From the NCBI GenBank assembly GCA_016188865.1, contig JACPGX010000002.1, positions 2,398 through 66,397 on the forward strand: 64,000 nucleotides of DNA. The letters run 5' to 3'. This DNA comes from Candidatus Nealsonbacteria bacterium. GTDB taxonomy: Bacteria > Patescibacteriota > Minisyncoccia > Minisyncoccales > MHMH01. The first letter of the stretch is position 1; every line of letters begins with the position of its first letter. A model generated the notes under the pieces. The model saw nothing but the letters and a program-made list of their open reading frames with translations. It was not told the DNA's origin and searched no databases. The translations under genes were made by a program, and so were the position numbers. This document shows, in pieces, positions 1 through 64,000 of this stretch.

Positions 1-70
1 TCCGCCGGCAAATAGTCGAAAAAGCCTTAAAAGCTTTGCAGACAAAAGTTGAAAATCAAACAATCTTCTA
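1..70 (+). CDS. 3' end of an unidentified upstream ORF (partial, runs off the window)
   Basis: Frame open from the window edge, ending ...ALKALQTKVENQTIF then TAA at 68-70, followed by a terminator. Too short to name. Confidence 0.25.
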
Positions 71-71
71 A

Positions 72-95
72 AGCAGCCTTCGGGTTGCTTTTTTC
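72..95 (+). terminator. Rho-independent terminator
   Basis: Stem AGCAGCC / GGTTGCT around loop TTCG, followed by a T-run. Confidence 0.6.
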
Positions 96-154
96 TTTAA
101 TTTTTGTTATTTTTTCTAGACAGTTGCCCTTTAAAAATATTATAGGAGGCGGGA

Positions 155-481
155 ATGATAATAGAAGTGACAAAAGACAATTTCGAAACTGAAGTGCTGA
201 AAGAAACGGGAAAACCGGTAATGGTTGATTTCTGGGGACCTAAATGTTCTCACTGCCTGATTTTAATGCCTCACGTTGAAAAACTGGCCCATCAATATTC
301 AGCTAAGATAAAAGTGGTCAAAATGAATATGACCGGCAACGTTTTGTTTTGCGCAAAAGCCGGATTGAGAATCATGGGCCTGCCTACATTCATCTTTTTT
401 GAAAACGGCAAAGAAGTAAAAAGATTGACCGGGCAGGTAACCGTAGAAGAGCTGGAAAAAACCATGGAGGAAATATTATGA
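155..481 (+). CDS. trxA: Thioredoxin-family protein with an atypical redox motif (W-G-P-K-C-S-H-C)
   Basis: 108 aa with thioredoxin-fold layout (DFWGPKCSHC ... GLPTFIFF). AGGAGG RBS upstream. Stop overlaps the next gene's start (ATGA). Confidence 0.8.
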   Translation: MIIEVTKDNFETEVLKETGKPVMVDFWGPKCSHCLILMPHVEKLAHQYSAKIKVVKMNMTGNVLFCAKAGLRIMGLPTFIFFENGKEVKRLTGQVTVEELEKTMEEIL

Positions 482-1953
482 AGCCGGTAATTAAAAATTA
501 CGCTTATACTATGTATCACGTTCCGAATCTCGTAAGGTACGGCTCGAAACCAATGCGAGAGATAGAAAAAAATCCTGAGCTCTATCCCAAAATTCATGAG
601 CTGCTAAGAAGCTACTTTGAAGCGGTGTCTTATCCGCCTAATCAAGTTTTCATCGGCAACATTAAGCCCGATGATTTGAGAGCAATTCCCAGGCCATGGT
701 TCAAAAATCCTGCCGGCGCTTTTCGCTCCGGAAAATTCGGCGAAATATTTTCAGAAGACGAATTTTTGGGCCTATTAAAAATTGCTGATGTCCATGATTA
801 CGAGTTGATCTGGCTGGAAAAGACTTTTACCGCGCACGTAAAAAATGTTTTAAATGAAAATCCCATACTGCAGGAAACCGATCTCCAGAAAATCGGCGAA
901 GGCAAAAGCATTCAGGAAATAAAAGAAAAATTGGAAAAAGGCGAAAATTTTAGCCTTCCGCTTTTATACGAAAACATTTTGGTAGGGTGCTTCAATCGGT
1001 CAAAAGACGTCCACGCCCAAGAAGATGAGGCCCTAAGCCCCCACCATCTGATGGAAGGGCTTGTTGCCAAAGCCTCGGGAGCTTTAGCCCTAAAACATCT
1101 TATTAGAAGAGAAGGCATTGGTCCTGAAGAAATAGATTTTATTCTTAGCTGTTCGGAAGAAGCCATTGGCGACAGGTACAATCGAGGAGGCGGGAGTTTA
1201 GCCAAAGCTATGGGAGAAATGTGCGGCTGCCAAAATGCAACTGGCTCCGACATTAAATCATTTTGCGTCGGCCCAGTTTATGCTATAGTTTTTGCAGCCA
1301 GTTTGGTTAAAGCAGGGGTCGTTAAAAACGTGGCAGTAGTGGGCGGAGGATGCCTTGCAAAACTTGGAATGAAATTCCAGGGGCACCTTGCAAGCGGCAT
1401 GCCGATTATTGAAGATACCTTGGCGTCATTTGCCTTTCTGATTGCTGGAGATGACAAAAAAAGCCCGATCATCAGGCTGGACGCTATCGGAAAAAATAAT
1501 ATAAAAAACGCTGCGAAACCCGAAAGTGTAACAAGAGCAGTAGTTTTGGAACCGCTGCAAAAATTAGGCAAAAAAATTACCGACATTGATAAGTATGCAG
1601 TGCAGCTGGAAAACCCGGAAATTACAGAACCATCTAAAACCGGCGACGTGCCGAGAAAAAATTACGACACGATTGCGGCTTTAGCAGTTATGAATGGAGA
1701 AATTACTCCGGCCGATATGCCGGCTTTCAGGGAAAAACACGGCATGCCTGGATTTTCGCCAACGCAAGGCCATGTGCCCGCGGCCGTCCCTTATGTCGGA
1801 CACGCAGTGGAGGCAATGGAAAACGGCGAAATTAAAAACGCCATGTTTGTCGCGAGAGGCAGTTTCTTTCTGGGAAGAATGACCCAATTGGAAGACGGAA
1901 TGTCATTTATTATTGAAAAAAATCCGAAAAGAAAGGAGGTGAAAAATGTTTAA
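478..1953 (+). CDS. grdC: Glycine reductase complex component C beta-subunit-like protein (thiolase/FabH-like)
   Basis: The N-terminus (PVIKNYAYTMYHVPNLV...NPELYPKIHELLRSYFEAVSYPPNQVFIGN) matches my recollection of GrdC N-termini. Sits between trx and grdA and is translationally coupled to both. Confidence 0.6.
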   Translation: MKPVIKNYAYTMYHVPNLVRYGSKPMREIEKNPELYPKIHELLRSYFEAVSYPPNQVFIGNIKPDDLRAIPRPWFKNPAGAFRSGKFGEIFSEDEFLGLLKIADVHDYELIWLEKTFTAHVKNVLNENPILQETDLQKIGEGKSIQEIKEKLEKGENFSLPLLYENILVGCFNRSKDVHAQEDEALSPHHLMEGLVAKASGALALKHLIRREGIGPEEIDFILSCSEEAIGDRYNRGGGSLAKAMGEMCGCQNATGSDIKSFCVGPVYAIVFAASLVKAGVVKNVAVVGGGCLAKLGMKFQGHLASGMPIIEDTLASFAFLIAGDDKKSPIIRLDAIGKNNIKNAAKPESVTRAVVLEPLQKLGKKITDIDKYAVQLENPEITEPSKTGDVPRKNYDTIAALAVMNGEITPADMPAFREKHGMPGFSPTQGHVPAAVPYVGHAVEAMENGEIKNAMFVARGSFFLGRMTQLEDGMSFIIEKNPKRKEVKNV

Positions 1954-2419
1954 GGGAAAAAAGATAATAATCTTTGGGGAAAGAGATGAAATTCAGGGCG
2001 CATCAATTGAAAATTGCCTTAAAGCAGCCGGAGTCAAAGAGGAAAACATTATTTCTTCCATAACTGAATGTTTTGTCTGAACAGCGGCTGGGGCAATGAG
2101 TCTGGAATACCAAAACGCCGTCAAAGATCTGGCTTTTAAATATGGGCCAGAAAACTTAGTGGTTATGCTCGGCTTCCTGGATATGGACCTTATTGAAATC
2201 CAGGCCATAACCATGACTGATGGCGATCCTTCCGGAGTTGGCTCATTGTCTGGAGTCGCGTTGCGGCTCAAAGTCTATCATATTCTGGAACCGGAAATAA
2301 AATCGCAGATTCCTCAAGACGTTTATCAGGAACAAATCGGCCTGATGGCAATCACCGCAGGGCCTGAAAAAATAGCAAAAATAAGCGAATTATTGCAACA
2401 ATTAAGAACCACCCGATAG
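1946..2419 (+). CDS. grdA: Glycine/sarcosine/betaine reductase selenoprotein A (GrdA), with in-frame UGA (Sec) at 2078-2080
   Basis: ATG at 1946 after a GGAGGT RBS. Translation MFKGKKIIIFGERDEIQG...ITECFV-U-TAAGAMSLEYQNAVKDL...GDPS..G.L.GV.L.L.VYHILEPE matches the GrdA hallmark CFVUTAAGAM. The ORF track reports only the part after the UGA (2096..2419). Confidence 0.9.
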
Positions 2420-2430
2420 GTGGTTCTTTT
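2406..2430. terminator. Bidirectional terminator between grdA and prs
   Basis: GAACCACC / GGTGGTTC hairpin followed by TTTT. The grdA stop codon (TAG) lies in the loop and stem. Confidence 0.6.
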
Positions 2431-3280
2431 ACTTGAGATTATCGGCAATTAAACGGCTTATATCAACGTTCGCTTCTTTGATTTTAACAGTATTGGTTAA
2501 ATAAAGTTTAAAAAACTTATTTTTCACTCTTTTAACGCCCGCTTTAAAGGGAGCGTGAGTGATTAAAGCAATTACCTTAGAAGCTCCGGAAGCGCTGGCA
2601 TAGTCGTAGAATTTGGAAAGGGTGCCTCCGGTTGCCAGAATGTCATCGATAACACCTATTACTCCTCCCCGAAAAATGATTTGCGATGGATAAAAATCCA
2701 CCCCAAAAGAATCAATCCTCTTTTTGTTTAAACCTGAAATTCCGGTCCTTCTTTTCCCGCCCCTGTCCGGAGACAAAAATAATATATCCTGGCCGAAGTC
2801 TTCTCTGGCTTTTTGCATCAAAAGATGGGCCGCTGAAACGCTTATTACCGGATATTTTTTAAGCCAGGGCATTTTCCCAAAATGCGGATCAATTGCATAA
2901 ATTTTCCTGACCTTGTAATATTTTACTGCTTTTTTTATAAGATTTTCGGCAGCGTTAGTTTCTCCGCGCTGAAATACTTTATCCTGCCGGCTATAGGGAA
3001 AATATGTAAAAAATAACTCTGGCCTTATCTTATGGTCTTTTAAAATTTGCAAAATCAAATCCAATTCCATCAAACCGTTGTTGGGATTGGGAGCTCCCGA
3101 ATGCAAAACAATTATCCTTCTATTTTTAAAACTGTTTATCCCAGATAATCTCATGTAAACTTCCCCGTCGGGAAAAAAACGCTTGCCTTCCTTGTTTTTT
3201 TCGGGAAAAATCAATTCAAAACTTTCTAAGTTTTTCGCCAAATGTTCAGCCGCAGATGTAAAAATTATAAGAGGCCTCAT
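2429..3280 (-). CDS. prs: Ribose-phosphate pyrophosphokinase (PRPP synthetase)
   Basis: Motifs FPDGE, PYSRQDK and the PRPP-binding loop VIDDILATGGT. Confidence 0.8.
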   Translation of the reverse strand: MRPLIIFTSAAEHLAKNLESFELIFPEKNKEGKRFFPDGEVYMRLSGINSFKNRRIIVLHSGAPNPNNGLMELDLILQILKDHKIRPELFFTYFPYSRQDKVFQRGETNAAENLIKKAVKYYKVRKIYAIDPHFGKMPWLKKYPVISVSAAHLLMQKAREDFGQDILFLSPDRGGKRRTGISGLNKKRIDSFGVDFYPSQIIFRGGVIGVIDDILATGGTLSKFYDYASASGASKVIALITHAPFKAGVKRVKNKFFKLYLTNTVKIKEANVDISRLIADNLK

Positions 3281-3810
3281 TAATATTGCAGCAAAGATCT
3301 TATTTTTTGCCCCTTAATATTTTTTCTTCCTTTTAAATAAGTCAACTCAATAAGAAAATTAACTCCCACAATTTTTCCCTTAAGCTGTTTGACTAGATCA
3401 ATAGCGGCTTTCATTGTTCCGCCGGTAGCTAAAACATCGTCAACAATGACAACTTTTTCTCCCGGCAGAATAGCATCTTCATGCATTTCAAGAACATTGC
3501 TGGCATATTCCAGAGAATATTCCCTGGAAACAGTTTTAGCCGGAAGCTTTCCTTTTTTTCTGACAATCGCTAACCCCGTCTTGAATTTATAAGCTGAAGC
3601 GGCAGCCAGTATAAAACCTCTAGCGTCAATGCCGACAATCTTATCAACTTTTTTCCCGGAATAAGGAGCAATCAAAAAATCAATCATTTTATGGAAAAGA
3701 TTCTTATCCTGCAGCAGGGGGGTGATATCTTTAAAATTAACTCCTTTATGCGGCCAATCGGGAATTTCCCTGATTTTAGATTTAATTTCCGAAAGAAGTT
3801 TTGTCCGCAT
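3280..3810 (-). CDS. apt: Adenine phosphoribosyltransferase
   Basis: 176 aa. VVIVDDVLATGGTMKAAIDLV PRTase motif and typical Apt N-terminus (IPDWPHKGVNFKDITPLL). Confidence 0.9.
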   Translation of the reverse strand: MRTKLLSEIKSKIREIPDWPHKGVNFKDITPLLQDKNLFHKMIDFLIAPYSGKKVDKIVGIDARGFILAAASAYKFKTGLAIVRKKGKLPAKTVSREYSLEYASNVLEMHEDAILPGEKVVIVDDVLATGGTMKAAIDLVKQLKGKIVGVNFLIELTYLKGRKNIKGQKIRSLLQY

Positions 3811-3815
3811 TCTAT

Positions 3816-4898
3816 TTAAATCTTAAAACTTTTAAACACCTCTTTGCAAAAATTGTGATTTCTTTTAACTTTTGGTAAAAAATAGAAGTTATCCCTAAGA
3901 TTTTCGTAATCATCTGGGATGATTCCGTATTCTATATCTTTTTTTATTTGCTGAGGCGCCTCAATGCCTCTTACCCACGTTCTAATGGTTGCCCAGTTTA
4001 CTTTTTGATGACGCGATAAGGCCCTAAATGACATTTGCTTCTTTCCAAAAACACGCAAACAATCCCAATATAGATTAGTATCATAAGTGTACTTTCGGAG
4101 GCATCTTACCATCTCTGTTAATTTATTTCTTTTATAAGCAATACTAAAGTTAATCAATTCTCTATACTTTTTAAGGTTACGATACAAAGAAACAACTAAT
4201 TGATCTGGATTATTTTTCTTATGGTATGTCTTGCTTTGAATGCCAAGTTCTAATAATAATTTTTGGATTTTTTTTAAAATTATCTCGTCATTTTGCGTTA
4301 TAACAATTTGATGTCTGTGGTTAGTGTTATCAACGCAACCCTCGGCATCGGCGAATCCTCGAATAAAGTTTGCTTTTACTTTTTTATTTCCATTTATTAT
4401 ATAATTGGGTATTGTTCTAGAATCTCCCATCATCTTTTTAATTCTTTTTACTACCAAAACCCTGTGGACATCGCAAATAAAAATACCCTCTCCTCCTCTA
4501 AGAATTGGTTCTAAACGATAGGCCTTTTTTATATATCTAGCAAATTTATCTCTAAAGTCTTTTTGAGTAACTTTAAGTCGAACGCCATTAGAACTCAGGT
4601 GTCCATCTCCCATCACTGCCCCAATAATATAAGCTTCGGCTACTTTTTCTTCAGTAGAATAAGGATGGTGAAATGATTTTGGTAAATTTTTTTTATTAAA
4701 TCTGCCGCGGAAATATGCAAATTTCTGAGCTTCCGCATTGTCTCTAATTTTTATGCCTGCTTTTCTAAGTTTATTGTAAATAGTTACCTTATTGATACCC
4801 AATTTCTCAGCGATTTCAACGCCAGTCATTCGTTGATAAAGTTTTCCTATGGAAATAGAAAAAGAGTCTTTGGTGTGATTTTGAAGTTTATTTAGCAT
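3816..4898 (-). CDS. Free-standing LAGLIDADG-type homing-endonuclease-like protein with flanking HTH segments
   Basis: Two LAGLIDADG motifs (YIIGAVMGDGHL and FIRGFADAEGCV). N-terminal HTH (VEIAEKLGINKVTIYNKLRKAG) and a C-terminal HTH-like segment. Confidence 0.8.
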   Translation of the reverse strand: MLNKLQNHTKDSFSISIGKLYQRMTGVEIAEKLGINKVTIYNKLRKAGIKIRDNAEAQKFAYFRGRFNKKNLPKSFHHPYSTEEKVAEAYIIGAVMGDGHLSSNGVRLKVTQKDFRDKFARYIKKAYRLEPILRGGEGIFICDVHRVLVVKRIKKMMGDSRTIPNYIINGNKKVKANFIRGFADAEGCVDNTNHRHQIVITQNDEIILKKIQKLLLELGIQSKTYHKKNNPDQLVVSLYRNLKKYRELINFSIAYKRNKLTEMVRCLRKYTYDTNLYWDCLRVFGKKQMSFRALSRHQKVNWATIRTWVRGIEAPQQIKKDIEYGIIPDDYENLRDNFYFLPKVKRNHNFCKEVFKSFKI

Positions 4899-5706
4899 CT
4901 TTAAGAATGTTTCGACAGGGGCAAACCCTCTGAGAAGGAATTTTTAGTATTGATTGCTTAAGAATCTCCCGAAGTTTCACCATATTTGTCTTCATCGTGT
5001 TTAAAATTCTTTCCCAACTGACTTCTCTCCCCGTCTTCCAGACATCCCAATCGGTAACGCTGGCAAGAGATGAATAACAAATTTCCAATTCTCTAGCTAA
5101 ATTGACTTCGGGGATTAGGGTCATACCAACGATATCGGCGAAATTCCTGAAAAACTTTGATTCCGCCTTAGTTGAAAATCTTGGTCCTTCGATGCAAATG
5201 TAAGTTCCATTTTGATGAATAGAAATATTTAATTTTTTACCTGCTTGGTAAAGAAGTCTAGCTAATTCAGGACAAAAAGGATCGGCCGATGTAATATGAA
5301 CTGTCTCCTTGTCGTAAAAAGTATAATCTCTCTTTTTGGTAAAATCGATGAACTGGTCAGAAGTAACAATATCTCCCGGCTTAAATTCCCTTTTAAGGGA
5401 ACCGACTGCTCCGACTCCAATAATTCTTTCCACTCCCAACTTCTTCAAAGCCCAGATATTCGCTCTTTGGGGAACTTTGTGTGGAGGAAACTGGTGTTTT
5501 TTCCCATGGCGGGATAAAAAAGCGACCTTCTTCCCGTGAAAATCAGCGATGGTAATCGGCGATGATGGATAACCGAAAGGAGTTTTGATATTAACCTCTT
5601 TAATCTTTTTGAAGAATTTCGGATCCTCTAATCCGCTTCCGCCAATAATGGCAATTTTGGGATTAGATTTTAAATAATTTTCTGGCATTTTGAGTTGTGG
5701 CATCAA
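4888..5706 (-). CDS. mtnP: S-methyl-5'-thioadenosine / purine nucleoside phosphorylase
   Basis: PNP/MTAP family pattern (IAIIGGSGL ... FLSRHG..H...P..V..RANIWALK.LGV). The start may be a few codons downstream, since the ORF overlaps tatD. Confidence 0.8.
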   Translation of the reverse strand: MMPQLKMPENYLKSNPKIAIIGGSGLEDPKFFKKIKEVNIKTPFGYPSSPITIADFHGKKVAFLSRHGKKHQFPPHKVPQRANIWALKKLGVERIIGVGAVGSLKREFKPGDIVTSDQFIDFTKKRDYTFYDKETVHITSADPFCPELARLLYQAGKKLNISIHQNGTYICIEGPRFSTKAESKFFRNFADIVGMTLIPEVNLARELEICYSSLASVTDWDVWKTGREVSWERILNTMKTNMVKLREILKQSILKIPSQRVCPCRNILKDAK

Positions 5707-6400
5707 TTATTTCTTCATAACTCAAATTTTTAACTTTGGCAATCTTTTCTGCAATATATTTTGTATAAATAGGCTCATTGCGACCGAATACTGAAGGAGG
5801 CGTTAAATATGGGCAGTCCGTTTCCAGTAAAATTTTATCTAAAGGAGCTTTGGCAATAACCTCGTCTAAATTCATCTTGAAAATTATTCCATTAAATCCC
5901 AAATATAGCCCCATATCGATATATCTTTGCGCCTCTCCCCATGTTCCGGTAAAACAATGGATGACTCCTGTTCGAATGTTCGATTGTTCGAGTGTTCGAA
6001 TGAGATCGTTGTGGGCTAATCGGCAATGGAAAATTACCGGCAAATTCACTTCTCTTGCCAACTCCACCTGCCTCAGCAAGACTTCTTTTTGTTTCTCCTT
6101 AAAAGGCAAATATTCTGCTTTATAGTCAAGGCCAATTTCTCCAACTGCCACCGCTGAATTAGCCAGTTCTTTATATTTTTGGTATTCAAACTCCTCTCCC
6201 ACATGAATCGGATGGAGCCCCACTGCCGCATATACCCCTTCTTTATATTTTCCAGCTATTTCCACCGCGCGCTTGCTCGTGGTGTATTGCGAGCCGACAT
6301 TAATCATCCAAATATTTTCAGCCAAAGACCGCCGAATCACTTCTTCGGAATCATCTTTATAGGCGTTGAAATTAACGTGAGCGTGAGTATCGATAATCAT
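5663..6400 (-). CDS. tatD: TatD-family metal-dependent hydrolase
   Basis: MIIDTHAHVNF, GEIGLDY, HCR, HCFTG and ETDCPYL motifs. Confidence 0.85.
   Translation of the reverse strand: MIIDTHAHVNFNAYKDDSEEVIRRSLAENIWMINVGSQYTTSKRAVEIAGKYKEGVYAAVGLHPIHVGEEFEYQKYKELANSAVAVGEIGLDYKAEYLPFKEKQKEVLLRQVELAREVNLPVIFHCRLAHNDLIRTLEQSNIRTGVIHCFTGTWGEAQRYIDMGLYLGFNGIIFKMNLDEVIAKAPLDKILLETDCPYLTPPSVFGRNEPIYTKYIAEKIAKVKNLSYEEIIDATTQNARKLFKI
5969..6000. repeat. Octanucleotide tandem repeat (TGTTCGAN x4) inside tatD
   Basis: tgttcgaa tgttcgat tgttcgag tgttcgaa. Encodes IRTLEQSNIRTG in the variable linker of TatD. Confidence 0.9.
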
Positions 6401-6476
6401 ACTTAAAATATTAACAAAAATTTATACAAATAAAAGGGGGGTCGTCTAAGACTATACCCCCCTTTTGCCGAATTTT

Positions 6477-7124
6477 TTATGGAAATTCTACGCGAGGACA
6501 ATACTTTTTGTAGAATACGTGCACCATTAAAGCAATGGTGTATATTATATCTTTAATTCCCCTAAATAATACCTTAAGAACTGTCCATGGCAAGAAAAGT
6601 ATCTTGCGAATGACGGATGATCGTCTCGGCTTTGCTTGTTTTGAGGCCGACACTGCCAGTCGTTTTTCATGTTTTCTCTGTTTTTCTTCTTCTTTTTCCA
6701 AATACCACCTTGTATGTTTAACTCTTTCGATCGCAAATGATATTGCAAACGGTAAACTGATAAATGCTATGACAGCGCCTAACCATATCAGCGTTTTCAG
6801 CCAATCTTCCCTTGCCAAAACTACTATCAAACCAAGGAGTGTCAATCCGACCAGCACATAAAACAACACTAGTAGAATTTTGCCCGTTACTCTCATCGGC
6901 TTGCTGCCAAAGAATCTGCGAGCGCGGCCTTGGCCGAAAACCAATCTGATGAGCCAGCCCAATAAAACAACCGGCAAACCGGGGACTATCCCCACAAAAG
7001 CTACCCAGAAGGGACCGCAGAAATTAGCCGGCCAAGGATGGGGAACCGTTGCGCCAAATCCTCCGGCAACAAATCTGTAAACTGCCCCGATAACGGCAAC
7101 TATCCAATCAGGAACTCTATGCAT
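6477..7124 (-). CDS. Hypothetical multi-pass membrane protein
   Basis: Several hydrophobic helices plus a K/E/R-rich segment. No recognisable family. Confidence 0.5.
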   Translation of the reverse strand: MHRVPDWIVAVIGAVYRFVAGGFGATVPHPWPANFCGPFWVAFVGIVPGLPVVLLGWLIRLVFGQGRARRFFGSKPMRVTGKILLVLFYVLVGLTLLGLIVVLAREDWLKTLIWLGAVIAFISLPFAISFAIERVKHTRWYLEKEEEKQRKHEKRLAVSASKQAKPRRSSVIRKILFLPWTVLKVLFRGIKDIIYTIALMVHVFYKKYCPRVEFP

Positions 7125-7192
7125 TTCTTGCTCCTCCTATATTATATTTATTACTAAGAAAGTGTACCAAAAAATAATAATTCTGTCAAGGT

Positions 7193-8344
7193 CTAAAGTT
7201 TGCCAACTAAAATATCTTTTCTGATTTTTTGCATTAAACCGAGAGTGAAATAAAGATTATGAATAGTGGCTAATCTATAATATAGGAGTTCTTTGGCTCT
7301 AAAAAGATGCGATAAATAAGCCCGGGTGAAATTTTGACAGGTATAACAACCGCACTTCTTCTCAATGGCATGGAAATCTTTAATATATCGGGAATTTCCT
7401 ATATTCAAGCGGCCATTTTTTATCAGTAAAGTTCCTCTTCTGGCTAATCTTGTGGGCCAGACGCAATCAAATAGATCCATACCGTGCTTTACGCAATTTT
7501 CCAAATCTTCCGGCCGGCCTATACCCAAAAGATGGCGAGGTTTTTCTTCAGGCAATAATGGCGTAATCCACTTTAAAATTTTAAACATGTCTTTTTGTGT
7601 TTTTCCCAAAGAACCGCCAATGCCAATGCCATCAAAAGGCAAGGATGAAATGAATTTAGTGCTTTCTTCTCTTAAATCTTTATACTCTCCGCCTTGGATT
7701 ATCCCAAACAAAGCCTGTTCCCGCTTTTTTTTAACCTTTAAGCACCGCAAGGCCCAATTATGCGTTTTTTTTAAAGATTTTTTAGTATATTCATAATCAG
7801 CTAAAGGAGAGGTGCATTCGTCAAAGGCAAAAATAATATCGGCTCCCAAATCTTCTTGTATTTTAATGGATTTTTCCGGAGTAAAAATATGCTTTGAGCC
7901 GTCTAAATGAGAGGTAAATTCTACGCCATCGTCAGTAATTTTTACCAATTTAAGAGGTCCGACCTCCCGAGGAGGTCGGACCTCCTCATATCCCGGAAAC
8001 CACCCAATTTTTCCTATCTGGTGTACCTTGCCCCAGCCTAAAGAAAAAACTTGAAAACCTCCGCTGTCAGTAACCATCGGTCCCGGCCAGTTCATGAATT
8101 TATGGAGCCCGCCGGCTTTTTTTATAACATCCGCTCCCGGTCTCAAATAAAGATGATAAGTATTGGCTAAAATAATTTCGGCTCCCAAATTTTTCAAGTC
8201 TTCGGGCGTTAAACTCTTAACGCTGGCTTGCGTAGCTACTGAAACAAAAGCAGGAGTTTCAATCCTGCCGTGAGGCGTCTCTAAAATACCAGCTCTCGCC
8301 CAAGACTTCTTAGATTTTTTAACAATTTTAAATCTAAATTGCAT
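7193..8344 (-). CDS. tgt: Queuine tRNA-ribosyltransferase (tRNA-guanine transglycosylase)
   Basis: TPAFVSVATQASVK, VTDSGGFQVFSL and the C-terminal Zn motif CGCYTC. Confidence 0.9.
   Translation of the reverse strand: MQFRFKIVKKSKKSWARAGILETPHGRIETPAFVSVATQASVKSLTPEDLKNLGAEIILANTYHLYLRPGADVIKKAGGLHKFMNWPGPMVTDSGGFQVFSLGWGKVHQIGKIGWFPGYEEVRPPREVGPLKLVKITDDGVEFTSHLDGSKHIFTPEKSIKIQEDLGADIIFAFDECTSPLADYEYTKKSLKKTHNWALRCLKVKKKREQALFGIIQGGEYKDLREESTKFISSLPFDGIGIGGSLGKTQKDMFKILKWITPLLPEEKPRHLLGIGRPEDLENCVKHGMDLFDCVWPTRLARRGTLLIKNGRLNIGNSRYIKDFHAIEKKCGCYTCQNFTRAYLSHLFRAKELLYYRLATIHNLYFTLGLMQKIRKDILVGKL
7954..7985. repeat. GC-rich palindromic element (short form), in-frame inside tgt
   Basis: GAGGTCCGACCTCC-cga-GGAGGTCGGACCTCC. 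Read on the minus strand it encodes EEVRPPREVGPLK. Confidence 0.85.
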
Positions 8345-9754
8345 TTAAATTCGAGGAAATAACGGCTGGCTTTTTTGCGTTTTCAATTGTTCTAAAATTT
8401 TTTCCGATGTTTTGGGCAAAAATGGTTCCAGTAATTTGGCTATTTCGCCTACGGCAAATAACAAATTGCCGATTACTTCTTTTTGGTTTTTGCTCTCTAC
8501 CCATGGTCTTTCTTTTTCAATATATTTATCGCACCAGCTAATTATTTCCCATATAGCCATCAACGCCTCATTAAACTCAAATCCATCAAGAAAACTATAG
8601 CATTCTTTTTGGGTTTTATTGATGAGTGATTTTAAATTTTTATTTGTAATTTTGGTTTTTGAATTTTTAATTTCTAATTTAGCAGCCATAGTAATAACTC
8701 TGGCAACGAGGTTACCCAGACCGCTTGCCAAATCGGCATTATATCTTCCCTCAAACTTTTCCTGTGTAAAGTCTCCGTCTTCCGTCGGCGGAATTTCCCG
8801 CAAAAGAAAATATCTTACTGCATCTGTTCCGTATTTTTTAATCAGTTCAAACGGGTCAACCACATTTCCCAACGACTTAGACATTTTCTGCCCGGCAACC
8901 GTAATAAAACCGTGGACAAAAATAGTTTTTGGCAAAGCTAATCCCAAAGATAAAAGCATTCCCGGCCAAATTAAAGAATGAAATTTTTGGATATCTTTGC
9001 CTATGCACTGGACATCTGCCGGCCAACGCCCGGGAGCGCCCGATAGATAATTTATTAACGCGTCAGCCCAAACATATATCGTTTGGGTTTCGTCGTCGGA
9101 AACTGGAATTCCCCACTTTAAATCTTTTCTGGGTCGCGAAAAACTGATATCCTCTAAACCATCTTTTAGGAAACTTAGCATCTCATTCTTTCTAGATGCG
9201 GGGATTATTTTAATTTTATCTTTCTTCAAAATTTCTTCAATATTTTTAGAATATTTTGAAAGCCGGAAAAAATAATTTTCTTCCTCCACAACTTCCGGTT
9301 CTTTCAAGTGAATGCGGCACCTTCCATCAATTAAATCTTTTTTCGTAATAAAAGCTTCGCAGCCCACGCAATACAAACCTTTATACTTTTTCTTATAAAT
9401 ATCTCCATTTTCCAGCAATTTTAACCATACCCCCTGAACTTTTGACCAATGTTTTTCCCTATCAGTGGTTCTGATAAAGTAGTCATTTGACAAATTAAAA
9501 ATTCTTGTCAATTCTCTAAATTTTTCAGAAACCATGTCAGTAAAATCTTCTGGAATTTTCCCGGCTTGCTCGGCAGCTTTTACCACTTTGGCTCCGTGTT
9601 CATCGGTGCCGGTTAAAAAGAAAACATCCTCGCCTAGAATACGGTGATATCTTGCTAAAACATCCGCTTGGACGATTTCCAATGCATATCCTAAATGCGG
9701 GAGAGCGTTGACATATGCTATGCTGGTTGTGATATAAAACTTTTTTCTTGCCAT
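8345..9754 (-). CDS. metG: Methionyl-tRNA synthetase (short form, no C-terminal tRNA-binding domain)
   Basis: HIGH-region variant NALPHLGYA, KMSKSLGN, and CxxC...C knuckle. Confidence 0.95.
   Translation of the reverse strand: MARKKFYITTSIAYVNALPHLGYALEIVQADVLARYHRILGEDVFFLTGTDEHGAKVVKAAEQAGKIPEDFTDMVSEKFRELTRIFNLSNDYFIRTTDREKHWSKVQGVWLKLLENGDIYKKKYKGLYCVGCEAFITKKDLIDGRCRIHLKEPEVVEEENYFFRLSKYSKNIEEILKKDKIKIIPASRKNEMLSFLKDGLEDISFSRPRKDLKWGIPVSDDETQTIYVWADALINYLSGAPGRWPADVQCIGKDIQKFHSLIWPGMLLSLGLALPKTIFVHGFITVAGQKMSKSLGNVVDPFELIKKYGTDAVRYFLLREIPPTEDGDFTQEKFEGRYNADLASGLGNLVARVITMAAKLEIKNSKTKITNKNLKSLINKTQKECYSFLDGFEFNEALMAIWEIISWCDKYIEKERPWVESKNQKEVIGNLLFAVGEIAKLLEPFLPKTSEKILEQLKTQKSQPLFPRI
8644..8678. 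repeat. Degenerate heptanucleotide tandem repeat inside metG
   Basis: ttgtaat tttggtt tttgaat ttttaat ttctaat. Encodes LEIKNSKTKITNKNLK. Confidence 0.5.
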
Positions 9755-9791
9755 ATATGATGTGTTATAATAATCATATCATTAAAACTTT

Positions 9792-10244
9792 ATGATTTTA
9801 AGCGCTCATCTTCTTGCTGGGGCAGTTATCGCCTCAAAAATATCCAATCCGATCCTTGCTCTTCCCTTAGCTCTTTTAAGCCATTATTTTTTAGATTTGC
9901 TGCCCCAAACAGAATACTCAATCTCAAATATTAAAGCAAAACGTTGGAGTAAATCTCTTTTAGATTGGTCTAAAGTTTTTTTGGATATTTCCTTTGGAAT
10001 TTTATTAATTTATTTATTTTCCGATAAAAGCCCCCTAATCTTTATTGGAGCTATTCCAGCCATAATCCCGGATGGAATGACTTTAGTCTATATTCTTTTC
10101 CCCGGAAAAAAACTAATAAAACTGCATCATAAATTCCACCAAACCGTGAATAATGTCTACGATACTGAAACTAAAAGAAAACCCGCTCTTTGGGGCATTT
10201 TTATGCAGATTATCATAGCTCTAATAGCTATTTTCCTATTATAA
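9792..10244 (+). CDS. Small membrane protein (possibly a DUF457/YdjM-like membrane-bound hydrolase)
   Basis: Four hydrophobic segments and an N-terminal SAHLLAG...SHYFLDLLP pattern. Family assignment is tentative. Confidence 0.35.
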   Translation: MILSAHLLAGAVIASKISNPILALPLALLSHYFLDLLPQTEYSISNIKAKRWSKSLLDWSKVFLDISFGILLIYLFSDKSPLIFIGAIPAIIPDGMTLVYILFPGKKLIKLHHKFHQTVNNVYDTETKRKPALWGIFMQIIIALIAIFLL

Positions 10245-10923
10245 CCACAAATTCTCCCCTGATCTCTTCTTTTTCAAGCTGTTCCAAAACATCCTCAATC
10301 GTGCCCCGATAAATAGTTTCAAACTTTTTAGTTAACTCGCGGCAGACTACCACCGCTAAGGAACTTAGTTCCTTAGCCCTTAAGGAACTAAGTTCCTTAA
10401 GGGTTTTTATTATTCTATAAGGAGATTCGTAAAAAATTACCGGATATTTTGAATCCGCCAGCTGGCGAACTGCTTCCTCAAAAAACTTTTTTCTTTTATT
10501 TTTTACCGGCGGAAAACCCAAAAATAAAAACCTATCCATTGGCAAGCCAGAAATGGAAACTGCGGCAGTCAAGGCGCTCGGTCCCGGTATGGGCACAATT
10601 CTTATTAATGGATATCGGACATCCATTATTCTCCTAACCAATTGATTGCCGGGGTCGGAAATGCCGGGAGTGCCGGCATCGGAAACTAATGCCAAATTTT
10701 TACCTTCTTTCAAAAGCTGAAAGATATATTCAGCTTTATTTAATTTAGAGTGCTGATGATAACTTATGGTTTTAGTTTTAATCTCGTAATGATCCAGCAA
10801 CTTTTGAGTTTGCCTGGTATCTTCGCATAAAATTAAATCAACCGACTTTAAAATGTCGATTGCCCTTAATGTGATATCGCCAAGATTGCCAATTGGCGTA
10901 GCGACAATATAAAGAGTAGCCAT
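10228..10923 (-). CDS. rsmI: 16S rRNA (cytidine1402-2'-O)-methyltransferase
   Basis: LYIVATPIGNLGDITLRAI..L..VDLILCEDTR and SDAGTPGISDPG motifs. Confidence 0.9.
   Translation of the reverse strand: MATLYIVATPIGNLGDITLRAIDILKSVDLILCEDTRQTQKLLDHYEIKTKTISYHQHSKLNKAEYIFQLLKEGKNLALVSDAGTPGISDPGNQLVRRIMDVRYPLIRIVPIPGPSALTAAVSISGLPMDRFLFLGFPPVKNKRKKFFEEAVRQLADSKYPVIFYESPYRIIKTLKELSSLRAKELSSLAVVVCRELTKKFETIYRGTIEDVLEQLEKEEIRGEFVVIIGK
10355..10403. repeat. Two abutting perfect-arm palindromes inside rsmI
   Basis: GCTAAGGAACTtAGTTCCTTAGC overlaps CCCTTAAGGAACTaAGTTCCTTAAGGG. Encodes LKELSSLRAKELSSL. Confidence 0.85.
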
Positions 10924-10924
10924 G

Positions 10925-11953
10925 TTAGAGCACTACTGCTTTTTCTTCCTTTTTTTTCTTTAAGAAGTCTTTTAAAAATTCAAAGAAAATCCCGGCAACC
11001 GGAATAGCCAAAAGCGCTCCCATCAAACCCCATAACTTTCCTCCGACCAATAAAGAAACCAGCACTAAAACCGGCGGCAAGCCGATGAATTTTTTAGCCA
11101 AGATTGGGGTTAAAATATTGCCTTCAATTTGCTGGATTAATATAAAGGCAACTGTGAAAAACACTGCCTTTAGCCAAACTGCAGAGGCCACGATAACTGC
11201 AATAACTGCTCCCGAGATAATTGGACCGACAATAGGTATAAAATTAAAAACACCTGCAAAAATACCGAAAGAAACCGCGTAGTCGATATTCAAAACGTAG
11301 CAAATCAAAAAAGTCATTAATCCAATAAAGAAAGAGGTCAAAATTCTCGTGCCAAACCAACCAGAAACCTTCCATTGGCTCTTTGCTAAAATATTCAAAA
11401 CTACAGCTTCATACTTCTTCGGAGTAAGAGCTCGTATTACTTTCTCAAACCCCTCTTCTTCCAAAGAAAGAAAGATGGCAATAGATAGAATGGTGAGAGT
11501 AGAAAATAATCCGCCGAAGATAACCCCTATGGCATTAAACACGCTGGAAGAAACAGCAGAAAGCTCGCTTTCCATAGTTTTAGTAAATTTCTCAAAACTT
11601 TCAAAAGCTTCTATGCCCAAGCCCCTAAAAGTTGGAGACACTCTTTCAAAATAAACAGGGAAAGATTGGGAAAACTGTTTAATTTCTGCAACAAAAATGG
11701 GGGCTACTAAATAAATAGAAATACCCACGATACCGAAAATAGCCACATAAACTAAAATCACGGCTAAAGCCCGAGGCATAAATTTCTTCAAAAAATTAAT
11801 AGCCGGATTAAATAGAATAGAAATAATAAGAGCAAAAATAACCCAAATTAAAATATCCCTTATTAAATAAAGAAGGTAGAAAATGCCTCCGGCAATGGCA
11901 ATCTTTAAAATTGTCTGCCAGGAAATATCTAATACTTTTGTATCATCAGCCAT
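10925..11953 (-). CDS. AI-2E family transporter (PerM/UPF0118-like permease)
   Basis: 342 aa with about 8 TM segments and a family-typical C-terminal half (FNFIPIVGPIISG ... QQIEGNILTP). Confidence 0.7.
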   Translation of the reverse strand: MADDTKVLDISWQTILKIAIAGGIFYLLYLIRDILIWVIFALIISILFNPAINFLKKFMPRALAVILVYVAIFGIVGISIYLVAPIFVAEIKQFSQSFPVYFERVSPTFRGLGIEAFESFEKFTKTMESELSAVSSSVFNAIGVIFGGLFSTLTILSIAIFLSLEEEGFEKVIRALTPKKYEAVVLNILAKSQWKVSGWFGTRILTSFFIGLMTFLICYVLNIDYAVSFGIFAGVFNFIPIVGPIISGAVIAVIVASAVWLKAVFFTVAFILIQQIEGNILTPILAKKFIGLPPVLVLVSLLVGGKLWGLMGALLAIPVAGIFFEFLKDFLKKKKEEKAVVL

Positions 11954-11960
11954 ATATTAT

Positions 11961-13223
11961 TTATTTTAATATTTTTAAAAAAGAAGCTTTCTCTCTAAAG
12001 GGGCCGATTAAAGCCAGGTTCAGTTTGCCCGGCTGAAAAATATCTTTGGCAACCAGCAAAACGTCATTAGCTGAAACTTTATTAATTTTAGCATACATTT
12101 GCTCTGGCGTTAAAATTTCTTTCTGCAGAAGTTCTTCGCTGCCGTAAAAAGAAGCCAAGGCATCCGATGATTCCAGGAGCAGAGCCATTTTGCCCGTAAT
12201 ATAATCTTTAGCTTTTTTTAATTCATTTGCCGGAACTTTTTTCTCTGATATTCTTTTATATTCTCTTAAAATAACCGAGACAGCTTTTTCTGTGTTTTTA
12301 TTATCTACGCCGGCCTGGGTAACCAAATATCCTGTATCCGGATTGGCATCGGCTTCAGTTCTAATGTAGTAAGCCAATCCCAAATTATCCCTAACCTCCA
12401 TAAAAAGGCGGGAACTCATCATCCCTCCCAAAATCACTCCCAAAACATCCTGAACATATTTTTTAGGATGGAAAAGATTATATCCCCTAACCCCGAAACA
12501 AAGATGAGTTTGATCGGTTTCTTTAAAATGTAAAAGGCATTCTGGCTGAGTTTGGCGTTCTATAACCGCCGCTTTTGGATTAAAAGCGGCTGATTTAATA
12601 CCGGAAAAATATTCTCTAATTTTATTTATAGCGTGGGAATTTTCTATCTTGCCTGCCACGCAAATAACGGTATTGGAGGCGACATATTGGCTTTTCATAT
12701 AATCTGCCAGTTTTTGCTGCGTCATTTTTGCGACAGTTTCTTTGGTACCGGCAATATCCCAGCCGGCCGGCTGGTCGCCATACAAAAGTTTGGACCATAA
12801 AATACCGACATGCGCCATGGGATTGTCATAAATCATATTGATCTCTTCGGTAATCACGCCTTTCTCTCTTTCGGCTTCTTTTTCCGGAAGCAAGCTATTC
12901 AAAAAAATATCCGAAACCCAATCTAAGGCCAATTCGAATTTTGAAGCTTCAACTTTGGCGAAATACCCAGTATAATCTTCACCGGTGAAAGCGTTGTATA
13001 TTCCCCCCACCTTATCTAAGGTTTCGGCAATCTCCAGTTTATTGGGCCTTTTTTTTGTTCCCTTAAAAAACATGTGCTCCAAAAAATGGGAAATACCGGA
13101 AATGTCTCTTTGCTCATACTTGGAGCCCGTTCCCACCAATACTAAAACAGTTACCGCCTGCGTGCTCTTTTGCGGCACCGTAATAATCCTCAAACCGTTT
13201 TTTAAAGTGATTTTTTTATGCAT
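11961..13223 (-). CDS. M16-family (pitrilysin/insulinase-like) zinc peptidase
   Basis: Inverted zinc motif HFLEHMFFKGT (HxxEH) near the N-terminus. Length is typical of the family. Confidence 0.85.
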   Translation of the reverse strand: MHKKITLKNGLRIITVPQKSTQAVTVLVLVGTGSKYEQRDISGISHFLEHMFFKGTKKRPNKLEIAETLDKVGGIYNAFTGEDYTGYFAKVEASKFELALDWVSDIFLNSLLPEKEAEREKGVITEEINMIYDNPMAHVGILWSKLLYGDQPAGWDIAGTKETVAKMTQQKLADYMKSQYVASNTVICVAGKIENSHAINKIREYFSGIKSAAFNPKAAVIERQTQPECLLHFKETDQTHLCFGVRGYNLFHPKKYVQDVLGVILGGMMSSRLFMEVRDNLGLAYYIRTEADANPDTGYLVTQAGVDNKNTEKAVSVILREYKRISEKKVPANELKKAKDYITGKMALLLESSDALASFYGSEELLQKEILTPEQMYAKINKVSANDVLLVAKDIFQPGKLNLALIGPFREKASFLKILK

Positions 13224-13251
13224 AACTTATTTAATTATACTCTATCTTATG

Positions 13252-13284
13252 AAAAATAAAAGTAGAGGATATTTTCCTCTACTT
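13252..13284 (-). terminator. Rho-independent terminator of the 13305..14897 gene
   Basis: AAGTAGAGG / CCTCTACTT hairpin, followed by a T-run on the minus strand. Confidence 0.6.
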
Positions 13285-13304
13285 TATTGTTTCTTCAAAA
13301 GTTA

Positions 13305-14897
13305 TTATTTTTCCGGCAAAGAAGGCAGCAGCCGCTCCAGCCGATCAGTCAGTTCCTTTAACTGCCCAATCACTTGTCGAAGCTCTTTTTGAGAAAGTTT
13401 ATCAACCGTCTGATTGATTATCTGGCCTGTCGCATCAATGATTGGGCTTTCGCCAATGCCCGCTATGCGTCCCTTCTTTTCTCCAAGCAGGAAACCGATC
13501 ATTTCTTGGTAATTGGAGCCCAAGCTTAACACTTCGTTTGTCTGGGAATTGACCAATACCGTATCAACAATGCCGGCAAAAGTATTGGGCGTCAGGGTGA
13601 ACATCCAGTACAGAACGCCCTGTTTCATTATTGGCCTGGGCTCGAGCACCAGAATTTGATCCCACTTAAATGCTGGATAAGCCCGGACAACGTAATCGCG
13701 AGCCCTTATTGGACCGATTAAAGTGCTATCTCCCGACATGGTTAACAACTCAACTTTACCAGTAATGGCATCTACGAAAAATAGTCGATAGATACCCTGG
13801 GCTCCCCAAGCATTAGCCGCAACCACCCACTTCTGGCCAAGATCAGTTGGCAAAAGAAATGGCATCTCATTAACCAAGTAGCCAGTTTCTGAAGGACCGA
13901 CTGAAGGAATTTCGATCTGATCTTGATGCTTAAAAATGGTGTTAGCAATGCCGTTTTTGTAAGCATAGGCCTCAACGTAAAGCCTGGCCAATTTCTCAGG
14001 AAATATGCGCGCATCTTTTAACAAATGATTTTGCATAGCCTCTTGAGGAGTTAAGTCTTCAACCGAGCCGTTGCTGTGGACCAGGAAGACTCCGCCGAAA
14101 TGAGGCACCATCACAGGAAACTTAAACGAATAATTCAAATATGGGGCTACCGCTACGACCTCTTCTTTTTCGCTCTGGATGTAATAAATCTCGGTGACTT
14201 CAGACCAGTATCTTTTCTGCCGCAGCTTCCAAAGAATGTGATCGCTGCCCAGCATGCCTTCGCCGATCGTCATTTTTTGCCGAATAGTTGAAACATCACC
14301 TCGGCTATCAACAATCGTGAAGCCGTCGCTATTGCGCAATGCTTCATTCCAAAAGCCCCGTGGCGCACGAGTCAAAATCCAGTGCATTTCATTTCCTTTA
14401 ATAACCGGATCGGCGTCTACATGCTGAACCATCGGCTCCTGAAGACGATTTTCGCCATACCGCCAAGCAACTTCCAGGGGTAGGTAACGAACAGCAGTTG
14501 TATTTGGCATAATTTCGACCTCTTCATAAGCTAGAGATTTATAAATATTCTGGCGAGTCCAGGAAGAATTGAAAGAGCCGAAAATTATAAGCCAAATGAC
14601 AAAACAAATTAAAAAATAAACGCCAGATGCTCCCCAGCTCTTTACTATCAAGCCAATGAACGCAGCGCTAATCAAAATTAGCGACAAAACTATCCAAAAA
14701 CCGAGGACACCATAAAACAGATAAAAGAACATCGGCTGGAAGAACGGCAACCAAGCAATCAGCCAGAAAAGAGTCAAAACAAGAGAAACAAAAAACAATA
14801 TAACCGATGTTTTTTTATCGTAATTGGAGATCGTCGCCCAAAAAGCAATCCAAGTGATGCAACTCATGAGAAAGACCACCAAAGCAAAAACTATCAT
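13305..14897 (-). CDS. Hypothetical membrane protein (N-terminal TM bundle, large soluble domain, C-terminal coiled-coil-like tail)
   Basis: 530-aa uninterrupted ORF. N-terminal hydrophobic helices. No family recognised. Confidence 0.5.
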   Translation of the reverse strand: MIVFALVVFLMSCITWIAFWATISNYDKKTSVILFFVSLVLTLFWLIAWLPFFQPMFFYLFYGVLGFWIVLSLILISAAFIGLIVKSWGASGVYFLICFVIWLIIFGSFNSSWTRQNIYKSLAYEEVEIMPNTTAVRYLPLEVAWRYGENRLQEPMVQHVDADPVIKGNEMHWILTRAPRGFWNEALRNSDGFTIVDSRGDVSTIRQKMTIGEGMLGSDHILWKLRQKRYWSEVTEIYYIQSEKEEVVAVAPYLNYSFKFPVMVPHFGGVFLVHSNGSVEDLTPQEAMQNHLLKDARIFPEKLARLYVEAYAYKNGIANTIFKHQDQIEIPSVGPSETGYLVNEMPFLLPTDLGQKWVVAANAWGAQGIYRLFFVDAITGKVELLTMSGDSTLIGPIRARDYVVRAYPAFKWDQILVLEPRPIMKQGVLYWMFTLTPNTFAGIVDTVLVNSQTNEVLSLGSNYQEMIGFLLGEKKGRIAGIGESPIIDATGQIINQTVDKLSQKELRQVIGQLKELTDRLERLLPSLPEK

Positions 14898-14936
14898 TTT
14901 TTCCGCCCCCTTATCAAAGAACTTTTTTACTACAAT

Positions 14937-14965
14937 AGGATATCATTTAATATAGAAAATGTCAA
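14937..14965 (-). promoter_or_regulatory. Putative sigma70-type promoter (TTGACA-N17-TATCCT, with TGA directly upstream of the -10)
   Basis: Minus-strand sequence TTGACAttttctatattaaatgaTATCCT, 40 nt upstream of the 14897 start. Confidence 0.45.
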
Positions 14966-15017
14966 GACAAAAAAACCGCGCCGGGCGAGGTTGAAAAAAT
15001 CTTATTTTAAGAAAATT

Positions 15018-16343
15018 TTATTTTTCTAATTTTTCTTTAAGAATTTCTAACAAATTATCTATTTTAACTCTGTCTTGTTTCATAGTGTCGCGGTCGCGGA
15101 TGGTTAAATCGTCTTTTTCTAAAGTTTCAAAATCTACAGTCAGACAAAATAACGTGCCGATTTCGTCCTGACGGCGGTACCTGCGGCCGATAGAGCCGGC
15201 TTCGTCGTATTGGCAGGCAAAATTATTTTTTAATAAATCAAAAACCTCCCTGGCCTTTTTGACTAATTCCGGCTTATTTTTCAGCAAAGGCAAAATAGCC
15301 ACTTTTACCGGAGCCAAAGATTTATGCAATTTTAACATCACTTCAACTTCTTTTACGGCTTCCGTTGTTTCCGTTCTGCCGCCCCTTATTTCCTCATAAG
15401 CATCTATTAAAAAAGCTAAAAAGCCTCTGTCTGCCCCTCCCGATGTTTCTATAATATGGGGGTAGTAACCTTCATATTTTAATTCTTTGCCGCAGTGCTT
15501 AGAATGATTAGACAAGTCCCAATCTCCCCTATTGTGAACGCCTTCAATTTCTTTCCAGCCAAAAGGAAACTTATACTCAATATCAACTGCTCTTTTGGCA
15601 TAATGAGCCAATTCTTCTTTATTAACTTCCCTGAATCTTAAATTTTCTTTTTTAATGCCCAAATTTAAATACCATTTCATTCTCTGCTCCTTCCAGTACT
15701 CAAAAAATTCCGGGGCTGTTTTGGGCTCGCAAAACCACTGCATTTCCATCTGCTCAAATTCACGAGTTCTGTAAATAAAATCCTTGGGAGTAATTTCGTT
15801 TCTAAATGATTTGCCAATTTGCGCCACCCCAAAAGGAATTTTTAAGCGCATTGAATTCACGATATTCTCAAAATTAACATAAATACCCTGACAGGTTTCG
15901 GCCCTTAAATAAGCCATAGCTGAATCTTCTTCTAAGGCGCCGACAAAAGTTTTCATCATCAAGTTAAACTTTCTGGGCTGAGTAATTTCTCCGCCGCAAT
16001 CCGGACATTTGTCTTTTTCCAAAAAATCTTTCCTAAACCTGTGGTGGCACTTTTTGCATTCCACCAACTCATCGGCAAAACCGGCTGATAAATGCCCGGA
16101 CGCCTGCCAAACTTTAGGGTTCATCATAATGGCGGAGTCCAGCCCCACAACAATTCCGCCAGCTGGCGGATTCTGCTTCCTTAACATTTCATCGCGCCAA
16201 GCATTTTTAATGTTATTTTTCATTTCCACGCCCAAGGGACCAAAATCATAACTCGATCCAAAACCGCCATAGATTTCAGACGATGGAAAAATAAAACCTC
16301 GGCGTTTGGATAAAGATATTATTTTTTGCAATAAGTCTTCCAT
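15018..16343 (-). CDS. glyQS: Glycyl-tRNA synthetase (class II, dimeric GlyQS type)
   Basis: RRGFIFPSSEIYGG, WQASGH, and the class II motif 3 region. Confidence 0.95.
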   Translation of the reverse strand: MEDLLQKIISLSKRRGFIFPSSEIYGGFGSSYDFGPLGVEMKNNIKNAWRDEMLRKQNPPAGGIVVGLDSAIMMNPKVWQASGHLSAGFADELVECKKCHHRFRKDFLEKDKCPDCGGEITQPRKFNLMMKTFVGALEEDSAMAYLRAETCQGIYVNFENIVNSMRLKIPFGVAQIGKSFRNEITPKDFIYRTREFEQMEMQWFCEPKTAPEFFEYWKEQRMKWYLNLGIKKENLRFREVNKEELAHYAKRAVDIEYKFPFGWKEIEGVHNRGDWDLSNHSKHCGKELKYEGYYPHIIETSGGADRGFLAFLIDAYEEIRGGRTETTEAVKEVEVMLKLHKSLAPVKVAILPLLKNKPELVKKAREVFDLLKNNFACQYDEAGSIGRRYRRQDEIGTLFCLTVDFETLEKDDLTIRDRDTMKQDRVKIDNLLEILKEKLEK

Positions 16344-16344
16344 A

Positions 16345-17967
16345 TTATTGAACTACTTGAGCCGTATTTATGACCGCTGCTTCTCCTCGAACGATTGATC
16401 CGGTAAACTGGTCCTCTCCGACAATTTCTGCTTTGCCAATCAAATCCTTGCTTACCAAACCTTGAGGCGTTATGGCTATCTGGAAAGCTGCGCTTGGCCC
16501 CTCTCCGCCAAAAACTCCCCTGCCGGCTGATAAATTATCTAATTTCCAAATAACCTCCCGGGAATTGGAATCAAAAGTTAACAAAGTATTCTCTGGAAAA
16601 ATCTTACCGGTTAAGTTAACTCCTTGGCCCAAAACTGCTTTTACTCGGGCGTTATTTACATCATTATAATAATTCTTTGCCTGCCAAATTATAGTATAGC
16701 TTGTGCGGCTGCCTGCTTGCGGCGGCAAGGGACCGGAATTTCCGAAAACTTCATCTTGGTAGTATCCTTTTTGGGTTATTTCTATTTTAGAATTGACTTT
16801 AGTGATAAATTCTTGGCTGGCCTGAGAAAGATAAACTCTGTTTCTTATTGTCGGGTTTGCGTCCTGCAGGCTATTCATGTTCCAATTTTCTTTCAAATTA
16901 ATCCAAAATTCTATTTTTCCCTCATCGCCTGACTCTAAAAATCTAAGGTTAGAAACCTTTCGCCAATCAAAAATTACAGAATTATCGCCAACCTCAAACT
17001 CGCCCAAGGGGGCCTTTAGTGTTTGGAAATCAAAAGCTTGGCCCTCCAATTTGGCTATTAAAAATAAATTATTAAAAGGTTCTGGGCCGATATTCCTGAA
17101 GAAAATCTCGTAATGCAAATTATCTCCCGGATTGGCGACATACTGGGGATTGTTATTAATTAACTGTGAAATATATATGGAAGGAGTGGCGATCTTAACT
17201 GCCCTTACCGATTCCTTTAAAACAACGAATGTCCCGGATTGCCAAATGCCTGCCTGGGCTTTAAACATTTTTTCTTCTTCCAACTCTCCCTTGAGGTTGC
17301 CCGTAATTTCAATTCTGCCGCCCTCGGCTTTATTCAAAAGGCCGATTTCCCATTCATTTACCCCTAAGGTTTTAGGATTGGAACTCATAAATTCGAAGTT
17401 TGACGGATATTCAATTTTAATGCCCAAACCGGAAAGAGGATAATCAGCATTTGAAAAATAATTCAGGCGAAATCTTATTTCTCCGCCAGACTCAACTTTC
17501 GATGGCAAATCGAACTCAAGAACCAAAGGCACTGACTTAATTTTTGCCGTATGGGAGGTTTCCGATTCGTAACGTGCTTTTAAATTTTTGGGCTTGTAAC
17601 TCAACCAAGCTCTGGCTTTTTTAATATCTCCCTGCTTGCCCAGAAGCCTGCCCTTAAAGTAAAGGGTGTCTGATTGTCCCGGGTAAATATCTTCTAAAAT
17701 GACTTCCTGCCTCAGCGGTTTTCCCGCTTCTAAAATGGAAAATTCAGGATACTCGAAAATAAGCCGAGGCTCTTCCAGCCGAATATCTCCATTATTTTTG
17801 TACCTCACGGCATACTCTACATCTTGAGCCGTATCTGCTTCATCGGGCCCCAAAATTTCCAATTTTAAAATATCTTTGGAGTAGATATTCCTCTGATAGT
17901 ACCAAAATCCTAAAATACCCACCAAGACGGCTAAAATGATAATGGTTAGGGTAAGTTTATTCTTCAT
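16345..17967 (-). CDS. Hypothetical N-terminally anchored, beta-rich extracytoplasmic protein
   Basis: Single N-terminal TM (LTLTIIILAVLVGILGFW) followed by repetitive beta-strand-like sequence. No family assigned. Confidence 0.5.
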   Translation of the reverse strand: MKNKLTLTIIILAVLVGILGFWYYQRNIYSKDILKLEILGPDEADTAQDVEYAVRYKNNGDIRLEEPRLIFEYPEFSILEAGKPLRQEVILEDIYPGQSDTLYFKGRLLGKQGDIKKARAWLSYKPKNLKARYESETSHTAKIKSVPLVLEFDLPSKVESGGEIRFRLNYFSNADYPLSGLGIKIEYPSNFEFMSSNPKTLGVNEWEIGLLNKAEGGRIEITGNLKGELEEEKMFKAQAGIWQSGTFVVLKESVRAVKIATPSIYISQLINNNPQYVANPGDNLHYEIFFRNIGPEPFNNLFLIAKLEGQAFDFQTLKAPLGEFEVGDNSVIFDWRKVSNLRFLESGDEGKIEFWINLKENWNMNSLQDANPTIRNRVYLSQASQEFITKVNSKIEITQKGYYQDEVFGNSGPLPPQAGSRTSYTIIWQAKNYYNDVNNARVKAVLGQGVNLTGKIFPENTLLTFDSNSREVIWKLDNLSAGRGVFGGEGPSAAFQIAITPQGLVSKDLIGKAEIVGEDQFTGSIVRGEAAVINTAQVVQ

Positions 17968-17989
17968 CGTGATTTTTTTATTTTAAATT

Positions 17990-18622
17990 TTATTCATGTA
18001 TCTTTATACTATACCATTCTGAGATATTTTTTAACAACACTAAATGATTGACCATGATTTTCAGTTTGAATAGAATATTCCAATCTTTTTTTAAAATTAA
18101 TTTAATAATTTTAGCGATATCGCAATCTACTTTTTTCCCCCGGACAGAGCATCCTGCAATATCGGGGTAATATCCCAAAATGGCGACTAGATTCCAAAAA
18201 AAATAATAATACATCAGCCTTAAATCATAAATCTTAAATCTTAAATCATTCATTTTACCTAAAACCTCGTTTAGGAGTTGCCAGATTTTTTCGTCTTTTT
18301 CTTCTTTGTGGGCCAATTCATCAAGAATTCTGACAATCCCATGAACAACATGCAATTTCCCCAAATTTCTTCTGATATTGATAAAGTTTTCTATCAAAAT
18401 AGCATCTGTAAGTGTTTTATGAGTTTTTCCCTGTATGAATTCAATTTCGGATAAATAAAAAAGCCCGGCGCCGCCTCTCAGCTTTGAGTTAATTTTTCTA
18501 ATTGCTTTTCCTAAAACTTTTATTTTCCCGAAATCTTCCGTATAAACAGTGAAAAGCTGATCCGCTTCTTTAAGATCAGCTTTTCTCAAAAAAATACCCC
18601 GAGTTCTGTAATGAACTGCCAT
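17990..18622 (-). CDS. recO: DNA repair protein RecO
   Basis: N-terminal OB-fold pattern typical of RecO (GIFLRKADLKEADQLFTVYTEDFGKIKVLGKAIRK). Confidence 0.8.
   Translation of the reverse strand: MAVHYRTRGIFLRKADLKEADQLFTVYTEDFGKIKVLGKAIRKINSKLRGGAGLFYLSEIEFIQGKTHKTLTDAILIENFINIRRNLGKLHVVHGIVRILDELAHKEEKDEKIWQLLNEVLGKMNDLRFKIYDLRLMYYYFFWNLVAILGYYPDIAGCSVRGKKVDCDIAKIIKLILKKDWNILFKLKIMVNHLVLLKNISEWYSIKIHE
18221..18248. repeat. Heptanucleotide tandem repeat (TAAATCW x4) inside recO
   Basis: taaatca taaatct taaatct taaatca. Encodes NDLRFKIYDLRL. Confidence 0.85.
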
Positions 18623-18636
18623 GAATTTTTATTAAG

Positions 18637-19074
18637 CTAAAATCCCTTCTTCCATTGTTCGAACACTTTTATCTTATCCTCCAGCGCCTTTTTTTCTTTA
18701 AAAGTTTTGGCATACATCTTTTCTTTTTTCATTTTACCTAAAACAGCATTAAGTTTTTCTGATGAAAGGCCGTATGTTTGGCCCATCTTTTTGGCTCTTG
18801 TCTGCAGTTCCTGTATCATGCCCACTCTTTGTTTCTGCCCAAGTTTTCTGAAGGTGCCGGGTATGGGGGCATAGGGAGCCTTCCTGGCAAATTGTCTTAA
18901 CTCCAAAAAACTCTTATACGTCTTTCCACCGAAAAGACCTTTTGACTGGGGCGCAGCTTGTGGTTTTGGCTCTAGTTTGGGCGCAGGTCTTGTTATCCCC
19001 AACCTCTCAAATATGCTGGATACCGCTGGTTTCTGTGGAGAGGGGCTTGGTTTTGGCGCAAATGGCATGGGCAT
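18637..19074 (-). CDS. Hypothetical protein (Pro-rich N-terminus, basic C-terminus)
   Basis: 145-aa ORF in an operon-like position between ileS and recO. No family recognised. Confidence 0.4.
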   Translation of the reverse strand: MPMPFAPKPSPSPQKPAVSSIFERLGITRPAPKLEPKPQAAPQSKGLFGGKTYKSFLELRQFARKAPYAPIPGTFRKLGQKQRVGMIQELQTRAKKMGQTYGLSSEKLNAVLGKMKKEKMYAKTFKEKKALEDKIKVFEQWKKGF

Positions 19075-19098
19075 AATTATTGGTTAATTATATCATAT

Positions 19099-22000
19099 TT
19101 ATAATTTCTTCACCGCAAGACTAAGTTTTTGCCGATCAACATTTATTTCCTTCTCGCCTTTACCCGGCTTAAAATCCTTAGCCTTAATTTCAGATAAAAT
19201 AAACTTTTTATTTTTACCTAAAATTCTATTTAATTCTGACGCACCGGAATACTGGACAAAAATTTTATCTTTTGGCTTAAAGCCGGCTTCCTTTCTCATC
19301 TCATTAATCTGGCGAATAACTTCTCGAATAATTCCCTCTTCTTTAAGCTCTGGGGTAATTTTCGTATCCAATATTAAAATATTGCTGAAAATAATTTTCT
19401 TGACGTTAACTTCTTCTTTTATGAACTCTGATAAACCTTTCTCCATTTTCTCGGGAATCACAAGAGAAGTTAGGGGTTGGCGAACTTTTATGCCAGTCTT
19501 AGCTCTTTCGGCCAAGGCCAAAGCCACAATTTCCCTGACCCTCGTCATTTTCTGATTTAATTTTTTATTAATCAATTTTTTATTAGCCTTGGGCCAATCA
19601 GCCAAGTGGATACTGCGAGAACGCTTCTCGTAATGACGAGAAACGTTCTCGTAAATTTGCTCGGAGAGGAAAGGAATAAAGGGGGCGGTTAATTTTGAAA
19701 CCGTTTGAAGAACCAAGGTCAGAGTGCCGACAGCTTCGTTAAAACGCTTGCGCGACCTTCTGATATACCACAAAGACAGATCGTTAACCACAAAATCTTC
19801 AATAGCTCTGGCCGCTCCTGTTACGTCGTATTTATCAAGATTATAAGTAGTTTCTGCAATTAACTCATTTAATCGGGAAACCACCCACTTATCTAATAAG
19901 TTTTTAGTTTTTAGTTTATAGTTTGTAGTTTTAATATTATAAGTTTTGTAGAAAGTAAAACAATTCCACAAAATCAAAATAAACTTTTTCAAAGCTTGGT
20001 CTATGTCTTTTTCTGTAAAAAGTTTTGAATCGCCGGACTGATTAACTGTGTAAAAATACCACCTAACAGCGTCGGCGCCATATTTTTCAACAATATACCA
20101 AGGGTCAACGACATTGCCCCTTGATTTTGACATTTTCTCTCCTTTCTCGTCTAAAACATGGCCAGTAGAAATTACATTTTTATAGGGCGCGCCTTTTCCC
20201 AAAAGTGTGGAAACCGCCAAAAGTGTATAGAACCAGCCGCGAGTCTGATCGATAGCCTCTGAAATATAATCAGCTGGAAATATGGCTCCGGAAGCGAACG
20301 GCATACTGCCCGAATCAAACCAAACATCGCAAACTTCCGAAACCCTTGCCATTTTTTCTCCGCATTTAGAGCAATAGAATTTAATTTCATCTATATAAGG
20401 CCGATGAAAATCAACCCTCCCCTCTTTATCCAGGGGTAAATTTTTAAAATCCAGCTTGCGCCACTCTCCGGTCTTTATGTCTTTTTTAGCTAATTTTATT
20501 TTCAATAATTTTTCGTCAGACAAACCCTTGACTGCTCCTTCTAAAAGCCACAATGGATCGCAATGGCTGACAATTAAAATAGTTTTATTTTTATGCTTTT
20601 GATCAATATCGCTTATAAAGCTCATCATTCTTTTTCTAACTTCGCCCCAATTTTCCCCGCCTTCGGGCTTTCTCCCGTAAAAACTGTCTACGCTTTTCGG
20701 AAAATCTTTAAAATATTTTTCTTTCTTTTTACCCTGATAAATGCCAAAATTCATATCTCTTAAGCGCATATCAGAAATTATTTCTGCGCCAAGTTCTTCA
20801 TTAACGAGCTGGGCTGTCTGACGGGTTCTGTTCATATCTGAAAAATAAATTATATCTATTTTCTTTATTTTAAGTTCTTTAGCGGCTTTTCTTACATCGC
20901 TCTCCCCACCCTTGCTTAATAATATGGGACTTTTTTCCGGCCAAGGATAAATATAATCTCCATTATTAACCTGATGGTTATTTTGGCCGTGCCGCATAAT
21001 ATAATATTTATTGGCTGAAAATTTTTGACCCAATAAATCATTTTTACCACCGATAACTTCCTTGAGCCCGCAACTCTGACAGCTCCAAATCGGCAAAGGT
21101 GTTCCCCAATATCTCTCTCGGGAAAAAGCCCAATCTTTCAGTTCTTTTAGCCACTCGCCGAATCTCCCGTCTTTTAAATGCGAGGGCACCCAATTGATTT
21201 TTTGGTTGTTGCCGATCAGGTCTTTTTTTACGTCCTGCATTTTTATAAACCAGCTCTCTTTGGCGTAATAAAGAAGCGGCGATTTGCAGCGCCAGCAGAA
21301 AGGATAATCATGCTCGTATAATTCTTCTTTAAAAAGAACTCCCCTCTCCTGCAGGTCTTTAATAATCAACGGGTCCGCATCTTTAACAAACATTTCATTC
21401 CACTCATAATCCGGCGTTATCATTTTGCCTTCTTCATTAACGGTCACTAATACTGGCAAATTATTCTCTTTTCCTACCTTCATATCATCCTCGCCAAAAG
21501 CCGGAGCAATATGCACCAAACCTGTACCGTCTTCCATGGAAACAAAATCGCCGGCAACTACGCGATATTTCGATGTCCGACCTCCCGACAAATCTGACGG
21601 GAGATCGGACATCCCAAATATCCGTTCATATTCTAATCCAATTAAGTCCCTACCCTTAAATTCTCCAACGATTTCTCCAACTATGCCGACTGGCTTCATT
21701 CTATCTTTAGCTAAAATCAGATATTCCTCACCAACTTTTATTTTTACATAAGTAAATTCCGGGTTTACCGCTACCGCAACATTCCCGGGCAAAGTCCAGG
21801 GCGTCGTCGTCCACACGAGCAAAGAAGAGTCCTTGAATTTTAAATTTTTAATCTTAAATCTTACATAAATTGAATTTTCTTCAATTCTTTTGTACCCCTG
21901 CGCCACTTCATGGGAAGACAAACTTGTCCCACACCTCGGACAATACGGCACTACTTTGTAATCTTTGTACAAAAGCCCTTTTTGATAAATTTGTTTTACT

Positions 22001-22467
22001 ATCCACCATAAAGTTTCGATATATTCATTTTCATAGGTGACATAAGGGTGCTCCATATCTAACCAATAGCCAATCCTTTCGGTTAATTTCTCCCAATCTC
22101 GCTTGTATTGCCAAACCGATTCTTTGCATTGCTTATTGAATTCAGCGATACCATATCTTTCAATGTCTTTTTTATTTTTTAAGCCCAGCTTTTTCTCAAC
22201 TTCCAGTTCTACGGGCAAACCATGGGTATCCCAGCCGGCTTTTCTCAAAACCCTAAAACCCTGCATGGTCTTATAGCGGCAAATAATATCTTTGAAGGCG
22301 CGGCTTAAAACATGATGAATACCCGGCTTCCCATTAGCCGTCGGCGGTCCCTCGTAAAACACAAAATCCCGCGCCCTAGCGCGCTGTTTGATGCTTTTCT
22401 CAAAAATCTTCTTTTCTTTCCAGAACTTCAATATCTCTTCTTCTTTCTGGGAAAAATTTAACTCCAT
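19099..22467 (-). CDS. ileS: Isoleucyl-tRNA synthetase (type 2) with an inserted histidine-phosphatase domain
   Basis: HIGH (PPTANGKPGIHHVLSR), KMSKS, editing-domain TTPWTLPGN and WFDSG motifs. A PGAM-type domain sits at about aa 486-686 (YIMRHGQ ... IVSHCDPL). Confidence 0.95.
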   Translation of the reverse strand: MELNFSQKEEEILKFWKEKKIFEKSIKQRARARDFVFYEGPPTANGKPGIHHVLSRAFKDIICRYKTMQGFRVLRKAGWDTHGLPVELEVEKKLGLKNKKDIERYGIAEFNKQCKESVWQYKRDWEKLTERIGYWLDMEHPYVTYENEYIETLWWIVKQIYQKGLLYKDYKVVPYCPRCGTSLSSHEVAQGYKRIEENSIYVRFKIKNLKFKDSSLLVWTTTPWTLPGNVAVAVNPEFTYVKIKVGEEYLILAKDRMKPVGIVGEIVGEFKGRDLIGLEYERIFGMSDLPSDLSGGRTSKYRVVAGDFVSMEDGTGLVHIAPAFGEDDMKVGKENNLPVLVTVNEEGKMITPDYEWNEMFVKDADPLIIKDLQERGVLFKEELYEHDYPFCWRCKSPLLYYAKESWFIKMQDVKKDLIGNNQKINWVPSHLKDGRFGEWLKELKDWAFSRERYWGTPLPIWSCQSCGLKEVIGGKNDLLGQKFSANKYYIMRHGQNNHQVNNGDYIYPWPEKSPILLSKGGESDVRKAAKELKIKKIDIIYFSDMNRTRQTAQLVNEELGAEIISDMRLRDMNFGIYQGKKKEKYFKDFPKSVDSFYGRKPEGGENWGEVRKRMMSFISDIDQKHKNKTILIVSHCDPLWLLEGAVKGLSDEKLLKIKLAKKDIKTGEWRKLDFKNLPLDKEGRVDFHRPYIDEIKFYCSKCGEKMARVSEVCDVWFDSGSMPFASGAIFPADYISEAIDQTRGWFYTLLAVSTLLGKGAPYKNVISTGHVLDEKGEKMSKSRGNVVDPWYIVEKYGADAVRWYFYTVNQSGDSKLFTEKDIDQALKKFILILWNCFTFYKTYNIKTTNYKLKTKNLLDKWVVSRLNELIAETTYNLDKYDVTGAARAIEDFVVNDLSLWYIRRSRKRFNEAVGTLTLVLQTVSKLTAPFIPFLSEQIYENVSRHYEKRSRSIHLADWPKANKKLINKKLNQKMTRVREIVALALAERAKTGIKVRQPLTSLVIPEKMEKGLSEFIKEEVNVKKIIFSNILILDTKITPELKEEGIIREVIRQINEMRKEAGFKPKDKIFVQYSGASELNRILGKNKKFILSEIKAKDFKPGKGEKEINVDRQKLSLAVKKL
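19901..19935. repeat. Heptanucleotide tandem repeat (TTTNTAG-like x5) inside ileS
   Basis: tttttag tttttag tttatag tttgtag ttttaat. Encodes YNIKTTNYKLKTKNL. Confidence 0.75.
21572..21613. repeat. Palindromic element (diverged full-length copy), in-frame inside ileS
   Basis: GATGTCCGACCTCCCGACAAATCTGACGGGAGATCGGACATC. Encodes MSDLPSDLSGGRTS on the minus strand. Confidence 0.8.
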
Positions 22468-22479
22468 AAATCTATTTCC

Positions 22480-22508
22480 AGAATATCATTTTATCTCATT
22501 TTTATCAA
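22480..22508 (-). promoter_or_regulatory. Putative ileS promoter (TTGATA-N17-TATTCT, preceded by TGA)
   Basis: Minus strand reads TTGATAaaaatgagataaaatgaTATTCT. Only 12 nt separate the -10 from the ATG, which would imply a very short leader. Confidence 0.3.
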
Positions 22509-22511
22509 AAT

Positions 22512-22559
22512 AAAACCCTCTGTCGCATCGCAATATGCTTAGCGAGAGAGGGCTTTTTT
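22512..22559. terminator. Long hairpin terminator (A-run / T-run on both sides) downstream of the 22574..23068 gene
   Basis: CCCTCTGTCGC ... GCGAGAGAGGG: 11-bp arms with one mismatch and a 15-nt loop. Confidence 0.55.
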
Positions 22560-22573
22560 CTAAGTACCGAAAA

Positions 22574-23068
22574 TTACTTGCGAAGAAAACGGAAGACCAA
22601 TAATCTGTCGGAATCAAAAAAATTGTTAGAAAATATTAAACCGCTACTGAGCCAAAATATCGAAACATCGCGCTCCATGCAGAATATGCCTCGGCGACCA
22701 TACGGATCGTCAGGAATAAGAATCGGTTCCATGGCGATTGGCAACCAGTCGTTTTTAGGCTGGTCTGGATACTGCTCGCGCAGAGCGGGGCCAACTTCGC
22801 TTGGGCATCTTTGAAGGCCATTCTCTAGAGCGCAATTGCAAATGACATCAAAGTGCGCATATCCTTCAAGGCCCAGTTCCCGACTCGTCGCAAGCACCAA
22901 ATCCACCTCTATCGCTTCTTGACTAATCGGAATTTTATCGAAAAACTGATCAGCGTGGTAGTAGCGAATGCGATACTTCCTGCCCCTGAGGACCCTGCGG
23001 TACTCCTCGGATGATTTATGAAGGCCGAGCTTGATTGTTCTCCAAATCTTGAATTTGGAAGTTATCAT
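22574..23068 (-). CDS. Conserved hypothetical protein (visibly GC-richer than its neighbours)
   Basis: 164-aa ORF with GGAGG RBS. The segment ELGLEGYAHFDVICNCALENGLQRCPSEVGPALREQYPDQPKNDWLPIAMEPI resembles a widespread uncharacterised family that I cannot name. Confidence 0.5.
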   Translation of the reverse strand: MITSKFKIWRTIKLGLHKSSEEYRRVLRGRKYRIRYYHADQFFDKIPISQEAIEVDLVLATSRELGLEGYAHFDVICNCALENGLQRCPSEVGPALREQYPDQPKNDWLPIAMEPILIPDDPYGRRGIFCMERDVSIFWLSSGLIFSNNFFDSDRLLVFRFLRK

Positions 23069-23160
23069 TAACGTTTCCTCCTTTCAAAGAGCAACTTTAA
23101 CTTTAAAATGATAGCATATTCTAATTTTTCTATCAAATTATTTTAGTATAAAAACTAAAT

Positions 23161-23194
23161 ACGTATGAATTAAACTATGGTTTTTTTCATACGT
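23161..23194. promoter_or_regulatory. CCATGG-type long palindrome (copy L1), abutting the stop of the PaaX-like gene
   Basis: ACGTATGAATTAAACTATGGTTTTTTTCATACGT, with outer arms ACGTATGAA / TTCATACGT. Confidence 0.6.
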
Positions 23195-23196
23195 AA

Positions 23197-23769
23197 TTAT
23201 ATTTTAAAAATTTCCCTTAGAAAATCATCATTTTCTATATTCTCGGCGGTGATTAAACGAACTTCGCGCTGTCCCAACCCAAAGAACTCCCTCAATAACT
23301 CTACCTCATCTTTGCAGGGATAAGGATTAATCCAAACGCTTTTCTGCAAAGGCAAAAAACCTAATTCCCTTAATTTTCCCCTGAAAGCATTCCGTTGTAG
23401 ATTTTTAAGCTGAATGATATCAAAAATTACTATTCGCCATTTTTTATCCCATTTTTTCGGCTTATTTATATTCAAACTGTCAATTTGAAACCTGCCGGCC
23501 AATTTTCTCCCTTTTTCCGTCAAAGAAATATAAATTTGATGATTTTTATTTATAATTTTAATACATCCTTGCCTTCTAAGATTATAAAAGGTGTCGGAAA
23601 CTTTTTTCGCTTTATACTTGTCTTTATTTTGAAATCCTTTAATAATATTCGTGGCAAAATGGGGAGAGGTAGCAGCGATGCAAACCGCACCGGCAACGGC
23701 CAGCCACTTAAAAACATCTTTGGTGATTTCTGATTTCGGTTTTCTAAAATAATATTTATATTTACTCAT
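23197..23769 (-). CDS. PaaX-like / Cas2-fold domain protein with N-terminal hydrophobic segment and wHTH-like middle (paralogue 1)
   Basis: KWRIVIFDI...LRNAFRGKLRELGF.PLQKSVWINPY resembles the Cas2-like ferredoxin-fold core of PaaX-family proteins. Paralogue at 62063..62635. Confidence 0.6.
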   Translation of the reverse strand: MSKYKYYFRKPKSEITKDVFKWLAVAGAVCIAATSPHFATNIIKGFQNKDKYKAKKVSDTFYNLRRQGCIKIINKNHQIYISLTEKGRKLAGRFQIDSLNINKPKKWDKKWRIVIFDIIQLKNLQRNAFRGKLRELGFLPLQKSVWINPYPCKDEVELLREFFGLGQREVRLITAENIENDDFLREIFKI

Positions 23770-23777
23770 AGTCTAAT

Positions 23778-23813
23778 AACGTATGAATAATACCATGGTT
23801 TTATTCATACGTT
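23778..23813. promoter_or_regulatory. 36-bp near-perfect palindrome (copy R1), 9 nt upstream of the PaaX-like start: candidate operator
   Basis: AACGTATGAATAATACCA|TGGTTTTATTCATACGTT, with one mismatch between the half-sites. Confidence 0.65.
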
Positions 23814-23845
23814 ATTTTATATTACTATATTAACGGGCTTTAATC

Positions 23846-23876
23846 AAAAGAAAAAGCTCGGAATTAACCCGAGCTT
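23846..23876 (-). terminator. Rho-independent terminator of argS
   Basis: AAGCTCGG / CCGAGCTT hairpin, followed by a T-run on the minus strand. Confidence 0.6.
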
Positions 23877-23901
23877 GATTTTGGCATCATCGCGCGCCTT
23901 T

Positions 23902-25413
23902 CTACATTTTCTCCGGAGCGGAAATACCCATAAGAGAAAGGGTATTCTTTAAAACGATTTGGGTTGCTAACGACAGGGCTAAGCGGGCTTGAGTTAAATT
24001 TTTATCCTCGGAAATCACGTGGCAATCTCTGTAAAATTGATGGAAAACAGTCGCTAACTCCATTGCGTATTGAGGCAACCTTTGAAGCTGGTAATCCTTG
24101 GCAGTATCTTCAATAACTTCCGGCAATTTAATCAGCTGTTTAATTAAATCCAATTCACTTGCATGCGTTAATAATTTCACGTTTTCGGATTTCGGATTTC
24201 GGATTTCGGATTTCGCCAAAATACTGCATATTCTTGCGTGAGCGTATTGAACATAATATACCGGGTTTTTCTCCGACTGCTCTTTTGCCAAATCCAAATC
24301 AAAATTCAAATGGCTGTCATGGCTGCGGGTTAAAAAAAAGAATCGGGCAACATCCAATGAAACTTCTTCGATAAGTTCATCAATAGTTACGAATACTCCA
24401 GTCCTTTTAGACATTTTAACTTCTTTGCCAGCCTCAATTAACCTTACTAACTGATAGACAATCGGAGTAATTTTTTCTTTATCATATCCTAATGCCTGTG
24501 CTGCGGCCTTCAAGCGAGGGACGTAGCCGTGATGCTCTGCCCCTAAAAAAATTACTAACCAATCAAATCCTCTTCCAAATTTATTTTTTAAATAAGCGAT
24601 GTCAGAAAGGAAATAAGTTTCTTCTTCATAGGTCGTTTTCTTTTCCGCCCTAACCAAAACTCGATCTTTATCGTCGCCAAATTCCGTAGATTTAAACCAA
24701 ATAGCTCCATCTTTTTCATAAACAAGGCCTTTTTTCTTTAAAAAACCGGAAACTTGTTTTGCTTCTTTGGGATATAAAGATGTTTCATAAAACCATTTGT
24801 CAAATTTAATTCCCATTATTTTTGCCGTATTTTCTATTTTTTTAACAATATACTTTACTGCTTTATCAATGTCTTTTTCGCCTTTTTTAATCAACTTTTC
24901 GGTATATTCATTTTTATAGCCCTGCTTTCCCTCAAGAGTATCCTGCAGAACCTTAATTTGCCTGCCCCGGTCGTTAACATAGTATTCACGCCAAACCCTG
25001 TATCCGGCTTTATTAAAAACATTGGCTAAAACATCTCCGCAAAAGCCGCCTCGCGCATTGCCAACGTGAAGAGGGCCGGTAGGATTGGCTGAAATAAATT
25101 CCACGTTTACTTTTTTATTTTGGCCAATTTTTAAATTACCGAAATTATTTTTTTGTTTTAAAATTTCTCTGACCTGCTTTTGCAGATACTCTTTGGAAAT
25201 AAAAAAGTTAATGAAGCCGGGGCCGGCTGCTTCAACTTTTTCAAAAAGATTGGATTTCAGTTTGTTGATTATTTCTTTCGGGTCTTTTTTTAATCTAAAG
25301 GCGATGTTGGTTGAATAATCTCCATATTTTTTATCTTCCGGAGTTTCCAGTCTGACATCCTCTTCTCCGGTTGCTTTTTGAACCAATTTTACTATTTCTT
25401 GACGTATCATCAC
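23902..25413 (-). CDS. argS: Arginyl-tRNA synthetase
   Basis: SANPTGPLHVGNARG (HIGH region), the MSKRTG variant of KMSKS, and C-terminal YVQYAHARICSI. Confidence 0.95.
   Translation of the reverse strand: MMIRQEIVKLVQKATGEEDVRLETPEDKKYGDYSTNIAFRLKKDPKEIINKLKSNLFEKVEAAGPGFINFFISKEYLQKQVREILKQKNNFGNLKIGQNKKVNVEFISANPTGPLHVGNARGGFCGDVLANVFNKAGYRVWREYYVNDRGRQIKVLQDTLEGKQGYKNEYTEKLIKKGEKDIDKAVKYIVKKIENTAKIMGIKFDKWFYETSLYPKEAKQVSGFLKKKGLVYEKDGAIWFKSTEFGDDKDRVLVRAEKKTTYEEETYFLSDIAYLKNKFGRGFDWLVIFLGAEHHGYVPRLKAAAQALGYDKEKITPIVYQLVRLIEAGKEVKMSKRTGVFVTIDELIEEVSLDVARFFFLTRSHDSHLNFDLDLAKEQSEKNPVYYVQYAHARICSILAKSEIRNPKSENVKLLTHASELDLIKQLIKLPEVIEDTAKDYQLQRLPQYAMELATVFHQFYRDCHVISEDKNLTQARLALSLATQIVLKNTLSLMGISAPEKM
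24183..24217. repeat. Heptanucleotide tandem repeat (TTTCGGA x4 plus 1 degenerate unit) inside argS
   Basis: tttcgga x4 then tttcgcc. Encodes AKSEIRNPKSEN. The same unit occurs in the archease gene. Confidence 0.9.
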
Positions 25414-25439
25414 TTAAATTTTATCTCATTATCCACCGT

Positions 25440-25468
25440 TTGACAAATTTCCCATTCTCTGATATCCT
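25440..25468 (+). promoter_or_regulatory. Putative promoter of the P1-P2 unit (TTGACA-N17-TATCCT, preceded by TGA)
   Basis: TTGACAaatttcccattctctgaTATCCT. The conserved leader starts 7 nt downstream. Confidence 0.5.
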
Positions 25469-25474
25469 ACTTTA

Positions 25475-25498
25475 TCTAGCAACTTGAAAATTTAATCG
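25475..25498 (+). promoter_or_regulatory. Conserved 5' leader box, copy 1 (TCTAGCAACTTGAAAATTTAATCG)
   Basis: Near-identical to 29290-29312 and at the same distance from a TTGACA-N17 promoter. Confidence 0.55.
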
Positions 25499-25521
25499 TA
25501 AGGTAGGGAAGAACGGCAAAA

Positions 25522-25833
25522 GTGGAAAGTATAATTGTCATACTCGTAGTTGCAGTTTCGTTTTTCATCATACCTATAGTCGTATTAATAGCAAACCAAA
25601 CTCATCCTAAGCCCAAGAAACCAAAAATCCTCTATTACAGACGGGAGCCAAATCCTAATGCTAGCTGGGATATTGCAAACCCCTATGACTACATTCCCGT
25701 TTATGAAGAGCAGAACGACAAAAATGTTTTAATCAACCCCTGGGAACCGGTGGATATTCCGAAAGAAAAAAGCGATAAACAAAATCACCCAATCAATCCC
25801 TGGGAAAAGAAAGTTTTGGAGGCAGGAAAATGA
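25522..25833 (+). CDS. Tail-family protein P1: single-pass membrane protein ending in the double-NPWE tail
   Basis: GTG start. One N-terminal TM followed by KPKKPK (tail predicted cytoplasmic). C-terminus is INPWEPVDIPKEKSDKQNHPINPWEKKVLEAGK. Stop overlaps the P2 start (ATGA). Confidence 0.65.
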   Translation: MESIIVILVVAVSFFIIPIVVLIANQTHPKPKKPKILYYRREPNPNASWDIANPYDYIPVYEEQNDKNVLINPWEPVDIPKEKSDKQNHPINPWEKKVLEAGK

Positions 25834-26327
25834 AACAAGATAGTGTTTTAACCGAAATGATTATAAAATTGTTAATAATTCTCTATAAAATATTTATTTT
25901 TTGGCCAATAAGGATTATCATTGCGCTTATTTACTACTTTATTCTTTACCCCTGGTTGGCTGCAATAAATGGTAAAGGCATAGATCCTCCCTTTGAAGCT
26001 TTAGCTTTGGATGATATGGATAGTTGTATATGCGCGCTCGTGGCGGACTTTTTTGTGATGATAACGATGATAATTATGCTGTACCAGAGTGCTCTTTGGG
26101 CGCCATTGGGCTATTTTATCTTCCGATTATTTTCTTATTTAGTTCCGTTGGCTTACTGCAAAGTGAAAGAGGAACAAATTTCTCTCCAGTCGCAACCCAA
26201 ACCTCAAGTGCAGTCTCAACCCAAGGCAACCAACCCCTGGGAGCCGGTGGATATTCCGAAAGAAAAAAATGATAAACAAAATCCCCCGATTAATCCATGG
26301 GAAAAGAAAGTTATAGAAATTAACTAA
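25830..26327 (+). CDS. Tail-family protein P2: multi-pass membrane protein ending in the double-NPWE tail
   Basis: Three to four TM segments. C-terminus is TNPWEPVDIPKEKNDKQNPPINPWEKKVIEIN. Confidence 0.7.
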   Translation: MKQDSVLTEMIIKLLIILYKIFIFWPIRIIIALIYYFILYPWLAAINGKGIDPPFEALALDDMDSCICALVADFFVMITMIIMLYQSALWAPLGYFIFRLFSYLVPLAYCKVKEEQISLQSQPKPQVQSQPKATNPWEPVDIPKEKNDKQNPPINPWEKKVIEIN

Positions 26328-26331
26328 CAAA

Positions 26332-26351
26332 GAGCCTCAACAAAGAGGCTC
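26332..26351 (+). terminator. Hairpin after P2 (GAGCCTC / GAGGCTC), duplicated after P3
   Basis: Same hairpin and flanks as 26852-26873. The T-run is weak. Confidence 0.4.
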
Positions 26352-26369
26352 CTTAATCAGCTGGACGGA

Positions 26370-26398
26370 TTGAACGAATGGGTGCGGGTGTATATTGT
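26370..26398 (+). promoter_or_regulatory. Putative promoter of P3 (TTGAAC-N17-TATTGT)
   Basis: TTGAACgaatgggtgcgggtgtaTATTGT, 30 nt upstream of the 26429 ATG. Confidence 0.35.
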
Positions 26399-26428
26399 AA
26401 TGTTGTACAAGAAATGAAGGGGGAAAGG

Positions 26429-26848
26429 ATGAATAATTCAGAATTATTGAGGGTAGTCACTGAAAGAACTAGGAGCGGGAAACTTCAGTGGCTTCAAAGG
26501 AAAAATACGTGGTGGTGTGATGTACGGCATGCTGAATTTGAATGTTATGGTTTGTCGCTGATATACTACCCCACATCTACCCCCTCGGATTTATGCCTGC
26601 GCATTGAGAATTACCAAAAATATATTGAATTAAGAGATAGAGGGTTCCGATTTTTTTCAAAACCAATTCATAAATTGTACGATCTGATCCGATATAAAAA
26701 TTTAATCCCGCCACAAACACTAAATCCGCATTCCAAAGATAGGCCTCAAGATCTTAATGTTTGGGAACCGGTCAATATCCCAAAAACTGCCAAAGAAAAA
26801 ATAGAAATCATCAACCCCTGGGAGAAGAAAGTGGCGGAAATCAACTAA
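26429..26848 (+). CDS. Tail-family protein P3: soluble protein ending in the double-NPWE tail
   Basis: ATG at 26429 preceded by GGGGGAAAGG. The track's 26378 start lacks an RBS. C-terminus is LNVWEPVNIPKTAKEKIEIINPWEKKVAEIN. Confidence 0.65.
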   Translation: MNNSELLRVVTERTRSGKLQWLQRKNTWWCDVRHAEFECYGLSLIYYPTSTPSDLCLRIENYQKYIELRDRGFRFFSKPIHKLYDLIRYKNLIPPQTLNPHSKDRPQDLNVWEPVNIPKTAKEKIEIINPWEKKVAEIN

Positions 26849-26851
26849 CAA

Positions 26852-26880
26852 AGAGCCTCAATAAAGAGGCTCTTTAAATT
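26852..26880 (+). terminator. Hairpin terminator after P3 (AGAGCCTC / GAGGCTCT)
   Basis: Duplicate of the P2 hairpin, followed by TTTAAATTTTT. Confidence 0.45.
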
Positions 26881-26881
26881 T

Positions 26882-26910
26882 TTGACAAAAATCTAAATTG
26901 GTGCTAAGGT
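26882..26910 (+). promoter_or_regulatory. Putative promoter of the vWA unit (TTGACA-N17-TAAGGT)
   Basis: TTGACAaaaatctaaattggtgcTAAGGT. Its position argues that the real vWA start is the ATG at 26972. Confidence 0.45.
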
Positions 26911-26971
26911 AATGCGTCTGAATGATTCAGATATTTTTGAGTACTTTAAAAATAAGGCGGGGAGGGCGAAT

Positions 26972-28672
26972 ATGTCTCCTGAAGATGAAAGATTAAGCCA
27001 GGTTATTGATTTCAGGGTCGGCAGAGGGGCTAAGGGAAAATATCCCATTGAAAGAAGGCCCCTTATTCCCGCTCCCTCAACTGATGGAAAAAAGATTTTT
27101 ATTCCAACGCCATTTCCTTTTTCCCAAGAAATGCTTATAGACACCATACGCCACGAAGCTGACCACATTAAAGAAATGGAAGACCTGTCGAGAAAAATCT
27201 CCAATAACCCAGCAACCGACGCCGCCAAGGAATATATTGAGAAATTTTTCTGGCGCAAGGAAGTTGAAGAAAACCCAACTCTAGCTTTTGAGATATTGAA
27301 TATCGTCTGGGATAACAGCATTGACGCTGCGGCCATAAAAGAATTGGCTGGTTCAAAAAGAATTTTTGAAAAAGAAAAACCAGGTATTTTAGCCAAAAGG
27401 CCGTCAACCGCTAGATTTAATGATTTAGATAAATTCCGCGAGCTATTCCTGCAAAAAACTCTGCTTGGCCAAACAAAGGAAGTAGTGCCGGAAAAATGGC
27501 AAACTCTGCTTGAAGAATGCGTTAATTATGCCAAAAATGCCCAAGGAAAAGATATTCCGGCTTACTTGGAGACTACTCAAAGCATATACCAAAAATTCAA
27601 GGAAAACTTTGATATCAAACAAAAACTCCAGAGATTGCCTCCTTTGCATGGCCGAGGAAAACCGGTAGAGGGTTTCCAAATTCCCCAAAATTATCGGGAA
27701 GAAGAAAATTCCAACCAAGGCAACGGCAAAAAAACATCCAAAAAGCCCAAAGAAAAAGAATCAAAAGAAAAAACGAACGAAACGCAAGAGAAAAACAAAC
27801 CACGGGAAAAATCTGAGGGGCGAAAAGAGCCAAAAGATAAGCGGGGAGAACAAAAGGAAACTCCCTGGCTGAATGAAGACAGAGATATTCTCAATCCAGC
27901 TCTTTTGGAACTTGAAGGCCGGGGAAAAGTCGGCGAAATAATCGGCAAACATTCTGGCGAGATTGAAAGAATGATTAAAATCTTCCGCCATTTAAAGCAA
28001 GAGGCCATGCTGCCCAAAAGGAAAAGGGACGGCCAAGAACTTGAGCTTGATGAATACATCCAGTCGGAATTGAAAAAAGAGGCGACCGGCGTTGATTCTC
28101 AAGAACCCATGTTTCTAAACGAAATAAAGAAAAAACCTAATCCAGCCTGGGCAATTTTGCAGGATATTAGCGGTTCAACCTCCGGCATCATCGAAGAACT
28201 GAAAGCCGCTTCAATCATTCTCGGCGAAACCATGAAAAGATCAAATTACCATTTCGGATTATATGCTTTCAACTCTGATGCTTCCGGCAAGGATTACCTG
28301 TATCCATTGAAAGACTTCGAAGAGAAATATTCTTTAGATTCTCTCAAAAAAATCCTTAACCTTCAAAGCGACGGCGGCACCGGCATGGCTGACGCCATTA
28401 AGTATCTTACGGAAAAACTGCTGAAACTACCCGGCTTCCCGCGAGGATTAATCGTAGTAACCGATGGAATGCCCAATAGGTTAGCTCCCGTTGAAAGAGT
28501 AATCAAGGAAGCTGCTTCAAGGGGCGTAATCGTAATTTTTGTCTGCGTTGGACAGCATTTGCCGGAAATAAGCAAAATCGTTAAAGAATATATTTCAATC
28601 AAGAACGAGGAAATTCATAAACTCCCGCAGGAAATGCTGGCAATTTTCAGAAAATACCGGCTGGCGAGGTGA
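26972..28672 (+). CDS. HExxH (putative metallopeptidase) plus K/E-rich linker plus vWA(MIDAS) protein, DUF2201-like architecture
   Basis: ATG at 26972 after GGGGAGGG (alternative upstream ATG at 26912). HEADH motif in DTIRHEADHIKEM. Low-complexity KE-rich stretch. MIDAS residues: DISGSTSG, SDGGTG, VVTDGMPN. Confidence 0.75.
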   Translation: MSPEDERLSQVIDFRVGRGAKGKYPIERRPLIPAPSTDGKKIFIPTPFPFSQEMLIDTIRHEADHIKEMEDLSRKISNNPATDAAKEYIEKFFWRKEVEENPTLAFEILNIVWDNSIDAAAIKELAGSKRIFEKEKPGILAKRPSTARFNDLDKFRELFLQKTLLGQTKEVVPEKWQTLLEECVNYAKNAQGKDIPAYLETTQSIYQKFKENFDIKQKLQRLPPLHGRGKPVEGFQIPQNYREEENSNQGNGKKTSKKPKEKESKEKTNETQEKNKPREKSEGRKEPKDKRGEQKETPWLNEDRDILNPALLELEGRGKVGEIIGKHSGEIERMIKIFRHLKQEAMLPKRKRDGQELELDEYIQSELKKEATGVDSQEPMFLNEIKKKPNPAWAILQDISGSTSGIIEELKAASIILGETMKRSNYHFGLYAFNSDASGKDYLYPLKDFEEKYSLDSLKKILNLQSDGGTGMADAIKYLTEKLLKLPGFPRGLIVVTDGMPNRLAPVERVIKEAASRGVIVIFVCVGQHLPEISKIVKEYISIKNEEIHKLPQEMLAIFRKYRLAR

Positions 28673-28675
28673 AAA

Positions 28676-29218
28676 ATGGAGTGGTTAATTAGGAGTTCAA
28701 AAGAAAAAAAAGAGCTGGAGATATTTGCGGTCGGAGGAAAGGACAAAAAGCTGGTTGCCAAAATTCTTGATGACTTTGTTTTGCAAAAACCGGAAGTCTT
28801 GCCCAAAAAAGCGCAAATCCAAAACTTAAATGGAAAAACCCTGGGTTTCATCGAAGCTTTTTATCCGGAAAAAGATGAAATTACAATTCTCTCCAGTCGG
28901 GGAAATTTGATCTCGCAACTCCAAAAAGGCAATAACCATCTGAAGGTTAGAGCAAGATTAAAGATGGGTTTCGTTTCTGGCGCTGTTAAGAAAGAAAAAT
29001 TCGAAATTATACCTTTGGCGCAGGCAGTTTTTAAAGAAAACTTAGGCGCCGGCATCCAGCAAATTTATTCTTTTGGAAAAGAAAAAATTTATTACTTTGA
29101 GAAAGACGATGAGATAGCCATTACCGTGAGAGGCGGAGCAAGATTTTTGAAATTTTTACCTCTTTTGCTTGCCCAAAGGGTTTGGCGGCAAGAGGAGATA
29201 AAAAAACTCTTATCATAA
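28676..29218 (+). CDS. Hypothetical 180-aa protein, apparent stand-alone homologue of the N-terminal domain of the neighbouring AAA ATPase
   Basis: By-eye alignment: KKLVAKILDDFVLQKPEVLPKK...GKTLGFIEAFYPEK versus KSPIAKVVFPDIAQNEVFLPVV...EEKIGEIQTWLPEE, and later EKFEI versus EKTFEI. Confidence 0.55.
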   Translation: MEWLIRSSKEKKELEIFAVGGKDKKLVAKILDDFVLQKPEVLPKKAQIQNLNGKTLGFIEAFYPEKDEITILSSRGNLISQLQKGNNHLKVRARLKMGFVSGAVKKEKFEIIPLAQAVFKENLGAGIQQIYSFGKEKIYYFEKDDEIAITVRGGARFLKFLPLLLAQRVWRQEEIKKLLS

Positions 29219-29235
29219 AACTAGAGATAAAAAAA

Positions 29236-29269
29236 ACCTTGTCAGTCACACACATTGACAAGGTTTTTA
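29236..29269 (+). terminator. Rho-independent terminator of the vWA unit
   Basis: ACCTTGTCA / TGACAAGGT 9-bp stem followed by TTTTT. The right arm doubles as the -35 of the next promoter. Confidence 0.7.
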
Positions 29270-29283
29270 TTTTCTGCTAAGCT
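29255..29283 (+). promoter_or_regulatory. Putative promoter of the P4-ATPase unit (TTGACA-N17-TAAGCT)
   Basis: TTGACAaggtttttattttctgcTAAGCT. The conserved leader starts 7 nt downstream, with the same geometry as at 25440-25498. Confidence 0.5.
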
Positions 29284-29289
29284 ATTTTG

Positions 29290-29312
29290 TCTAGCAACTT
29301 AAAAATTTAACG
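29290..29312 (+). promoter_or_regulatory. Conserved 5' leader box, copy 2 (TCTAGCAACTTAAAAATTTAACG)
   Basis: Matches 25475-25498 except for one substitution and one single-base indel. Confidence 0.55.
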
Positions 29313-29327
29313 AACGGGGTAAAAGAA

Positions 29328-29732
29328 ATGACGAAGACTAAAGAGCGGGGAATAACAAAAAATATCTGCATAATTTTGGGTATTACGGCTTGCGTTTATC
29401 TGTGGATGTTGATGGGTTTTTCTGATCATAAAAATCAATGGTGGGGCTGGGAGAAACCATGGAAATCGACAGAGGAGCATGCGATCGTTTATAAAATAGT
29501 GAGCATCCTATCCCCCTCGCCCTACCCTTACATCGGCAATTTCGCTACTGGAAATTATACTACTGGCAATACAATAATTCCTCCAGACCGAAAGGAAACT
29601 CTCGAAGAACCAGAAAAATGGAAAGAAACTTTAACCAATCCTTGGGATCCGGTGAATATTCCGAGGGAGGGCAAAAAGAAGGAGCCCCCAATCAATCCGT
29701 GGGAGAAGAAAATTTTGGAGGCAGAGCAATGA
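29328..29732 (+). CDS. Tail-family protein P4: single-pass membrane protein ending in the double-NPWE tail
   Basis: One TM (ICIILGITACVYLWMLMGF). C-terminus is TNPWDPVNIPREGKKKEPPINPWEKKILEAEQ. Stop overlaps the ATPase start (ATGA). Confidence 0.7.
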   Translation: MTKTKERGITKNICIILGITACVYLWMLMGFSDHKNQWWGWEKPWKSTEEHAIVYKIVSILSPSPYPYIGNFATGNYTTGNTIIPPDRKETLEEPEKWKETLTNPWDPVNIPREGKKKEPPINPWEKKILEAEQ

Positions 29733-31291
29733 AAGATTACCTGATTGTTTTTGAGGAAAAGGGAGTTTTTATTTTTGAGAGAGACACAAAAAAAAGTCCC
29801 ATAGCTAAGGTGGTTTTCCCCGACATCGCCCAAAATGAAGTTTTTCTGCCTGTAGTTTATCCGGTGTTATCGGCTAGCGAAGAAAAAATCGGCGAAATTC
29901 AAACTTGGCTACCCGAAGAGTGTCTATTCCGCAGCCGGATTAATTCCAAAATGTCCGAAACAATTAAAGACCAAAAAGTAATAAAAATAAAAGTAAAAAA
30001 CCTGATAGATGGAACGGAGAAAACGTTTGAAATCTATGGTCGGAACCGGCAAAACTTATCAAAAGAAGAGGCCGATAAATTAAAAGAGTACGGTTTTACC
30101 CGAGGTTTGGATATTATTCGAAACGAAAAAGTTGGCGCGATCGATTTTTACGAAAAAAAGGAAGGGCAAAGAGCGCTCTTAAAGCTTGCTGACAATCTAT
30201 CCTGGGAAGAATTCGCGATTTTAGCGGTGCTTGATAAAATTAATAATCAGCTCAAGGGCAAAAAAATAGCCGAGGAATTGATTAAGGTGACTGCCCCGAC
30301 AAGAGCTAAAACTAAAATTGTTTATAAAACACCGGAAAAAGAGGATGAGGAAAGGAAGGAAGTGGAGAAACACGCCGAGGCGGCGGATAGCTATCGAGAA
30401 TTTGTTGCCTCCCTTCCAGCTACCAGACAAGAAAGAGCAACTGAATATATCGACCAAAACGGCGAGTGGGATATTTTTAATGAATTCATGGATAGGCAAA
30501 AACCAGTTTTGATTAATGGCCCGACGGGCAACGGCAAATCAACGATGATTAAGTGGTATGCTAAAACTCGCGGCCAATCCTATTTTAAATATACCGGTCA
30601 CCGAGATACGGCCCTGAAAGATTTAGTCGGACTCTGGGTGCCGACTAGCGGAAAGCCCATTAAAGCTCCGGGTCCCCTAACTCTAGCTATGGTTCATGGA
30701 GGCATATTCCATTTTGAAGAAATCGGGCCGGTCAGCCAGGAAGTTCTTGAGGGCATTCATACCGTCCTTGATGATAAAGAAATCATTCTTGATTCCCAGT
30801 TCGGTTTTGAAGTGATAAAAGCTCACCCAGAATTCAAGATGGTATCCTCGGGAAATCTAAACAGGGGCTACACAGTGAATGAATTCAATGCCGCTTCCAT
30901 GGAGAGGTGGATTCAAATACGGCTGGGCTACCCGAATAAAGAAAACACTACTGAAATCATCGCTTCGGTAACCGGGATCGACAGACAAATCGCTGGAAAA
31001 TTGACTGAGATTACTTTTGAAATGAGAAATTTTCTCTTTCAAAACTACCAAATGGATTTCGGCTTGCGAGGCCCGGTAGCTGTGGCCGAGGCTTTCATGA
31101 ATAACTCCAATCAGCCCTTGATGAGACTAATCGAAGTTTGCATGATAAATCCGAAAGCGACCTATGACGAATCTGATTTGAGAAAAAGGTTAAGAGAAAT
31201 TGTTGAAAAACATTTCAATCTTGCGGATAGCGAACGAACTCCCGGAAACAGCAAAAAATTTGTTCCTCATAATAAGGCCCTGGACTCTTAA
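29729..31291 (+). CDS. AAA_5 (MoxR/CbbQ/NorQ-type) ATPase with an unassigned N-terminal region of about 260 aa
   Basis: Start at ATG 29729, after GGAGG and coupled to P4. The track's 29618 start overlaps P4 out of frame. Walker A is LINGPTGNGKST, Walker B is GGIFHFEEI, followed by SQEVLEGIHTVLDDKEIIL, typical of AAA_5. Confidence 0.8.
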   Translation: MKDYLIVFEEKGVFIFERDTKKSPIAKVVFPDIAQNEVFLPVVYPVLSASEEKIGEIQTWLPEECLFRSRINSKMSETIKDQKVIKIKVKNLIDGTEKTFEIYGRNRQNLSKEEADKLKEYGFTRGLDIIRNEKVGAIDFYEKKEGQRALLKLADNLSWEEFAILAVLDKINNQLKGKKIAEELIKVTAPTRAKTKIVYKTPEKEDEERKEVEKHAEAADSYREFVASLPATRQERATEYIDQNGEWDIFNEFMDRQKPVLINGPTGNGKSTMIKWYAKTRGQSYFKYTGHRDTALKDLVGLWVPTSGKPIKAPGPLTLAMVHGGIFHFEEIGPVSQEVLEGIHTVLDDKEIILDSQFGFEVIKAHPEFKMVSSGNLNRGYTVNEFNAASMERWIQIRLGYPNKENTTEIIASVTGIDRQIAGKLTEITFEMRNFLFQNYQMDFGLRGPVAVAEAFMNNSNQPLMRLIEVCMINPKATYDESDLRKRLREIVEKHFNLADSERTPGNSKKFVPHNKALDS

Positions 31292-31305
31292 GGTCCGGGG
31301 CTTTT
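31277..31305 (+). terminator. Rho-independent terminator of the P4-ATPase unit
   Basis: GCCCTGGAC / GTCCGGGGC stem (one G-U pair) followed by TTTT. The stop codon lies in the loop. Confidence 0.6.
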
Positions 31306-31380
31306 CAATTGCACAGGGGTTGATTTTTATTCAATCTTTGATAATCTCTTGAGAGGACTTTGACAATAAGGGAGGATGGG

Positions 31381-32421
31381 ATGAGGGCGATAGTTAAAAC
31401 TAAAATGGCGCCGGGAGCGGAATTGTTAGATATTCCCATTCCAATGCCGAAGCCAGATGAGGTTTTGGTTAAAATGAAGGCTGTTTCCATTTGCGGCACG
31501 GATGTCCATATATATGAATGGGATTCAGCCGCACAGATGTATATAAAAAATGTCCCGCAAATAATGGGCCATGAATTTGCCGGAGAAATCGTTGAAGTCG
31601 GCAAAAAGGTAAAAAAATTCAGAGTTGGCGACTATGTTTCTGCCGAAACCCATATTTTTTGCGGTAAATGCCTGCAGTGCAAAAACAATCAAAAAAACAT
31701 TTGCGAAAAAGGAGAAATTTTCGGCTTAACCTGCGACGGCTGTTTTGCCGAATACGCGGCAATTCCGGAAATAATCATTTGGAAAAATAACCCGCAGCTT
31801 CCGCCGGAAATAGCCACCCTGCAAGAACCTTTGGGAAATGCAATTTACTGCTCTCTTGCCAATGATAAAAATCTGAATGGGAAAAAAGTGCTGATTATAG
31901 GCGACGGCCCAATCGGCTTGCTGGCAACTGGCGTCTGCTATGCCGAGGGGGCAGAAACGGTTGTTCTTGTTGGCTTGGAAGAAGAACGGCTGAAAATCGC
32001 AAGGCGGATGGGCGCTTTCACGCTCAACGGCGAAAATCCTAACGCGACAAAAATCCTCTTGGATTTCACCAATAAAAGAAAATTTGACGTTGCTCTAGAA
32101 ATGGCTGGAAATGCAAAGGCTAGCGCCATGGCTCTTAACATGGTAAGAAATGGCGGCAGAATGTCGGCCTTTGGCATTTACGGCGGACCATTCTTTATAG
32201 AAAACTATGGAAATTTTGTCAGGAGCGGCATAGAAATACAGGCAATATCCGGCCGAAGAATCTGGCAAACATGGAAAGAAACAAGAAGATTGCTGGAATC
32301 GGGGCTTCTTGATATTACTCCGATTATCACGCATAAACTGCCCTTGGCGGAATTTCAAAAAGGTTTTGATTTAATGATTAAAAGGCCGAAAGTTTCGGGA
32401 AAAGTAATTTTGCTCCCATAG
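31381..32421 (+). CDS. tdh: L-threonine 3-dehydrogenase (Zn-dependent MDR family)
   Basis: ATG at 31381 after AAGGGAGGA. ICGTDVHIYEWD and GHEFAGEIVEVG motifs. Followed by kbl. Confidence 0.85.
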   Translation: MRAIVKTKMAPGAELLDIPIPMPKPDEVLVKMKAVSICGTDVHIYEWDSAAQMYIKNVPQIMGHEFAGEIVEVGKKVKKFRVGDYVSAETHIFCGKCLQCKNNQKNICEKGEIFGLTCDGCFAEYAAIPEIIIWKNNPQLPPEIATLQEPLGNAIYCSLANDKNLNGKKVLIIGDGPIGLLATGVCYAEGAETVVLVGLEEERLKIARRMGAFTLNGENPNATKILLDFTNKRKFDVALEMAGNAKASAMALNMVRNGGRMSAFGIYGGPFFIENYGNFVRSGIEIQAISGRRIWQTWKETRRLLESGLLDITPIITHKLPLAEFQKGFDLMIKRPKVSGKVILLP

Positions 32422-32430
32422 GAGGCGGCA

Positions 32431-33657
32431 ATGTACGAAAAAGGGTTTCAAGATTATCTTCAAAAAGAATTATCCGGCATTCAAGAAAACGGATTGTTCA
32501 AAGAAGAGTGGGCAATTTCTTCTCCGCAAGGAGCAAAGATTATAGTTGATGGCAAAACAATGCTCAACTTCTGCGCCAACAATTATCTCGGGCTGGCAAA
32601 TGACTGGAGATTAAAAATTGAGGCAATATCAGCTATTTTGAAGCGGGGCTACGGCTTAGCTTCAGTGCGTTTTATATGCGGCACGCAGGATATCCATAAA
32701 GAATTAGAAAAAAAGATTTCTGAATTTTTAATAAAAGAAGATACTATTCTTTATTCTTCCTGCGCCGCAGCTAATGAGGGAATCTTTGAAGTTTTGCTGA
32801 ATCATGAAGACGCCGTAATTTCCGATTGGCTAAACCACGCCACGATTATTGACGGCATTAGGCTCTGGCAAAGAATCCACGCCAAGAAACTTCCTGACGG
32901 CAGATATGAACTGCCGACCAGCAGAGTTTACAAACACATGGATATGGATGACCTGGAAAAAGGTCTTCGGGAAACTAAAGATAAACGCTTCAGGGTCATT
33001 GTTACTGACGGCGTATTCAGTATGGACGGCGATATTGCGCCCCTCAAAGAAATCTGCGGCTTGGCTGAAAAATACAATGCCTTAGTGATGGTTGACGATA
33101 GCCATGCCACGGGATTTATTGGAAAAACAGGCCGCGGCACGCCGGAATACTGCGGAGTAATGAATAAAGTTGATATTATTACCAGCACTATGGGCAAAGC
33201 TTTAGGCGGAGCTGCTGGAGGATTTGTCAGCGCTAAAAAAGAAATTGTGGAAATTCTAAGGCAGAGATCGCGACCCTATCTTTTCTCCAATACATTGCCG
33301 GCTGTGATCGTCGCTGTCACCATCAAAGTTCTTGATATGATTAAGGATAACACTGAGTTGAGAGATAAATTGGAAACAAATACTACTTACTTTAGAAAAA
33401 AAATCAGGGAATTGGGTTTTGATGTCAGAACGGGAACCCACCCCATAGTCCCGATTATGCTGTATGACGCCAAAAAGGCAGCGGAAATGGCTATCAGGTT
33501 GAAGCAGGGGGGAATTTATGTCAAAGCTTTCAGCTATCCAGTTGTCCCCGAAGGCCAAGCTAGAATTAGAGTACAAGTCTCAGCTGCCCACACCAGAAAA
33601 GATTTAGATTCAGCTCTGGAAAAATTCGCCAAAGTAAAAAATAAACCGCAATCGTAA
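32431..33657 (+). CDS. kbl: Glycine C-acetyltransferase (2-amino-3-ketobutyrate CoA ligase)
   Basis: Alpha-oxoamine synthase pattern (NNYLGL, DDSHATG, PLP-lysine context TSTMGKALGG). Operon partner of tdh. Confidence 0.9.
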   Translation: MYEKGFQDYLQKELSGIQENGLFKEEWAISSPQGAKIIVDGKTMLNFCANNYLGLANDWRLKIEAISAILKRGYGLASVRFICGTQDIHKELEKKISEFLIKEDTILYSSCAAANEGIFEVLLNHEDAVISDWLNHATIIDGIRLWQRIHAKKLPDGRYELPTSRVYKHMDMDDLEKGLRETKDKRFRVIVTDGVFSMDGDIAPLKEICGLAEKYNALVMVDDSHATGFIGKTGRGTPEYCGVMNKVDIITSTMGKALGGAAGGFVSAKKEIVEILRQRSRPYLFSNTLPAVIVAVTIKVLDMIKDNTELRDKLETNTTYFRKKIRELGFDVRTGTHPIVPIMLYDAKKAAEMAIRLKQGGIYVKAFSYPVVPEGQARIRVQVSAAHTRKDLDSALEKFAKVKNKPQS

Positions 33658-33670
33658 AGATTGCGGTTTT
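33644..33670 (+). terminator. Rho-independent terminator of tdh-kbl
   Basis: AACCGCAATC / GATTGCGGTT 10-bp stem plus T-run. The stop codon lies in the loop. Confidence 0.75.
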
Positions 33671-33686
33671 ATGATAAAATAAAAGC

Positions 33687-34136
33687 ATGAAATCGCTTGC
33701 GGAAAATAAAAAAGCGTATTTTAATTATGAAATTCTGGAAAGATTCGAAGCCGGGATGGTTTTGACCGGACAAGAAGTAAAATCAATCAAATCGGGCAGG
33801 ATAAACTTGGCTGGCTCTTATGTGGTTATAAAAAACGAAGAGGCTTTTTTGCTTAATGCCGACATCCCGCCGTATCAGCCGAAAAACGCGCCGCCCGATT
33901 ACGATTCCACTCGCCTGAGAAAACTGCTTTTAAATAAATCGGAAATTAAATACCTTATCGGCAAATCGCAGGAAAAGCGCTTGACTTTAATACCCCTTAA
34001 GGTATATACTAAGAAAGGTAAAATTAAGCTGGAATTCGGATTAGCTAAGGGCAGACAAAAAGCGAGTAAAAAAGAATTATTGAAAAAAAGAGATGTCAGG
34101 AGAGAGATAGAAATCGAATTAAAAACAAGGGGGTGA
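33687..34136 (+). CDS. smpB: SsrA-binding protein
   Basis: NKKAYFNYEILE...GQEVKSIK.GR.NL..SY and a basic C-terminal tail. Confidence 0.9.
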   Translation: MKSLAENKKAYFNYEILERFEAGMVLTGQEVKSIKSGRINLAGSYVVIKNEEAFLLNADIPPYQPKNAPPDYDSTRLRKLLLNKSEIKYLIGKSQEKRLTLIPLKVYTKKGKIKLEFGLAKGRQKASKKELLKKRDVRREIEIELKTRG

Positions 34137-34457
34137 ATTGCTTCGACAGAAATCTGAGCCAAAATCTGCAAACCTGTCCCGCTCAGCGGGATAATAAAAT
34201 AAGCGCCAACTTATTCAAACAACCTGCTTACGCTTTAGCGTAAGCCATCCAAACCGTTGATTCTCGATAGGTGGCAAGGGTGTTATATTATCGAGATTAG
34301 GCAGCCAGATTGTTTCGACTGGCCGCCAAAATTAAGAAACTAGGAATAAGGGAATTTTGTCTGCTTCATATCCCCTATTCTAAATGGCAAAACAGACTAA
34401 ATTTGTAGACGATTTTTGGCGAAATTTCTGGATTGGGGTTCAAACCCCACACCTCCA
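34129..34457 (+). ncRNA. ssrA: tmRNA (SsrA), one-piece. Tag reading frame 34205-34243 encodes ANLFKQPAYALA-stop
   Basis: 5' GGGGGTGAATTGCTTCGAC. 3' T-arm GGGGTTCAAACCCC, then acceptor strand CACCTCC and discriminator A. The acceptor pairs with the 5' end through a G3:U wobble. No ORF of 60 aa or more in 34137-34383. CCA is not encoded. Confidence 0.85.
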
Positions 34458-34491
34458 CACTTCGACAAAGCTCAGTGTAAACACAACCAAC

Positions 34492-34995
34492 TTGCAAAAA
34501 CCATTAGTCAACAGACAAATAAGGGCAAAAGAAGTAAGGCTTATTGATGAAACCGGAAAACAGGTGGGTGTTGTTGCTTTGGAGCAGGCTATTCAAATGG
34601 CCCTAGACAGCGGTTTGGATTTAATCCAGGTAACAGAAATGGTGGAGCCGCCGGTATGTAAAATAATGGACTTTGGGAAATATCTGTATCAGCAGAGGAA
34701 AAAAGAAAAGGGAGCGAAAACCGGCGGCAGCGAAATAAAGGGCGTAAGACTGGGTTTTAACATGGCCTCGCATGACTTGGAGGTTAGGGCCCATCAAGCG
34801 GAAAAATTTTTAAAAGAGGGGGATGCAGTGAGAATTGAAATGAGACTAAAGGGCAGAGAAAAAGCTTTGGGGGACTTCGCCAAAGAAAAAATAAATAAAT
34901 TTTTAGAACAACTTCAGAATTTAATGCCTTATAAAATAGAAAGAGAACTCAAGCGCGACCCCAGGGGATTCTCAATGATTATCGCTAAAAAATAA
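34492..34995 (+). CDS. infC: Translation initiation factor IF-3 (start uncertain; proposed TTG at 34492)
   Basis: IRAKEVRLIDETGKQVGVV onward is canonical IF-3. The track's ATG at 34384 lies inside the tmRNA. IF-3 genes commonly use non-ATG starts. Confidence 0.8.
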   Translation: MQKPLVNRQIRAKEVRLIDETGKQVGVVALEQAIQMALDSGLDLIQVTEMVEPPVCKIMDFGKYLYQQRKKEKGAKTGGSEIKGVRLGFNMASHDLEVRAHQAEKFLKEGDAVRIEMRLKGREKALGDFAKEKINKFLEQLQNLMPYKIERELKRDPRGFSMIIAKK

Positions 34996-34998
34996 AAT

Positions 34999-35184
34999 AT
35001 GAAAACACGAAAATCAATAACAAAACGATTCAAAATTACAAAAAACGGAAAAATCTTACGAAGACTTTCCGGCCAGGATCACGCCTTAGCCAAAAAAAGC
35101 GGGGGCAGGAAAAGAGCCGGCCGGAAATGGATTCAGGTTTCTAAATCAGAAATAAAAAGAATTAAAAAACTTTTAAATTTTTAA
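34999..35184 (+). CDS. rpmI: 50S ribosomal protein L35
   Basis: 61 aa, basic, in the infC-rpmI-rplT gene order. Confidence 0.9.
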   Translation: MKTRKSITKRFKITKNGKILRRLSGQDHALAKKSGGRKRAGRKWIQVSKSEIKRIKKLLNF

Positions 35185-35196
35185 TTATCAATCATT

Positions 35197-35544
35197 ATGG
35201 TACGCATAAAACGAGGCAAAATAGCTTTAAGAAAAAGAAAAAGGATTTTCCAGCAAGTCAAGGGTTTTCGCTGGGGCAGAAAAAACAGGCTAAGATTGGC
35301 TAAAGACGCCTTGCGCCATGCCATGGCGCATGCTTATATCGGCCGCAAAAATAAAAAAAGGGATATGAGGCAGTTCTGGCAGCTGCAAATTAATGCGGCT
35401 TGCAGAGAAGCCGGCCTCTCTTACAGTAAATTCATTTACGGACTCAAAAAAAACAAAATAGAACTGGACAGAAAAATCCTATCGGAGTTAGTCAGAAACC
35501 ACCCCGATATCTTCAAAAAAATAGTAGAAAAAATCTCGGTTTAA
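35197..35544 (+). CDS. rplT: 50S ribosomal protein L20
   Basis: MVRIKRG...R.R.K.....KGFRG and typical length. Confidence 0.95.
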   Translation: MVRIKRGKIALRKRKRIFQQVKGFRWGRKNRLRLAKDALRHAMAHAYIGRKNKKRDMRQFWQLQINAACREAGLSYSKFIYGLKKNKIELDRKILSELVRNHPDIFKKIVEKISV

Positions 35545-35560
35545 AAGCCGAGATTTTTTT
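35531..35560. terminator. Bidirectional terminator between rplT and the convergent 35571 gene
   Basis: AAATCTCGG / CCGAGATTT hairpin plus T-run. The rplT stop lies in the loop. Confidence 0.65.
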
Positions 35561-35570
35561 ATTGAATAAA

Positions 35571-36395
35571 CTAAAAGAAAACTAAAATTACCCAAAAGAT
35601 AAAGACTGCGAAACCGGCAAAGGTGACGGCGGCAGCTAAAAGATCTTTTATTACTTTTACGCGCGGATCAAATTTGGATTGAATCAAATCCGATAAACGT
35701 TCGATGGCTGAATTAAATATTTCCAAAGCATTAAAAATGCCGAATCCTAGAAGCAAGATACCGGTTTCCACAAAGGTTGCGCCCTGCCAAATAGCGACTC
35801 CTATCAAAAGGGCTTGGAGCGCTAAAAACATTTTTAAGTTTTTCTCGTACCTGAAAGCATAAACTAGCCCCTCGAAGGCAAAAATCAAATTAAGAAATCT
35901 TTTTAAATACAGCAAAAAAATATTTTTCTCTTTAAAACCGGCGAGGACCTTGCTGGCGCTGGTTTGAATATACAACCGCCAAAACCAATTTGCCTGCCAC
36001 AACTTCATTTCCTCCAGGGCTTCTTTAAGATGCCACTTCTGCCGCCCCAATCTATAAAGAGCTATCATAGCGCCAGTTCGATCTTTGCCTCTCCAGCAAT
36101 GAATTAGTATGGGACCGCTGTCAAAATCCTCTAAAAGATCCAGATACCATTTAACTTCTTCCACTTCCGGCCAGCGCCGCCAACTCTTCATTGGCAATTG
36201 AACTAACTGAATATTATTCTTTTGGCAAAATTCTTTTTCTCCATCATCAATATGTGTTCTCAAAACAATAACGGTTTTAATACTGTAATGTCTTTGCAAA
36301 TATTCCAGAAATTCGCCATTCGGCTGGGAACTGCGGTAAAGCTTATCTGGAACTACTGTCCCAAAGTTAAATTTCTTCTCTAGCCCGCTATCCAC
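35571..36395 (-). CDS. Fusion protein: Cys-based (CX5R) dual-specificity/PTP-like phosphatase plus DgkA-type lipid kinase membrane domain
   Basis: N-terminal half carries IHCWRGKDRTGAM (the HCxxGxxRT P-loop). C-terminal half has 3 TM segments with the prokaryotic DAG-kinase motifs EIFNSAIERLSD and IKDLLAAAV. Confidence 0.7.
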   Translation of the reverse strand: MDSGLEKKFNFGTVVPDKLYRSSQPNGEFLEYLQRHYSIKTVIVLRTHIDDGEKEFCQKNNIQLVQLPMKSWRRWPEVEEVKWYLDLLEDFDSGPILIHCWRGKDRTGAMIALYRLGRQKWHLKEALEEMKLWQANWFWRLYIQTSASKVLAGFKEKNIFLLYLKRFLNLIFAFEGLVYAFRYEKNLKMFLALQALLIGVAIWQGATFVETGILLLGFGIFNALEIFNSAIERLSDLIQSKFDPRVKVIKDLLAAAVTFAGFAVFIFWVILVFF

Positions 36396-36452
36396 ATTTC
36401 ACACTCCTCTATCAAAGAACTTCTGCCAGCATAACAAAAAGCCGTGATTTTG

Positions 36453-37877
36453 TCACGACTTTATTGGATAATTACCGGTAAAGCAGGCGGTGCAAAAATC
36501 GCAAGGTTTAAGTTTACCGGTTAAATCAGACTCTACCACTGCTTTAATGGTGCTTTCCAAGCTCAAATAGCCTAAATAATCAGCGCCAATTTTTTCCCTT
36601 ACCTTTTCAATATCGCCCTTGCATTGGCCGGCAATCAGCTCGCCCTCATAGCGCCAGGTATCTATGCCGTAATAACAGGGATACAAATAAGGAGGGGCCG
36701 TTACTAGCATGTAAACTTCTTTTGCGCCCTGATAAATTTTTCCCATCAACTTCTTGGGGGTTTTCAAAAGTTTAACCAATCTTGGGGCTGTCGTTCCTCT
36801 GACGATAGAATCATCTATCAAGATAACTCTTTTATTTTCTATATCAAAAAGCACTGGATTAAATTTAAGCGAAACTCCGAACTCTCTTGAATCCTGCGTT
36901 GAGGCAATAAAAGTTCTGCCAAACGTGAAATGGGCTCGGAATAAAGCTTCGTAAACAAGCAGGATATTAGTGCAGTCGCGAAACCCTAGGGCTGCCAAAA
37001 GCCCTGAATCCAAGGCCGGAACAATTGCCTGCCCGGAAAGAATCTTGGGCGAATGCTCGCAAGCTAAATAACAACCCATTTTTCTGCGAGCGCGATGAAC
37101 GGGCACTCCGTCAATAACGCTGTCCGGCCTGGCAAAATAAATATACTCAAACAGACAGATTTTCTTTTTTGTCTGCAAAATCCACGATTTAGATTGAATT
37201 CCATAGCGGTCAATGATAATCAGTTCGCCTGGTTTTACTTCTCTTAACAATTGAATATTCAAATGATCCAAACTGCAGCTTTCCGAAGAAACGGCATAAT
37301 ACTGCTCGTTTTCGCCAAAGCAAAGCGGCCTCACGCCAAACGAATCTTTAGCAGCAATAACTTTATCCCGGTAAAGAATAACCAAAGAAAATGCTCCTCT
37401 TAATTTGAGGAGGGAATCCTCAAGCGCCTCAAGAAAATCTTGTTTGATAGAAATTTCAATCAGTTTAACGATAATTCTGGTATCTGACACTCCTTCTTCA
37501 AAAACAGCGCCGCAGTCTTCAACGATTTTTTTTAACTCTAGGGTATTAGTTAAATTACCGTTGTGGGCTAAAGCAAAAGGTATGCCGCGAAAACTTCCTT
37601 GAATTGGCTGAATATTTTTTTTATTAACTCCGCCGGTAGTGGAATAACGATTATGGCCGATGCCGGCATTGCAGCAAACTGCCATGCCGCTGCTGTCCTG
37701 TCCCCTGTGCTGCAGCCCCTTTAGGGCAAAAAAAATCTGGAAAGCCAGCTTCCCCATCCTTTTTAGGGCAGTATCGCTATAAGCCTTGTCTACCTGGCCT
37801 AATCCATGATGTATTTTGAAATTTCTCTGCCTTTCTCTTTTTTCAACTATGCCGAAAACCCCGCAGGACTCTTGCAT
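36453..37877 (-). CDS. purF: Amidophosphoribosyltransferase (Fe-S type) with non-canonical order of N-terminal segments
   Basis: Propeptide plus CGVFGI, LQHRGQDSSG, GIGHNRYST, LAHNGNL, PRTase loop LIDDSIVRGTT, and Cys ligands (CLFEYIYF, PCYYGIDT, CDFCTACFTG). Confidence 0.9.
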   Translation of the reverse strand: MQESCGVFGIVEKRERQRNFKIHHGLGQVDKAYSDTALKRMGKLAFQIFFALKGLQHRGQDSSGMAVCCNAGIGHNRYSTTGGVNKKNIQPIQGSFRGIPFALAHNGNLTNTLELKKIVEDCGAVFEEGVSDTRIIVKLIEISIKQDFLEALEDSLLKLRGAFSLVILYRDKVIAAKDSFGVRPLCFGENEQYYAVSSESCSLDHLNIQLLREVKPGELIIIDRYGIQSKSWILQTKKKICLFEYIYFARPDSVIDGVPVHRARRKMGCYLACEHSPKILSGQAIVPALDSGLLAALGFRDCTNILLVYEALFRAHFTFGRTFIASTQDSREFGVSLKFNPVLFDIENKRVILIDDSIVRGTTAPRLVKLLKTPKKLMGKIYQGAKEVYMLVTAPPYLYPCYYGIDTWRYEGELIAGQCKGDIEKVREKIGADYLGYLSLESTIKAVVESDLTGKLKPCDFCTACFTGNYPIKS

Positions 37878-37943
37878 TAAGACCTCCTTTTAAAAGAACG
37901 CCTTCTTTTTGCAATAGCTCAATTTTGCTTTTTTGTCCACGAT

Positions 37944-38360
37944 TTATCTGGATTCCAAATATCCGTTTGCTTTTTTAAGAACTTTCTTGGCATTAACGAA
38001 AGTTAATTGCTTTAGCGCCTTTTCGTAAGGCAGCCACTCATAACCTTCGTGCTCAAAAGATATTTTGACTTCTTTGGTTTTTGTTTCTGCCAAAAAGAAA
38101 ATAACTGTTTTGAAAAAAATTTTACTGCTGCGTTTATAAAAATACTTTATGGTTTCTTTAAAGCCGGCGATGAACTCGACATCTTTAATCCCGGTTTCCT
38201 CAAAGATTTCCCTAATTGCCGCTTCTTCAGGAGTTTCCCCTTTTTCAATGTGACCCTTGGGCAAATCCCAATGCCCGGCACTGTAATGCAATAATAAAAA
38301 TAGGGTCTCCTTGCCCTCTTGTTTAAATATTACTGCTCCGGCTGATTTTTCAATCGGCAT
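37944..38360 (-). CDS. NUDIX hydrolase
   Basis: Nudix box: LPKGHIEKGETPEEAAIREIFEETG. Confidence 0.85.
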   Translation of the reverse strand: MPIEKSAGAVIFKQEGKETLFLLLHYSAGHWDLPKGHIEKGETPEEAAIREIFEETGIKDVEFIAGFKETIKYFYKRSSKIFFKTVIFFLAETKTKEVKISFEHEGYEWLPYEKALKQLTFVNAKKVLKKANGYLESR

Positions 38361-38363
38361 TTA

Positions 38364-38906
38364 TTATTTGCTAATTATTTCTTCTAAAATAGAATAAGTT
38401 AAAGTCTTTTTTGCCCAACCCTTAATATAATTTAAATTCGGCTTTGAAATTTCTATAATTGACCTGATGTCCTCCATGTGTTTATCGCTTCGAGATTCTT
38501 TAATCCAGAGTAATTTTTCTAATATTAAATCTTCTGGAGAAATAATATAAATGTACTTTCCAAAAATCTTCTTCTTTAGTTTTCGCTTAAATTCCATTAT
38601 TCTGAAGGAATCTTTTTTGCTTAACCAAAAATCTACCTTAAGCCCCTCTTTCAAATGAATAATATTAAAAGTAAATCTTCGTTCGATGGCATCTGATAAG
38701 GCGATTTCTGAAATATAAAAATCTTTTTTGAAGATATTTAAAATTTTCTCCCGATCTTCTTCGTGGGCATCAATCACGATATCAATATCGTGAGTACTCC
38801 TGGAAGATCCCCAAAAACTCACGGCCAAACCGCCGGTAAGAACGTAGGGAATTTTAAGTTTTTCCAATCTACGAACGACTAGCTTTAGTAATGCCACTAG
38901 TTCCAT
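38364..38906 (-). CDS. Nucleotidyltransferase-fold protein (MNT/AbiEii-like; start uncertain between 38906 and 38963)
   Basis: IPYVLTGGLAVSFWGSSRSTHDIDIVI matches the G[GS]...D.D pattern of minimal nucleotidyltransferases. Confidence 0.55.
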   Translation of the reverse strand: MELVALLKLVVRRLEKLKIPYVLTGGLAVSFWGSSRSTHDIDIVIDAHEEDREKILNIFKKDFYISEIALSDAIERRFTFNIIHLKEGLKVDFWLSKKDSFRIMEFKRKLKKKIFGKYIYIISPEDLILEKLLWIKESRSDKHMEDIRSIIEISKPNLNYIKGWAKKTLTYSILEEIISK

Positions 38907-39093
38907 ATATTCTCTCCTGAAGTTTTTTACGTAATTCTTCAGAAGAAATCTTCGGATTTGCATCCATAATTGCCGTTTTGGCTAATTCCAAAACCGCGGT
39001 CCTCAATTGCATAGCGATTTTAAATCTTTCCTGTCCACTTTTTTTTCTCATTATCTCAAAATATTTTTCCTCGGCATCAGAAATCATAAACAT
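38869..39093 (-). CDS. Small helical protein upstream of, and overlapping, the nucleotidyltransferase (possible antitoxin-like partner)
   Basis: 74-aa ORF whose 3' end overlaps the NTase ORF in another frame. No family recognised. Confidence 0.35.
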   Translation of the reverse strand: MFMISDAEEKYFEIMRKKSGQERFKIAMQLRTAVLELAKTAIMDANPKISSEELRKKLQERIYGTSGITKASRS

Positions 39094-39138
39094 TTTTACT
39101 TATTTTACTCCAAAAATCTAAAAACTTAAGATGTTTAG

Positions 39139-40863
39139 TTATTTAAGATATTTTAACATTTTTTCCAGCGGCCAGCAATTGGCGATGTCTCCTTTCTCGG
39201 CCCAGCCCCTTCGGGCTTGGGCAACGCCAAATTCCATAAGTCTTAACTGATCTTTTCGGTGAGAATCGGTATTGATTATCATTTTAACGCCAACTTTCTT
39301 GGCTTTTCTGATATTTTGATCGTTTAAGTCCAATCTTTCCGGCCAAGCGTTAATTTCCAAAATAGTGCCGGTTTCTTTCGCCGCCCGCAAAACCTTATCA
39401 AAATCAATTTGATATTCATCTCTCTGTTTCAAAATTCTGCCGGTGGGATGGGAAATAATATCAACATTTGGATTTTGCATAGCCCGAATCATTCTTTCTG
39501 TCATTCTATTTTTATCAATTTTCATACTAGAATGAATACCGGCTATAACGTAATCCAGCTTTGCCAAAAACTCATCTTTGATATCTATTGAACCATCTTT
39601 TAAGATATTAGCCTCGCAGCCCTTCAAAATACGGAATTTTGAATTTTGAATTTTGAATTTTGAATTTAAATCATCTATTTCTTTATTGCGTTTTTCTAAC
39701 TGCTTCTCATCAAGGCCGTGCTCAATGTGCAAAGCCTTAGTATGATCGGCTATGCCAATGTACTCATAACCCAAAACCATAGCTGCTTTAGCCATTTCCT
39801 CAATAGAATCATCGCCTCCATCCCAATCAGAATGGGTATGGAGATCGCCCTTTATATCGTGGTGCCCAATGATTTTCGGCAACTTTCCGCTTAAAGCGGC
39901 CTCGATTTCTCCCTGATTTTCACGCAATTCCGGGTCAATCCACAAAAGACCCAGCATTTTATAAATTTCTTCTTCGGTTTGGCCGCCAATCATTTTATTG
40001 CCTTTGAACAATCCGTACTCTGATAATTTTAATCCCTTATCCATGGCAATGCGCCGAGTGGCAATATTGTGTTCTTTGGAACCGGTAAAATACTGCAAGG
40101 CAGAACCGTAAGACCTTTCGGGGACTACCCTGATGTCCATATCAAAACCATCTTTCATTCTCACCGATGCCTTGGTGGTTCCCTTGCCCCAAATTTTTAC
40201 TATACCCGGCAATTTAACAAAAAAATCTATCACTTTAGATGGATAATTAGAAATTGCCAAAAAATCAACGTCACCGATGGTTTCTTTTCTTCTTCTGGCA
40301 GAGCCAGCAATATCAGCTTGCTCCACCTCTCTTAAATTTTGCAATTTTTCTAAAACTTCTTTGGCTTTAAGTAAAATATCTCCTAAAAGAAATCTTCCCT
40401 TGCTTCTTTTTACGAAAGCGATTCCCTCTAAAATATTCTTTTCCGTCTTTTGGCCGAAACCGAATAAGGGAGCAATCTTATGGGCTTTAGCTGCTTTTTC
40501 TAAAGTCTTTAAATCTCTAATCCCTAATTTTTGATAGAGAACTTTTACTTTCTTGGGACCCACCCCCTCTACGGAAATAAGCTCTTCCAAATTCAATGGA
40601 AGCCGTTTCTTGAATTGCTCATAATGTTTTATTTTTCCAGTTTTCAAATATTCCTCTATGGCCTTGGCAAGGCCTTCGCCGACACCGGTAATTTCTTTTA
40701 AGGCTTCAATACCTCCCCTTTTGTAAATCTCCTCAACGTCCTCTTCTGTCGATTCCAAACCGATAGCCGCCTTCCGGTAAGCGTAGGGCTTAAAAGCCAC
40801 CTCATCCATCTCAAGATAATCGGCTATTCTATAGAATATTTTAGCTATTTCTTGGTTAACCAT
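39139..40863 (-). CDS. polX: DNA polymerase X family protein with C-terminal PHP domain
   Basis: N-terminal HhH pattern (IAKIFYRIADYLE...FKPYAYRKAA), Pol beta-like core (GSARRRKETIGDVDFL), and PHP motifs (GDLHTHSDWDGG). Confidence 0.9.
   Translation of the reverse strand: MVNQEIAKIFYRIADYLEMDEVAFKPYAYRKAAIGLESTEEDVEEIYKRGGIEALKEITGVGEGLAKAIEEYLKTGKIKHYEQFKKRLPLNLEELISVEGVGPKKVKVLYQKLGIRDLKTLEKAAKAHKIAPLFGFGQKTEKNILEGIAFVKRSKGRFLLGDILLKAKEVLEKLQNLREVEQADIAGSARRRKETIGDVDFLAISNYPSKVIDFFVKLPGIVKIWGKGTTKASVRMKDGFDMDIRVVPERSYGSALQYFTGSKEHNIATRRIAMDKGLKLSEYGLFKGNKMIGGQTEEEIYKMLGLLWIDPELRENQGEIEAALSGKLPKIIGHHDIKGDLHTHSDWDGGDDSIEEMAKAAMVLGYEYIGIADHTKALHIEHGLDEKQLEKRNKEIDDLNSKFKIQNSKFRILKGCEANILKDGSIDIKDEFLAKLDYVIAGIHSSMKIDKNRMTERMIRAMQNPNVDIISHPTGRILKQRDEYQIDFDKVLRAAKETGTILEINAWPERLDLNDQNIRKAKKVGVKMIINTDSHRKDQLRLMEFGVAQARRGWAEKGDIANCWPLEKMLKYLK
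39634..39668. repeat. Heptanucleotide tandem repeat (GAATTTT x4 plus 1 degenerate unit) inside polX
   Basis: gaatttt x4 then gaattta. Encodes NSKFKIQNSKFRI. Confidence 0.9.
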
Positions 40864-40865
40864 AT

Positions 40866-41489
40866 TTAAAATGGTTTTTCCAATGGAGGCAGGCGAGGAA
40901 CAAAATGGTCTTTAGGAAATATATTTTTCCTGATTAATAAAAGGGTTGAAGAAGAAAGCAGGCCGAATAAACTCACTAAAACAAAAACCACCTTAAACCC
41001 CAAAATACTGACTAAAATTCCTCCAAGGGCCCCCGCTGCTCCAGCGGCAAAGCCAATGCCAGTGCTTTCCAGGCTCCAGGAAAATGCCTCCCTGCCTTTA
41101 TCTATATGCCTTGTGAAAATACCCGACCAGGTCGGTATGACGCAAGCCATGGCCAAACCTCTGACAACTTCCAAGGTAAAAATATGCCATGGCTGGGTAG
41201 AAAAAATATAACCCAAGGGAATTAAATTGGCTACATACATTCCTATGACCAAAAATTTAAAATCATCTTTTTCGCCATGATTTTTATCTAATTGATGGGC
41301 AATAAGGGGCTGAACAATCGACTTTGTTATCCAATAGGTAGTCGCCACGAAACCTACCATTTTAATGTCGCCTCCCTGAATTTGTTTGGTCAAAAAAATA
41401 GCGAAAATCGGACCGGAAAGACCCCAGCCAGCCTGAAGAAAAAAATCTGAAGTTATTAAAATCTTAATAACCCTATTAATTTTAATCAC
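40866..41489 (-). CDS. Six-TM membrane protein resembling half of an MFS transporter
   Basis: 207 aa, hydrophobic throughout. Could be a half-size or truncated transporter. Confidence 0.4.
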   Translation of the reverse strand: MIKINRVIKILITSDFFLQAGWGLSGPIFAIFLTKQIQGGDIKMVGFVATTYWITKSIVQPLIAHQLDKNHGEKDDFKFLVIGMYVANLIPLGYIFSTQPWHIFTLEVVRGLAMACVIPTWSGIFTRHIDKGREAFSWSLESTGIGFAAGAAGALGGILVSILGFKVVFVLVSLFGLLSSSTLLLIRKNIFPKDHFVPRLPPLEKPF

Positions 41490-42502
41490 TGCTTTATTTT
41501 AATTAATTTTGCTATTTTTTTAAATACTATCGATTCCATCATTTGAATCCCAAACCTAAAGAAAAAAATTAGTCCCAGCAAAGCCACCGCTAATTCCGCG
41601 CCCCTGACAATAAACACGAAGGCCATGCCGATGTTGGCGCCCAAACCAAATGCATTAAAAACAAAAGACTGCACCGCTTCATGCGAGCCAAGAGCGGCGG
41701 GTATCGGTAAGGTAATAGCCAAAAAAGAAAAAGCGACAACAGCTGTCGCCCCCAAAAAACTAATTTGTTTGCCTAAAAATAAAACTAAGAAAAATGTTCT
41801 GGCAGTTAATATCAATTGGGTTATTAAACTCAAGCCGAACCCTTGCCACATTGTTTTTTTATTCGGCCCAAAATATGCGAATATTTCTTTTTCGACATCG
41901 ATCATCGTATCAGCCCCGTTGTTATGTCTAAGATTAAGTTTTTTCAGAAAAAATTTAATGATGCTTTCTTTGCGAAAGCTTTTGAAATAAAAAACGACCA
42001 CCGCTATGGCGGTGGAAATTGCCAATAAAAATAGGGCTATTCCAATTTTTTGCGAAAGAAAACTTACTTTTGAAAATAAAAAAAATATGCCAAAGATTAT
42101 AACTATGGCATTGATTGTTATTTCTAAAAATCTGTCTATAAAAACCGAGGCGATTGATTTTGGCCATGGCACAGAATACTTTTCTTTTAAATCATATCCT
42201 CTAAAGATTTCTCCGCCCAAAATTACCATTGGGAAGAAAAATCCTATCGCATTACCAGAAAGATAGTATTCTATGATTCTTAGGGTGGGGATATTATATC
42301 CCTGACTCTTTAAAACCATCTTCCATCTCCAGGATCTCACAAAAAAAGATAAAATCGTTAATAATAAAATTATTAAACCTGCCTTAAGGGAAAATGTTTT
42401 AAGGGCTAATAAAATTTCCTCCCATCCAACGTTATTTATAATAAAAAGAAAAAGGGCTGCGCCTATTAAAAGAGAAACCAGAAACAGGAAAAACTTTTTC
42501 AT
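41486..42502 (-). CDS. Lysylphosphatidylglycerol-synthase-TM-region / UPF0104-type flippase-like membrane protein
   Basis: 338 aa with about 8 TM segments and an N-terminal pattern typical of the family (SWRWKMVLKSQGYNI). Confidence 0.55.
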   Translation of the reverse strand: MKKFFLFLVSLLIGAALFLFIINNVGWEEILLALKTFSLKAGLIILLLTILSFFVRSWRWKMVLKSQGYNIPTLRIIEYYLSGNAIGFFFPMVILGGEIFRGYDLKEKYSVPWPKSIASVFIDRFLEITINAIVIIFGIFFLFSKVSFLSQKIGIALFLLAISTAIAVVVFYFKSFRKESIIKFFLKKLNLRHNNGADTMIDVEKEIFAYFGPNKKTMWQGFGLSLITQLILTARTFFLVLFLGKQISFLGATAVVAFSFLAITLPIPAALGSHEAVQSFVFNAFGLGANIGMAFVFIVRGAELAVALLGLIFFFRFGIQMMESIVFKKIAKLIKIKQ

Positions 42503-42559
42503 AAATACGTTTCTATTATATCAAAACTAGCCATTTTTAGAAAGGCGCGCCGCGAACGC

Positions 42560-42588
42560 TAGACAAACCGGTTATTAGCTACTATGAT
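42560..42588 (+). promoter_or_regulatory. Putative promoter (TAGACA-N17-TATGAT) overlapping a 12-bp direct repeat
   Basis: ATTAGCTACTAT occurs twice (42574-42585 and 42591-42602), upstream of the 42619 ORF and the pilin gene. Confidence 0.35.
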
Positions 42589-42618
42589 ATATTAGCTACT
42601 ATAATAAAGAGGTGGGTT

Positions 42619-42867
42619 ATGCTGGGCAGGATTAAAATTTATTGGACAGATCTCGGCTTAAAAATCGAGAAGTTAGGAAATCTTTCACTAGCTGGAGGGA
42701 AAACCTACGTTTTGAAAGAGGGAGCGCAGGAGATATTAATCATAAAAGTGGAACACAGCGATGAAGTAATTACGCCCGAAATGTTCTTGATAAAACAGTT
42801 CTTTCATAAAGATGACGTAAAGATATGTGATGTCTTTCTGGCTCAACAAGAAGAAATTTGGAGGTGA
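42619..42867 (+). CDS. Hypothetical 82-aa protein
   Basis: ORF with AGAGGTGG RBS, directly upstream of the pilin gene. Confidence 0.4.
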   Translation: MLGRIKIYWTDLGLKIEKLGNLSLAGGKTYVLKEGAQEILIIKVEHSDEVITPEMFLIKQFFHKDDVKICDVFLAQQEEIWR

Positions 42868-42957
42868 TAAAAATGAAACCCCAGCCGCTTGACAATAATT
42901 GATGCTTTTGTAATACTGCCGATAGGAATGGATCTTTTAAAAAAGGAGGAGAAAATC

Positions 42958-43635
42958 GTGAAAAAAATGATTAGAAGACTCTTTGGCCTTAAGGGTAAAA
43001 ATGAAAGAGGTTTTACCCTAGTTGAATTAATGGTGGTTGTCGCCATTTTAGCCGTCTTGGCTGGCATAATATTTGTTGCCATAACTTCAAGCAGCGGAAA
43101 GGCAAGATATGCTGCGGCTAAAACTGACGTTGAGGAGATGCAAAAAGCTCTGGAAATGTTTACTGGAGATTTAAACGAATTTCCAACCCGTTTAAACAAA
43201 ACTACTGCTGACCAATACACTCTTTTGTTTACCGGCATGTATGATGGGGCGGCTCAAATATCTGTTACCATGAACGATCTGCAGGCAGCCGATAAAAGCC
43301 AAGCAAACTATTTGGACCTTACCGACTTCCCCCTGGCTAACCGCGATAATCTATACAGTCATTTTTCGATCAACGGCCGAGAATACGGAAAATATGTAGG
43401 AAATCCGGAAAATCCTTCCCACGGCTGGCACGGCTCATACTTAAAACTCAAAGGAACCATGTATGATCCTTGGGGCAACAGCTATATCGTCACTTTTAAG
43501 AGTTTAGGCGACGGGAGCTATCGAATTTTCATACTTTCAGCCGGAGAAGACAGGGTGCTAGACACCGATCCGGCCACCGCTACCGGTATTGACGACAGCG
43601 ATATCGGCATAACTTGGATTGGCAGGCCGAAATAA
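42958..43635 (+). CDS. Type IV pilin-like protein (prepilin-type N-terminal cleavage/methylation domain)
   Basis: GTG at 42958 after AGGAGG. Class III signal GFTLVELMVVVAILAVLAGI. Confidence 0.8.
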   Translation: MKKMIRRLFGLKGKNERGFTLVELMVVVAILAVLAGIIFVAITSSSGKARYAAAKTDVEEMQKALEMFTGDLNEFPTRLNKTTADQYTLLFTGMYDGAAQISVTMNDLQAADKSQANYLDLTDFPLANRDNLYSHFSINGREYGKYVGNPENPSHGWHGSYLKLKGTMYDPWGNSYIVTFKSLGDGSYRIFILSAGEDRVLDTDPATATGIDDSDIGITWIGRPK

Positions 43636-43676
43636 AATCAGTAAAACGCCGAAAGTTGTTAAAACTTTTGGCGTTT

Positions 43677-44498
43677 TTATTTATAAAAAGCGATTGCCCC
43701 GTAGCCCACTACTTTTGATTTACCCCTCCCACCAAAATTTTGGTGAGGGGGTTTATCGCCAGCAGTATCTCCGGAGTTAGCGTATTTTAGCAAAGATGCT
43801 TTGCCGCCTAAAAGTTTGGTTGTTTCAATTAGCGTTTTTACTGAATCAATGGCGCAAATATTTAAATTGCTCACCCGAAGATTTAAAATGTTTTTTAGAG
43901 TTTTCTCATCAATATCTTTTGCTTCTTTATAAGATAAATAATGCGATAAATCTGCAGAAGCTATAATTAAAACTTTCCTATTTTTTATATTTTTAAAAAT
44001 CACTCTGGCCAGCAATTGCCAGTCTTTATTTTCCGAACCAAAAATAATCGGCAGAATTTTAAAATTTTTGACAGAGATCCTCTGCAAAAAAGGCAGCTGG
44101 ACCTCGATCGAGTGTTCCCAAAGGTGGGCAGAATCTCTCCTAAAAAATCTTCTTGAACTGTCGAGAACCGTTCTCGTCAGTTTTTTATCAACCATTACCT
44201 TGCCGAGAGGTGTCTCCCAAAATCCCTCTTCTGACCATACAGCAACTCCGTCAAATCTCTCGTAGTGAGAGTCGCCCATAATAATGACCGTATCAAATTT
44301 TTTACCGATAATAGCTTTAAAGCCATACGCTGCTACTTGTCCGGAATAAGCATAGCCCGCATGAGGCAAGAGCAAACCGAAAATTTCTCCTTTAATCTTG
44401 GGGGGATTGGCCCGATCTAAAAGTTTATTTATTATTCCAGATAATTCCTTGTTATTTTCCGGATAAAATTCTCCGGCTAATGCAGCCGACCTTAACAT
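43677..44498 (-). CDS. AmmeMemoRadiSam system protein B (Memo-like)
   Basis: AGEFYP, LLPHAGYAYSGQVAAYGF and the C-terminal VVGYGAIAF pattern. Confidence 0.8.
   Translation of the reverse strand: MLRSAALAGEFYPENNKELSGIINKLLDRANPPKIKGEIFGLLLPHAGYAYSGQVAAYGFKAIIGKKFDTVIIMGDSHYERFDGVAVWSEEGFWETPLGKVMVDKKLTRTVLDSSRRFFRRDSAHLWEHSIEVQLPFLQRISVKNFKILPIIFGSENKDWQLLARVIFKNIKNRKVLIIASADLSHYLSYKEAKDIDEKTLKNILNLRVSNLNICAIDSVKTLIETTKLLGGKASLLKYANSGDTAGDKPPHQNFGGRGKSKVVGYGAIAFYK
43722..43752. repeat. Palindromic insert (related centre CAAAATTTTG), in-frame in the Memo-like gene
   Basis: ACCCCTCCCACCAAAATTTTGGTGAGGGGGT. Encodes KPPHQNFGGRGKS just before the conserved VVGY terminus. Confidence 0.7.
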
Positions 44499-44854
44499 GT
44501 CAAATGGAAGAGTCCTATTACTTTTTCTAATTTACCGTCTTCTTCCTGCGATTCCTCTTTTCTGATATTGAAAGTCTTAATCGCTTGTTCTGTGTGGTCA
44601 ATATATAATTTAATTCCCCTGTCTGTAATTAATTTTTTAGCGGCATCGGTAATTTTGGCCATGCCCGATTGACCTGTTCCGATTACGATGCTTTCCGGAT
44701 TCTGATCTACTATATCTAATATGTCTTCAACATCAATAATATGCGACTCTTTACGCCACCAGTCAAAAACATCGCCAGTCCAAAAAACCTCAATGTCATG
44801 AGTGTAAATTTCTCCGTCAATGGTGATTGAGCCGAATTGATAGTCCTCGATCAT
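44492..44854 (-). CDS. Mth938-like domain protein
   Basis: Proposed start is the ATG at 44854 (MIEDYQFGSITIDGEIY...). The track's TTG start at 44884 lies inside the palindromic element. Confidence 0.55.
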   Translation of the reverse strand: MIEDYQFGSITIDGEIYTHDIEVFWTGDVFDWWRKESHIIDVEDILDIVDQNPESIVIGTGQSGMAKITDAAKKLITDRGIKLYIDHTEQAIKTFNIRKEESQEEDGKLEKVIGLFHLTC

Positions 44855-44863
44855 CGGATTTAG

Positions 44864-44906
44864 GGAGGTCCGACCTCCACTCAAATTTGAGAGGAGATCG
44901 GACCTC
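44864..44906. repeat. 43-nt palindromic element, intergenic copy (EndoQ / Mth938-like spacer)
   Basis: GGAGGTCCGACCTCC-ACTCAAATTTGAGA-GGAGATCGGACCTC. Confidence 0.9.
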
Positions 44907-44914
44907 TTTTGTCT

Positions 44915-46180
44915 TTAAAACAACGTTTTCTGCTTCAAAATATCTTTCCTTTCGCTTTGGGAGAAAATCATAACCTTTCCGTATACCCCGTCGTAACCAG
45001 GCTCGATGGAAACCCTGCCCTCTCTTACCCTTATAATGCCTTCTGCTATTTCCGGCAAGGCGGCAGATTCTAATTCCTGTCTGGTGGCATCTAATAAAAT
45101 CTTAAACTCATTGCCAAAATTTTTAATTATATTTTTGTATTCTTTTTGTACTTGCTTACTGGCAACGCCAACACCCAAACTTTCAGCGATTATTTCTCCC
45201 AATGGGACTAAACTTTTAAAGGAAACGGCATTTTGAGGTTTACCCGCCGAAGATTTATCGAAGGCGGGCCTGTCGGCTAATTCCTCAACTCTATTCATCA
45301 CTCCGATAGTTAAAGGTTTCCCACAGGTTGGGCAAATGTTGTTGTATTTTTTTGATTCTTCGGGAGATAAAACAATTTCACAACTGCGGTGGCCGTCGTA
45401 GTGATATTTTCCTTCTTCCGGAAAAAACTCAATGGTGTGTAAAAAATTTTGCGGGTCCTTAGTTTTTATGGCGGTAATAATCGAATCATAGCTTAAAAAT
45501 GGCAAATCAAAGACATTGGCCTCCCTGCCTATTTTTGAGGGACTGTGAGCATCGCTATTGGAAATCAGGGCAATTTTATCTAATGCTGAAAGCCGCCAAT
45601 TCATTGCAGGATCGCTGCTCAATCCCGTCTCTATCGCATAAATATATTTTGAATAATCTTCAAAACACTCTTCAATTGAATTGAAGCCGGATTTTGAACC
45701 GAATACGGAAAACCAGGGAGTCCAAGCATGCGCGGGCACCACCAAACAATCTTCGGAGGCTCCTAAAACAATTTTAGCTAATTCTTTGGCATCCAAGCCC
45801 AAAATTGGCCGGCCGTCTGACTTTAAATTCCCAATCCACCCCAAACGAGCATTAATATTATCAACCGCCTCAAAAGAGGGAGCAAAAACTATAATATGAA
45901 TTTTCCTGACTCTGTTATTTTTTGAGTAGATACAGCTAATTTCGGCAGTTAAGATAAAACGCGTTTCCGAATTACCGCTTTTTAACTGAAAAAGCCCGGC
46001 TTCCGCGGATTTCAATTTTTCTTTCAGACTCTTAAACCATTCGGGATGCGTGAAGTCGCCCGTACCCAAAACCTTGATTCCCTTGATTTTTGCCCACTTA
46101 TCTAAATTTTCCAAGTCCATATCGCGGCTCGTCGCCCTTGAGTATTTGCTATGTATATGAAAATCCGCAATAAACCTCAT
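44915..46180 (-). CDS. Endonuclease Q-like PHP-domain protein
   Basis: MRFIADFHIHSKYSRATS N-terminus and a C-terminal Zn-finger-like CPTCGKPL, as in the EndoQ/TIGR00375 family. Confidence 0.75.
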   Translation of the reverse strand: MRFIADFHIHSKYSRATSRDMDLENLDKWAKIKGIKVLGTGDFTHPEWFKSLKEKLKSAEAGLFQLKSGNSETRFILTAEISCIYSKNNRVRKIHIIVFAPSFEAVDNINARLGWIGNLKSDGRPILGLDAKELAKIVLGASEDCLVVPAHAWTPWFSVFGSKSGFNSIEECFEDYSKYIYAIETGLSSDPAMNWRLSALDKIALISNSDAHSPSKIGREANVFDLPFLSYDSIITAIKTKDPQNFLHTIEFFPEEGKYHYDGHRSCEIVLSPEESKKYNNICPTCGKPLTIGVMNRVEELADRPAFDKSSAGKPQNAVSFKSLVPLGEIIAESLGVGVASKQVQKEYKNIIKNFGNEFKILLDATRQELESAALPEIAEGIIRVREGRVSIEPGYDGVYGKVMIFSQSERKDILKQKTLF

Positions 46181-46185
46181 GCTAA

Positions 46186-47304
46186 CTATCTAGCAAAAAA
46201 ATAGTAAATTTCAAAGAAAATGCCGAGAACGAAAAAAACAGGCAAAATATACATTAAGGGATTCATCGCTCTGGCAAATTTTTTAAGTAAAAAGGCGCGA
46301 TATAAAAATACAATAATTATTGCCTCAAAGCCCAAAGAAATAGCTCCGGTCAAACCGATAACGGCAATAAATTCTTTGAGGCCCAAGAAAAAGAGAATCA
46401 GCGGCAAAAAACAGGCGATAAGCCAGGACAATCTTCTCGGTAAACCGAAATCATACCAGAGAATTTTTTTAAAAGTCAGTCCCAAAGTGATAAAAGAGGT
46501 GAAGCAGGTAATCACTCCGAAAATAAATCCCAAACGAATTATGCCGTTGCCTAGAGTATTGGCCAGCCCGGAAATTGCTTCCTTGGAGGTATTTTGCCCG
46601 GTCGCGCCCAAAACCATGAAAATAAAAAATAAGTAAGTGACGACAGAAAGCAAAATTCCCGATACGATTACTCGTTTTAATAACTTCTTGGCGTCTGAAC
46701 CCAGCATTTCCTCCAATTCAGGTATCAAAGACGAACCCCATATGGCAAAGAGAATCACTCCGTAGGGCAAAGCGATAAAAGATAAATCGGTTTTTTGAAA
46801 ATTGCTAAAATCTATAAAGGGCGCGGCTTTAACAAAAATAACAATCAGAATGGCGAAAAAAACGAGGAGAAGCGAAAATTCCACCCGGGAAATATGTTTG
46901 ATGCCCCTTAAAATCAGGTAAGCGCCCGCGCCAAAAAAAAGAAGGGTGTAAATAAGATTATTGCCGCCAAAATAGGGGGCAAAGAAATATTCCAGAAATG
47001 TTCCCCCGACAATCAAATAAGCCAATATAGCGCCGACTAACCCAGAACCAATTGTCAGCAAAGTGATTTTTTTCCAATTAGGGCCCATATATTCCCCCGC
47101 AAATCCCGGTAAACGGTAAAGAGTTTCCGTGCCCAAGGCGACCTTGCCGAAAAGCAGATGAATCAGGATGGCGATAGTAGACATCGCTAAAAAATATATA
47201 AAAACAACAAAAAAGCCGGCCCTAGAAGCAATGTAGGGCAGGCCAAAAATTCCTACCCCGATGATTGTGCCGACAAAAACAGAAAGCGCCCTTATGAATT
47301 TCAT
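46186..47304 (-). CDS. Amino acid permease (aromatic/hydroxy amino acid transporter-like, 11 TM)
   Basis: 372 aa, hydrophobic throughout. N-terminal FVGTIIGVGIFGLPY motif. Confidence 0.6.
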   Translation of the reverse strand: MKFIRALSVFVGTIIGVGIFGLPYIASRAGFFVVFIYFLAMSTIAILIHLLFGKVALGTETLYRLPGFAGEYMGPNWKKITLLTIGSGLVGAILAYLIVGGTFLEYFFAPYFGGNNLIYTLLFFGAGAYLILRGIKHISRVEFSLLLVFFAILIVIFVKAAPFIDFSNFQKTDLSFIALPYGVILFAIWGSSLIPELEEMLGSDAKKLLKRVIVSGILLSVVTYLFFIFMVLGATGQNTSKEAISGLANTLGNGIIRLGFIFGVITCFTSFITLGLTFKKILWYDFGLPRRLSWLIACFLPLILFFLGLKEFIAVIGLTGAISLGFEAIIIVFLYRAFLLKKFARAMNPLMYILPVFFVLGIFFEIYYFFAR

Positions 47305-47637
47305 TTATTTTAACAGCTTAATCCCCAATCCAGCTATCTGGCCGCCGCCAAATATAAGAATTCCGGCGAAAATCGACCAACTCATCAAATTCAAAAGCCC
47401 GGGGATTGAGTCCGTCGGCAGTAAACCCTTTAGCTGATCTTGAAGGAGATTTTGCAATTGAGCTTCTACGCCTTGCTGGGCATTGGGAGTCGCTTTAACC
47501 TGCTCAAATTTAAAAATATCCGGAGCTGAAGTTTTGGCAGTAAAAATATTATAAGAAGAATAAAGGCTGTAAAGAATAATCGCCAAGCCAGCCAAAAGCA
47601 AAATTAAGCCAATAAGTTTCTTAACGGAGTTCATCAT
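47305..47637 (-). CDS. Hypothetical small membrane protein
   Basis: Two hydrophobic segments flanking a Q-rich linker. Confidence 0.4.
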   Translation of the reverse strand: MMNSVKKLIGLILLLAGLAIILYSLYSSYNIFTAKTSAPDIFKFEQVKATPNAQQGVEAQLQNLLQDQLKGLLPTDSIPGLLNLMSWSIFAGILIFGGGQIAGLGIKLLK

Positions 47638-47971
47638 AAAACGAAGATTTTTTAATTATTATTTTATAAATATTCTCTATAAAATCGCCGCCGGCGTATC
47701 CAATAATAAAAGCCAGTACCCCGCTGAAATTTCCCAAAAGAGTAAAGCCTATTTCTTTAACGGCCAATGTCGACAAAAGCCCGACTACTCCGGAAATAAA
47801 CATGGTTGCTAAAAAATAACGAGGCCTGAATTTTACTTCTTTATAGGAAAACATATATTTTACAAAACCAACCAAACCTCGCAGGATTCCTCCGGAAAAA
47901 CCGGCGAAAAAAATTAAAATCATAATTAAGATAATTATTTTACTCCTTGCCTTTAATAAATTTTTCTTCAA
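47621..47971 (-). CDS. Hypothetical small membrane protein
   Basis: Three TM segments. Overlaps both neighbouring genes in an operon-like arrangement. Confidence 0.4.
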   Translation of the reverse strand: MKKNLLKARSKIIILIMILIFFAGFSGGILRGLVGFVKYMFSYKEVKFRPRYFLATMFISGVVGLLSTLAVKEIGFTLLGNFSGVLAFIIGYAGGDFIENIYKIIIKKSSFYDELR

Positions 47972-48368
47972 CCGGCCTTAAAACAGCTAACACTAAAATA
48001 GCTAAAATAGCAGCGAAAATTGCCGGCATATAAAGCTTAATCCCCACCGCAGTTCCAATGGCTGCTGTTATCCAAAGGCCAGCTGCGGTAGTCAGCCCGC
48101 TGATATGAAACTCGCGATGAATAATGGAACCTGCGCCGATAAAGCCAATGCCTAAAACTATCTGGCCAATAATTCTGCTGGGGTCAAAGCCGGTAAATCC
48201 CGCAAAAAGCTTAATTGATTCAAAGGCAATTATTGTAAAAAAGGCCGCTCCCAAAGAAGCTAAAGCATAGGTCCTCAAGCCCGCTTCTTTTCTGCTGAAC
48301 TCTCTTTCTAAACCAACTAACCCGCCCAGCAGGGTAGCTAAAACTAATTGCCAAAACATCTCTAGCAT
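47940..48368 (-). CDS. MgtC/SapB family membrane protein
   Basis: LLGGLVGLEREFSRKEAGLRTYALASLGAA matches the family signature. Confidence 0.8.
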   Translation of the reverse strand: MLEMFWQLVLATLLGGLVGLEREFSRKEAGLRTYALASLGAAFFTIIAFESIKLFAGFTGFDPSRIIGQIVLGIGFIGAGSIIHREFHISGLTTAAGLWITAAIGTAVGIKLYMPAIFAAILAILVLAVLRPVEEKFIKGKE

Positions 48369-48382
48369 TTTAAAATTGGAGA

Positions 48383-48640
48383 TTAGAGTTTATAAACTTT
48401 ATATCCTTCCCTGACTTTTTGGTCAACTTTCAAGCCGACAGAATCGCCCTTCTTGGCTTTTTTAACTTTATCGCGCTCAATCTGCATTGATTCTACTTTC
48501 TGGGAAAAATCAGTTTCGCCGCCGACAATTCTTATTTCATCGCCTTCTTCTAATTTATCCGACAAATCAATCACTCCCACGCTAATGTTGCTGAAATAAT
48601 GGCTTATTTTGCCTATTAATTTTCCTTCTTTTTCTTTCAT
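48383..48640 (-). CDS. Small EF-Tu domain-2-like beta-barrel protein (translation elongation factor-like protein)
   Basis: 85 aa. GKISHYFSNISVGVIDLSDKLEEGDEIRI ... GDSVGLKV pattern. Confidence 0.5.
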   Translation of the reverse strand: MKEKEGKLIGKISHYFSNISVGVIDLSDKLEEGDEIRIVGGETDFSQKVESMQIERDKVKKAKKGDSVGLKVDQKVREGYKVYKL

Positions 48641-48656
48641 AAAAAATATAAATTTT

Positions 48657-49220
48657 TTACTTCGACCTTTTTGTTTTTTTAATAGCTGCGATTAATTTCT
48701 GAACTAATTTCTTCGGGTCGGTATCATACACAATAGGACCTCTTTTGGTATGGGGACGGGCTAGAATTATTTTGAGAAGGTCAGCTGTGCCTCCGGAGCC
48801 TTCCAAAACGCCAATTGGCTTTCTATCTTCATAGGCAATGGTAAATTCATTTAAGGTTCCCATCCTCCCGCAAACGACAATTACGCCGTCTGCTGCTCTA
48901 GTTAGTAAAAGATTCCTGCCGGAGTAATCAAACCCGGTATAAATTATGATATCAAATTGATCTAATGGAAGTTTATATACTTTTTTATGGGCCAACTCAG
49001 AAGCTGCCGGCGAAAATCCGATGCTGAATCCCCCCACCTCCTTGCATCCCACAGCAGCAAAATAAGGAACGCCGGTAGTAGCTCCGGTAAGTAAAAAACA
49101 ATCCTGCCAGAAAATCTGGCGGCCAACTTCTTTGGACAATTCTTCAATATTATTGCAGCAATGGCCAACTGCAGCTGCTCCAGAAACTGCTATCTTATAT
49201 TTTCCGGGATCGGGTGACAT
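48657..49220 (-). CDS. TIGR00725/LOG-like Rossmann-fold protein
   Basis: IAVSGAA...LLTGATTGVPYFAAVGCKEVGGFSIGFSP pattern. Confidence 0.55.
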   Translation of the reverse strand: MSPDPGKYKIAVSGAAAVGHCCNNIEELSKEVGRQIFWQDCFLLTGATTGVPYFAAVGCKEVGGFSIGFSPAASELAHKKVYKLPLDQFDIIIYTGFDYSGRNLLLTRAADGVIVVCGRMGTLNEFTIAYEDRKPIGVLEGSGGTADLLKIILARPHTKRGPIVYDTDPKKLVQKLIAAIKKTKRSK

Positions 49221-49243
49221 ATTATTTATTATACCATACTTTG

Positions 49244-49316
49244 TGCGCCCAACTGGAGTCGAACCAGTAATCTTTGGCTTCGGAGGCCAATGTTTTATCC
49301 ATTAAACTACGGGCGC
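49244..49316 (-). tRNA. tRNA-Arg (anticodon CCG)
   Basis: Manual cloverleaf: GCGCCCG-TA-GTTT-AATGGATA-AAAC-A-TTGGC-CTCCGAA-GCCAA-AGATT-ACTGG-TTCGACT-CCAGT-TGGGCGC-A. 73 nt, CCA not encoded. Confidence 0.9.
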
Positions 49317-49326
49317 TTTAATATTA

Positions 49327-49369
49327 GGAGGTCCGACCTCCACTCAAATTTGAGAGGAGGTCGGACCTC
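49327..49369. repeat. 43-nt palindromic element, intergenic copy (10 nt upstream of the tRNA-Arg 5' end)
   Basis: GGAGGTCCGACCTCC-ACTCAAATTTGAGA-GGAGGTCGGACCTC. Confidence 0.9.
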
Positions 49370-49453
49370 TCGCCATCTTTACAAATTAAAATATCTATGA
49401 TATACTCTATTGTATAGTAGCTTAAAAACTCGGCCCTGGAAAGGAGCTTTAAG

Positions 49454-49807
49454 ATGGATTTTGATAAAATAGCCGTATTCTTTTACTGCGCAACGTTGAA
49501 CCATTTCCTGGCTGACTTTCTCTCTCATCGCAAAAAGAAGGGAGCCTTCATTTTCCTGCATTGTTTTCTCTACGCCATGTTATTCATGCCCCTGTTCTGG
49601 TGGCTAGGGGTTAACCTTCTATGGCTATTTCTTCTTTTCTCTTCTCACTTAGCGATTGATTCCCAGTGGAAAAGACTGCTCTCGTTCTTTAACAATCAAA
49701 CCAAGGAGCAAGAAAAACTAAGCCAAACTACCCTAATAATTTTCACCGTAGGACTAGATCAGGTACTCCACCTCTCGATGCTGGTTGTTATTGCTTTCAC
49801 TTTTTAG
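49454..49807 (+). CDS. Hypothetical membrane protein (possibly DUF3307-like)
   Basis: 117 aa with 3-4 TM segments and conserved His residues. Family assignment is tentative. Confidence 0.35.
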   Translation: MDFDKIAVFFYCATLNHFLADFLSHRKKKGAFIFLHCFLYAMLFMPLFWWLGVNLLWLFLLFSSHLAIDSQWKRLLSFFNNQTKEQEKLSQTTLIIFTVGLDQVLHLSMLVVIAFTF

Positions 49808-49817
49808 GGAGGGAAAA

Positions 49818-50012
49818 TTGGATAAAAAAACTGGGAAACATCATTTCCATATCCGATTTGAAATAGAAAAAGTGGGAATTTTCGAAAGATGGGCTTGGTA
49901 TAAAAACCGAGACAGCTTTGTCAAATCCTTGGCCATAGAATTCGAAAAGAGACTCCGCCGCAAGATTTTCATTAAAGTTCTTACCTTTGAAGAAATCCCC
50001 CACCCCGCATAG
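49818..50012 (+). CDS. Hypothetical small protein
   Basis: TTG start after GGGAGGG. The track gives 49785. A hairpin terminator follows. Confidence 0.3.
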   Translation: MDKKTGKHHFHIRFEIEKVGIFERWAWYKNRDSFVKSLAIEFEKRLRRKIFIKVLTFEEIPHPA

Positions 50013-50085
50013 GTTTGGGGGATTTTAATTCAAGATTATATGAGCATACCTTAGCGAATCAAGGTTCTCGCCAGGGGCGAGGTTC

Positions 50086-50781
50086 TTATTTTTCGGCGAC
50101 TAAATAAATATTCTGCCGTTTTTTATTTTTGCTTTTCGCAAAACCTATTTTTTTTACTTTTAAACCAACTTCCTCTATCGGTTTTGCTAATTCTTTTTTT
50201 GAAAACCAATGATAATATCTTTTAACATTCGTTTTGCCCCAGGGGTCCAAAACATCGCCAAAATCCAATTTTGATAAACCAAGTAATTTTTGAAGCGTAT
50301 ATTTTAAAAGCAAAAAGCGCATTTTGGGCTGAGAAAACTTCCAAACTGTCAAAATCAAAAGGCCGTTCGGCTTCAATACCCTTCTTGCTTCTTCTAAAAA
50401 CATCGAGCGCGATTCGCTTGATGGAATATGATGAAAAACAGCGATACTGTAAACTTTATCGAAAGAATTATCTGGGAAAGGCAGCTGCATAGCGTCGCCA
50501 ACCTGAAATTTCGCTTGGGGGTATCTGGTTTTAGCTATTTCAATAAGTTTCTCGGATGGGTCAATTCCCAAATAGTCTACATTTTTATTCATGCAAAATT
50601 CAAAAAATCGCCCATTACCGCAACCCAAATCTAAAACTTTATCGCCTGAAGCCAAATAATCATCAAATAGAAACTTGAGCTCGGGCCAAGGCTCTCGCCT
50701 TTTCCCGGAAAATTCTTCGGCAATCAAATTATAATCCTCTTTAGTTTTTCCCAACAAATATTGCGCGTAATTTTTATCCAT
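50086..50781 (-). CDS. Class I SAM-dependent methyltransferase
   Basis: Motif I: VLDLGCGNGRF. Post-I: acidic residue in YLGIDPS. Confidence 0.8.
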   Translation of the reverse strand: MDKNYAQYLLGKTKEDYNLIAEEFSGKRREPWPELKFLFDDYLASGDKVLDLGCGNGRFFEFCMNKNVDYLGIDPSEKLIEIAKTRYPQAKFQVGDAMQLPFPDNSFDKVYSIAVFHHIPSSESRSMFLEEARRVLKPNGLLILTVWKFSQPKMRFLLLKYTLQKLLGLSKLDFGDVLDPWGKTNVKRYYHWFSKKELAKPIEEVGLKVKKIGFAKSKNKKRQNIYLVAEK

Positions 50782-50818
50782 GGTATATTCATTTTAGCAT
50801 ATTTATAGGAGGCAAAAA

Positions 50819-51409
50819 ATGGCTGTCGGCAGAGTAGAATTCGAGAAAAAACTTAAAGAAAAAATAGATTTAACGCCAAGGGAATTTCAACTGATAATGC
50901 TTGCGTACAAGCTTGCCAAATACGGCCATGGCCACAAAGGCCAAATGCGTGATGACGGGAAAATCCGTTATTTTGAACATCCCAAAGCAGTAGCCCTTAT
51001 ATTAATCGAAGAAAATACGCGGTTTATCGTGGTTAAGCCATGGCAGATTGTCGCAGCTTTGCTGCACGATATTAAAGAGAATACTTTCATTCTATCGTGG
51101 AAAGATATCGAATTGATTTTTGGCAAACGAGTTAGAAAAAGCGTGAGAATTATGACTAAAGACGAGGTATTTCGTGGCGAAGTCTATTTCAAAAGGCTAT
51201 CTATGGCTTCATCGGAAGATATAGATAACAAACTTGCTGACCGCCTCCACAATATGCGCACTCTCGGTGATTGCTCTTCGGAAAAACAAAAAGAATATCT
51301 CAAAGAAACTGTTGATTTTTATCTGCCTCTGGCAAAAAAACGCAACGGTTATCTCTATTTCTTGTTAGAACAAGAATGCAAAAAATACGCCAACAAAGAA
51401 CTGCCCTAA
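50819..51409 (+). CDS. HD-domain protein, SpoT/Mesh1-like (p)ppGpp hydrolase family
   Basis: HKGQMRDDGKIRYFEHPKAVA and ALLHDIKENT motifs. Confidence 0.65.
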   Translation: MAVGRVEFEKKLKEKIDLTPREFQLIMLAYKLAKYGHGHKGQMRDDGKIRYFEHPKAVALILIEENTRFIVVKPWQIVAALLHDIKENTFILSWKDIELIFGKRVRKSVRIMTKDEVFRGEVYFKRLSMASSEDIDNKLADRLHNMRTLGDCSSEKQKEYLKETVDFYLPLAKKRNGYLYFLLEQECKKYANKELP

Positions 51410-51460
51410 ACAGTTCTTTTTATTTACAAAACCCCTCGGAAAACATATAATAATTAGGTT

Positions 51461-53017
51461 ATGAATACTGCCGAAATAATGATTATGGAAATTATGAAAA
51501 ACCGGCTGAAAACTCCGGAGGATTTGGCATCTGTAAAAAGGAAAATGTCAAAAAAATACAAAGTCCCCTGTCCCAGCAATATTAAACTGTTAGAAACTTA
51601 CCGTAAAATGCTTGAGAATAAAAAAATTAAAAAAACTCCGCTGATTGAAAAATTACTGCGAACCCGGCCGGTAAGATCGCTTTCCGGCATTGTAAACATT
51701 TCGGTTTTAACCAAACCCTACCCTTGCCCCGGAAAATGTATTTATTGTCCCACCGAAAAAGGCATTCCCAAAAGCTATGTCTCCGGAGAACCAGCCGTAG
51801 AAAGAGCAAAAAAATTAAATTTTGACCCCTATTTACAGGTAAAAAAAAGAATTGAAACCTTGGAAATGGAAGGCCACCCTACGGATAAAATAGAGCTGCG
51901 CATAGTTGGTGGAACATGGTCTTATTACCCAAAAAAATACCAGGAATGGTTCATCAAGCGCTGCTTTGAATCTTGCAATAATGGTCGGACGTCGGGTTTC
52001 CGACCAACTCAGAGGTTCAATGAGCGAGCTCGGCACCGTATTGTCGGACTATCTATAGAAACTAGACCAGACTTTATAAATCTCGGCGAGATTAAATGGC
52101 TTAGAGAACTTGGCGTAACAATGGTTGAGCTGGGGGTTCAATCAATTTACGACGATGTTTTAAAATTCAATAATCGCGGCCATGGGGTGAAGGAGATAAG
52201 CGAGGCCACCAAACTCTTAAAAAATGCTGGCTTCAAAATCCTTTATCAAATGATGCCCAATCTGCCCGGCTCAACTTCAACTCGTGATTTAAAAATGTTC
52301 GGAGAACTGTCCTCTGATTTTCGATTTAAGCCAGATTTATTAAAAATATATCCGTGTGCTTTAGTTAAAGGAGCGCCGCTTTACAAATTATGGAAAAATA
52401 AAAAATATAAACCGTATACTGAAAAACAACTAATAAATTTAGTGAAATCAATCAAAAAAATCATCCCCTATTATGTGAGGATACAAAGAATCACCAGAGA
52501 CATTCCTTCTCATAGCATAGCGGCCGGGCCTGCAAAAATATCAAATTTACGGCAAATAGTTTCCGGTAATTGTAAGTGCATCCGCTGCCGGGAAGTGGGG
52601 GCAAATTACGATCCCAAGGAAAAATTATATTTATTCCGCCAAGATTACAACGCCTCCGGCGGCAAGGAGATTTTTTTATCTTTTGAAAACAAAAATCGAA
52701 GCAAACTTTACTCCCTACTCCGCCTTCGTCTATGTAACGGGTCGTACCAGTTACATGGGGCAGTTATCCGGGAGCTTCACACTTACGGCCAATCGCTAGA
52801 GGTCTGGCATCCCTCCAAATTTGGGGGAGGTCGGACCTCTCCCTCTCCGCAACACAAGGGATTGGGGAGAAAACTCATCAAAGAGGCGGAAAAAATCTCC
52901 GAAAAAGAATTCGGCTTTAATAAAATTACGGTAATTTCCGGTATCGGCGCAAGAGATTACTATCGAAAACTCGGCTATAGACTGGAAAATACTTATATGG
53001 TAAAAAAATTAAGATAG
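51461..53017 (+). CDS. elp3: Elp3-like radical SAM plus GNAT tRNA-modification enzyme
   Basis: Radical-SAM cluster motif CPGKCIYCP, ELGVQS, and a C-terminal GNAT region (QHKGLGRKLIKEAEKI). Confidence 0.85.
   Translation: MNTAEIMIMEIMKNRLKTPEDLASVKRKMSKKYKVPCPSNIKLLETYRKMLENKKIKKTPLIEKLLRTRPVRSLSGIVNISVLTKPYPCPGKCIYCPTEKGIPKSYVSGEPAVERAKKLNFDPYLQVKKRIETLEMEGHPTDKIELRIVGGTWSYYPKKYQEWFIKRCFESCNNGRTSGFRPTQRFNERARHRIVGLSIETRPDFINLGEIKWLRELGVTMVELGVQSIYDDVLKFNNRGHGVKEISEATKLLKNAGFKILYQMMPNLPGSTSTRDLKMFGELSSDFRFKPDLLKIYPCALVKGAPLYKLWKNKKYKPYTEKQLINLVKSIKKIIPYYVRIQRITRDIPSHSIAAGPAKISNLRQIVSGNCKCIRCREVGANYDPKEKLYLFRQDYNASGGKEIFLSFENKNRSKLYSLLRLRLCNGSYQLHGAVIRELHTYGQSLEVWHPSKFGGGRTSPSPQHKGLGRKLIKEAEKISEKEFGFNKITVISGIGARDYYRKLGYRLENTYMVKKLR
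51983..52005. repeat. Short GGTCGGA...TCCGACC hairpin inside elp3 (possible degraded palindromic element)
   Basis: GGTCGGACGTCGGGTTTCCGACC encodes NGRTSGFRPT. It shares the GRTS reading with other copies. Confidence 0.45.
52799..52840. repeat. Palindromic element (left arm degenerate), in-frame inside elp3
   Basis: GAGGTCTGGCATCCCTCCAAATTTGGGGGAGGTCGGACCTCT. Encodes LEVWHPSKFGGGRTS in the linker before the GNAT motif. Confidence 0.7.
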
Positions 53018-53041
53018 CACCTTGCCATAAAGGAGGCTGTG

Positions 53042-53896
53042 ATGAAAGAGATAAAGACTGTCGGAGTGGTTGGGGCTGGCACAATGGGCCAGGGTATTGC
53101 TCAAATTTGCGGCCAAAAGGGCTTTGTTACGCTTATCCATGATATTGACCGCACCAGGCTCATAAAAGGATCTAATAATATAACAGAAAATCTATACAAG
53201 CTGCGCGACAAAGGCAAAATTACTCAAGAAGAGTGGAACGCCATGGCTGGCAGAATGTATGTTGCTTACGATTTAGAAAACTTAAAAACTGCTGATTTGG
53301 TTATTGAAGCTATTGTCGAAAAGGAAGCGGCGAAAATGGCTTTGTATAAACAATTGAGTGTAATTTGCCCGGAAAAAACAATTTTTGCCACAAACACCTC
53401 ATCAATCTCAATCACCAAACTGGCGAACGCTACAAAAAGGCCAGAAAAATTTATCGGCATTCATTTTATGAATCCTGCGACGATAATGCCGCTGATCGAA
53501 GTCATCAAGGGCTTGCGTACATCGGAAGAAACATTGCAAGCTGCCATGGATTTTTGCAGAAAACTTGATAAAACGCCTCTTTTATCCAACGACTCGCCCG
53601 GGTTCATTGTCAATAGAATCTTAATGCCGATGATTAATGAAGCAATTTTTGCTTTCCAGGAAGAAGTGGCTGATGCTAAAACCATAGATGAAGCAATGAA
53701 ATTGGGCACTAATCAAAAAATGGGGCCGCTGGAACTAGCTGATTTTATCGGACTGGATATTTGTTTGGCCATAATGGAAACTCTCTATCGTGATCTTAAT
53801 AATCCTAAATATCAACCGTGCCCGCTTCTTAGGAAATATGTTGCTGACGGATTCTTGGGCAGAAAAACTGGAAAAGGATTTTATGAATATAAATAA
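53042..53896 (+). CDS. hbd: 3-hydroxybutyryl-CoA / 3-hydroxyacyl-CoA dehydrogenase
   Basis: [18 protein letters not shown]-binding motif, HFMNPA, and GFIVNRIL. Confidence 0.9.
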
Positions 53897-53936
53897 AAAT
53901 AGAAAAGGAGTGATTTTTCAATCACTCCTTTTTTGT

Positions 53937-55103
53937 TTATTCGTTTCCAAAAGCAGAAATGCCGGTAATATCTTTTCCAATAATCAAGAGATGGATATTA
54001 TGCGTTCCTTCGTAAGTAGAAACTGCTTCCAAGTTCATCATATGCCTGACAATTCTGTGATCCAGATGAATGCCATTGGCTCCCAGTAAATCTCTGGCAT
54101 CCCGGGCGATTTTCAGGGCGTGATAAACATTATTCATTTTAGCCATTGATATTTGCTGATGGCGCTCCTTGCCCTCATCCTCCAATCTGCCTAATTGAAG
54201 CGCCAATAATTGACCCTTGGTAATTTCAGTAAGCATTTCTACCAGACTTTTTTGAACCAGCTGAAATGACGCTATGGGTTTGCCAAATTGCTTTCTTTGT
54301 TTGGTGTAATTCAAGGCTATTTCATAACATTCAATAGCTGCCCCTAAAGCTCCCCAGGCAATACCGTAACGAGCTTCATTCAAACACATTAGGATAGCTT
54401 TTAATCCTTCAGCTTTGGGCAGCATATTCTTTTCAGGGACGGCGACATTATCCAAAATCAACTCCGAAGTGACTGAAGCTCTTAAAGACATCTTGCCTTT
54501 GATATCAACAGCCGAAAATCCTTCCATGCCTTTTTCCACCAAAAAACCCCTTATGCCTTTTTGAGTTTTTGCCCAGACAATAGCCACATCGGCAATACTG
54601 CCATTGGTAATCCACATTTTAGTTCCGTTGAGAATATAGTTCTCCCCGTCTTTTTTAGCCGTGGTTTTCATGCTGGCGGGATCGGAACCAGCGTCAGGCT
54701 CGGTTAAGCCAAAACAGCCGATTTTTTCTCCTGAAGCCAGTTTTGGCAGCCAAAAATTTTTCTGTTCTTCAGAACCAAAAGTTTCAATCGGATACATCAC
54801 TAAAGAATTAGTCACGGAAACAAAACTTCGCAATCCGCTGTCGCCTCTTTCTAATTCTTGGCAAACCAGTCCGTAAACCATATTACTGGCTCCCGGACAG
54901 CCGTAGCCTTGAGTTTTTATTCCCAAAAGGCCAAGCTGGGCAAGCTGCGGGATAATCTCCCTTGGAAAGCGATCTTTCTCAAAACAGTCCTTAATAATTG
55001 GCAGATAATTTTTACCTACCCACTTCTGCACTTCATCTCTTATATTTTTTTCATCTTCAGAAAGCGAATCATTTATTCCATAGTAATCAGTCGCCATTCG
55101 CAC
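53937..55103 (-). CDS. Acyl-CoA dehydrogenase (glutaryl-CoA dehydrogenase-like)
   Basis: CFGLTEPDAGSD, the ACAD middle beta-domain, and C-terminal YEGTHNIH. Confidence 0.85.
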   Translation of the reverse strand: MRMATDYYGINDSLSEDEKNIRDEVQKWVGKNYLPIIKDCFEKDRFPREIIPQLAQLGLLGIKTQGYGCPGASNMVYGLVCQELERGDSGLRSFVSVTNSLVMYPIETFGSEEQKNFWLPKLASGEKIGCFGLTEPDAGSDPASMKTTAKKDGENYILNGTKMWITNGSIADVAIVWAKTQKGIRGFLVEKGMEGFSAVDIKGKMSLRASVTSELILDNVAVPEKNMLPKAEGLKAILMCLNEARYGIAWGALGAAIECYEIALNYTKQRKQFGKPIASFQLVQKSLVEMLTEITKGQLLALQLGRLEDEGKERHQQISMAKMNNVYHALKIARDARDLLGANGIHLDHRIVRHMMNLEAVSTYEGTHNIHLLIIGKDITGISAFGNE

Positions 55104-55174
55104 GCCTCCTTAATTTTCAAATTACAAATCTTTCTTATCTTATATAAATTAAAAGAAAAGTCAACCCAGATGAC

Positions 55175-56431
55175 TTATGTTCCTTCCTGCCAACTGGATA
55201 GGTATTTTTTTTGTTCCTCGGTTAGTTCGTCGATCGTAATATCCATAGCTTCCAGCTGAAGTTTGGCGATAAAATCATCTAATTCTTCCGGCAGCATAAT
55301 AACATCTGTCGGTAATTTTCCCTTACTCTTAACTAAATATTCAACCGAAAGCGCTTGGCCGCAAAATGAAGTGGACATTACTTCTGAGGGGTGGCCTTCG
55401 GCAGCAGCCAAATTGACTAATCTGCCTTCGCCGGCAACAAAAATCTTCTTTCCCTGCACCATATATTCATCTAAAGAAGGCCGAACCCGCCTTACAGATT
55501 CCGATATTTTCTTTAATCCCTTGAGATCTATTTCCACGTCAAAGTGCCCGGAATTGGCAAGAATGACTCCGTCTTTCATAACTTGCATATGTTCAGACCT
55601 GACAACATTAAGATCGCCTGTTAGCGTTATAAATATATCGCCGATTTTAGCCGCTTCCTCCATGGGAAGCACCCTAAAGCCGTCGTAAGCTGCCTGAAGC
55701 GCTGGAAAATTCGCCACTTCTGTTACGATAACGTTTGCTCCCATGCCCTTCGCTCTCATTGCCGCCCCCTTGCCGCAGCTTCCATAGCCGGCAATAACCA
55801 CATTTTTTCCGGCCACTAAAATATTAGACGATCTTATAATCCCATCCCAGGTTGATTGGCCTGTGCCATAATAATTATCCAATAAATGCTTAGTTTTATT
55901 ATCATTAACGGCAATTATCGGGTATTTTAAAGCGCCGTCTTTTTTCATGGCTTTTAATCTTACTATGCCGGTGGTTGTTTCTTCGCAGCCGCCGATAATT
56001 TGCGGAATCAAATTTTCATGCTTCTTATGAATTTCCGAAACCAAATCCATGCCGTCATCAATGGTAATGTGCGGTTTAAAATCAATCACGTATTCTAAAT
56101 AGCGATAATAATCTTCGGTTGTTTCTCCCTTATATGCCCAAACATTGACGCCATCTGACGCCAAGGCGGCTGCTACATCGTCTTGAGTGCTTAAGGGGTT
56201 ACACCCGGTAATAGCCACTTGGGCGCCGCCAGCCATAAGAGTTTTAACTAAAACAGCGGTTTCTTTAGTAACATGAAGGGCCAGACCCACTCTTATGCCC
56301 TGAAGCGGCTTTTCTTTTTCAAAGCGTTTCTTTATTTTCATCAAGGCACCCATATGCATCTCTGCTAATTCTATATTTAATTTTCCCTGCTCGGCTAATT
56401 TTATATCTTTTACTTCGTGCATAAATATCAA
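55175..56431 (-). CDS. ahcY: Adenosylhomocysteinase
   Basis: ALHVTKETAVLVKTL, CNPLSTQDDVAAAL, and the NAD motif GYGSCGKG. Confidence 0.95.
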   Translation of the reverse strand: MIFMHEVKDIKLAEQGKLNIELAEMHMGALMKIKKRFEKEKPLQGIRVGLALHVTKETAVLVKTLMAGGAQVAITGCNPLSTQDDVAAALASDGVNVWAYKGETTEDYYRYLEYVIDFKPHITIDDGMDLVSEIHKKHENLIPQIIGGCEETTTGIVRLKAMKKDGALKYPIIAVNDNKTKHLLDNYYGTGQSTWDGIIRSSNILVAGKNVVIAGYGSCGKGAAMRAKGMGANVIVTEVANFPALQAAYDGFRVLPMEEAAKIGDIFITLTGDLNVVRSEHMQVMKDGVILANSGHFDVEIDLKGLKKISESVRRVRPSLDEYMVQGKKIFVAGEGRLVNLAAAEGHPSEVMSTSFCGQALSVEYLVKSKGKLPTDVIMLPEELDDFIAKLQLEAMDITIDELTEEQKKYLSSWQEGT

Positions 56432-57000
56432 ATTCCGATAATTTTAAAAGCCTCGCTGGCCCTCGTCTCCACCGCCCCCCTTAATTCGTGATGCTTTATA
56501 TCATGCAAATGCAAAAATTTATCAATTCGATTGGAAATTTCTTCTATTTTGTCGGTATAAAGACGAACGCCGTCTTTTTCTGCGGGAATTTCCGGCGGAA
56601 GAAAAAACACGAAATCGTAGCTGTTTATATCGCCTTTAATCTCCTGCCAGAGTTTATTTTCAATCTTTTTCAGTATCTCTGCTTCTCTTTTATCAATAAC
56701 ACCGTCATTTAAAAAATGAAAGTAAACATGGGAAAGAAAAGCCGGCACATCGCAAACAACAAATTCAGGATTACTGCTACAAGCAGTTTTCTCTTTTTCT
56801 TTTTGCCCCTTAACTATTAAAAGCTGATCTTCCGGGCCTTTTATGCCTCCTTTCTCAACGATAAAATCTCTGGCAAACTCGCTCACAAATTCGGCCGTAT
56901 AATTTTTCTTTGCTAATTCCTCCGTCAAATATTTAGCCAAGGTGCTTTTTCCAGTGCTGGGCCCGCCTACAAAACAAATTTTCTTCGGCTTTGCATCCAT
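56428..57000 (-). CDS. P-loop ATPase/kinase (NadR-type ribosylnicotinamide-kinase-like)
   Basis: Walker A: GGPSTGKSTLAKYL. Size and layout of a small nucleoside/nucleotide kinase. Confidence 0.5.
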   Translation of the reverse strand: MDAKPKKICFVGGPSTGKSTLAKYLTEELAKKNYTAEFVSEFARDFIVEKGGIKGPEDQLLIVKGQKEKEKTACSSNPEFVVCDVPAFLSHVYFHFLNDGVIDKREAEILKKIENKLWQEIKGDINSYDFVFFLPPEIPAEKDGVRLYTDKIEEISNRIDKFLHLHDIKHHELRGAVETRASEAFKIIGI

Positions 57001-57049
57001 TACTTTATTCTAACAAAAAAAGCCGCCATAAGCGACCGCCGAAATATCC

Positions 57050-57093
57050 GGAGATCCGATCTCCTCTCAAATTTGAGTGGAGATCGGATCTCC
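57050..57093. repeat. 44-nt palindromic element, intergenic copy in inverted orientation with compensatory arm substitutions
   Basis: GGAGATCCGATCTCC-TCTCAAATTTGAGT-GGAGATCGGATCTCC. Confidence 0.9.
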
Positions 57094-57099
57094 CGAATA

Positions 57100-58044
57100 T
57101 TAAATTCGTTTTACTCTGATTAGTCCTGAACAGGGAATAATTTCAATGCCCTGTTTTTCTAATTCATCTAAAAATAGATTCACTCCGATAGAATCTGAAG
57201 AAATGTGTCCGGCAATAACAATATTAATATTGGCGGTTTCCGCTTCTTTTTTATGTTCTTCGGAAACATGCATGCCAACTACGGTGCCGATGCCCGCCTG
57301 CGCCATTTTTTCATAAAGCTTGGGCGAGCCCTCTGTGCCGCCGGTAAGTTCGGTTAAGGCTATTTTTCCGCAACGGCTTTCCGGAGAACCAACAAAAATC
57401 TTGGGGCCTGCCCCGATTCTCATAGCCTCTTTATATTCCGGGACTTCTTTAAGTAATTTCATCAAATCATCGATTCTTTCCACTTTTGCCGAATCGATTT
57501 TATCTTTTAAAAATTTGGCTACTAAATTATCGCAAGGAGTGTGGGCATTCATCAAATTAAAACCTAAAAGTTTGGCGGCGTCTACCGTTCTTTGATGATT
57601 TTTAGCGTTAATTCCTCTGGCTACTTCTGATATCTTTTCCCGCATCAAACCCTCGGCCACATTTATCGGCACGCCGTATAAACTGAAAATTTCGCACTGC
57701 ATATCCATCACCTCGTGAAGATTGGCCAGCCCCTTGCCCAAAGGATGATGGGCGATAATCAAATCAATGCCGCCCAATTCTTTGGCAATCAAAATTTCAG
57801 CCGGCTCAATATCTATGCCAACCAAAACTTTTTTAATTTCTTTGTCATCGGCAATATTATAAATCCTGGAGTCCAAATAGGGATTTTCCAATGCTTCTTT
57901 GTCAAATTCTTCTTTTTTTGCTGCAGCTAGATTGTCATATTGCTCCTTTTTTCTGCTTAAAAGTTTCTCTACGGCTTCTCTTCCCCGCAAATCAGAATCA
58001 ATGCCCATTTTTATCGCCAAATTGTATATGTCTTGTGTTCGCAT
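57100..58044 (-). CDS. NIF3 (DUF34) family dinuclear-metal-centre protein
   Basis: DLIIAHHPL and NAHTPCDN motifs. Confidence 0.7.
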   Translation of the reverse strand: MRTQDIYNLAIKMGIDSDLRGREAVEKLLSRKKEQYDNLAAAKKEEFDKEALENPYLDSRIYNIADDKEIKKVLVGIDIEPAEILIAKELGGIDLIIAHHPLGKGLANLHEVMDMQCEIFSLYGVPINVAEGLMREKISEVARGINAKNHQRTVDAAKLLGFNLMNAHTPCDNLVAKFLKDKIDSAKVERIDDLMKLLKEVPEYKEAMRIGAGPKIFVGSPESRCGKIALTELTGGTEGSPKLYEKMAQAGIGTVVGMHVSEEHKKEAETANINIVIAGHISSDSIGVNLFLDELEKQGIEIIPCSGLIRVKRI

Positions 58045-58048
58045 AATT

Positions 58049-59494
58049 TTATTCTCCTTTGATGACGGCTAATGGCACTAATCTTGCCACTTTCTTGGAT
58101 AGTCCTGCATTATGGACGACATCCACTACGCTGTCAACATCTTTATACGCTAAAGGTGCTTCTTCGGCAATGCCCCGATAACTCCAGTATTTTACGATAA
58201 TGCCTTTTTTCTCCAATTCTTTAACTACTTGTTCTCCCGATACACGCCTCATTGCTTCATGCCGCGACATCATGCGGCCAGCGCCATGGCAAGAAGAAAA
58301 CCAAGAATCTTTGCCCGAATCCTGACCGACCAATATATAAGAAGCGGTGCCCATGGAGCCCGGTATTAAAACCGGCTGGCCAACCGACTGATATTTCAGG
58401 GGAATTTCTGGATGCCCGGGTGGAAAAGCACGAGTAGCGCCTTTCCTGTGAACTATTAATTTTATATTTTGACCGCTGATATTATGCTCTTCAATTTTAG
58501 CTATATTATGCGCAACATCATAGAGCGAAATGAGTCGAGAACCGTTCTCGCCCAAGATTGATTCCCAAGCCTTGCGCACAAAGTGGGTAATCATCTGACG
58601 ATTGGCCCAAGCGTAGTTCGCTCCGGCGCACATTGCAGAAAAATATCTTTTACCTTCAAGAGAATTAATGGGGCAAGCGGCTAATTCCCTATCGGGCAAT
58701 CTAATGCCGTATTTTGGCATAGCTTGCATCATCACTCTAATGTAATCGGTGGCAATTTGATGACCCAGGCCCCGAGAGCCGGTATGAATCATTACAACGA
58801 CCTGATCTTTAAATAATCCGAAAACTTCGGCAACTTTTTCATCAAAAATTTCTTCAACTTTTTGAACTTCCGAAAAATGATTTCCGGAGCCTAGGGTGCC
58901 TACCTGGTCTCTCCCGCGATTTTTAGCATGATCGGAAACCAAAGAAGCATCGGCTTGAAGCAGTTGACCGCTTGACTCGCAATTTTCCAAATCTTCAGAT
59001 TGACCATAGCCTTGCTCCACTACTCTTTTGGCTCCGCCTTCTAAAATTTTATCCACCTCGGCAATACTTAATTTTATCTGCCTTCCCTTGCCTAAACCCG
59101 AGGGCACTTCTTTTTGAATTTCCGTGGCAATTTTATCTAAATGAGGCCTTAAATCTTTCTCGGAATAATCTGATTTTAAAAGCTTCATCCCACAGTTGAT
59201 ATCGTAGCCGACTCCGCCGGGTGAAATCACACCATCGGCTGTCCGCATTGCCGCTACGCCTCCAATGGGAAATCCATAGCCTTCGTGCATATCGGGCATA
59301 GCCATTGAATAATTTACCACTCCGGGCAAGGTGGCGACGTTTATTAATTGTTCGAGTGATCTGTCTTTAAAAGTGTCCTCCAGCATTTCTTCCGAGATAT
59401 AAGCTCGAGCCGGCACTTTCATGTCTGGCCTGAAACCCCTTGGTATCTCCCATAGCCAATCTGTATTTTTTTTAAAATCTTTTTTATTCAACAT
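58049..59494 (-). CDS. rtcB: RNA-splicing ligase RtcB
   Basis: GGVGYDINCG, HTGSRGLGHQ and SCHGAGR motifs. Confidence 0.95.
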   Translation of the reverse strand: MLNKKDFKKNTDWLWEIPRGFRPDMKVPARAYISEEMLEDTFKDRSLEQLINVATLPGVVNYSMAMPDMHEGYGFPIGGVAAMRTADGVISPGGVGYDINCGMKLLKSDYSEKDLRPHLDKIATEIQKEVPSGLGKGRQIKLSIAEVDKILEGGAKRVVEQGYGQSEDLENCESSGQLLQADASLVSDHAKNRGRDQVGTLGSGNHFSEVQKVEEIFDEKVAEVFGLFKDQVVVMIHTGSRGLGHQIATDYIRVMMQAMPKYGIRLPDRELAACPINSLEGKRYFSAMCAGANYAWANRQMITHFVRKAWESILGENGSRLISLYDVAHNIAKIEEHNISGQNIKLIVHRKGATRAFPPGHPEIPLKYQSVGQPVLIPGSMGTASYILVGQDSGKDSWFSSCHGAGRMMSRHEAMRRVSGEQVVKELEKKGIIVKYWSYRGIAEEAPLAYKDVDSVVDVVHNAGLSKKVARLVPLAVIKGE

Positions 59495-59556
59495 ATTAAA
59501 TTTTTATCATCTTATTATTAGATTAACATAAAGGTTTCCAAAACAAAAAGTCTCGC

Positions 59557-60963
59557 TTATGGCGAGACTTTTATTTGCATCTTTGGCTTCCAATAGCCGA
59601 TTTTAAATAAAACAATCAGGCTCAAGCCATAAAAAATCATACCGATTAGAATGGCAATCCACACGCCATTAATTCCTAATCCCCAGTATTTAGGGAGAAG
59701 AAATGCCAGCCCCAGCTGAAGTACTATCGCAATCCAATAAATTAGCATGGGCGTCTTAGTGTCCTTGGCGCCGGCAAAAGCTCTTTGTAAAATTTGTCCT
59801 GCGGCAAAAAAAACATAACCCAAACCACAAAGAGTGGTAATGCGAAAATAAGTAATGCCAATAGTTAAAATTTCCCGATCCTTGCTAAAAATGCCGATAA
59901 TCTGACCGGCAAAGATAAAAAATATTAAGCCCAAAATCCCCAAAATTCCGACATTAATTCCAGAAATTATCCAACCGCTTTTTTCTGCCCGCCTAATATC
60001 TCCGACTCCAAGATTATTTGAAACGGTAATTGCAGTAGTTTTACCAAAATCCACCCCCAGCATAGAAGCATAACCTAAAAATCGTTGGCCAATCGAAGAA
60101 GCGGTAAGAACCTGCGTCCCAAAAGACGCAACGATAGCCAGCATAGCCATGCCGGCGATCGTTCTGGTTAACCCCTCTAACGTATCAAAGCCGGCAATCG
60201 CAATAATTTCTTTTATCGTCTTGAATTTAATCTTGAAATCACGCCACTTCCTGAGGTCAATCTTAATAAAAAGCCTGCCGCTTGCCAGCATAAAAAATCC
60301 AATCAAAGCGCCGATTGTCGTTGCGCCAGCTAAACTTAGTCCGGCTCCCACCACTCCCATTTCGGGAAATCCTAAATTGCCGGAAATTAACAAAGAATCG
60401 AAAACACTGCGTAAAACAAAAATCAAGCCCGTAAAAACCGCTGGCCTTAACATATCTCTAGTAGATCTAATCATGTCACCAATCGGCCAAAACAGGAAAG
60501 AAATTACGCCACCGATTAAATTGATCCTTAAGTAACTTACGGCAAGAGAGCTTACTTCCGATTCTGCCCCAAAAAATCGTATCAGAATTGGAGCAAAAAA
60601 ATATCCAAAAATTGCCAATAAAACAGAGGTGAAAAAGGTAAAGGCTAAAATTTGCTTGACTAGCCTATCTAAACCGGGCTGATCCGCCCGATTAAAACTC
60701 CCCACTAAGCCAACTGTCGCCGTAATAATCCCCACAATCGGCACCATCATCACCATAAGGGAAATCTCCCCGATGGCTACTGCGGCGATAGCCCTCTCGC
60801 CGATCTTCGATAACCAAAAAAGATTGAGCAAATTAACAACAATCCCGAGGCCTGTCACGATCCACAAAGTGGCGGTCATCGACAGGGCATTTTTGAAAAT
60901 GCTCCCCTGGGTCGGATCTCTTTCCCTAAAAATATTAGGGATATTCATTCGACTCGCCTCCAA
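59557..60963 (-). CDS. MATE family efflux transporter
   Basis: 468 aa with 12 TM segments and MATE-like internal duplication. Confidence 0.75.
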   Translation of the reverse strand: MEASRMNIPNIFRERDPTQGSIFKNALSMTATLWIVTGLGIVVNLLNLFWLSKIGERAIAAVAIGEISLMVMMVPIVGIITATVGLVGSFNRADQPGLDRLVKQILAFTFFTSVLLAIFGYFFAPILIRFFGAESEVSSLAVSYLRINLIGGVISFLFWPIGDMIRSTRDMLRPAVFTGLIFVLRSVFDSLLISGNLGFPEMGVVGAGLSLAGATTIGALIGFFMLASGRLFIKIDLRKWRDFKIKFKTIKEIIAIAGFDTLEGLTRTIAGMAMLAIVASFGTQVLTASSIGQRFLGYASMLGVDFGKTTAITVSNNLGVGDIRRAEKSGWIISGINVGILGILGLIFFIFAGQIIGIFSKDREILTIGITYFRITTLCGLGYVFFAAGQILQRAFAGAKDTKTPMLIYWIAIVLQLGLAFLLPKYWGLGINGVWIAILIGMIFYGLSLIVLFKIGYWKPKMQIKVSP

Positions 60964-60990
60964 TTTAAGTTGTTTTCAATGAACTATATA

Positions 60991-61398
60991 TCAAACATCA
61001 AATAGCACGGTTGCTTCAAAAAGTCCATCTTTATTTTTACGAATATCTAATCCGTGATAAGTGACGGCCTTGATATCTTCGCCGAATATATCAACTTTAT
61101 GACCGGAGAGCCCGGCCTCCAATCCCGTATCAGAGAATTTCTTGAATTTTATTTTATCGTAAACCTCTTTGTTCGTTTGAATCAAATACAAAATCTCGTT
61201 CAAAAAATCCACCAACAACGCATTTAAATCCAATGATTTTACTTTGATGTTTCGGATTTCGGATTTCGTGCTTCGGATTTCCGGCCGAAGGCCGGCTATC
61301 ATTCCCAGCATCGCATTCAAAAACAGCTCTTCTTTGGTTTTAGCCCAAACCCTAATCTTAAAATCTCCTGTATGTTCTAAAACTGCATACTGCTTCAT
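60991..61398 (-). CDS. Archease (RtcB activator)
   Basis: LEHTGDFKIRVWAKTKEELF N-terminus and VTYHGLDI near the C-terminus. Confidence 0.85.
   Translation of the reverse strand: MKQYAVLEHTGDFKIRVWAKTKEELFLNAMLGMIAGLRPEIRSTKSEIRNIKVKSLDLNALLVDFLNEILYLIQTNKEVYDKIKFKKFSDTGLEAGLSGHKVDIFGEDIKAVTYHGLDIRKNKDGLFEATVLFDV
61250..61284. repeat. Heptanucleotide tandem repeat (TTTCGGA-type, 5 units) inside the archease gene
   Basis: tttcgga tttcgga tttcgtg cttcgga tttccgg. Encodes PEIRSTKSEIRNIK. Same unit as in argS. Confidence 0.85.
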
Positions 61399-61469
61399 AT
61401 ATTTTTATGTTATCAATTGCTGTTATTGACATCAAGCTGAATTAAGTTAATCTCTAAATAACGAGGGAG

Positions 61470-61961
61470 GTGATCATTGAAATGATGGATAAAGAATCTT
61501 TAAGAAAACAATTTACGGAGAGAGAGCCGTTTGCTCGATTGCTTAAGATAAGACTCTTGAATTTAATTGATGGCCGCGCCGAAATGGAGCTTCTCGTCAC
61601 GTCTCGTTTATTAAACGCGAACAACGTGGTTATGGGCGGGGTGATAGTCGTCTTAGCGGATATGGCAGCACCCTACGCAGCGATGACTTTACTCAATAAT
61701 GACGAAGTGCTCGCAACAATTCGGGCAAGTGTAAAATTTATCAAGCCAATAATACTCCAAGATAATGGATTAATAGCAATAGCATTAGCTGGAAAACTCA
61801 AACTTGAAAAAGATGACAAACAGCGAATCCAAAAAATAATAGATGTTAAAGTAGAAATTATTTCCAAAAAAACTAATGCCCAAAAAGCTCTTTATGGGGG
61901 AACTTTCTTGGTTTTACCTAAACTCATAATGAAAAAAATTATCGAGCGAGAACAGAGTTAA
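61470..61961 (+). CDS. PaaI-type hotdog-fold thioesterase
   Basis: NANNVVMGGVIVVLADMA core pattern. The start codon is uncertain (GTG at 61470 or ATG at 61482). Confidence 0.7.
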   Translation: MIIEMMDKESLRKQFTEREPFARLLKIRLLNLIDGRAEMELLVTSRLLNANNVVMGGVIVVLADMAAPYAAMTLLNNDEVLATIRASVKFIKPIILQDNGLIAIALAGKLKLEKDDKQRIQKIIDVKVEIISKKTNAQKALYGGTFLVLPKLIMKKIIEREQS

Positions 61962-61994
61962 TATAAAAAGGTGACGAAATCGTCACCTTTTTTA
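61961..61994. repeat. Terminator hairpin, left copy of a 34-nt duplication flanking the PaaX-like cassette
   Basis: ATATAAAAAGGTGACGAAATCGTCACCTTTTTTAT. Repeated at 62703-62736 with only the loop changed (AAA versus TTT). Confidence 0.85.
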
Positions 61995-62028
61995 TTCCAA
62001 AATCTGCCAAAAAATTAAATATCTAAAT

Positions 62029-62064
62029 AACGTACAATTCAAACCATGGTTTCAATCTTACGTT
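62029..62064. promoter_or_regulatory. CCATGG-type 36-bp palindrome (copy L2), overlapping the stop of PaaX-like paralogue 2
   Basis: AACGTACAATTCAAACCA|TGGTTTCAATCTTACGTT. Confidence 0.6.
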
Positions 62065-62635
62065 ATTGTATTTTGAAAATTTTTCTTAGGGGACTGTCGT
62101 CTCCCATGTTTTCGGCGGTAATTAAGCGAATCTCCTTTTCGCTCAAGCCGAAAAAATCTCTCAGGAGGTCTATCTCATCCTTACAGGGATAGGGGTGGAC
62201 CCAAACACTTTTTTGAAGAGGACAAAAACCCAATTCTTTCAATTTACCCCTGAAGGCATTGCGTTGCAGATTTTTAAGCTGGGCGATGTCAAAAATTACT
62301 ATTCTCCATTTCTTGTCCCATTTTTTAGGTTTATTGATTTTCAGGCTATCAATCTGGAATATTTCCGCTATCTTTTTTCCTCTATCGGTTAGAGAAATAT
62401 AAATTTGGTGGTTCCTTTCTTTTGCAATAATACACCCCTGCTTTTTAAGATTATAAAAGGCGTCGTAAACTTTTTTTCTTTTATATTCTGGCTTCTTCAA
62501 ATTCTTCACCAAATTAATAGTGAAATATGGGGAGCCAGCTGCGATACAAACCGCGCCAGCTGCTGCCAGCCCCTTTAAAATATCTTTGGCAATCTCCGAC
62601 CTTGGTTTTGCAAAATAATATTTATATTTACTCAT
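62063..62635 (-). CDS. PaaX-like / Cas2-fold domain protein (paralogue 2)
   Basis: Aligns end to end with 23197..23769 with a single one-residue indel. Most positions are identical, including KWDKKWRIVIFDI.QLKNLQRNAFRGKL.ELGF.PLQKSVW. Confidence 0.6.
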   Translation of the reverse strand: MSKYKYYFAKPRSEIAKDILKGLAAAGAVCIAAGSPYFTINLVKNLKKPEYKRKKVYDAFYNLKKQGCIIAKERNHQIYISLTDRGKKIAEIFQIDSLKINKPKKWDKKWRIVIFDIAQLKNLQRNAFRGKLKELGFCPLQKSVWVHPYPCKDEIDLLRDFFGLSEKEIRLITAENMGDDSPLRKIFKIQ

Positions 62636-62664
62636 ATTTAATAATTATAACACAATGGCATGAC

Positions 62665-62700
62665 GACGTAAATTTGCAACCATGGTGTGAATTGTACGTT
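62665..62700. promoter_or_regulatory. CCATGG-type 36-bp palindrome (copy R2), upstream of PaaX-like paralogue 2
   Basis: GACGTAAATTTGCAACCA|TGGTGTGAATTGTACGTT. The right half-site matches the L2 left half-site. Confidence 0.55.
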
Positions 62701-62702
62701 AA

Positions 62703-62736
62703 ATATAAAAAGGTGACGATTTCGTCACCTTTTTTA
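62703..62736. repeat. Terminator hairpin, right copy of the 34-nt duplication
   Basis: ATATAAAAAGGTGACGATTTCGTCACCTTTTTTAA, directly after the korB stop. Confidence 0.85.
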
Positions 62737-62738
62737 AT

Positions 62739-63587
62739 TTATGATTGATTAATTTTTCTTATTCTTTCAAGATAACCCTCTCTTTCTGGCGCCCTGTAAA
62801 TAATTCCGTAATATGGCCTTTCTTTCAAAGCGACTTCCACCAGCTTTCTGGCCAAATCTTTATTGCCGGGATCATGAAGCCACTTTTCGCCATTGGGCAG
62901 CTCAATTATTTCTCCTTCTTTGAGATAGCAGCAATTTTGCTTTAAGTGAGAAATCCAATCCCCTTCCTGAAAAGAAACGCACTGGCTTTGCACATTAACG
63001 AAAGAAAAACCCTTATACGTTATCGCCGCTTTAAGTATTCCCACCAAATGCGGCACATTGGTAGCCAACCCCTGCGCAAGGAAACCCGTGCCGAATGTCA
63101 ACATATCCAGCAACGGGTCAACCGGCGGATTCAAACTATGGGAAGTTAAAATATCTTCCTTGTAGGGAGTAGTCGGGCTTGTCTGGCCTTTAGTCATGGC
63201 GTAAACCTGATTATCAAGCATGATGCAGGCAATATCAACATTTCTTCTGACTGCATGCGGCAAATGCTCAGTGCCGATGCTGAATAAATCCCCGTCTCCG
63301 CCGATAGCCAACACCGTCAAATCCAACCCCAAGCTCTCTGCGGCAAGTTTTGCTCCCTGGCTGATAGGCAAAGCCCTCCCGTGAATCCCGTTAATGCCGT
63401 AAGTTTTCAAATAACCCACTACCCTGGAAGAGCAGCCAATGCCGGTAGCAACAAATAGTTTATGGTTGGGAATTTTAAGTTCGGAAAATGTTCTAGCTAA
63501 GGCGCTTAGGAAGCCGTAGTCTCCGCAGCCCGGGCACCAAATAGGCTTCAGCTCATTGAGATAGCATTTGGGATCGCACTCTGTCAT
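62739..63587 (-). CDS. korB: 2-oxoacid:ferredoxin oxidoreductase, beta (TPP-binding) subunit
   Basis: WCPGCGDYG N-terminal motif and the GDGD TPP-binding motif (IGGDGDLFSIG). Confidence 0.9.
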   Translation of the reverse strand: MTECDPKCYLNELKPIWCPGCGDYGFLSALARTFSELKIPNHKLFVATGIGCSSRVVGYLKTYGINGIHGRALPISQGAKLAAESLGLDLTVLAIGGDGDLFSIGTEHLPHAVRRNVDIACIMLDNQVYAMTKGQTSPTTPYKEDILTSHSLNPPVDPLLDMLTFGTGFLAQGLATNVPHLVGILKAAITYKGFSFVNVQSQCVSFQEGDWISHLKQNCCYLKEGEIIELPNGEKWLHDPGNKDLARKLVEVALKERPYYGIIYRAPEREGYLERIRKINQS

Positions 63588-64000
63588 CTTAGCGCCTCCT
63601 CAAAAAAATCCACCATCTCTTTCCTGGACCAAGGCCTTCCGCCAGCTCGCTTCAGGGGATAAATCTTTTTCGGAAAATCAAAGTAGCGTCTCAAATATCT
63701 GCGGTACTGGCCTGAATAATTCATTTCAACAATGATAAGTTTTTGCAGGCCCTTTAGAAATTGGCCAATCGCATTTATCGGTATAGGCGCTATAATCTCC
63801 GGGATGCAAACCTTAATTTTATTTTCCAGGCCCATGCTCTTTATGGCGCCCAACGATGCCTCACCGGAAGACCCCCAGGAAATTAAGCCGATTTTTGCTT
63901 TTTCTGGACCAAAAATCTTTACCAAATCGCTGCGATCTCTTAGGGGGTCGAGTTTTTTGGTAATCTTTTCCTGCATCTTTTGGTGCCACTCCGAAGAATT
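63584..64000 (-). CDS. korA: 2-oxoacid:ferredoxin oxidoreductase, alpha subunit (C-terminal part; gene runs off the window)
   Basis: The frame stays open to the window edge (..NSSEWHQKMQEKITK..). Overlaps the korB start by 4 nt. Confidence 0.75.
   Translation of the reverse strand, partial: NSSEWHQKMQEKITKKLDPLRDRSDLVKIFGPEKAKIGLISWGSSGEASLGAIKSMGLENKIKVCIPEIIAPIPINAIGQFLKGLQKLIIVEMNYSGQYRRYLRRYFDFPKKIYPLKRAGGRPWSRKEMVDFFEEALR

Follow-up and report, generated by a model that had tools for sequence, protein, structure and literature searches.

The analysed stretch of 64,000 nucleotides (the window) contains, between korB and the archease gene, two nearly identical hairpins 0.74 kb apart, which lie on either side of a co-directional PaaX-like gene. 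The hairpin copies are a real scar of local recombination and make a poor case for a new mobile element that targets hairpins. Tentatively, and at somewhat less than even confidence, we favour an origin in which a single unequal or illegitimate recombination put two alternative occupants of one gene slot in tandem, the hairpins being direct-repeat copies of one terminator. The features of the locus are listed below, with the strand where one applies.

60991..61398, minus strand: archease (Pfam Archease, 102.7 bits), conserved right-hand anchor, archease-MatE-RtcB
61446..61463, minus strand: R2b, CGTTATTTAGAGATTAAC, second copy of a short direct repeat
61482..61961, plus strand: hotdog-fold (PaaI/4HBT-like) thioesterase (Pfam 4HBT, TIGR00369)
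61957..61994: R1 copy 1, derived copy, holding hairpin 1 (core 61965-61992)
61995..62014: 20-nt junction from hairpin 1 to R2a, read from the sequence
62015..62032, minus strand: R2a, CGTTATTTAGATATTTAA
62028..62063: downstream palindrome, CCATGG-centred
62063..62635, minus strand: PaaX_M protein of 190 aa, paralogue 2, with a winged helix and a Cas2-like domain
62644..62672, minus strand: promoter-like site of the PaaX-like gene, TTTACG-17-TGnTATAAT
62666..62701: upstream palindrome, CCATGG-centred, putative operator
62698..62736: R1 copy 2, ancestral korB terminator, holding hairpin 2 (core 62707-62734)
62739..63587, minus strand: korB, beta subunit of a TPP-dependent 2-oxoacid:ferredoxin oxidoreductase, left-hand anchor

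The sequence-only reading had pointed to this hairpin pair around PaaX-like paralogue 2, and the pair is real and well above chance: both 34-mers were verified at 61961-61994 and 62703-62736, and the 28-nt core, A5-GGTGACG-loop-CGTCACC-T5, is found with up to three mismatches only at its two positions, with none expected by chance (100 shuffles). The copies had been described as alike in flanks and stem and different only in the loop. This was borne out over an even longer stretch, since GTTAA-TAT...TTTTTTA (61957-61994) and GTTAAATAT...TTTTTTA (62698-62736), aligned as a direct repeat (R1) of 38 and 39 nt, give 36 matches, two loop mismatches and one flank indel. The 4-nt loops, AAAT and ATTT, differ at two nucleotides and do look flipped, as had been suggested, the core of hairpin 2 being the exact reverse complement of that of hairpin 1. 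Direct and inverted alignments score nearly equally over about 40 nt, the former favoured by the immediate flanks and the A5/T6 tract lengths, the latter by the loop; that 40 nt do not settle the orientation of the copies weighs against the recombination reading. The original gene calls (thioesterase, korB, PaaX-like) were right, and between the hairpins lie, as stated, the PaaX_M gene and its two palindromes, plus a 33-nt spacer. The composite arrangement, loop orientations included, recurs in independent assemblies from at least five sequencing runs, so the duplication is not an assembly artefact. A scan of JGI metagenomes with the 26-nt hairpin core gave no match.

Both hairpins are strong predicted bidirectional intrinsic terminators, presumably active as such in vivo. 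Each has a perfect stem without bulges, with 12 paired positions (a G+C-rich 7-bp part plus A/T-tract pairing) and five G-C pairs, closed by the 4-nt loop and bordered by an A5 tract upstream and T5-6 downstream, which provides a stem-loop and a T-tract on either strand. RNA folds reach -16.6 and -17.2 kcal/mol on the two strands for hairpin 1 (z -6.7 and -5.6) and -18.2 kcal/mol on either strand for hairpin 2, z ranging from -5.6 to -7.5 over both hairpins and strands. The cores lie just downstream of stop codons, 3 nt past that of the thioesterase gene and 4 nt past that of korB, while 70 nt separate the PaaX-like gene from hairpin 1, which is the predicted shared terminator of the thioesterase (plus strand) and PaaX-like (minus strand) genes. 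Bidirectional Rho-independent terminators of convergent genes are similar in their G+C-rich stem, A-tract/T-tract, equal folding per strand and placement, here 3-6 nt after the stop codons of the convergent genes; unlike them, one terminator sequence is present here twice, as predicted from sequence and folds. A common terminator family, which the sequence-only reading had named as a possible refutation, is not seen in the window, where the other five of seven A-tract/T-tract hairpins have unrelated stems. Elsewhere in the window, a gene is duplicated in tandem along with its terminator, with hairpins at 26332 and 26850. No Rfam family reached its gathering score in 61300-62900, and a known RNA family was rejected, the sub-threshold matches being driven by the terminator hairpin.

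The copies of a second, shorter repeat, R2 (CGTTATTTAGAKATT), alternate with those of the hairpin repeat (R2b < R1-1 < R2a < R1-2). R2b has the thioesterase ribosome-binding site on one side and the archease promoter on the other, and the two R2 copies, at 61446-61463 and 62015-62032, enclose exactly the 20-nt joint, hairpin 1, and the thioesterase gene with its ribosome-binding site; the layout is thus that of two tandem [R2-gene-hairpin] units. R2a and R2b match ungapped at 14 of 15 positions (p about 0.001 by shuffles and 0.005 by genome windows). An extension of the homology to about 45 nt, where the alignment is ambiguous, is not claimed. R2a consists of the end of the downstream palindrome and the putative remnant of the ancestral junction between palindrome and archease promoter; the orthologous sequence in the related locus L093, CGTTATTGCCGATATAAT, continues straight into archease. 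The 20-nt junction at 61995-62014 is a candidate for the novel joint of the rearrangement.

Relatives with a 68-73% identical KorB carry a single homologous hairpin at the korB 3' end. It is retained in four of the six nearest relatives (L009, L010, L102 and L008), and in L102, L010 and L008 the korB TGA stop is within the stem. Of the two window hairpins, the korB-side one (copy 2) represents the ancestral terminator of korB, and hairpin 1 is its derived duplicate. In L009 the order is korB-AAAAAAGGTGACGAATTCGTCACCTTTTT-convergent gene, with one hairpin common to both, in agreement with the earlier suggestion that korB and the convergent thioesterase gene once had one bidirectional terminator; in L010 it is korB-hairpin-archease. 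The proposed search for an empty site was therefore successful, as the cassette-free L009 and L010 have exactly one homologous hairpin, the single target copy that a target-site duplication predicts. At only about 70% KorB identity, loss is an equally possible reading of this single hairpin, and such distant relatives do not separate insertion from deletion.

The korB-archease slot is a rearrangement-prone, variable gene junction. It is empty in L010. In L009 it contains a putative metalloprotease, in L102/L093 a gene of that class along with PaaX, in L104 a solo palindrome, and in L008 a toxin-antitoxin-like pair (DUF2283). Around this L008 insert, a segment of about 70 nt is duplicated that takes in the hairpin and the final 12 nt of the korB coding sequence. 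In L093, where a half-hairpin relic adjoins the putative metalloprotease, the PaaX downstream palindrome and an R2-like sequence join archease directly, at 57 nt. A single clade unites the PaaX genes that adjoin archease in the window, L013 and L093, and synteny around the archease anchor extends to L009, L010, L093, L094 and L104. Archease is 64% identical to that of the window in L009 and 56% in L013; the latter has the layout hairpin-PaaX-hairpin-convergent gene, with more diverged hairpins.

Under the favoured reading, an ancestral locus korB - hairpin - [slot] - R2 / archease promoter - archease would have existed in two forms. In haplotype H1 the PaaX downstream palindrome would be joined to R2b and archease (...GAATTGTACGTTATTTAGAGATTAACTTAATTCAGC...), and in H2 the thioesterase end would be joined to the end of korB with its hairpin (...ATAAATTAAAAAAGGTGACGAWWTCGTCACCTTTTTATATTAACTCTGTTC...). 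Their recombination, possibly a homology-facilitated integration of related-strain DNA, would give the present order korB - hairpin - PaaX unit - R2 - 20-nt joint - hairpin - thioesterase - R2 - archease; both the mechanism and the two-haplotype origin are inferred. The loop difference could reflect one template-switch inversion of the loop, or two mirror-image substitutions from a palindromic GAATTC loop such as the perfectly palindromic one of the L009 hairpin. R1 and R2 are both near-identical and interleaved. One event explains both; a target-site duplication by the cassette explains R1 only.

The conservation of the korB hairpin in relatives with variable slot contents, the parallel duplication in L008 and the single PaaX clade beside archease speak for such a recombination, as does the tandem gene-plus-terminator duplication elsewhere in the window. 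With the R2a-to-R2b block cut out, 61 nt remain in the window, to be compared with the 57 nt of L093, and 4-nt loop-only inversions are documented (PMC8794818, PMC8604942). Against it, R2 is short, chance or a conserved promoter or operator element could account for it, and no high-identity single-slot haplotype of either kind was found among the genomes searched: exact-protein look-ups with KorB and the thioesterase returned the same population only, whose contigs are composite throughout, with no empty-site haplotype, and a GTDB genome scan with KorB gave one distant match only. In addition, the layout is shared by the more distant L013, which makes the event either old or recurrent; if old, it would take gene conversion or selection to account readily for the near-identity of the window copies.

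The mechanism of homology-facilitated illegitimate recombination is reportedly that of de Vries and Wackernagel (2002). Tandem or additive junctions produced in this way during transformation (PMC8116780 and PMC3410848 use the term) or by unequal crossing-over similarly show A-x-B-y-A-z-B repeats with one short novel joint, and duplicated flanks common to two alleles. They differ in that the shared flanks here are just 18-38 nt, short for RecA-dependent anchoring, and no donor haplotype was observed. Likewise, template switching in perfect hairpins and quasipalindromes is documented to invert only the loop, including 4-nt, partly self-complementary loops (PMC8794818, PMC8604942), as in the reverse-complemented AAAT/ATTT loop with its stem unchanged. 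Here, though, two paralogous copies are compared and not an ancestor with its descendant, and two mirror-image point changes from GAATTC fit equally.

The sequence-only reading had preferred insertion of the PaaX-like cassette (palindrome-gene-palindrome plus 33 nt) into a korB/thioesterase terminator, with duplication of about 38 nt, either as a long target-site duplication or through Campbell-type recombination at the hairpin; the cassette may also have been relocated locally from the archease-proximal slot seen in L093. We consider this origin unlikely. It would agree with the hairpin common to korB and the convergent gene in L009 (probably also in L102/L093), with the 14-nt perfect terminal inverted repeats of the cassette (TAACGTACAATTCA/TGAATTGTACGTTA) and with R1 ending 1-5 nt from the upstream palindrome, yet R1 starts 33 nt beyond the downstream one. 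The only gene of the hairpin-flanked block encodes the PaaX_M protein, and no transposase, integrase, other recombinase or Cas1 was found in the cassette or in the 55 of 67 window ORFs that were scanned.

Flank duplications were also scored at other members of the gene family, the palindromes being set by centre-motif filters with manual boundaries (control mean 8.2, 99th percentile 13). Among 31 other non-redundant loci only L051 (15), L078 (14) and L090 (12) exceed the 95th percentile of the control, and about 27 have no flank repeat above control level. A few loci with flanking duplicated regulatory DNA favour insertion: L013 scores 16, L051, L055 and L033 score 15 from a promoter copy, and L093 scores 12, with 15-16 nt repeats that directly abut both palindromes. 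However, the orthologous loci L042 and L051, which differ in the promoter duplicate, both carry the cassette, and the duplication is therefore not tied to insertion. The idea of an element that targets hairpins is not supported at the other loci, where flank duplication beyond the control is confined to one duplicated-promoter lineage. Cassette 1 had been said to have no flanking duplication and indeed scores 9. The positions of both window cassettes are conserved in other genomes: cassette 1 has a positional orthologue between ArgRS and IleRS, and the cassette-2 lineage is found in the archease/MatE neighbourhood of two further genomes, at variance with a mobile element that makes long target-site duplications. 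Insertion leaves R2 unexplained, and the interleaved R2 fits a junction of two slot alleles in tandem, or an inserted thioesterase-plus-hairpin unit, at least as well. The transposon-style reading of cassette 2 is weakly supported.

Casposons, for instance, make long target-site duplications, of 14-15 bp. The locus resembles transposon target sites in the direct repeats around a discrete block with inverted-repeat ends and in its single-copy relatives; it differs in the repeat of 38 nt, far beyond the typical size and 33 nt from one block end, in the missing transposase or Cas1, in other copies that are free of duplications and in the positional conservation of the gene. An IS200/IS605 element or group IIC intron was rejected, with no TnpA (Y1), TnpB or reverse transcriptase ORF and no Rfam family above its gathering score at 61300-62900.

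The inserted unit might instead have been the thioesterase gene, with the hairpin as its 3' terminator, placed at the junction of the PaaX downstream palindrome with the archease promoter, with duplication of R2 (15-18 nt), an improbable origin in our judgement. The hairpin would have travelled with the thioesterase, because the convergent gene of the donor arrangement abuts the korB hairpin. The exact enclosure of this unit by R2 fits, as do the GGTGAC hairpin found 3' of the convergent variable gene in four of four genomes and the uninterrupted palindrome-R2-archease order of L093. The thioesterase, which has an alternative GTG start at 61470, is moreover a rare, lineage-specific gene: a word-indexed search returned no match but itself, and an exhaustive search of 1.84 billion representatives gave five relatives at E<=1e-10, the best at 58% identity. 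At 37.7%, its G+C content does not stand out (40.2 +/- 2.8% for comparison), and no foreign composition was seen in thioesterase or cassette. No donor arrangement with this thioesterase is known, the significance of R2 is modest, and L013, with the same layout around an unrelated convergent gene, would call for replacement or recurrence.

Another possibility, which we regard as quite doubtful, is that hairpin-PaaX-hairpin dates from the common ancestor of the window and L013, the copies being kept alike by selection on terminator structure and by occasional gene conversion, which between palindromic repeats could also flip the loop. One-hairpin relatives would then have lost the cassette by recombination between the copies. 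The same hairpin family does flank the orthologous PaaX gene on both sides in L013/L094, the presence/absence pattern fits loss, L009 being closer than L013 by archease identity, and the solo palindrome of L104 resembles a deletion remnant. On the other hand, copies within a genome are far more alike (36/38 in the window) than orthologous copies, R2 is near-identical too, so that tracts of 18-38 nt lying 0.55-0.74 kb apart would need frequent conversion, and the diverged L013 copies imply that conversion is not general.

Least probable, and very unlikely in our view, is that the korB-terminator hairpin (AAAAAGGTGAC...GTCACCTTTTT) is an att-like capture site at which unrelated modules integrated repeatedly, duplicating the hairpin each time. 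Candidate modules would be the PaaX-like regulator (window, L013), the L008 DUF2283 pair and the L093 metalloprotease with its half-hairpin relic. If true, this would mean hairpin-directed cassette capture in Patescibacteria, by a trans-acting recombinase or replication template switching, with palindrome-flanked PaaX_M genes perhaps one class of such cassettes. Integron attC cassettes and Xer/pdif modules are comparable in that small modules, including the toxin-antitoxin-like pair, lie between hairpin copies at one hot spot. Unlike in those systems, the scanned window ORFs include neither an IntI nor another tyrosine recombinase. Extrahelical bases define attC sites, whereas the stem here is perfect, and the PaaX cassette has its own predicted promoter and only two hairpin copies; an integron cassette was therefore rejected.

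Paralogue 2 belongs to PaaX_M (PF20803, 69.1 bits, against 66.3 bits for the other window paralogue and a gathering score of 24). It is not the PaaX repressor itself, as its match to the TIGR02277 equivalog covers residues 41-160 only, at 41.9 bits for a cut-off of 264.55, and the C-terminal PaaX domain is missing. With the repressor of the phenylacetate operon it shares the winged-helix region, the central Cas2-like PaaX_M domain and palindromic DNA adjoining its own promoter; it differs in a hydrophobic, conserved extension of about 45 aa at the N-terminus, in the absence of a paa operon and in the paired palindromes on both sides of the gene, 36 nt long and 89% complementary. The promoter-like site (10/12 matches, extended -10) has its -35 box within the upstream palindrome and would yield a nearly leaderless mRNA. 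Membership of a defence system was rejected, the matches being weak Cas2-like ones of the kind the fold would predict.

More than 1900 relatives, mostly of about 190 aa, were found in Patescibacteria, a very large and, it seems, undescribed family of PaaX_M proteins; literature searches for PaaX in Patescibacteria, or for PaaX with 'Cas2-like', returned no papers. Its genes almost always lie between two copies of a gene-specific palindrome of 32-40 nt, the downstream one being present in 53 of 76 family genes, about 26 nt past the stop codon (background 3/139), and the upstream one in 57 of 76, at a median of 41 nt from centre to ATG.

The locus cautions that flanking repeats are not always the footprint of a transposon. 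If the favoured recombination reading is true, it would be a clean, small example of gene gain in streamlined Patescibacteria genomes, in which recombination at conserved regulatory DNA stacks alternative slot occupants one behind the other and the duplicated terminator then insulates the new neighbours from one another. The palindrome-bracketed PaaX_M family, a by-product of the analysis, is perhaps weightier than the hairpin locus itself.

The hairpins lie in a locus with two short repeat pairs.

Features of the locus in plus-strand order
61446-61463: R2b, CGTTATTTAGAGATTAAC, flanked by the thioesterase ribosome-binding site on one side and the archease promoter on the other
61482-61961 (+): thioesterase gene
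61965-61992: core of hairpin 1, followed by a 20-nt joint
62015-62032 (-): R2a, CGTTATTTAGATATTTAA, end of the downstream palindrome of cassette 2 and flank
62028-62063: downstream palindrome
62063-62635 (-): PaaX-like (PaaX_M) gene
62666-62701: upstream palindrome
62707-62734: core of hairpin 2
62739-63587 (-): korB

The two 34-mers of the sequence-only reading were confirmed in place. By RNA folding both hairpins form on either strand (-16.6 to -18.2 kcal/mol); with their A- and T-tracts, the predicted folds have the anatomy of bidirectional intrinsic terminators. The sense sequence AAAAAGGUGACGAAAUCGUCACCUUUUU is common to the thioesterase and korB 3' ends, starting 3-4 nt past each stop codon. 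The 28-nt core, A5-GGTGACG-loop-CGTCACC-T5, is found in the 64-kb window at these two sites only, allowing up to 3 mismatches, and 0 occurrences are expected in shuffled sequence. Seven A-tract/T-tract-type hairpins are present in the window, these two included; the remaining five have unrelated stems, which speaks against a common terminator family, the case that the sequence-only reading had named against itself. Rfam returned no family at the gathering threshold. A second duplicated terminator in the window clearly derives from tandem gene duplication: at 25522-26877 three tandem paralogous small ORFs have common ...NPWEPVDIPKEK... ends, and near-identical terminators (26332-26351 and 26850-26875) lie 3' of two of them.

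The cores differ in the loop only (AAAT versus ATTT), so that reverse-complementing one of them gives exactly the other. Read directly, GTTAA-TAT...T6A (61957-61994) corresponds to GTTAAATAT...T6A (62698-62736) at 36 positions, with 2 mismatches, both in the loop, and 1 indel; the repeat reaches further than was noted. In a 46-nt frame our own count gives 36 matches in direct versus 35 in inverted orientation. The immediate flanks, which are contiguous, and the asymmetry of the A5/T6 tracts point to the direct orientation, the window loops to the inverted one; in the homologous hairpin pair of L013, a relative of cassette 2, the loops agree in direct orientation and, taken as support, suggest that the window pair is a direct repeat. 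Assemblies made independently from at least five runs show the same arrangement with the same loop orientations, which rules out an assembly artefact as source of the double hairpin. The duplicated hairpin is real.

Relatives of the junction were reached by following KorB homologues (68-73% identity) to their contigs; no closer ones were found in the collections searched.

The korB-archease junction in relatives
L009: korB - AAAAAAGGTGACGAATTCGTCACCTTTTT - convergent putative metalloprotease - archease
L010: korB - AAAAGGTGACAATCAAGTCGCCTTTTT - archease
L102 and L093: korB - hairpin - convergent gene - palindrome-PaaX-palindrome - archease
L008: korB - hairpin - two small ORFs (DUF2283 and a 66-aa ORF) - second hairpin copy
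L103, L104: unrelated terminators; before archease, L104 has no PaaX gene but a solo CCATGG palindrome

The L102/L093 join was deduced: both come from one sample, L102 stops at korB and the hairpin, and L093 opens with the same 30 nt. The single hairpin expected at an empty junction does exist (L009, L010), and from these arrangements the korB-side hairpin is therefore ancestral. The korB TGA stop falls within the hairpin stem in L102, L010 and L008. In L008 a direct duplication of ~70 nt (3793-3862 and 4431-4500, ~85% identity), spanning the final 12 nt of the korB CDS, the hairpin and its downstream flank, surrounds two small minus-strand ORFs, DUF2283 (80 aa) and 66 aa, which look like a toxin-antitoxin pair. 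Here the same junction has undergone a duplication in parallel, with another insert inside, and the junction is a rearrangement hot spot. The solo palindrome of L104 (46 nt, 2535-2580, between korB terminator and archease promoter) could be a deletion remnant or the operator of a regulator encoded elsewhere; the downstream PaaX palindrome of L093 has the same place relative to archease. Within two unrelated coding regions of the window, archease (61236-61281) and ArgRS (24169-24214), runs of the heptamer TTTCGGA encode KSEIRN-type peptides; at the same archease position L010 (5030-5079) and L104 (2745-2776) carry CAACACCCGGTGTT palindromes, a different repeat, and the position resembles an in-frame insertion site that tolerates repeats.

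In this Candidatus Nealsonbacteria (Patescibacteria) MAG the outer genes of the hairpin-flanked block are a hotdog-fold thioesterase and korB. The thioesterase is rare (5 relatives at E<=1e-10, best 58% identity) and not deviant in composition. The enclosed gene encodes a PaaX_M protein of 190 aa (PF20803, 69 bits; far under the PaaX equivalog cut-off) and has a promoter-like site, TTTACG-17-TGnTATAAT, with the -35 box within the upstream palindrome. The thioesterase is of the PaaI family and convergent to the PaaX-like gene; paaI and paaX are likewise paired in the E. coli paa operon. This likeness is probably coincidence, because PaaX_M members elsewhere lack a thioesterase neighbour.

PaaX_M relatives in Patescibacteria number over 1900 proteins, mostly of ~190 aa and 60-79% identical to the query, and 80 metagenome loci were fetched. 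Nearly all genes have paired 32-40-nt palindromes up- and downstream, centred on CCATGG or CGATCG (upstream 57/76, downstream 53/76, background 3/139), with arms alike within a gene and unlike between genes; besides cassette 2, they are present in cassette 1 (23158-23200 and 23775-23818) and among loci L013-L101. No paper linking PaaX with Patescibacteria or with 'Cas2-like' was found in the literature, and this architecture is a more novel side observation than the hairpin duplication.

Only around cassette 2 and L013/L094, the locus most closely related to it, were matching hairpins found on both sides. Against controls (mean 8.2, 99th percentile 13, maximum 18), flank-repeat scores were 29 for cassette 2, 16 for L013, 15 for L051, 14 for L078, 12 for L093 and L090, and at most 10 for the remaining loci; cassette 1, at 9, indeed shows no such duplication. 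What is repeated at L051 is a promoter, and the orthologous L042 and L039 lack this repeat although they carry the cassette. A ~57-nt promoter-like element, with DnaA-box-like TTTTCCACA/TTATCCACA at its start and TGTAAAAT at its end, sits between the cassette and a conserved membrane-protein gene downstream. It is found downstream only in L039, L042, L043 and L067, and is also duplicated upstream in one sublineage (L051, L055, L033: ~60-115 nt upstream of the ATG, ~55-110 nt downstream of the stop). The PaaX genes of cassette 2, L013 and L093 form one clade, all adjoining archease(-MatE). L098 is the partner of cassette 1 in the grouping, and it too lies between ArgRS and IleRS. That neighbourhood too has a variable small-gene slot (22574-23068 versus L098 4747-4926), holding in the window a 164-aa ORF without Pfam match downstream of PaaX and in L098 a 59-aa ORF upstream. 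A scan of the cassette and of 55 of the 67 window ORFs turned up no transposase, integrase or Cas1. Palindromes without flank duplications, positional orthology and the lack of a recombinase among the scanned ORFs together argue against cassette-encoded or family-typical transposition generating target-site duplications. Of the shared-terminator interpretation, the duplicated ancestral terminator, single in relatives, stands; the hairpin-targeting or long-target-site-duplication mobile element is not supported.

The contig carries further features. A REP-like palindromic family, GAGGTCCGACCTCC...GGAGGTCGGACCTC, of up to 53 nt and 83-93% alike, has copies at 7954-7984, 21564-21616, 44857-44909, 49320-49372, 52813-52841 and 57043-57095; one diverged copy lies in frame within the IleRS ORF and encodes ...MSDLPSDLSGGRTSK... 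At 3816-4898 a LAGLIDADG homing-endonuclease domain is encoded by a free-standing ORF, which separates phosphoribosyltransferase and nucleoside phosphorylase genes. Acyl-CoA dehydrogenase, 3-hydroxyacyl-CoA dehydrogenase and korAB are encoded (53039-55103; L001 1-6004), with sucCD and succinate dehydrogenase subunits just outside the window, a central metabolism unusually rich for a Patescibacteria genome.

R2a and R2b match at 14/15 ungapped positions (p ~0.001 from shuffles, ~0.005 from genome windows), and the locus amounts to two tandem units, R2-gene-hairpin. In L093 the orthologous palindrome-R2 leads directly to archease over 57 nt; the window without its R2a-to-R2b block would leave 61 nt. 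Ancestral versions would have read korB-hairpin-[slot]-R2-archease, the slot (the stretch between korB hairpin and archease) being PaaX in one and thioesterase in the other, and one unequal or illegitimate recombination between them would yield both repeats and a single novel joint. Cassette insertion with target-site duplication, itself not supported, accounts for the hairpin repeat but not for R2. Insertion of the thioesterase accounts for R2 alone unless the hairpin travelled along; given that all convergent variable genes of the junction adjoin such a hairpin, this is plausible.

The loop of L009, GAATTC, is perfectly palindromic; a single substitution separates it from either window loop, GAAATC or GATTTC, and these two are mirror images. 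Two origins would fit: allelic divergence of two haplotypes, or one template-switch loop inversion, an event documented typically for 4-nt, partly self-complementary loops (PMC8794818, PMC8604942). By archease identity to the window L013 (56%) is more distant than L009 (64%), yet the order hairpin-PaaX-hairpin-convergent gene is found there too, the hairpins having diverged. It follows that the event is either old or has recurred at the site. An old event needs gene conversion or selection to keep the window copies alike, while recurrence is hinted at by the L008 duplication around another insert and by a half-hairpin relic in L093 (GTCGCCCTTTTATATTA, 925-941, compared with L010). The window locus is best read as a duplication scar left by recombination at a hot spot, an event of an ordinary kind seen in unusually clear form.
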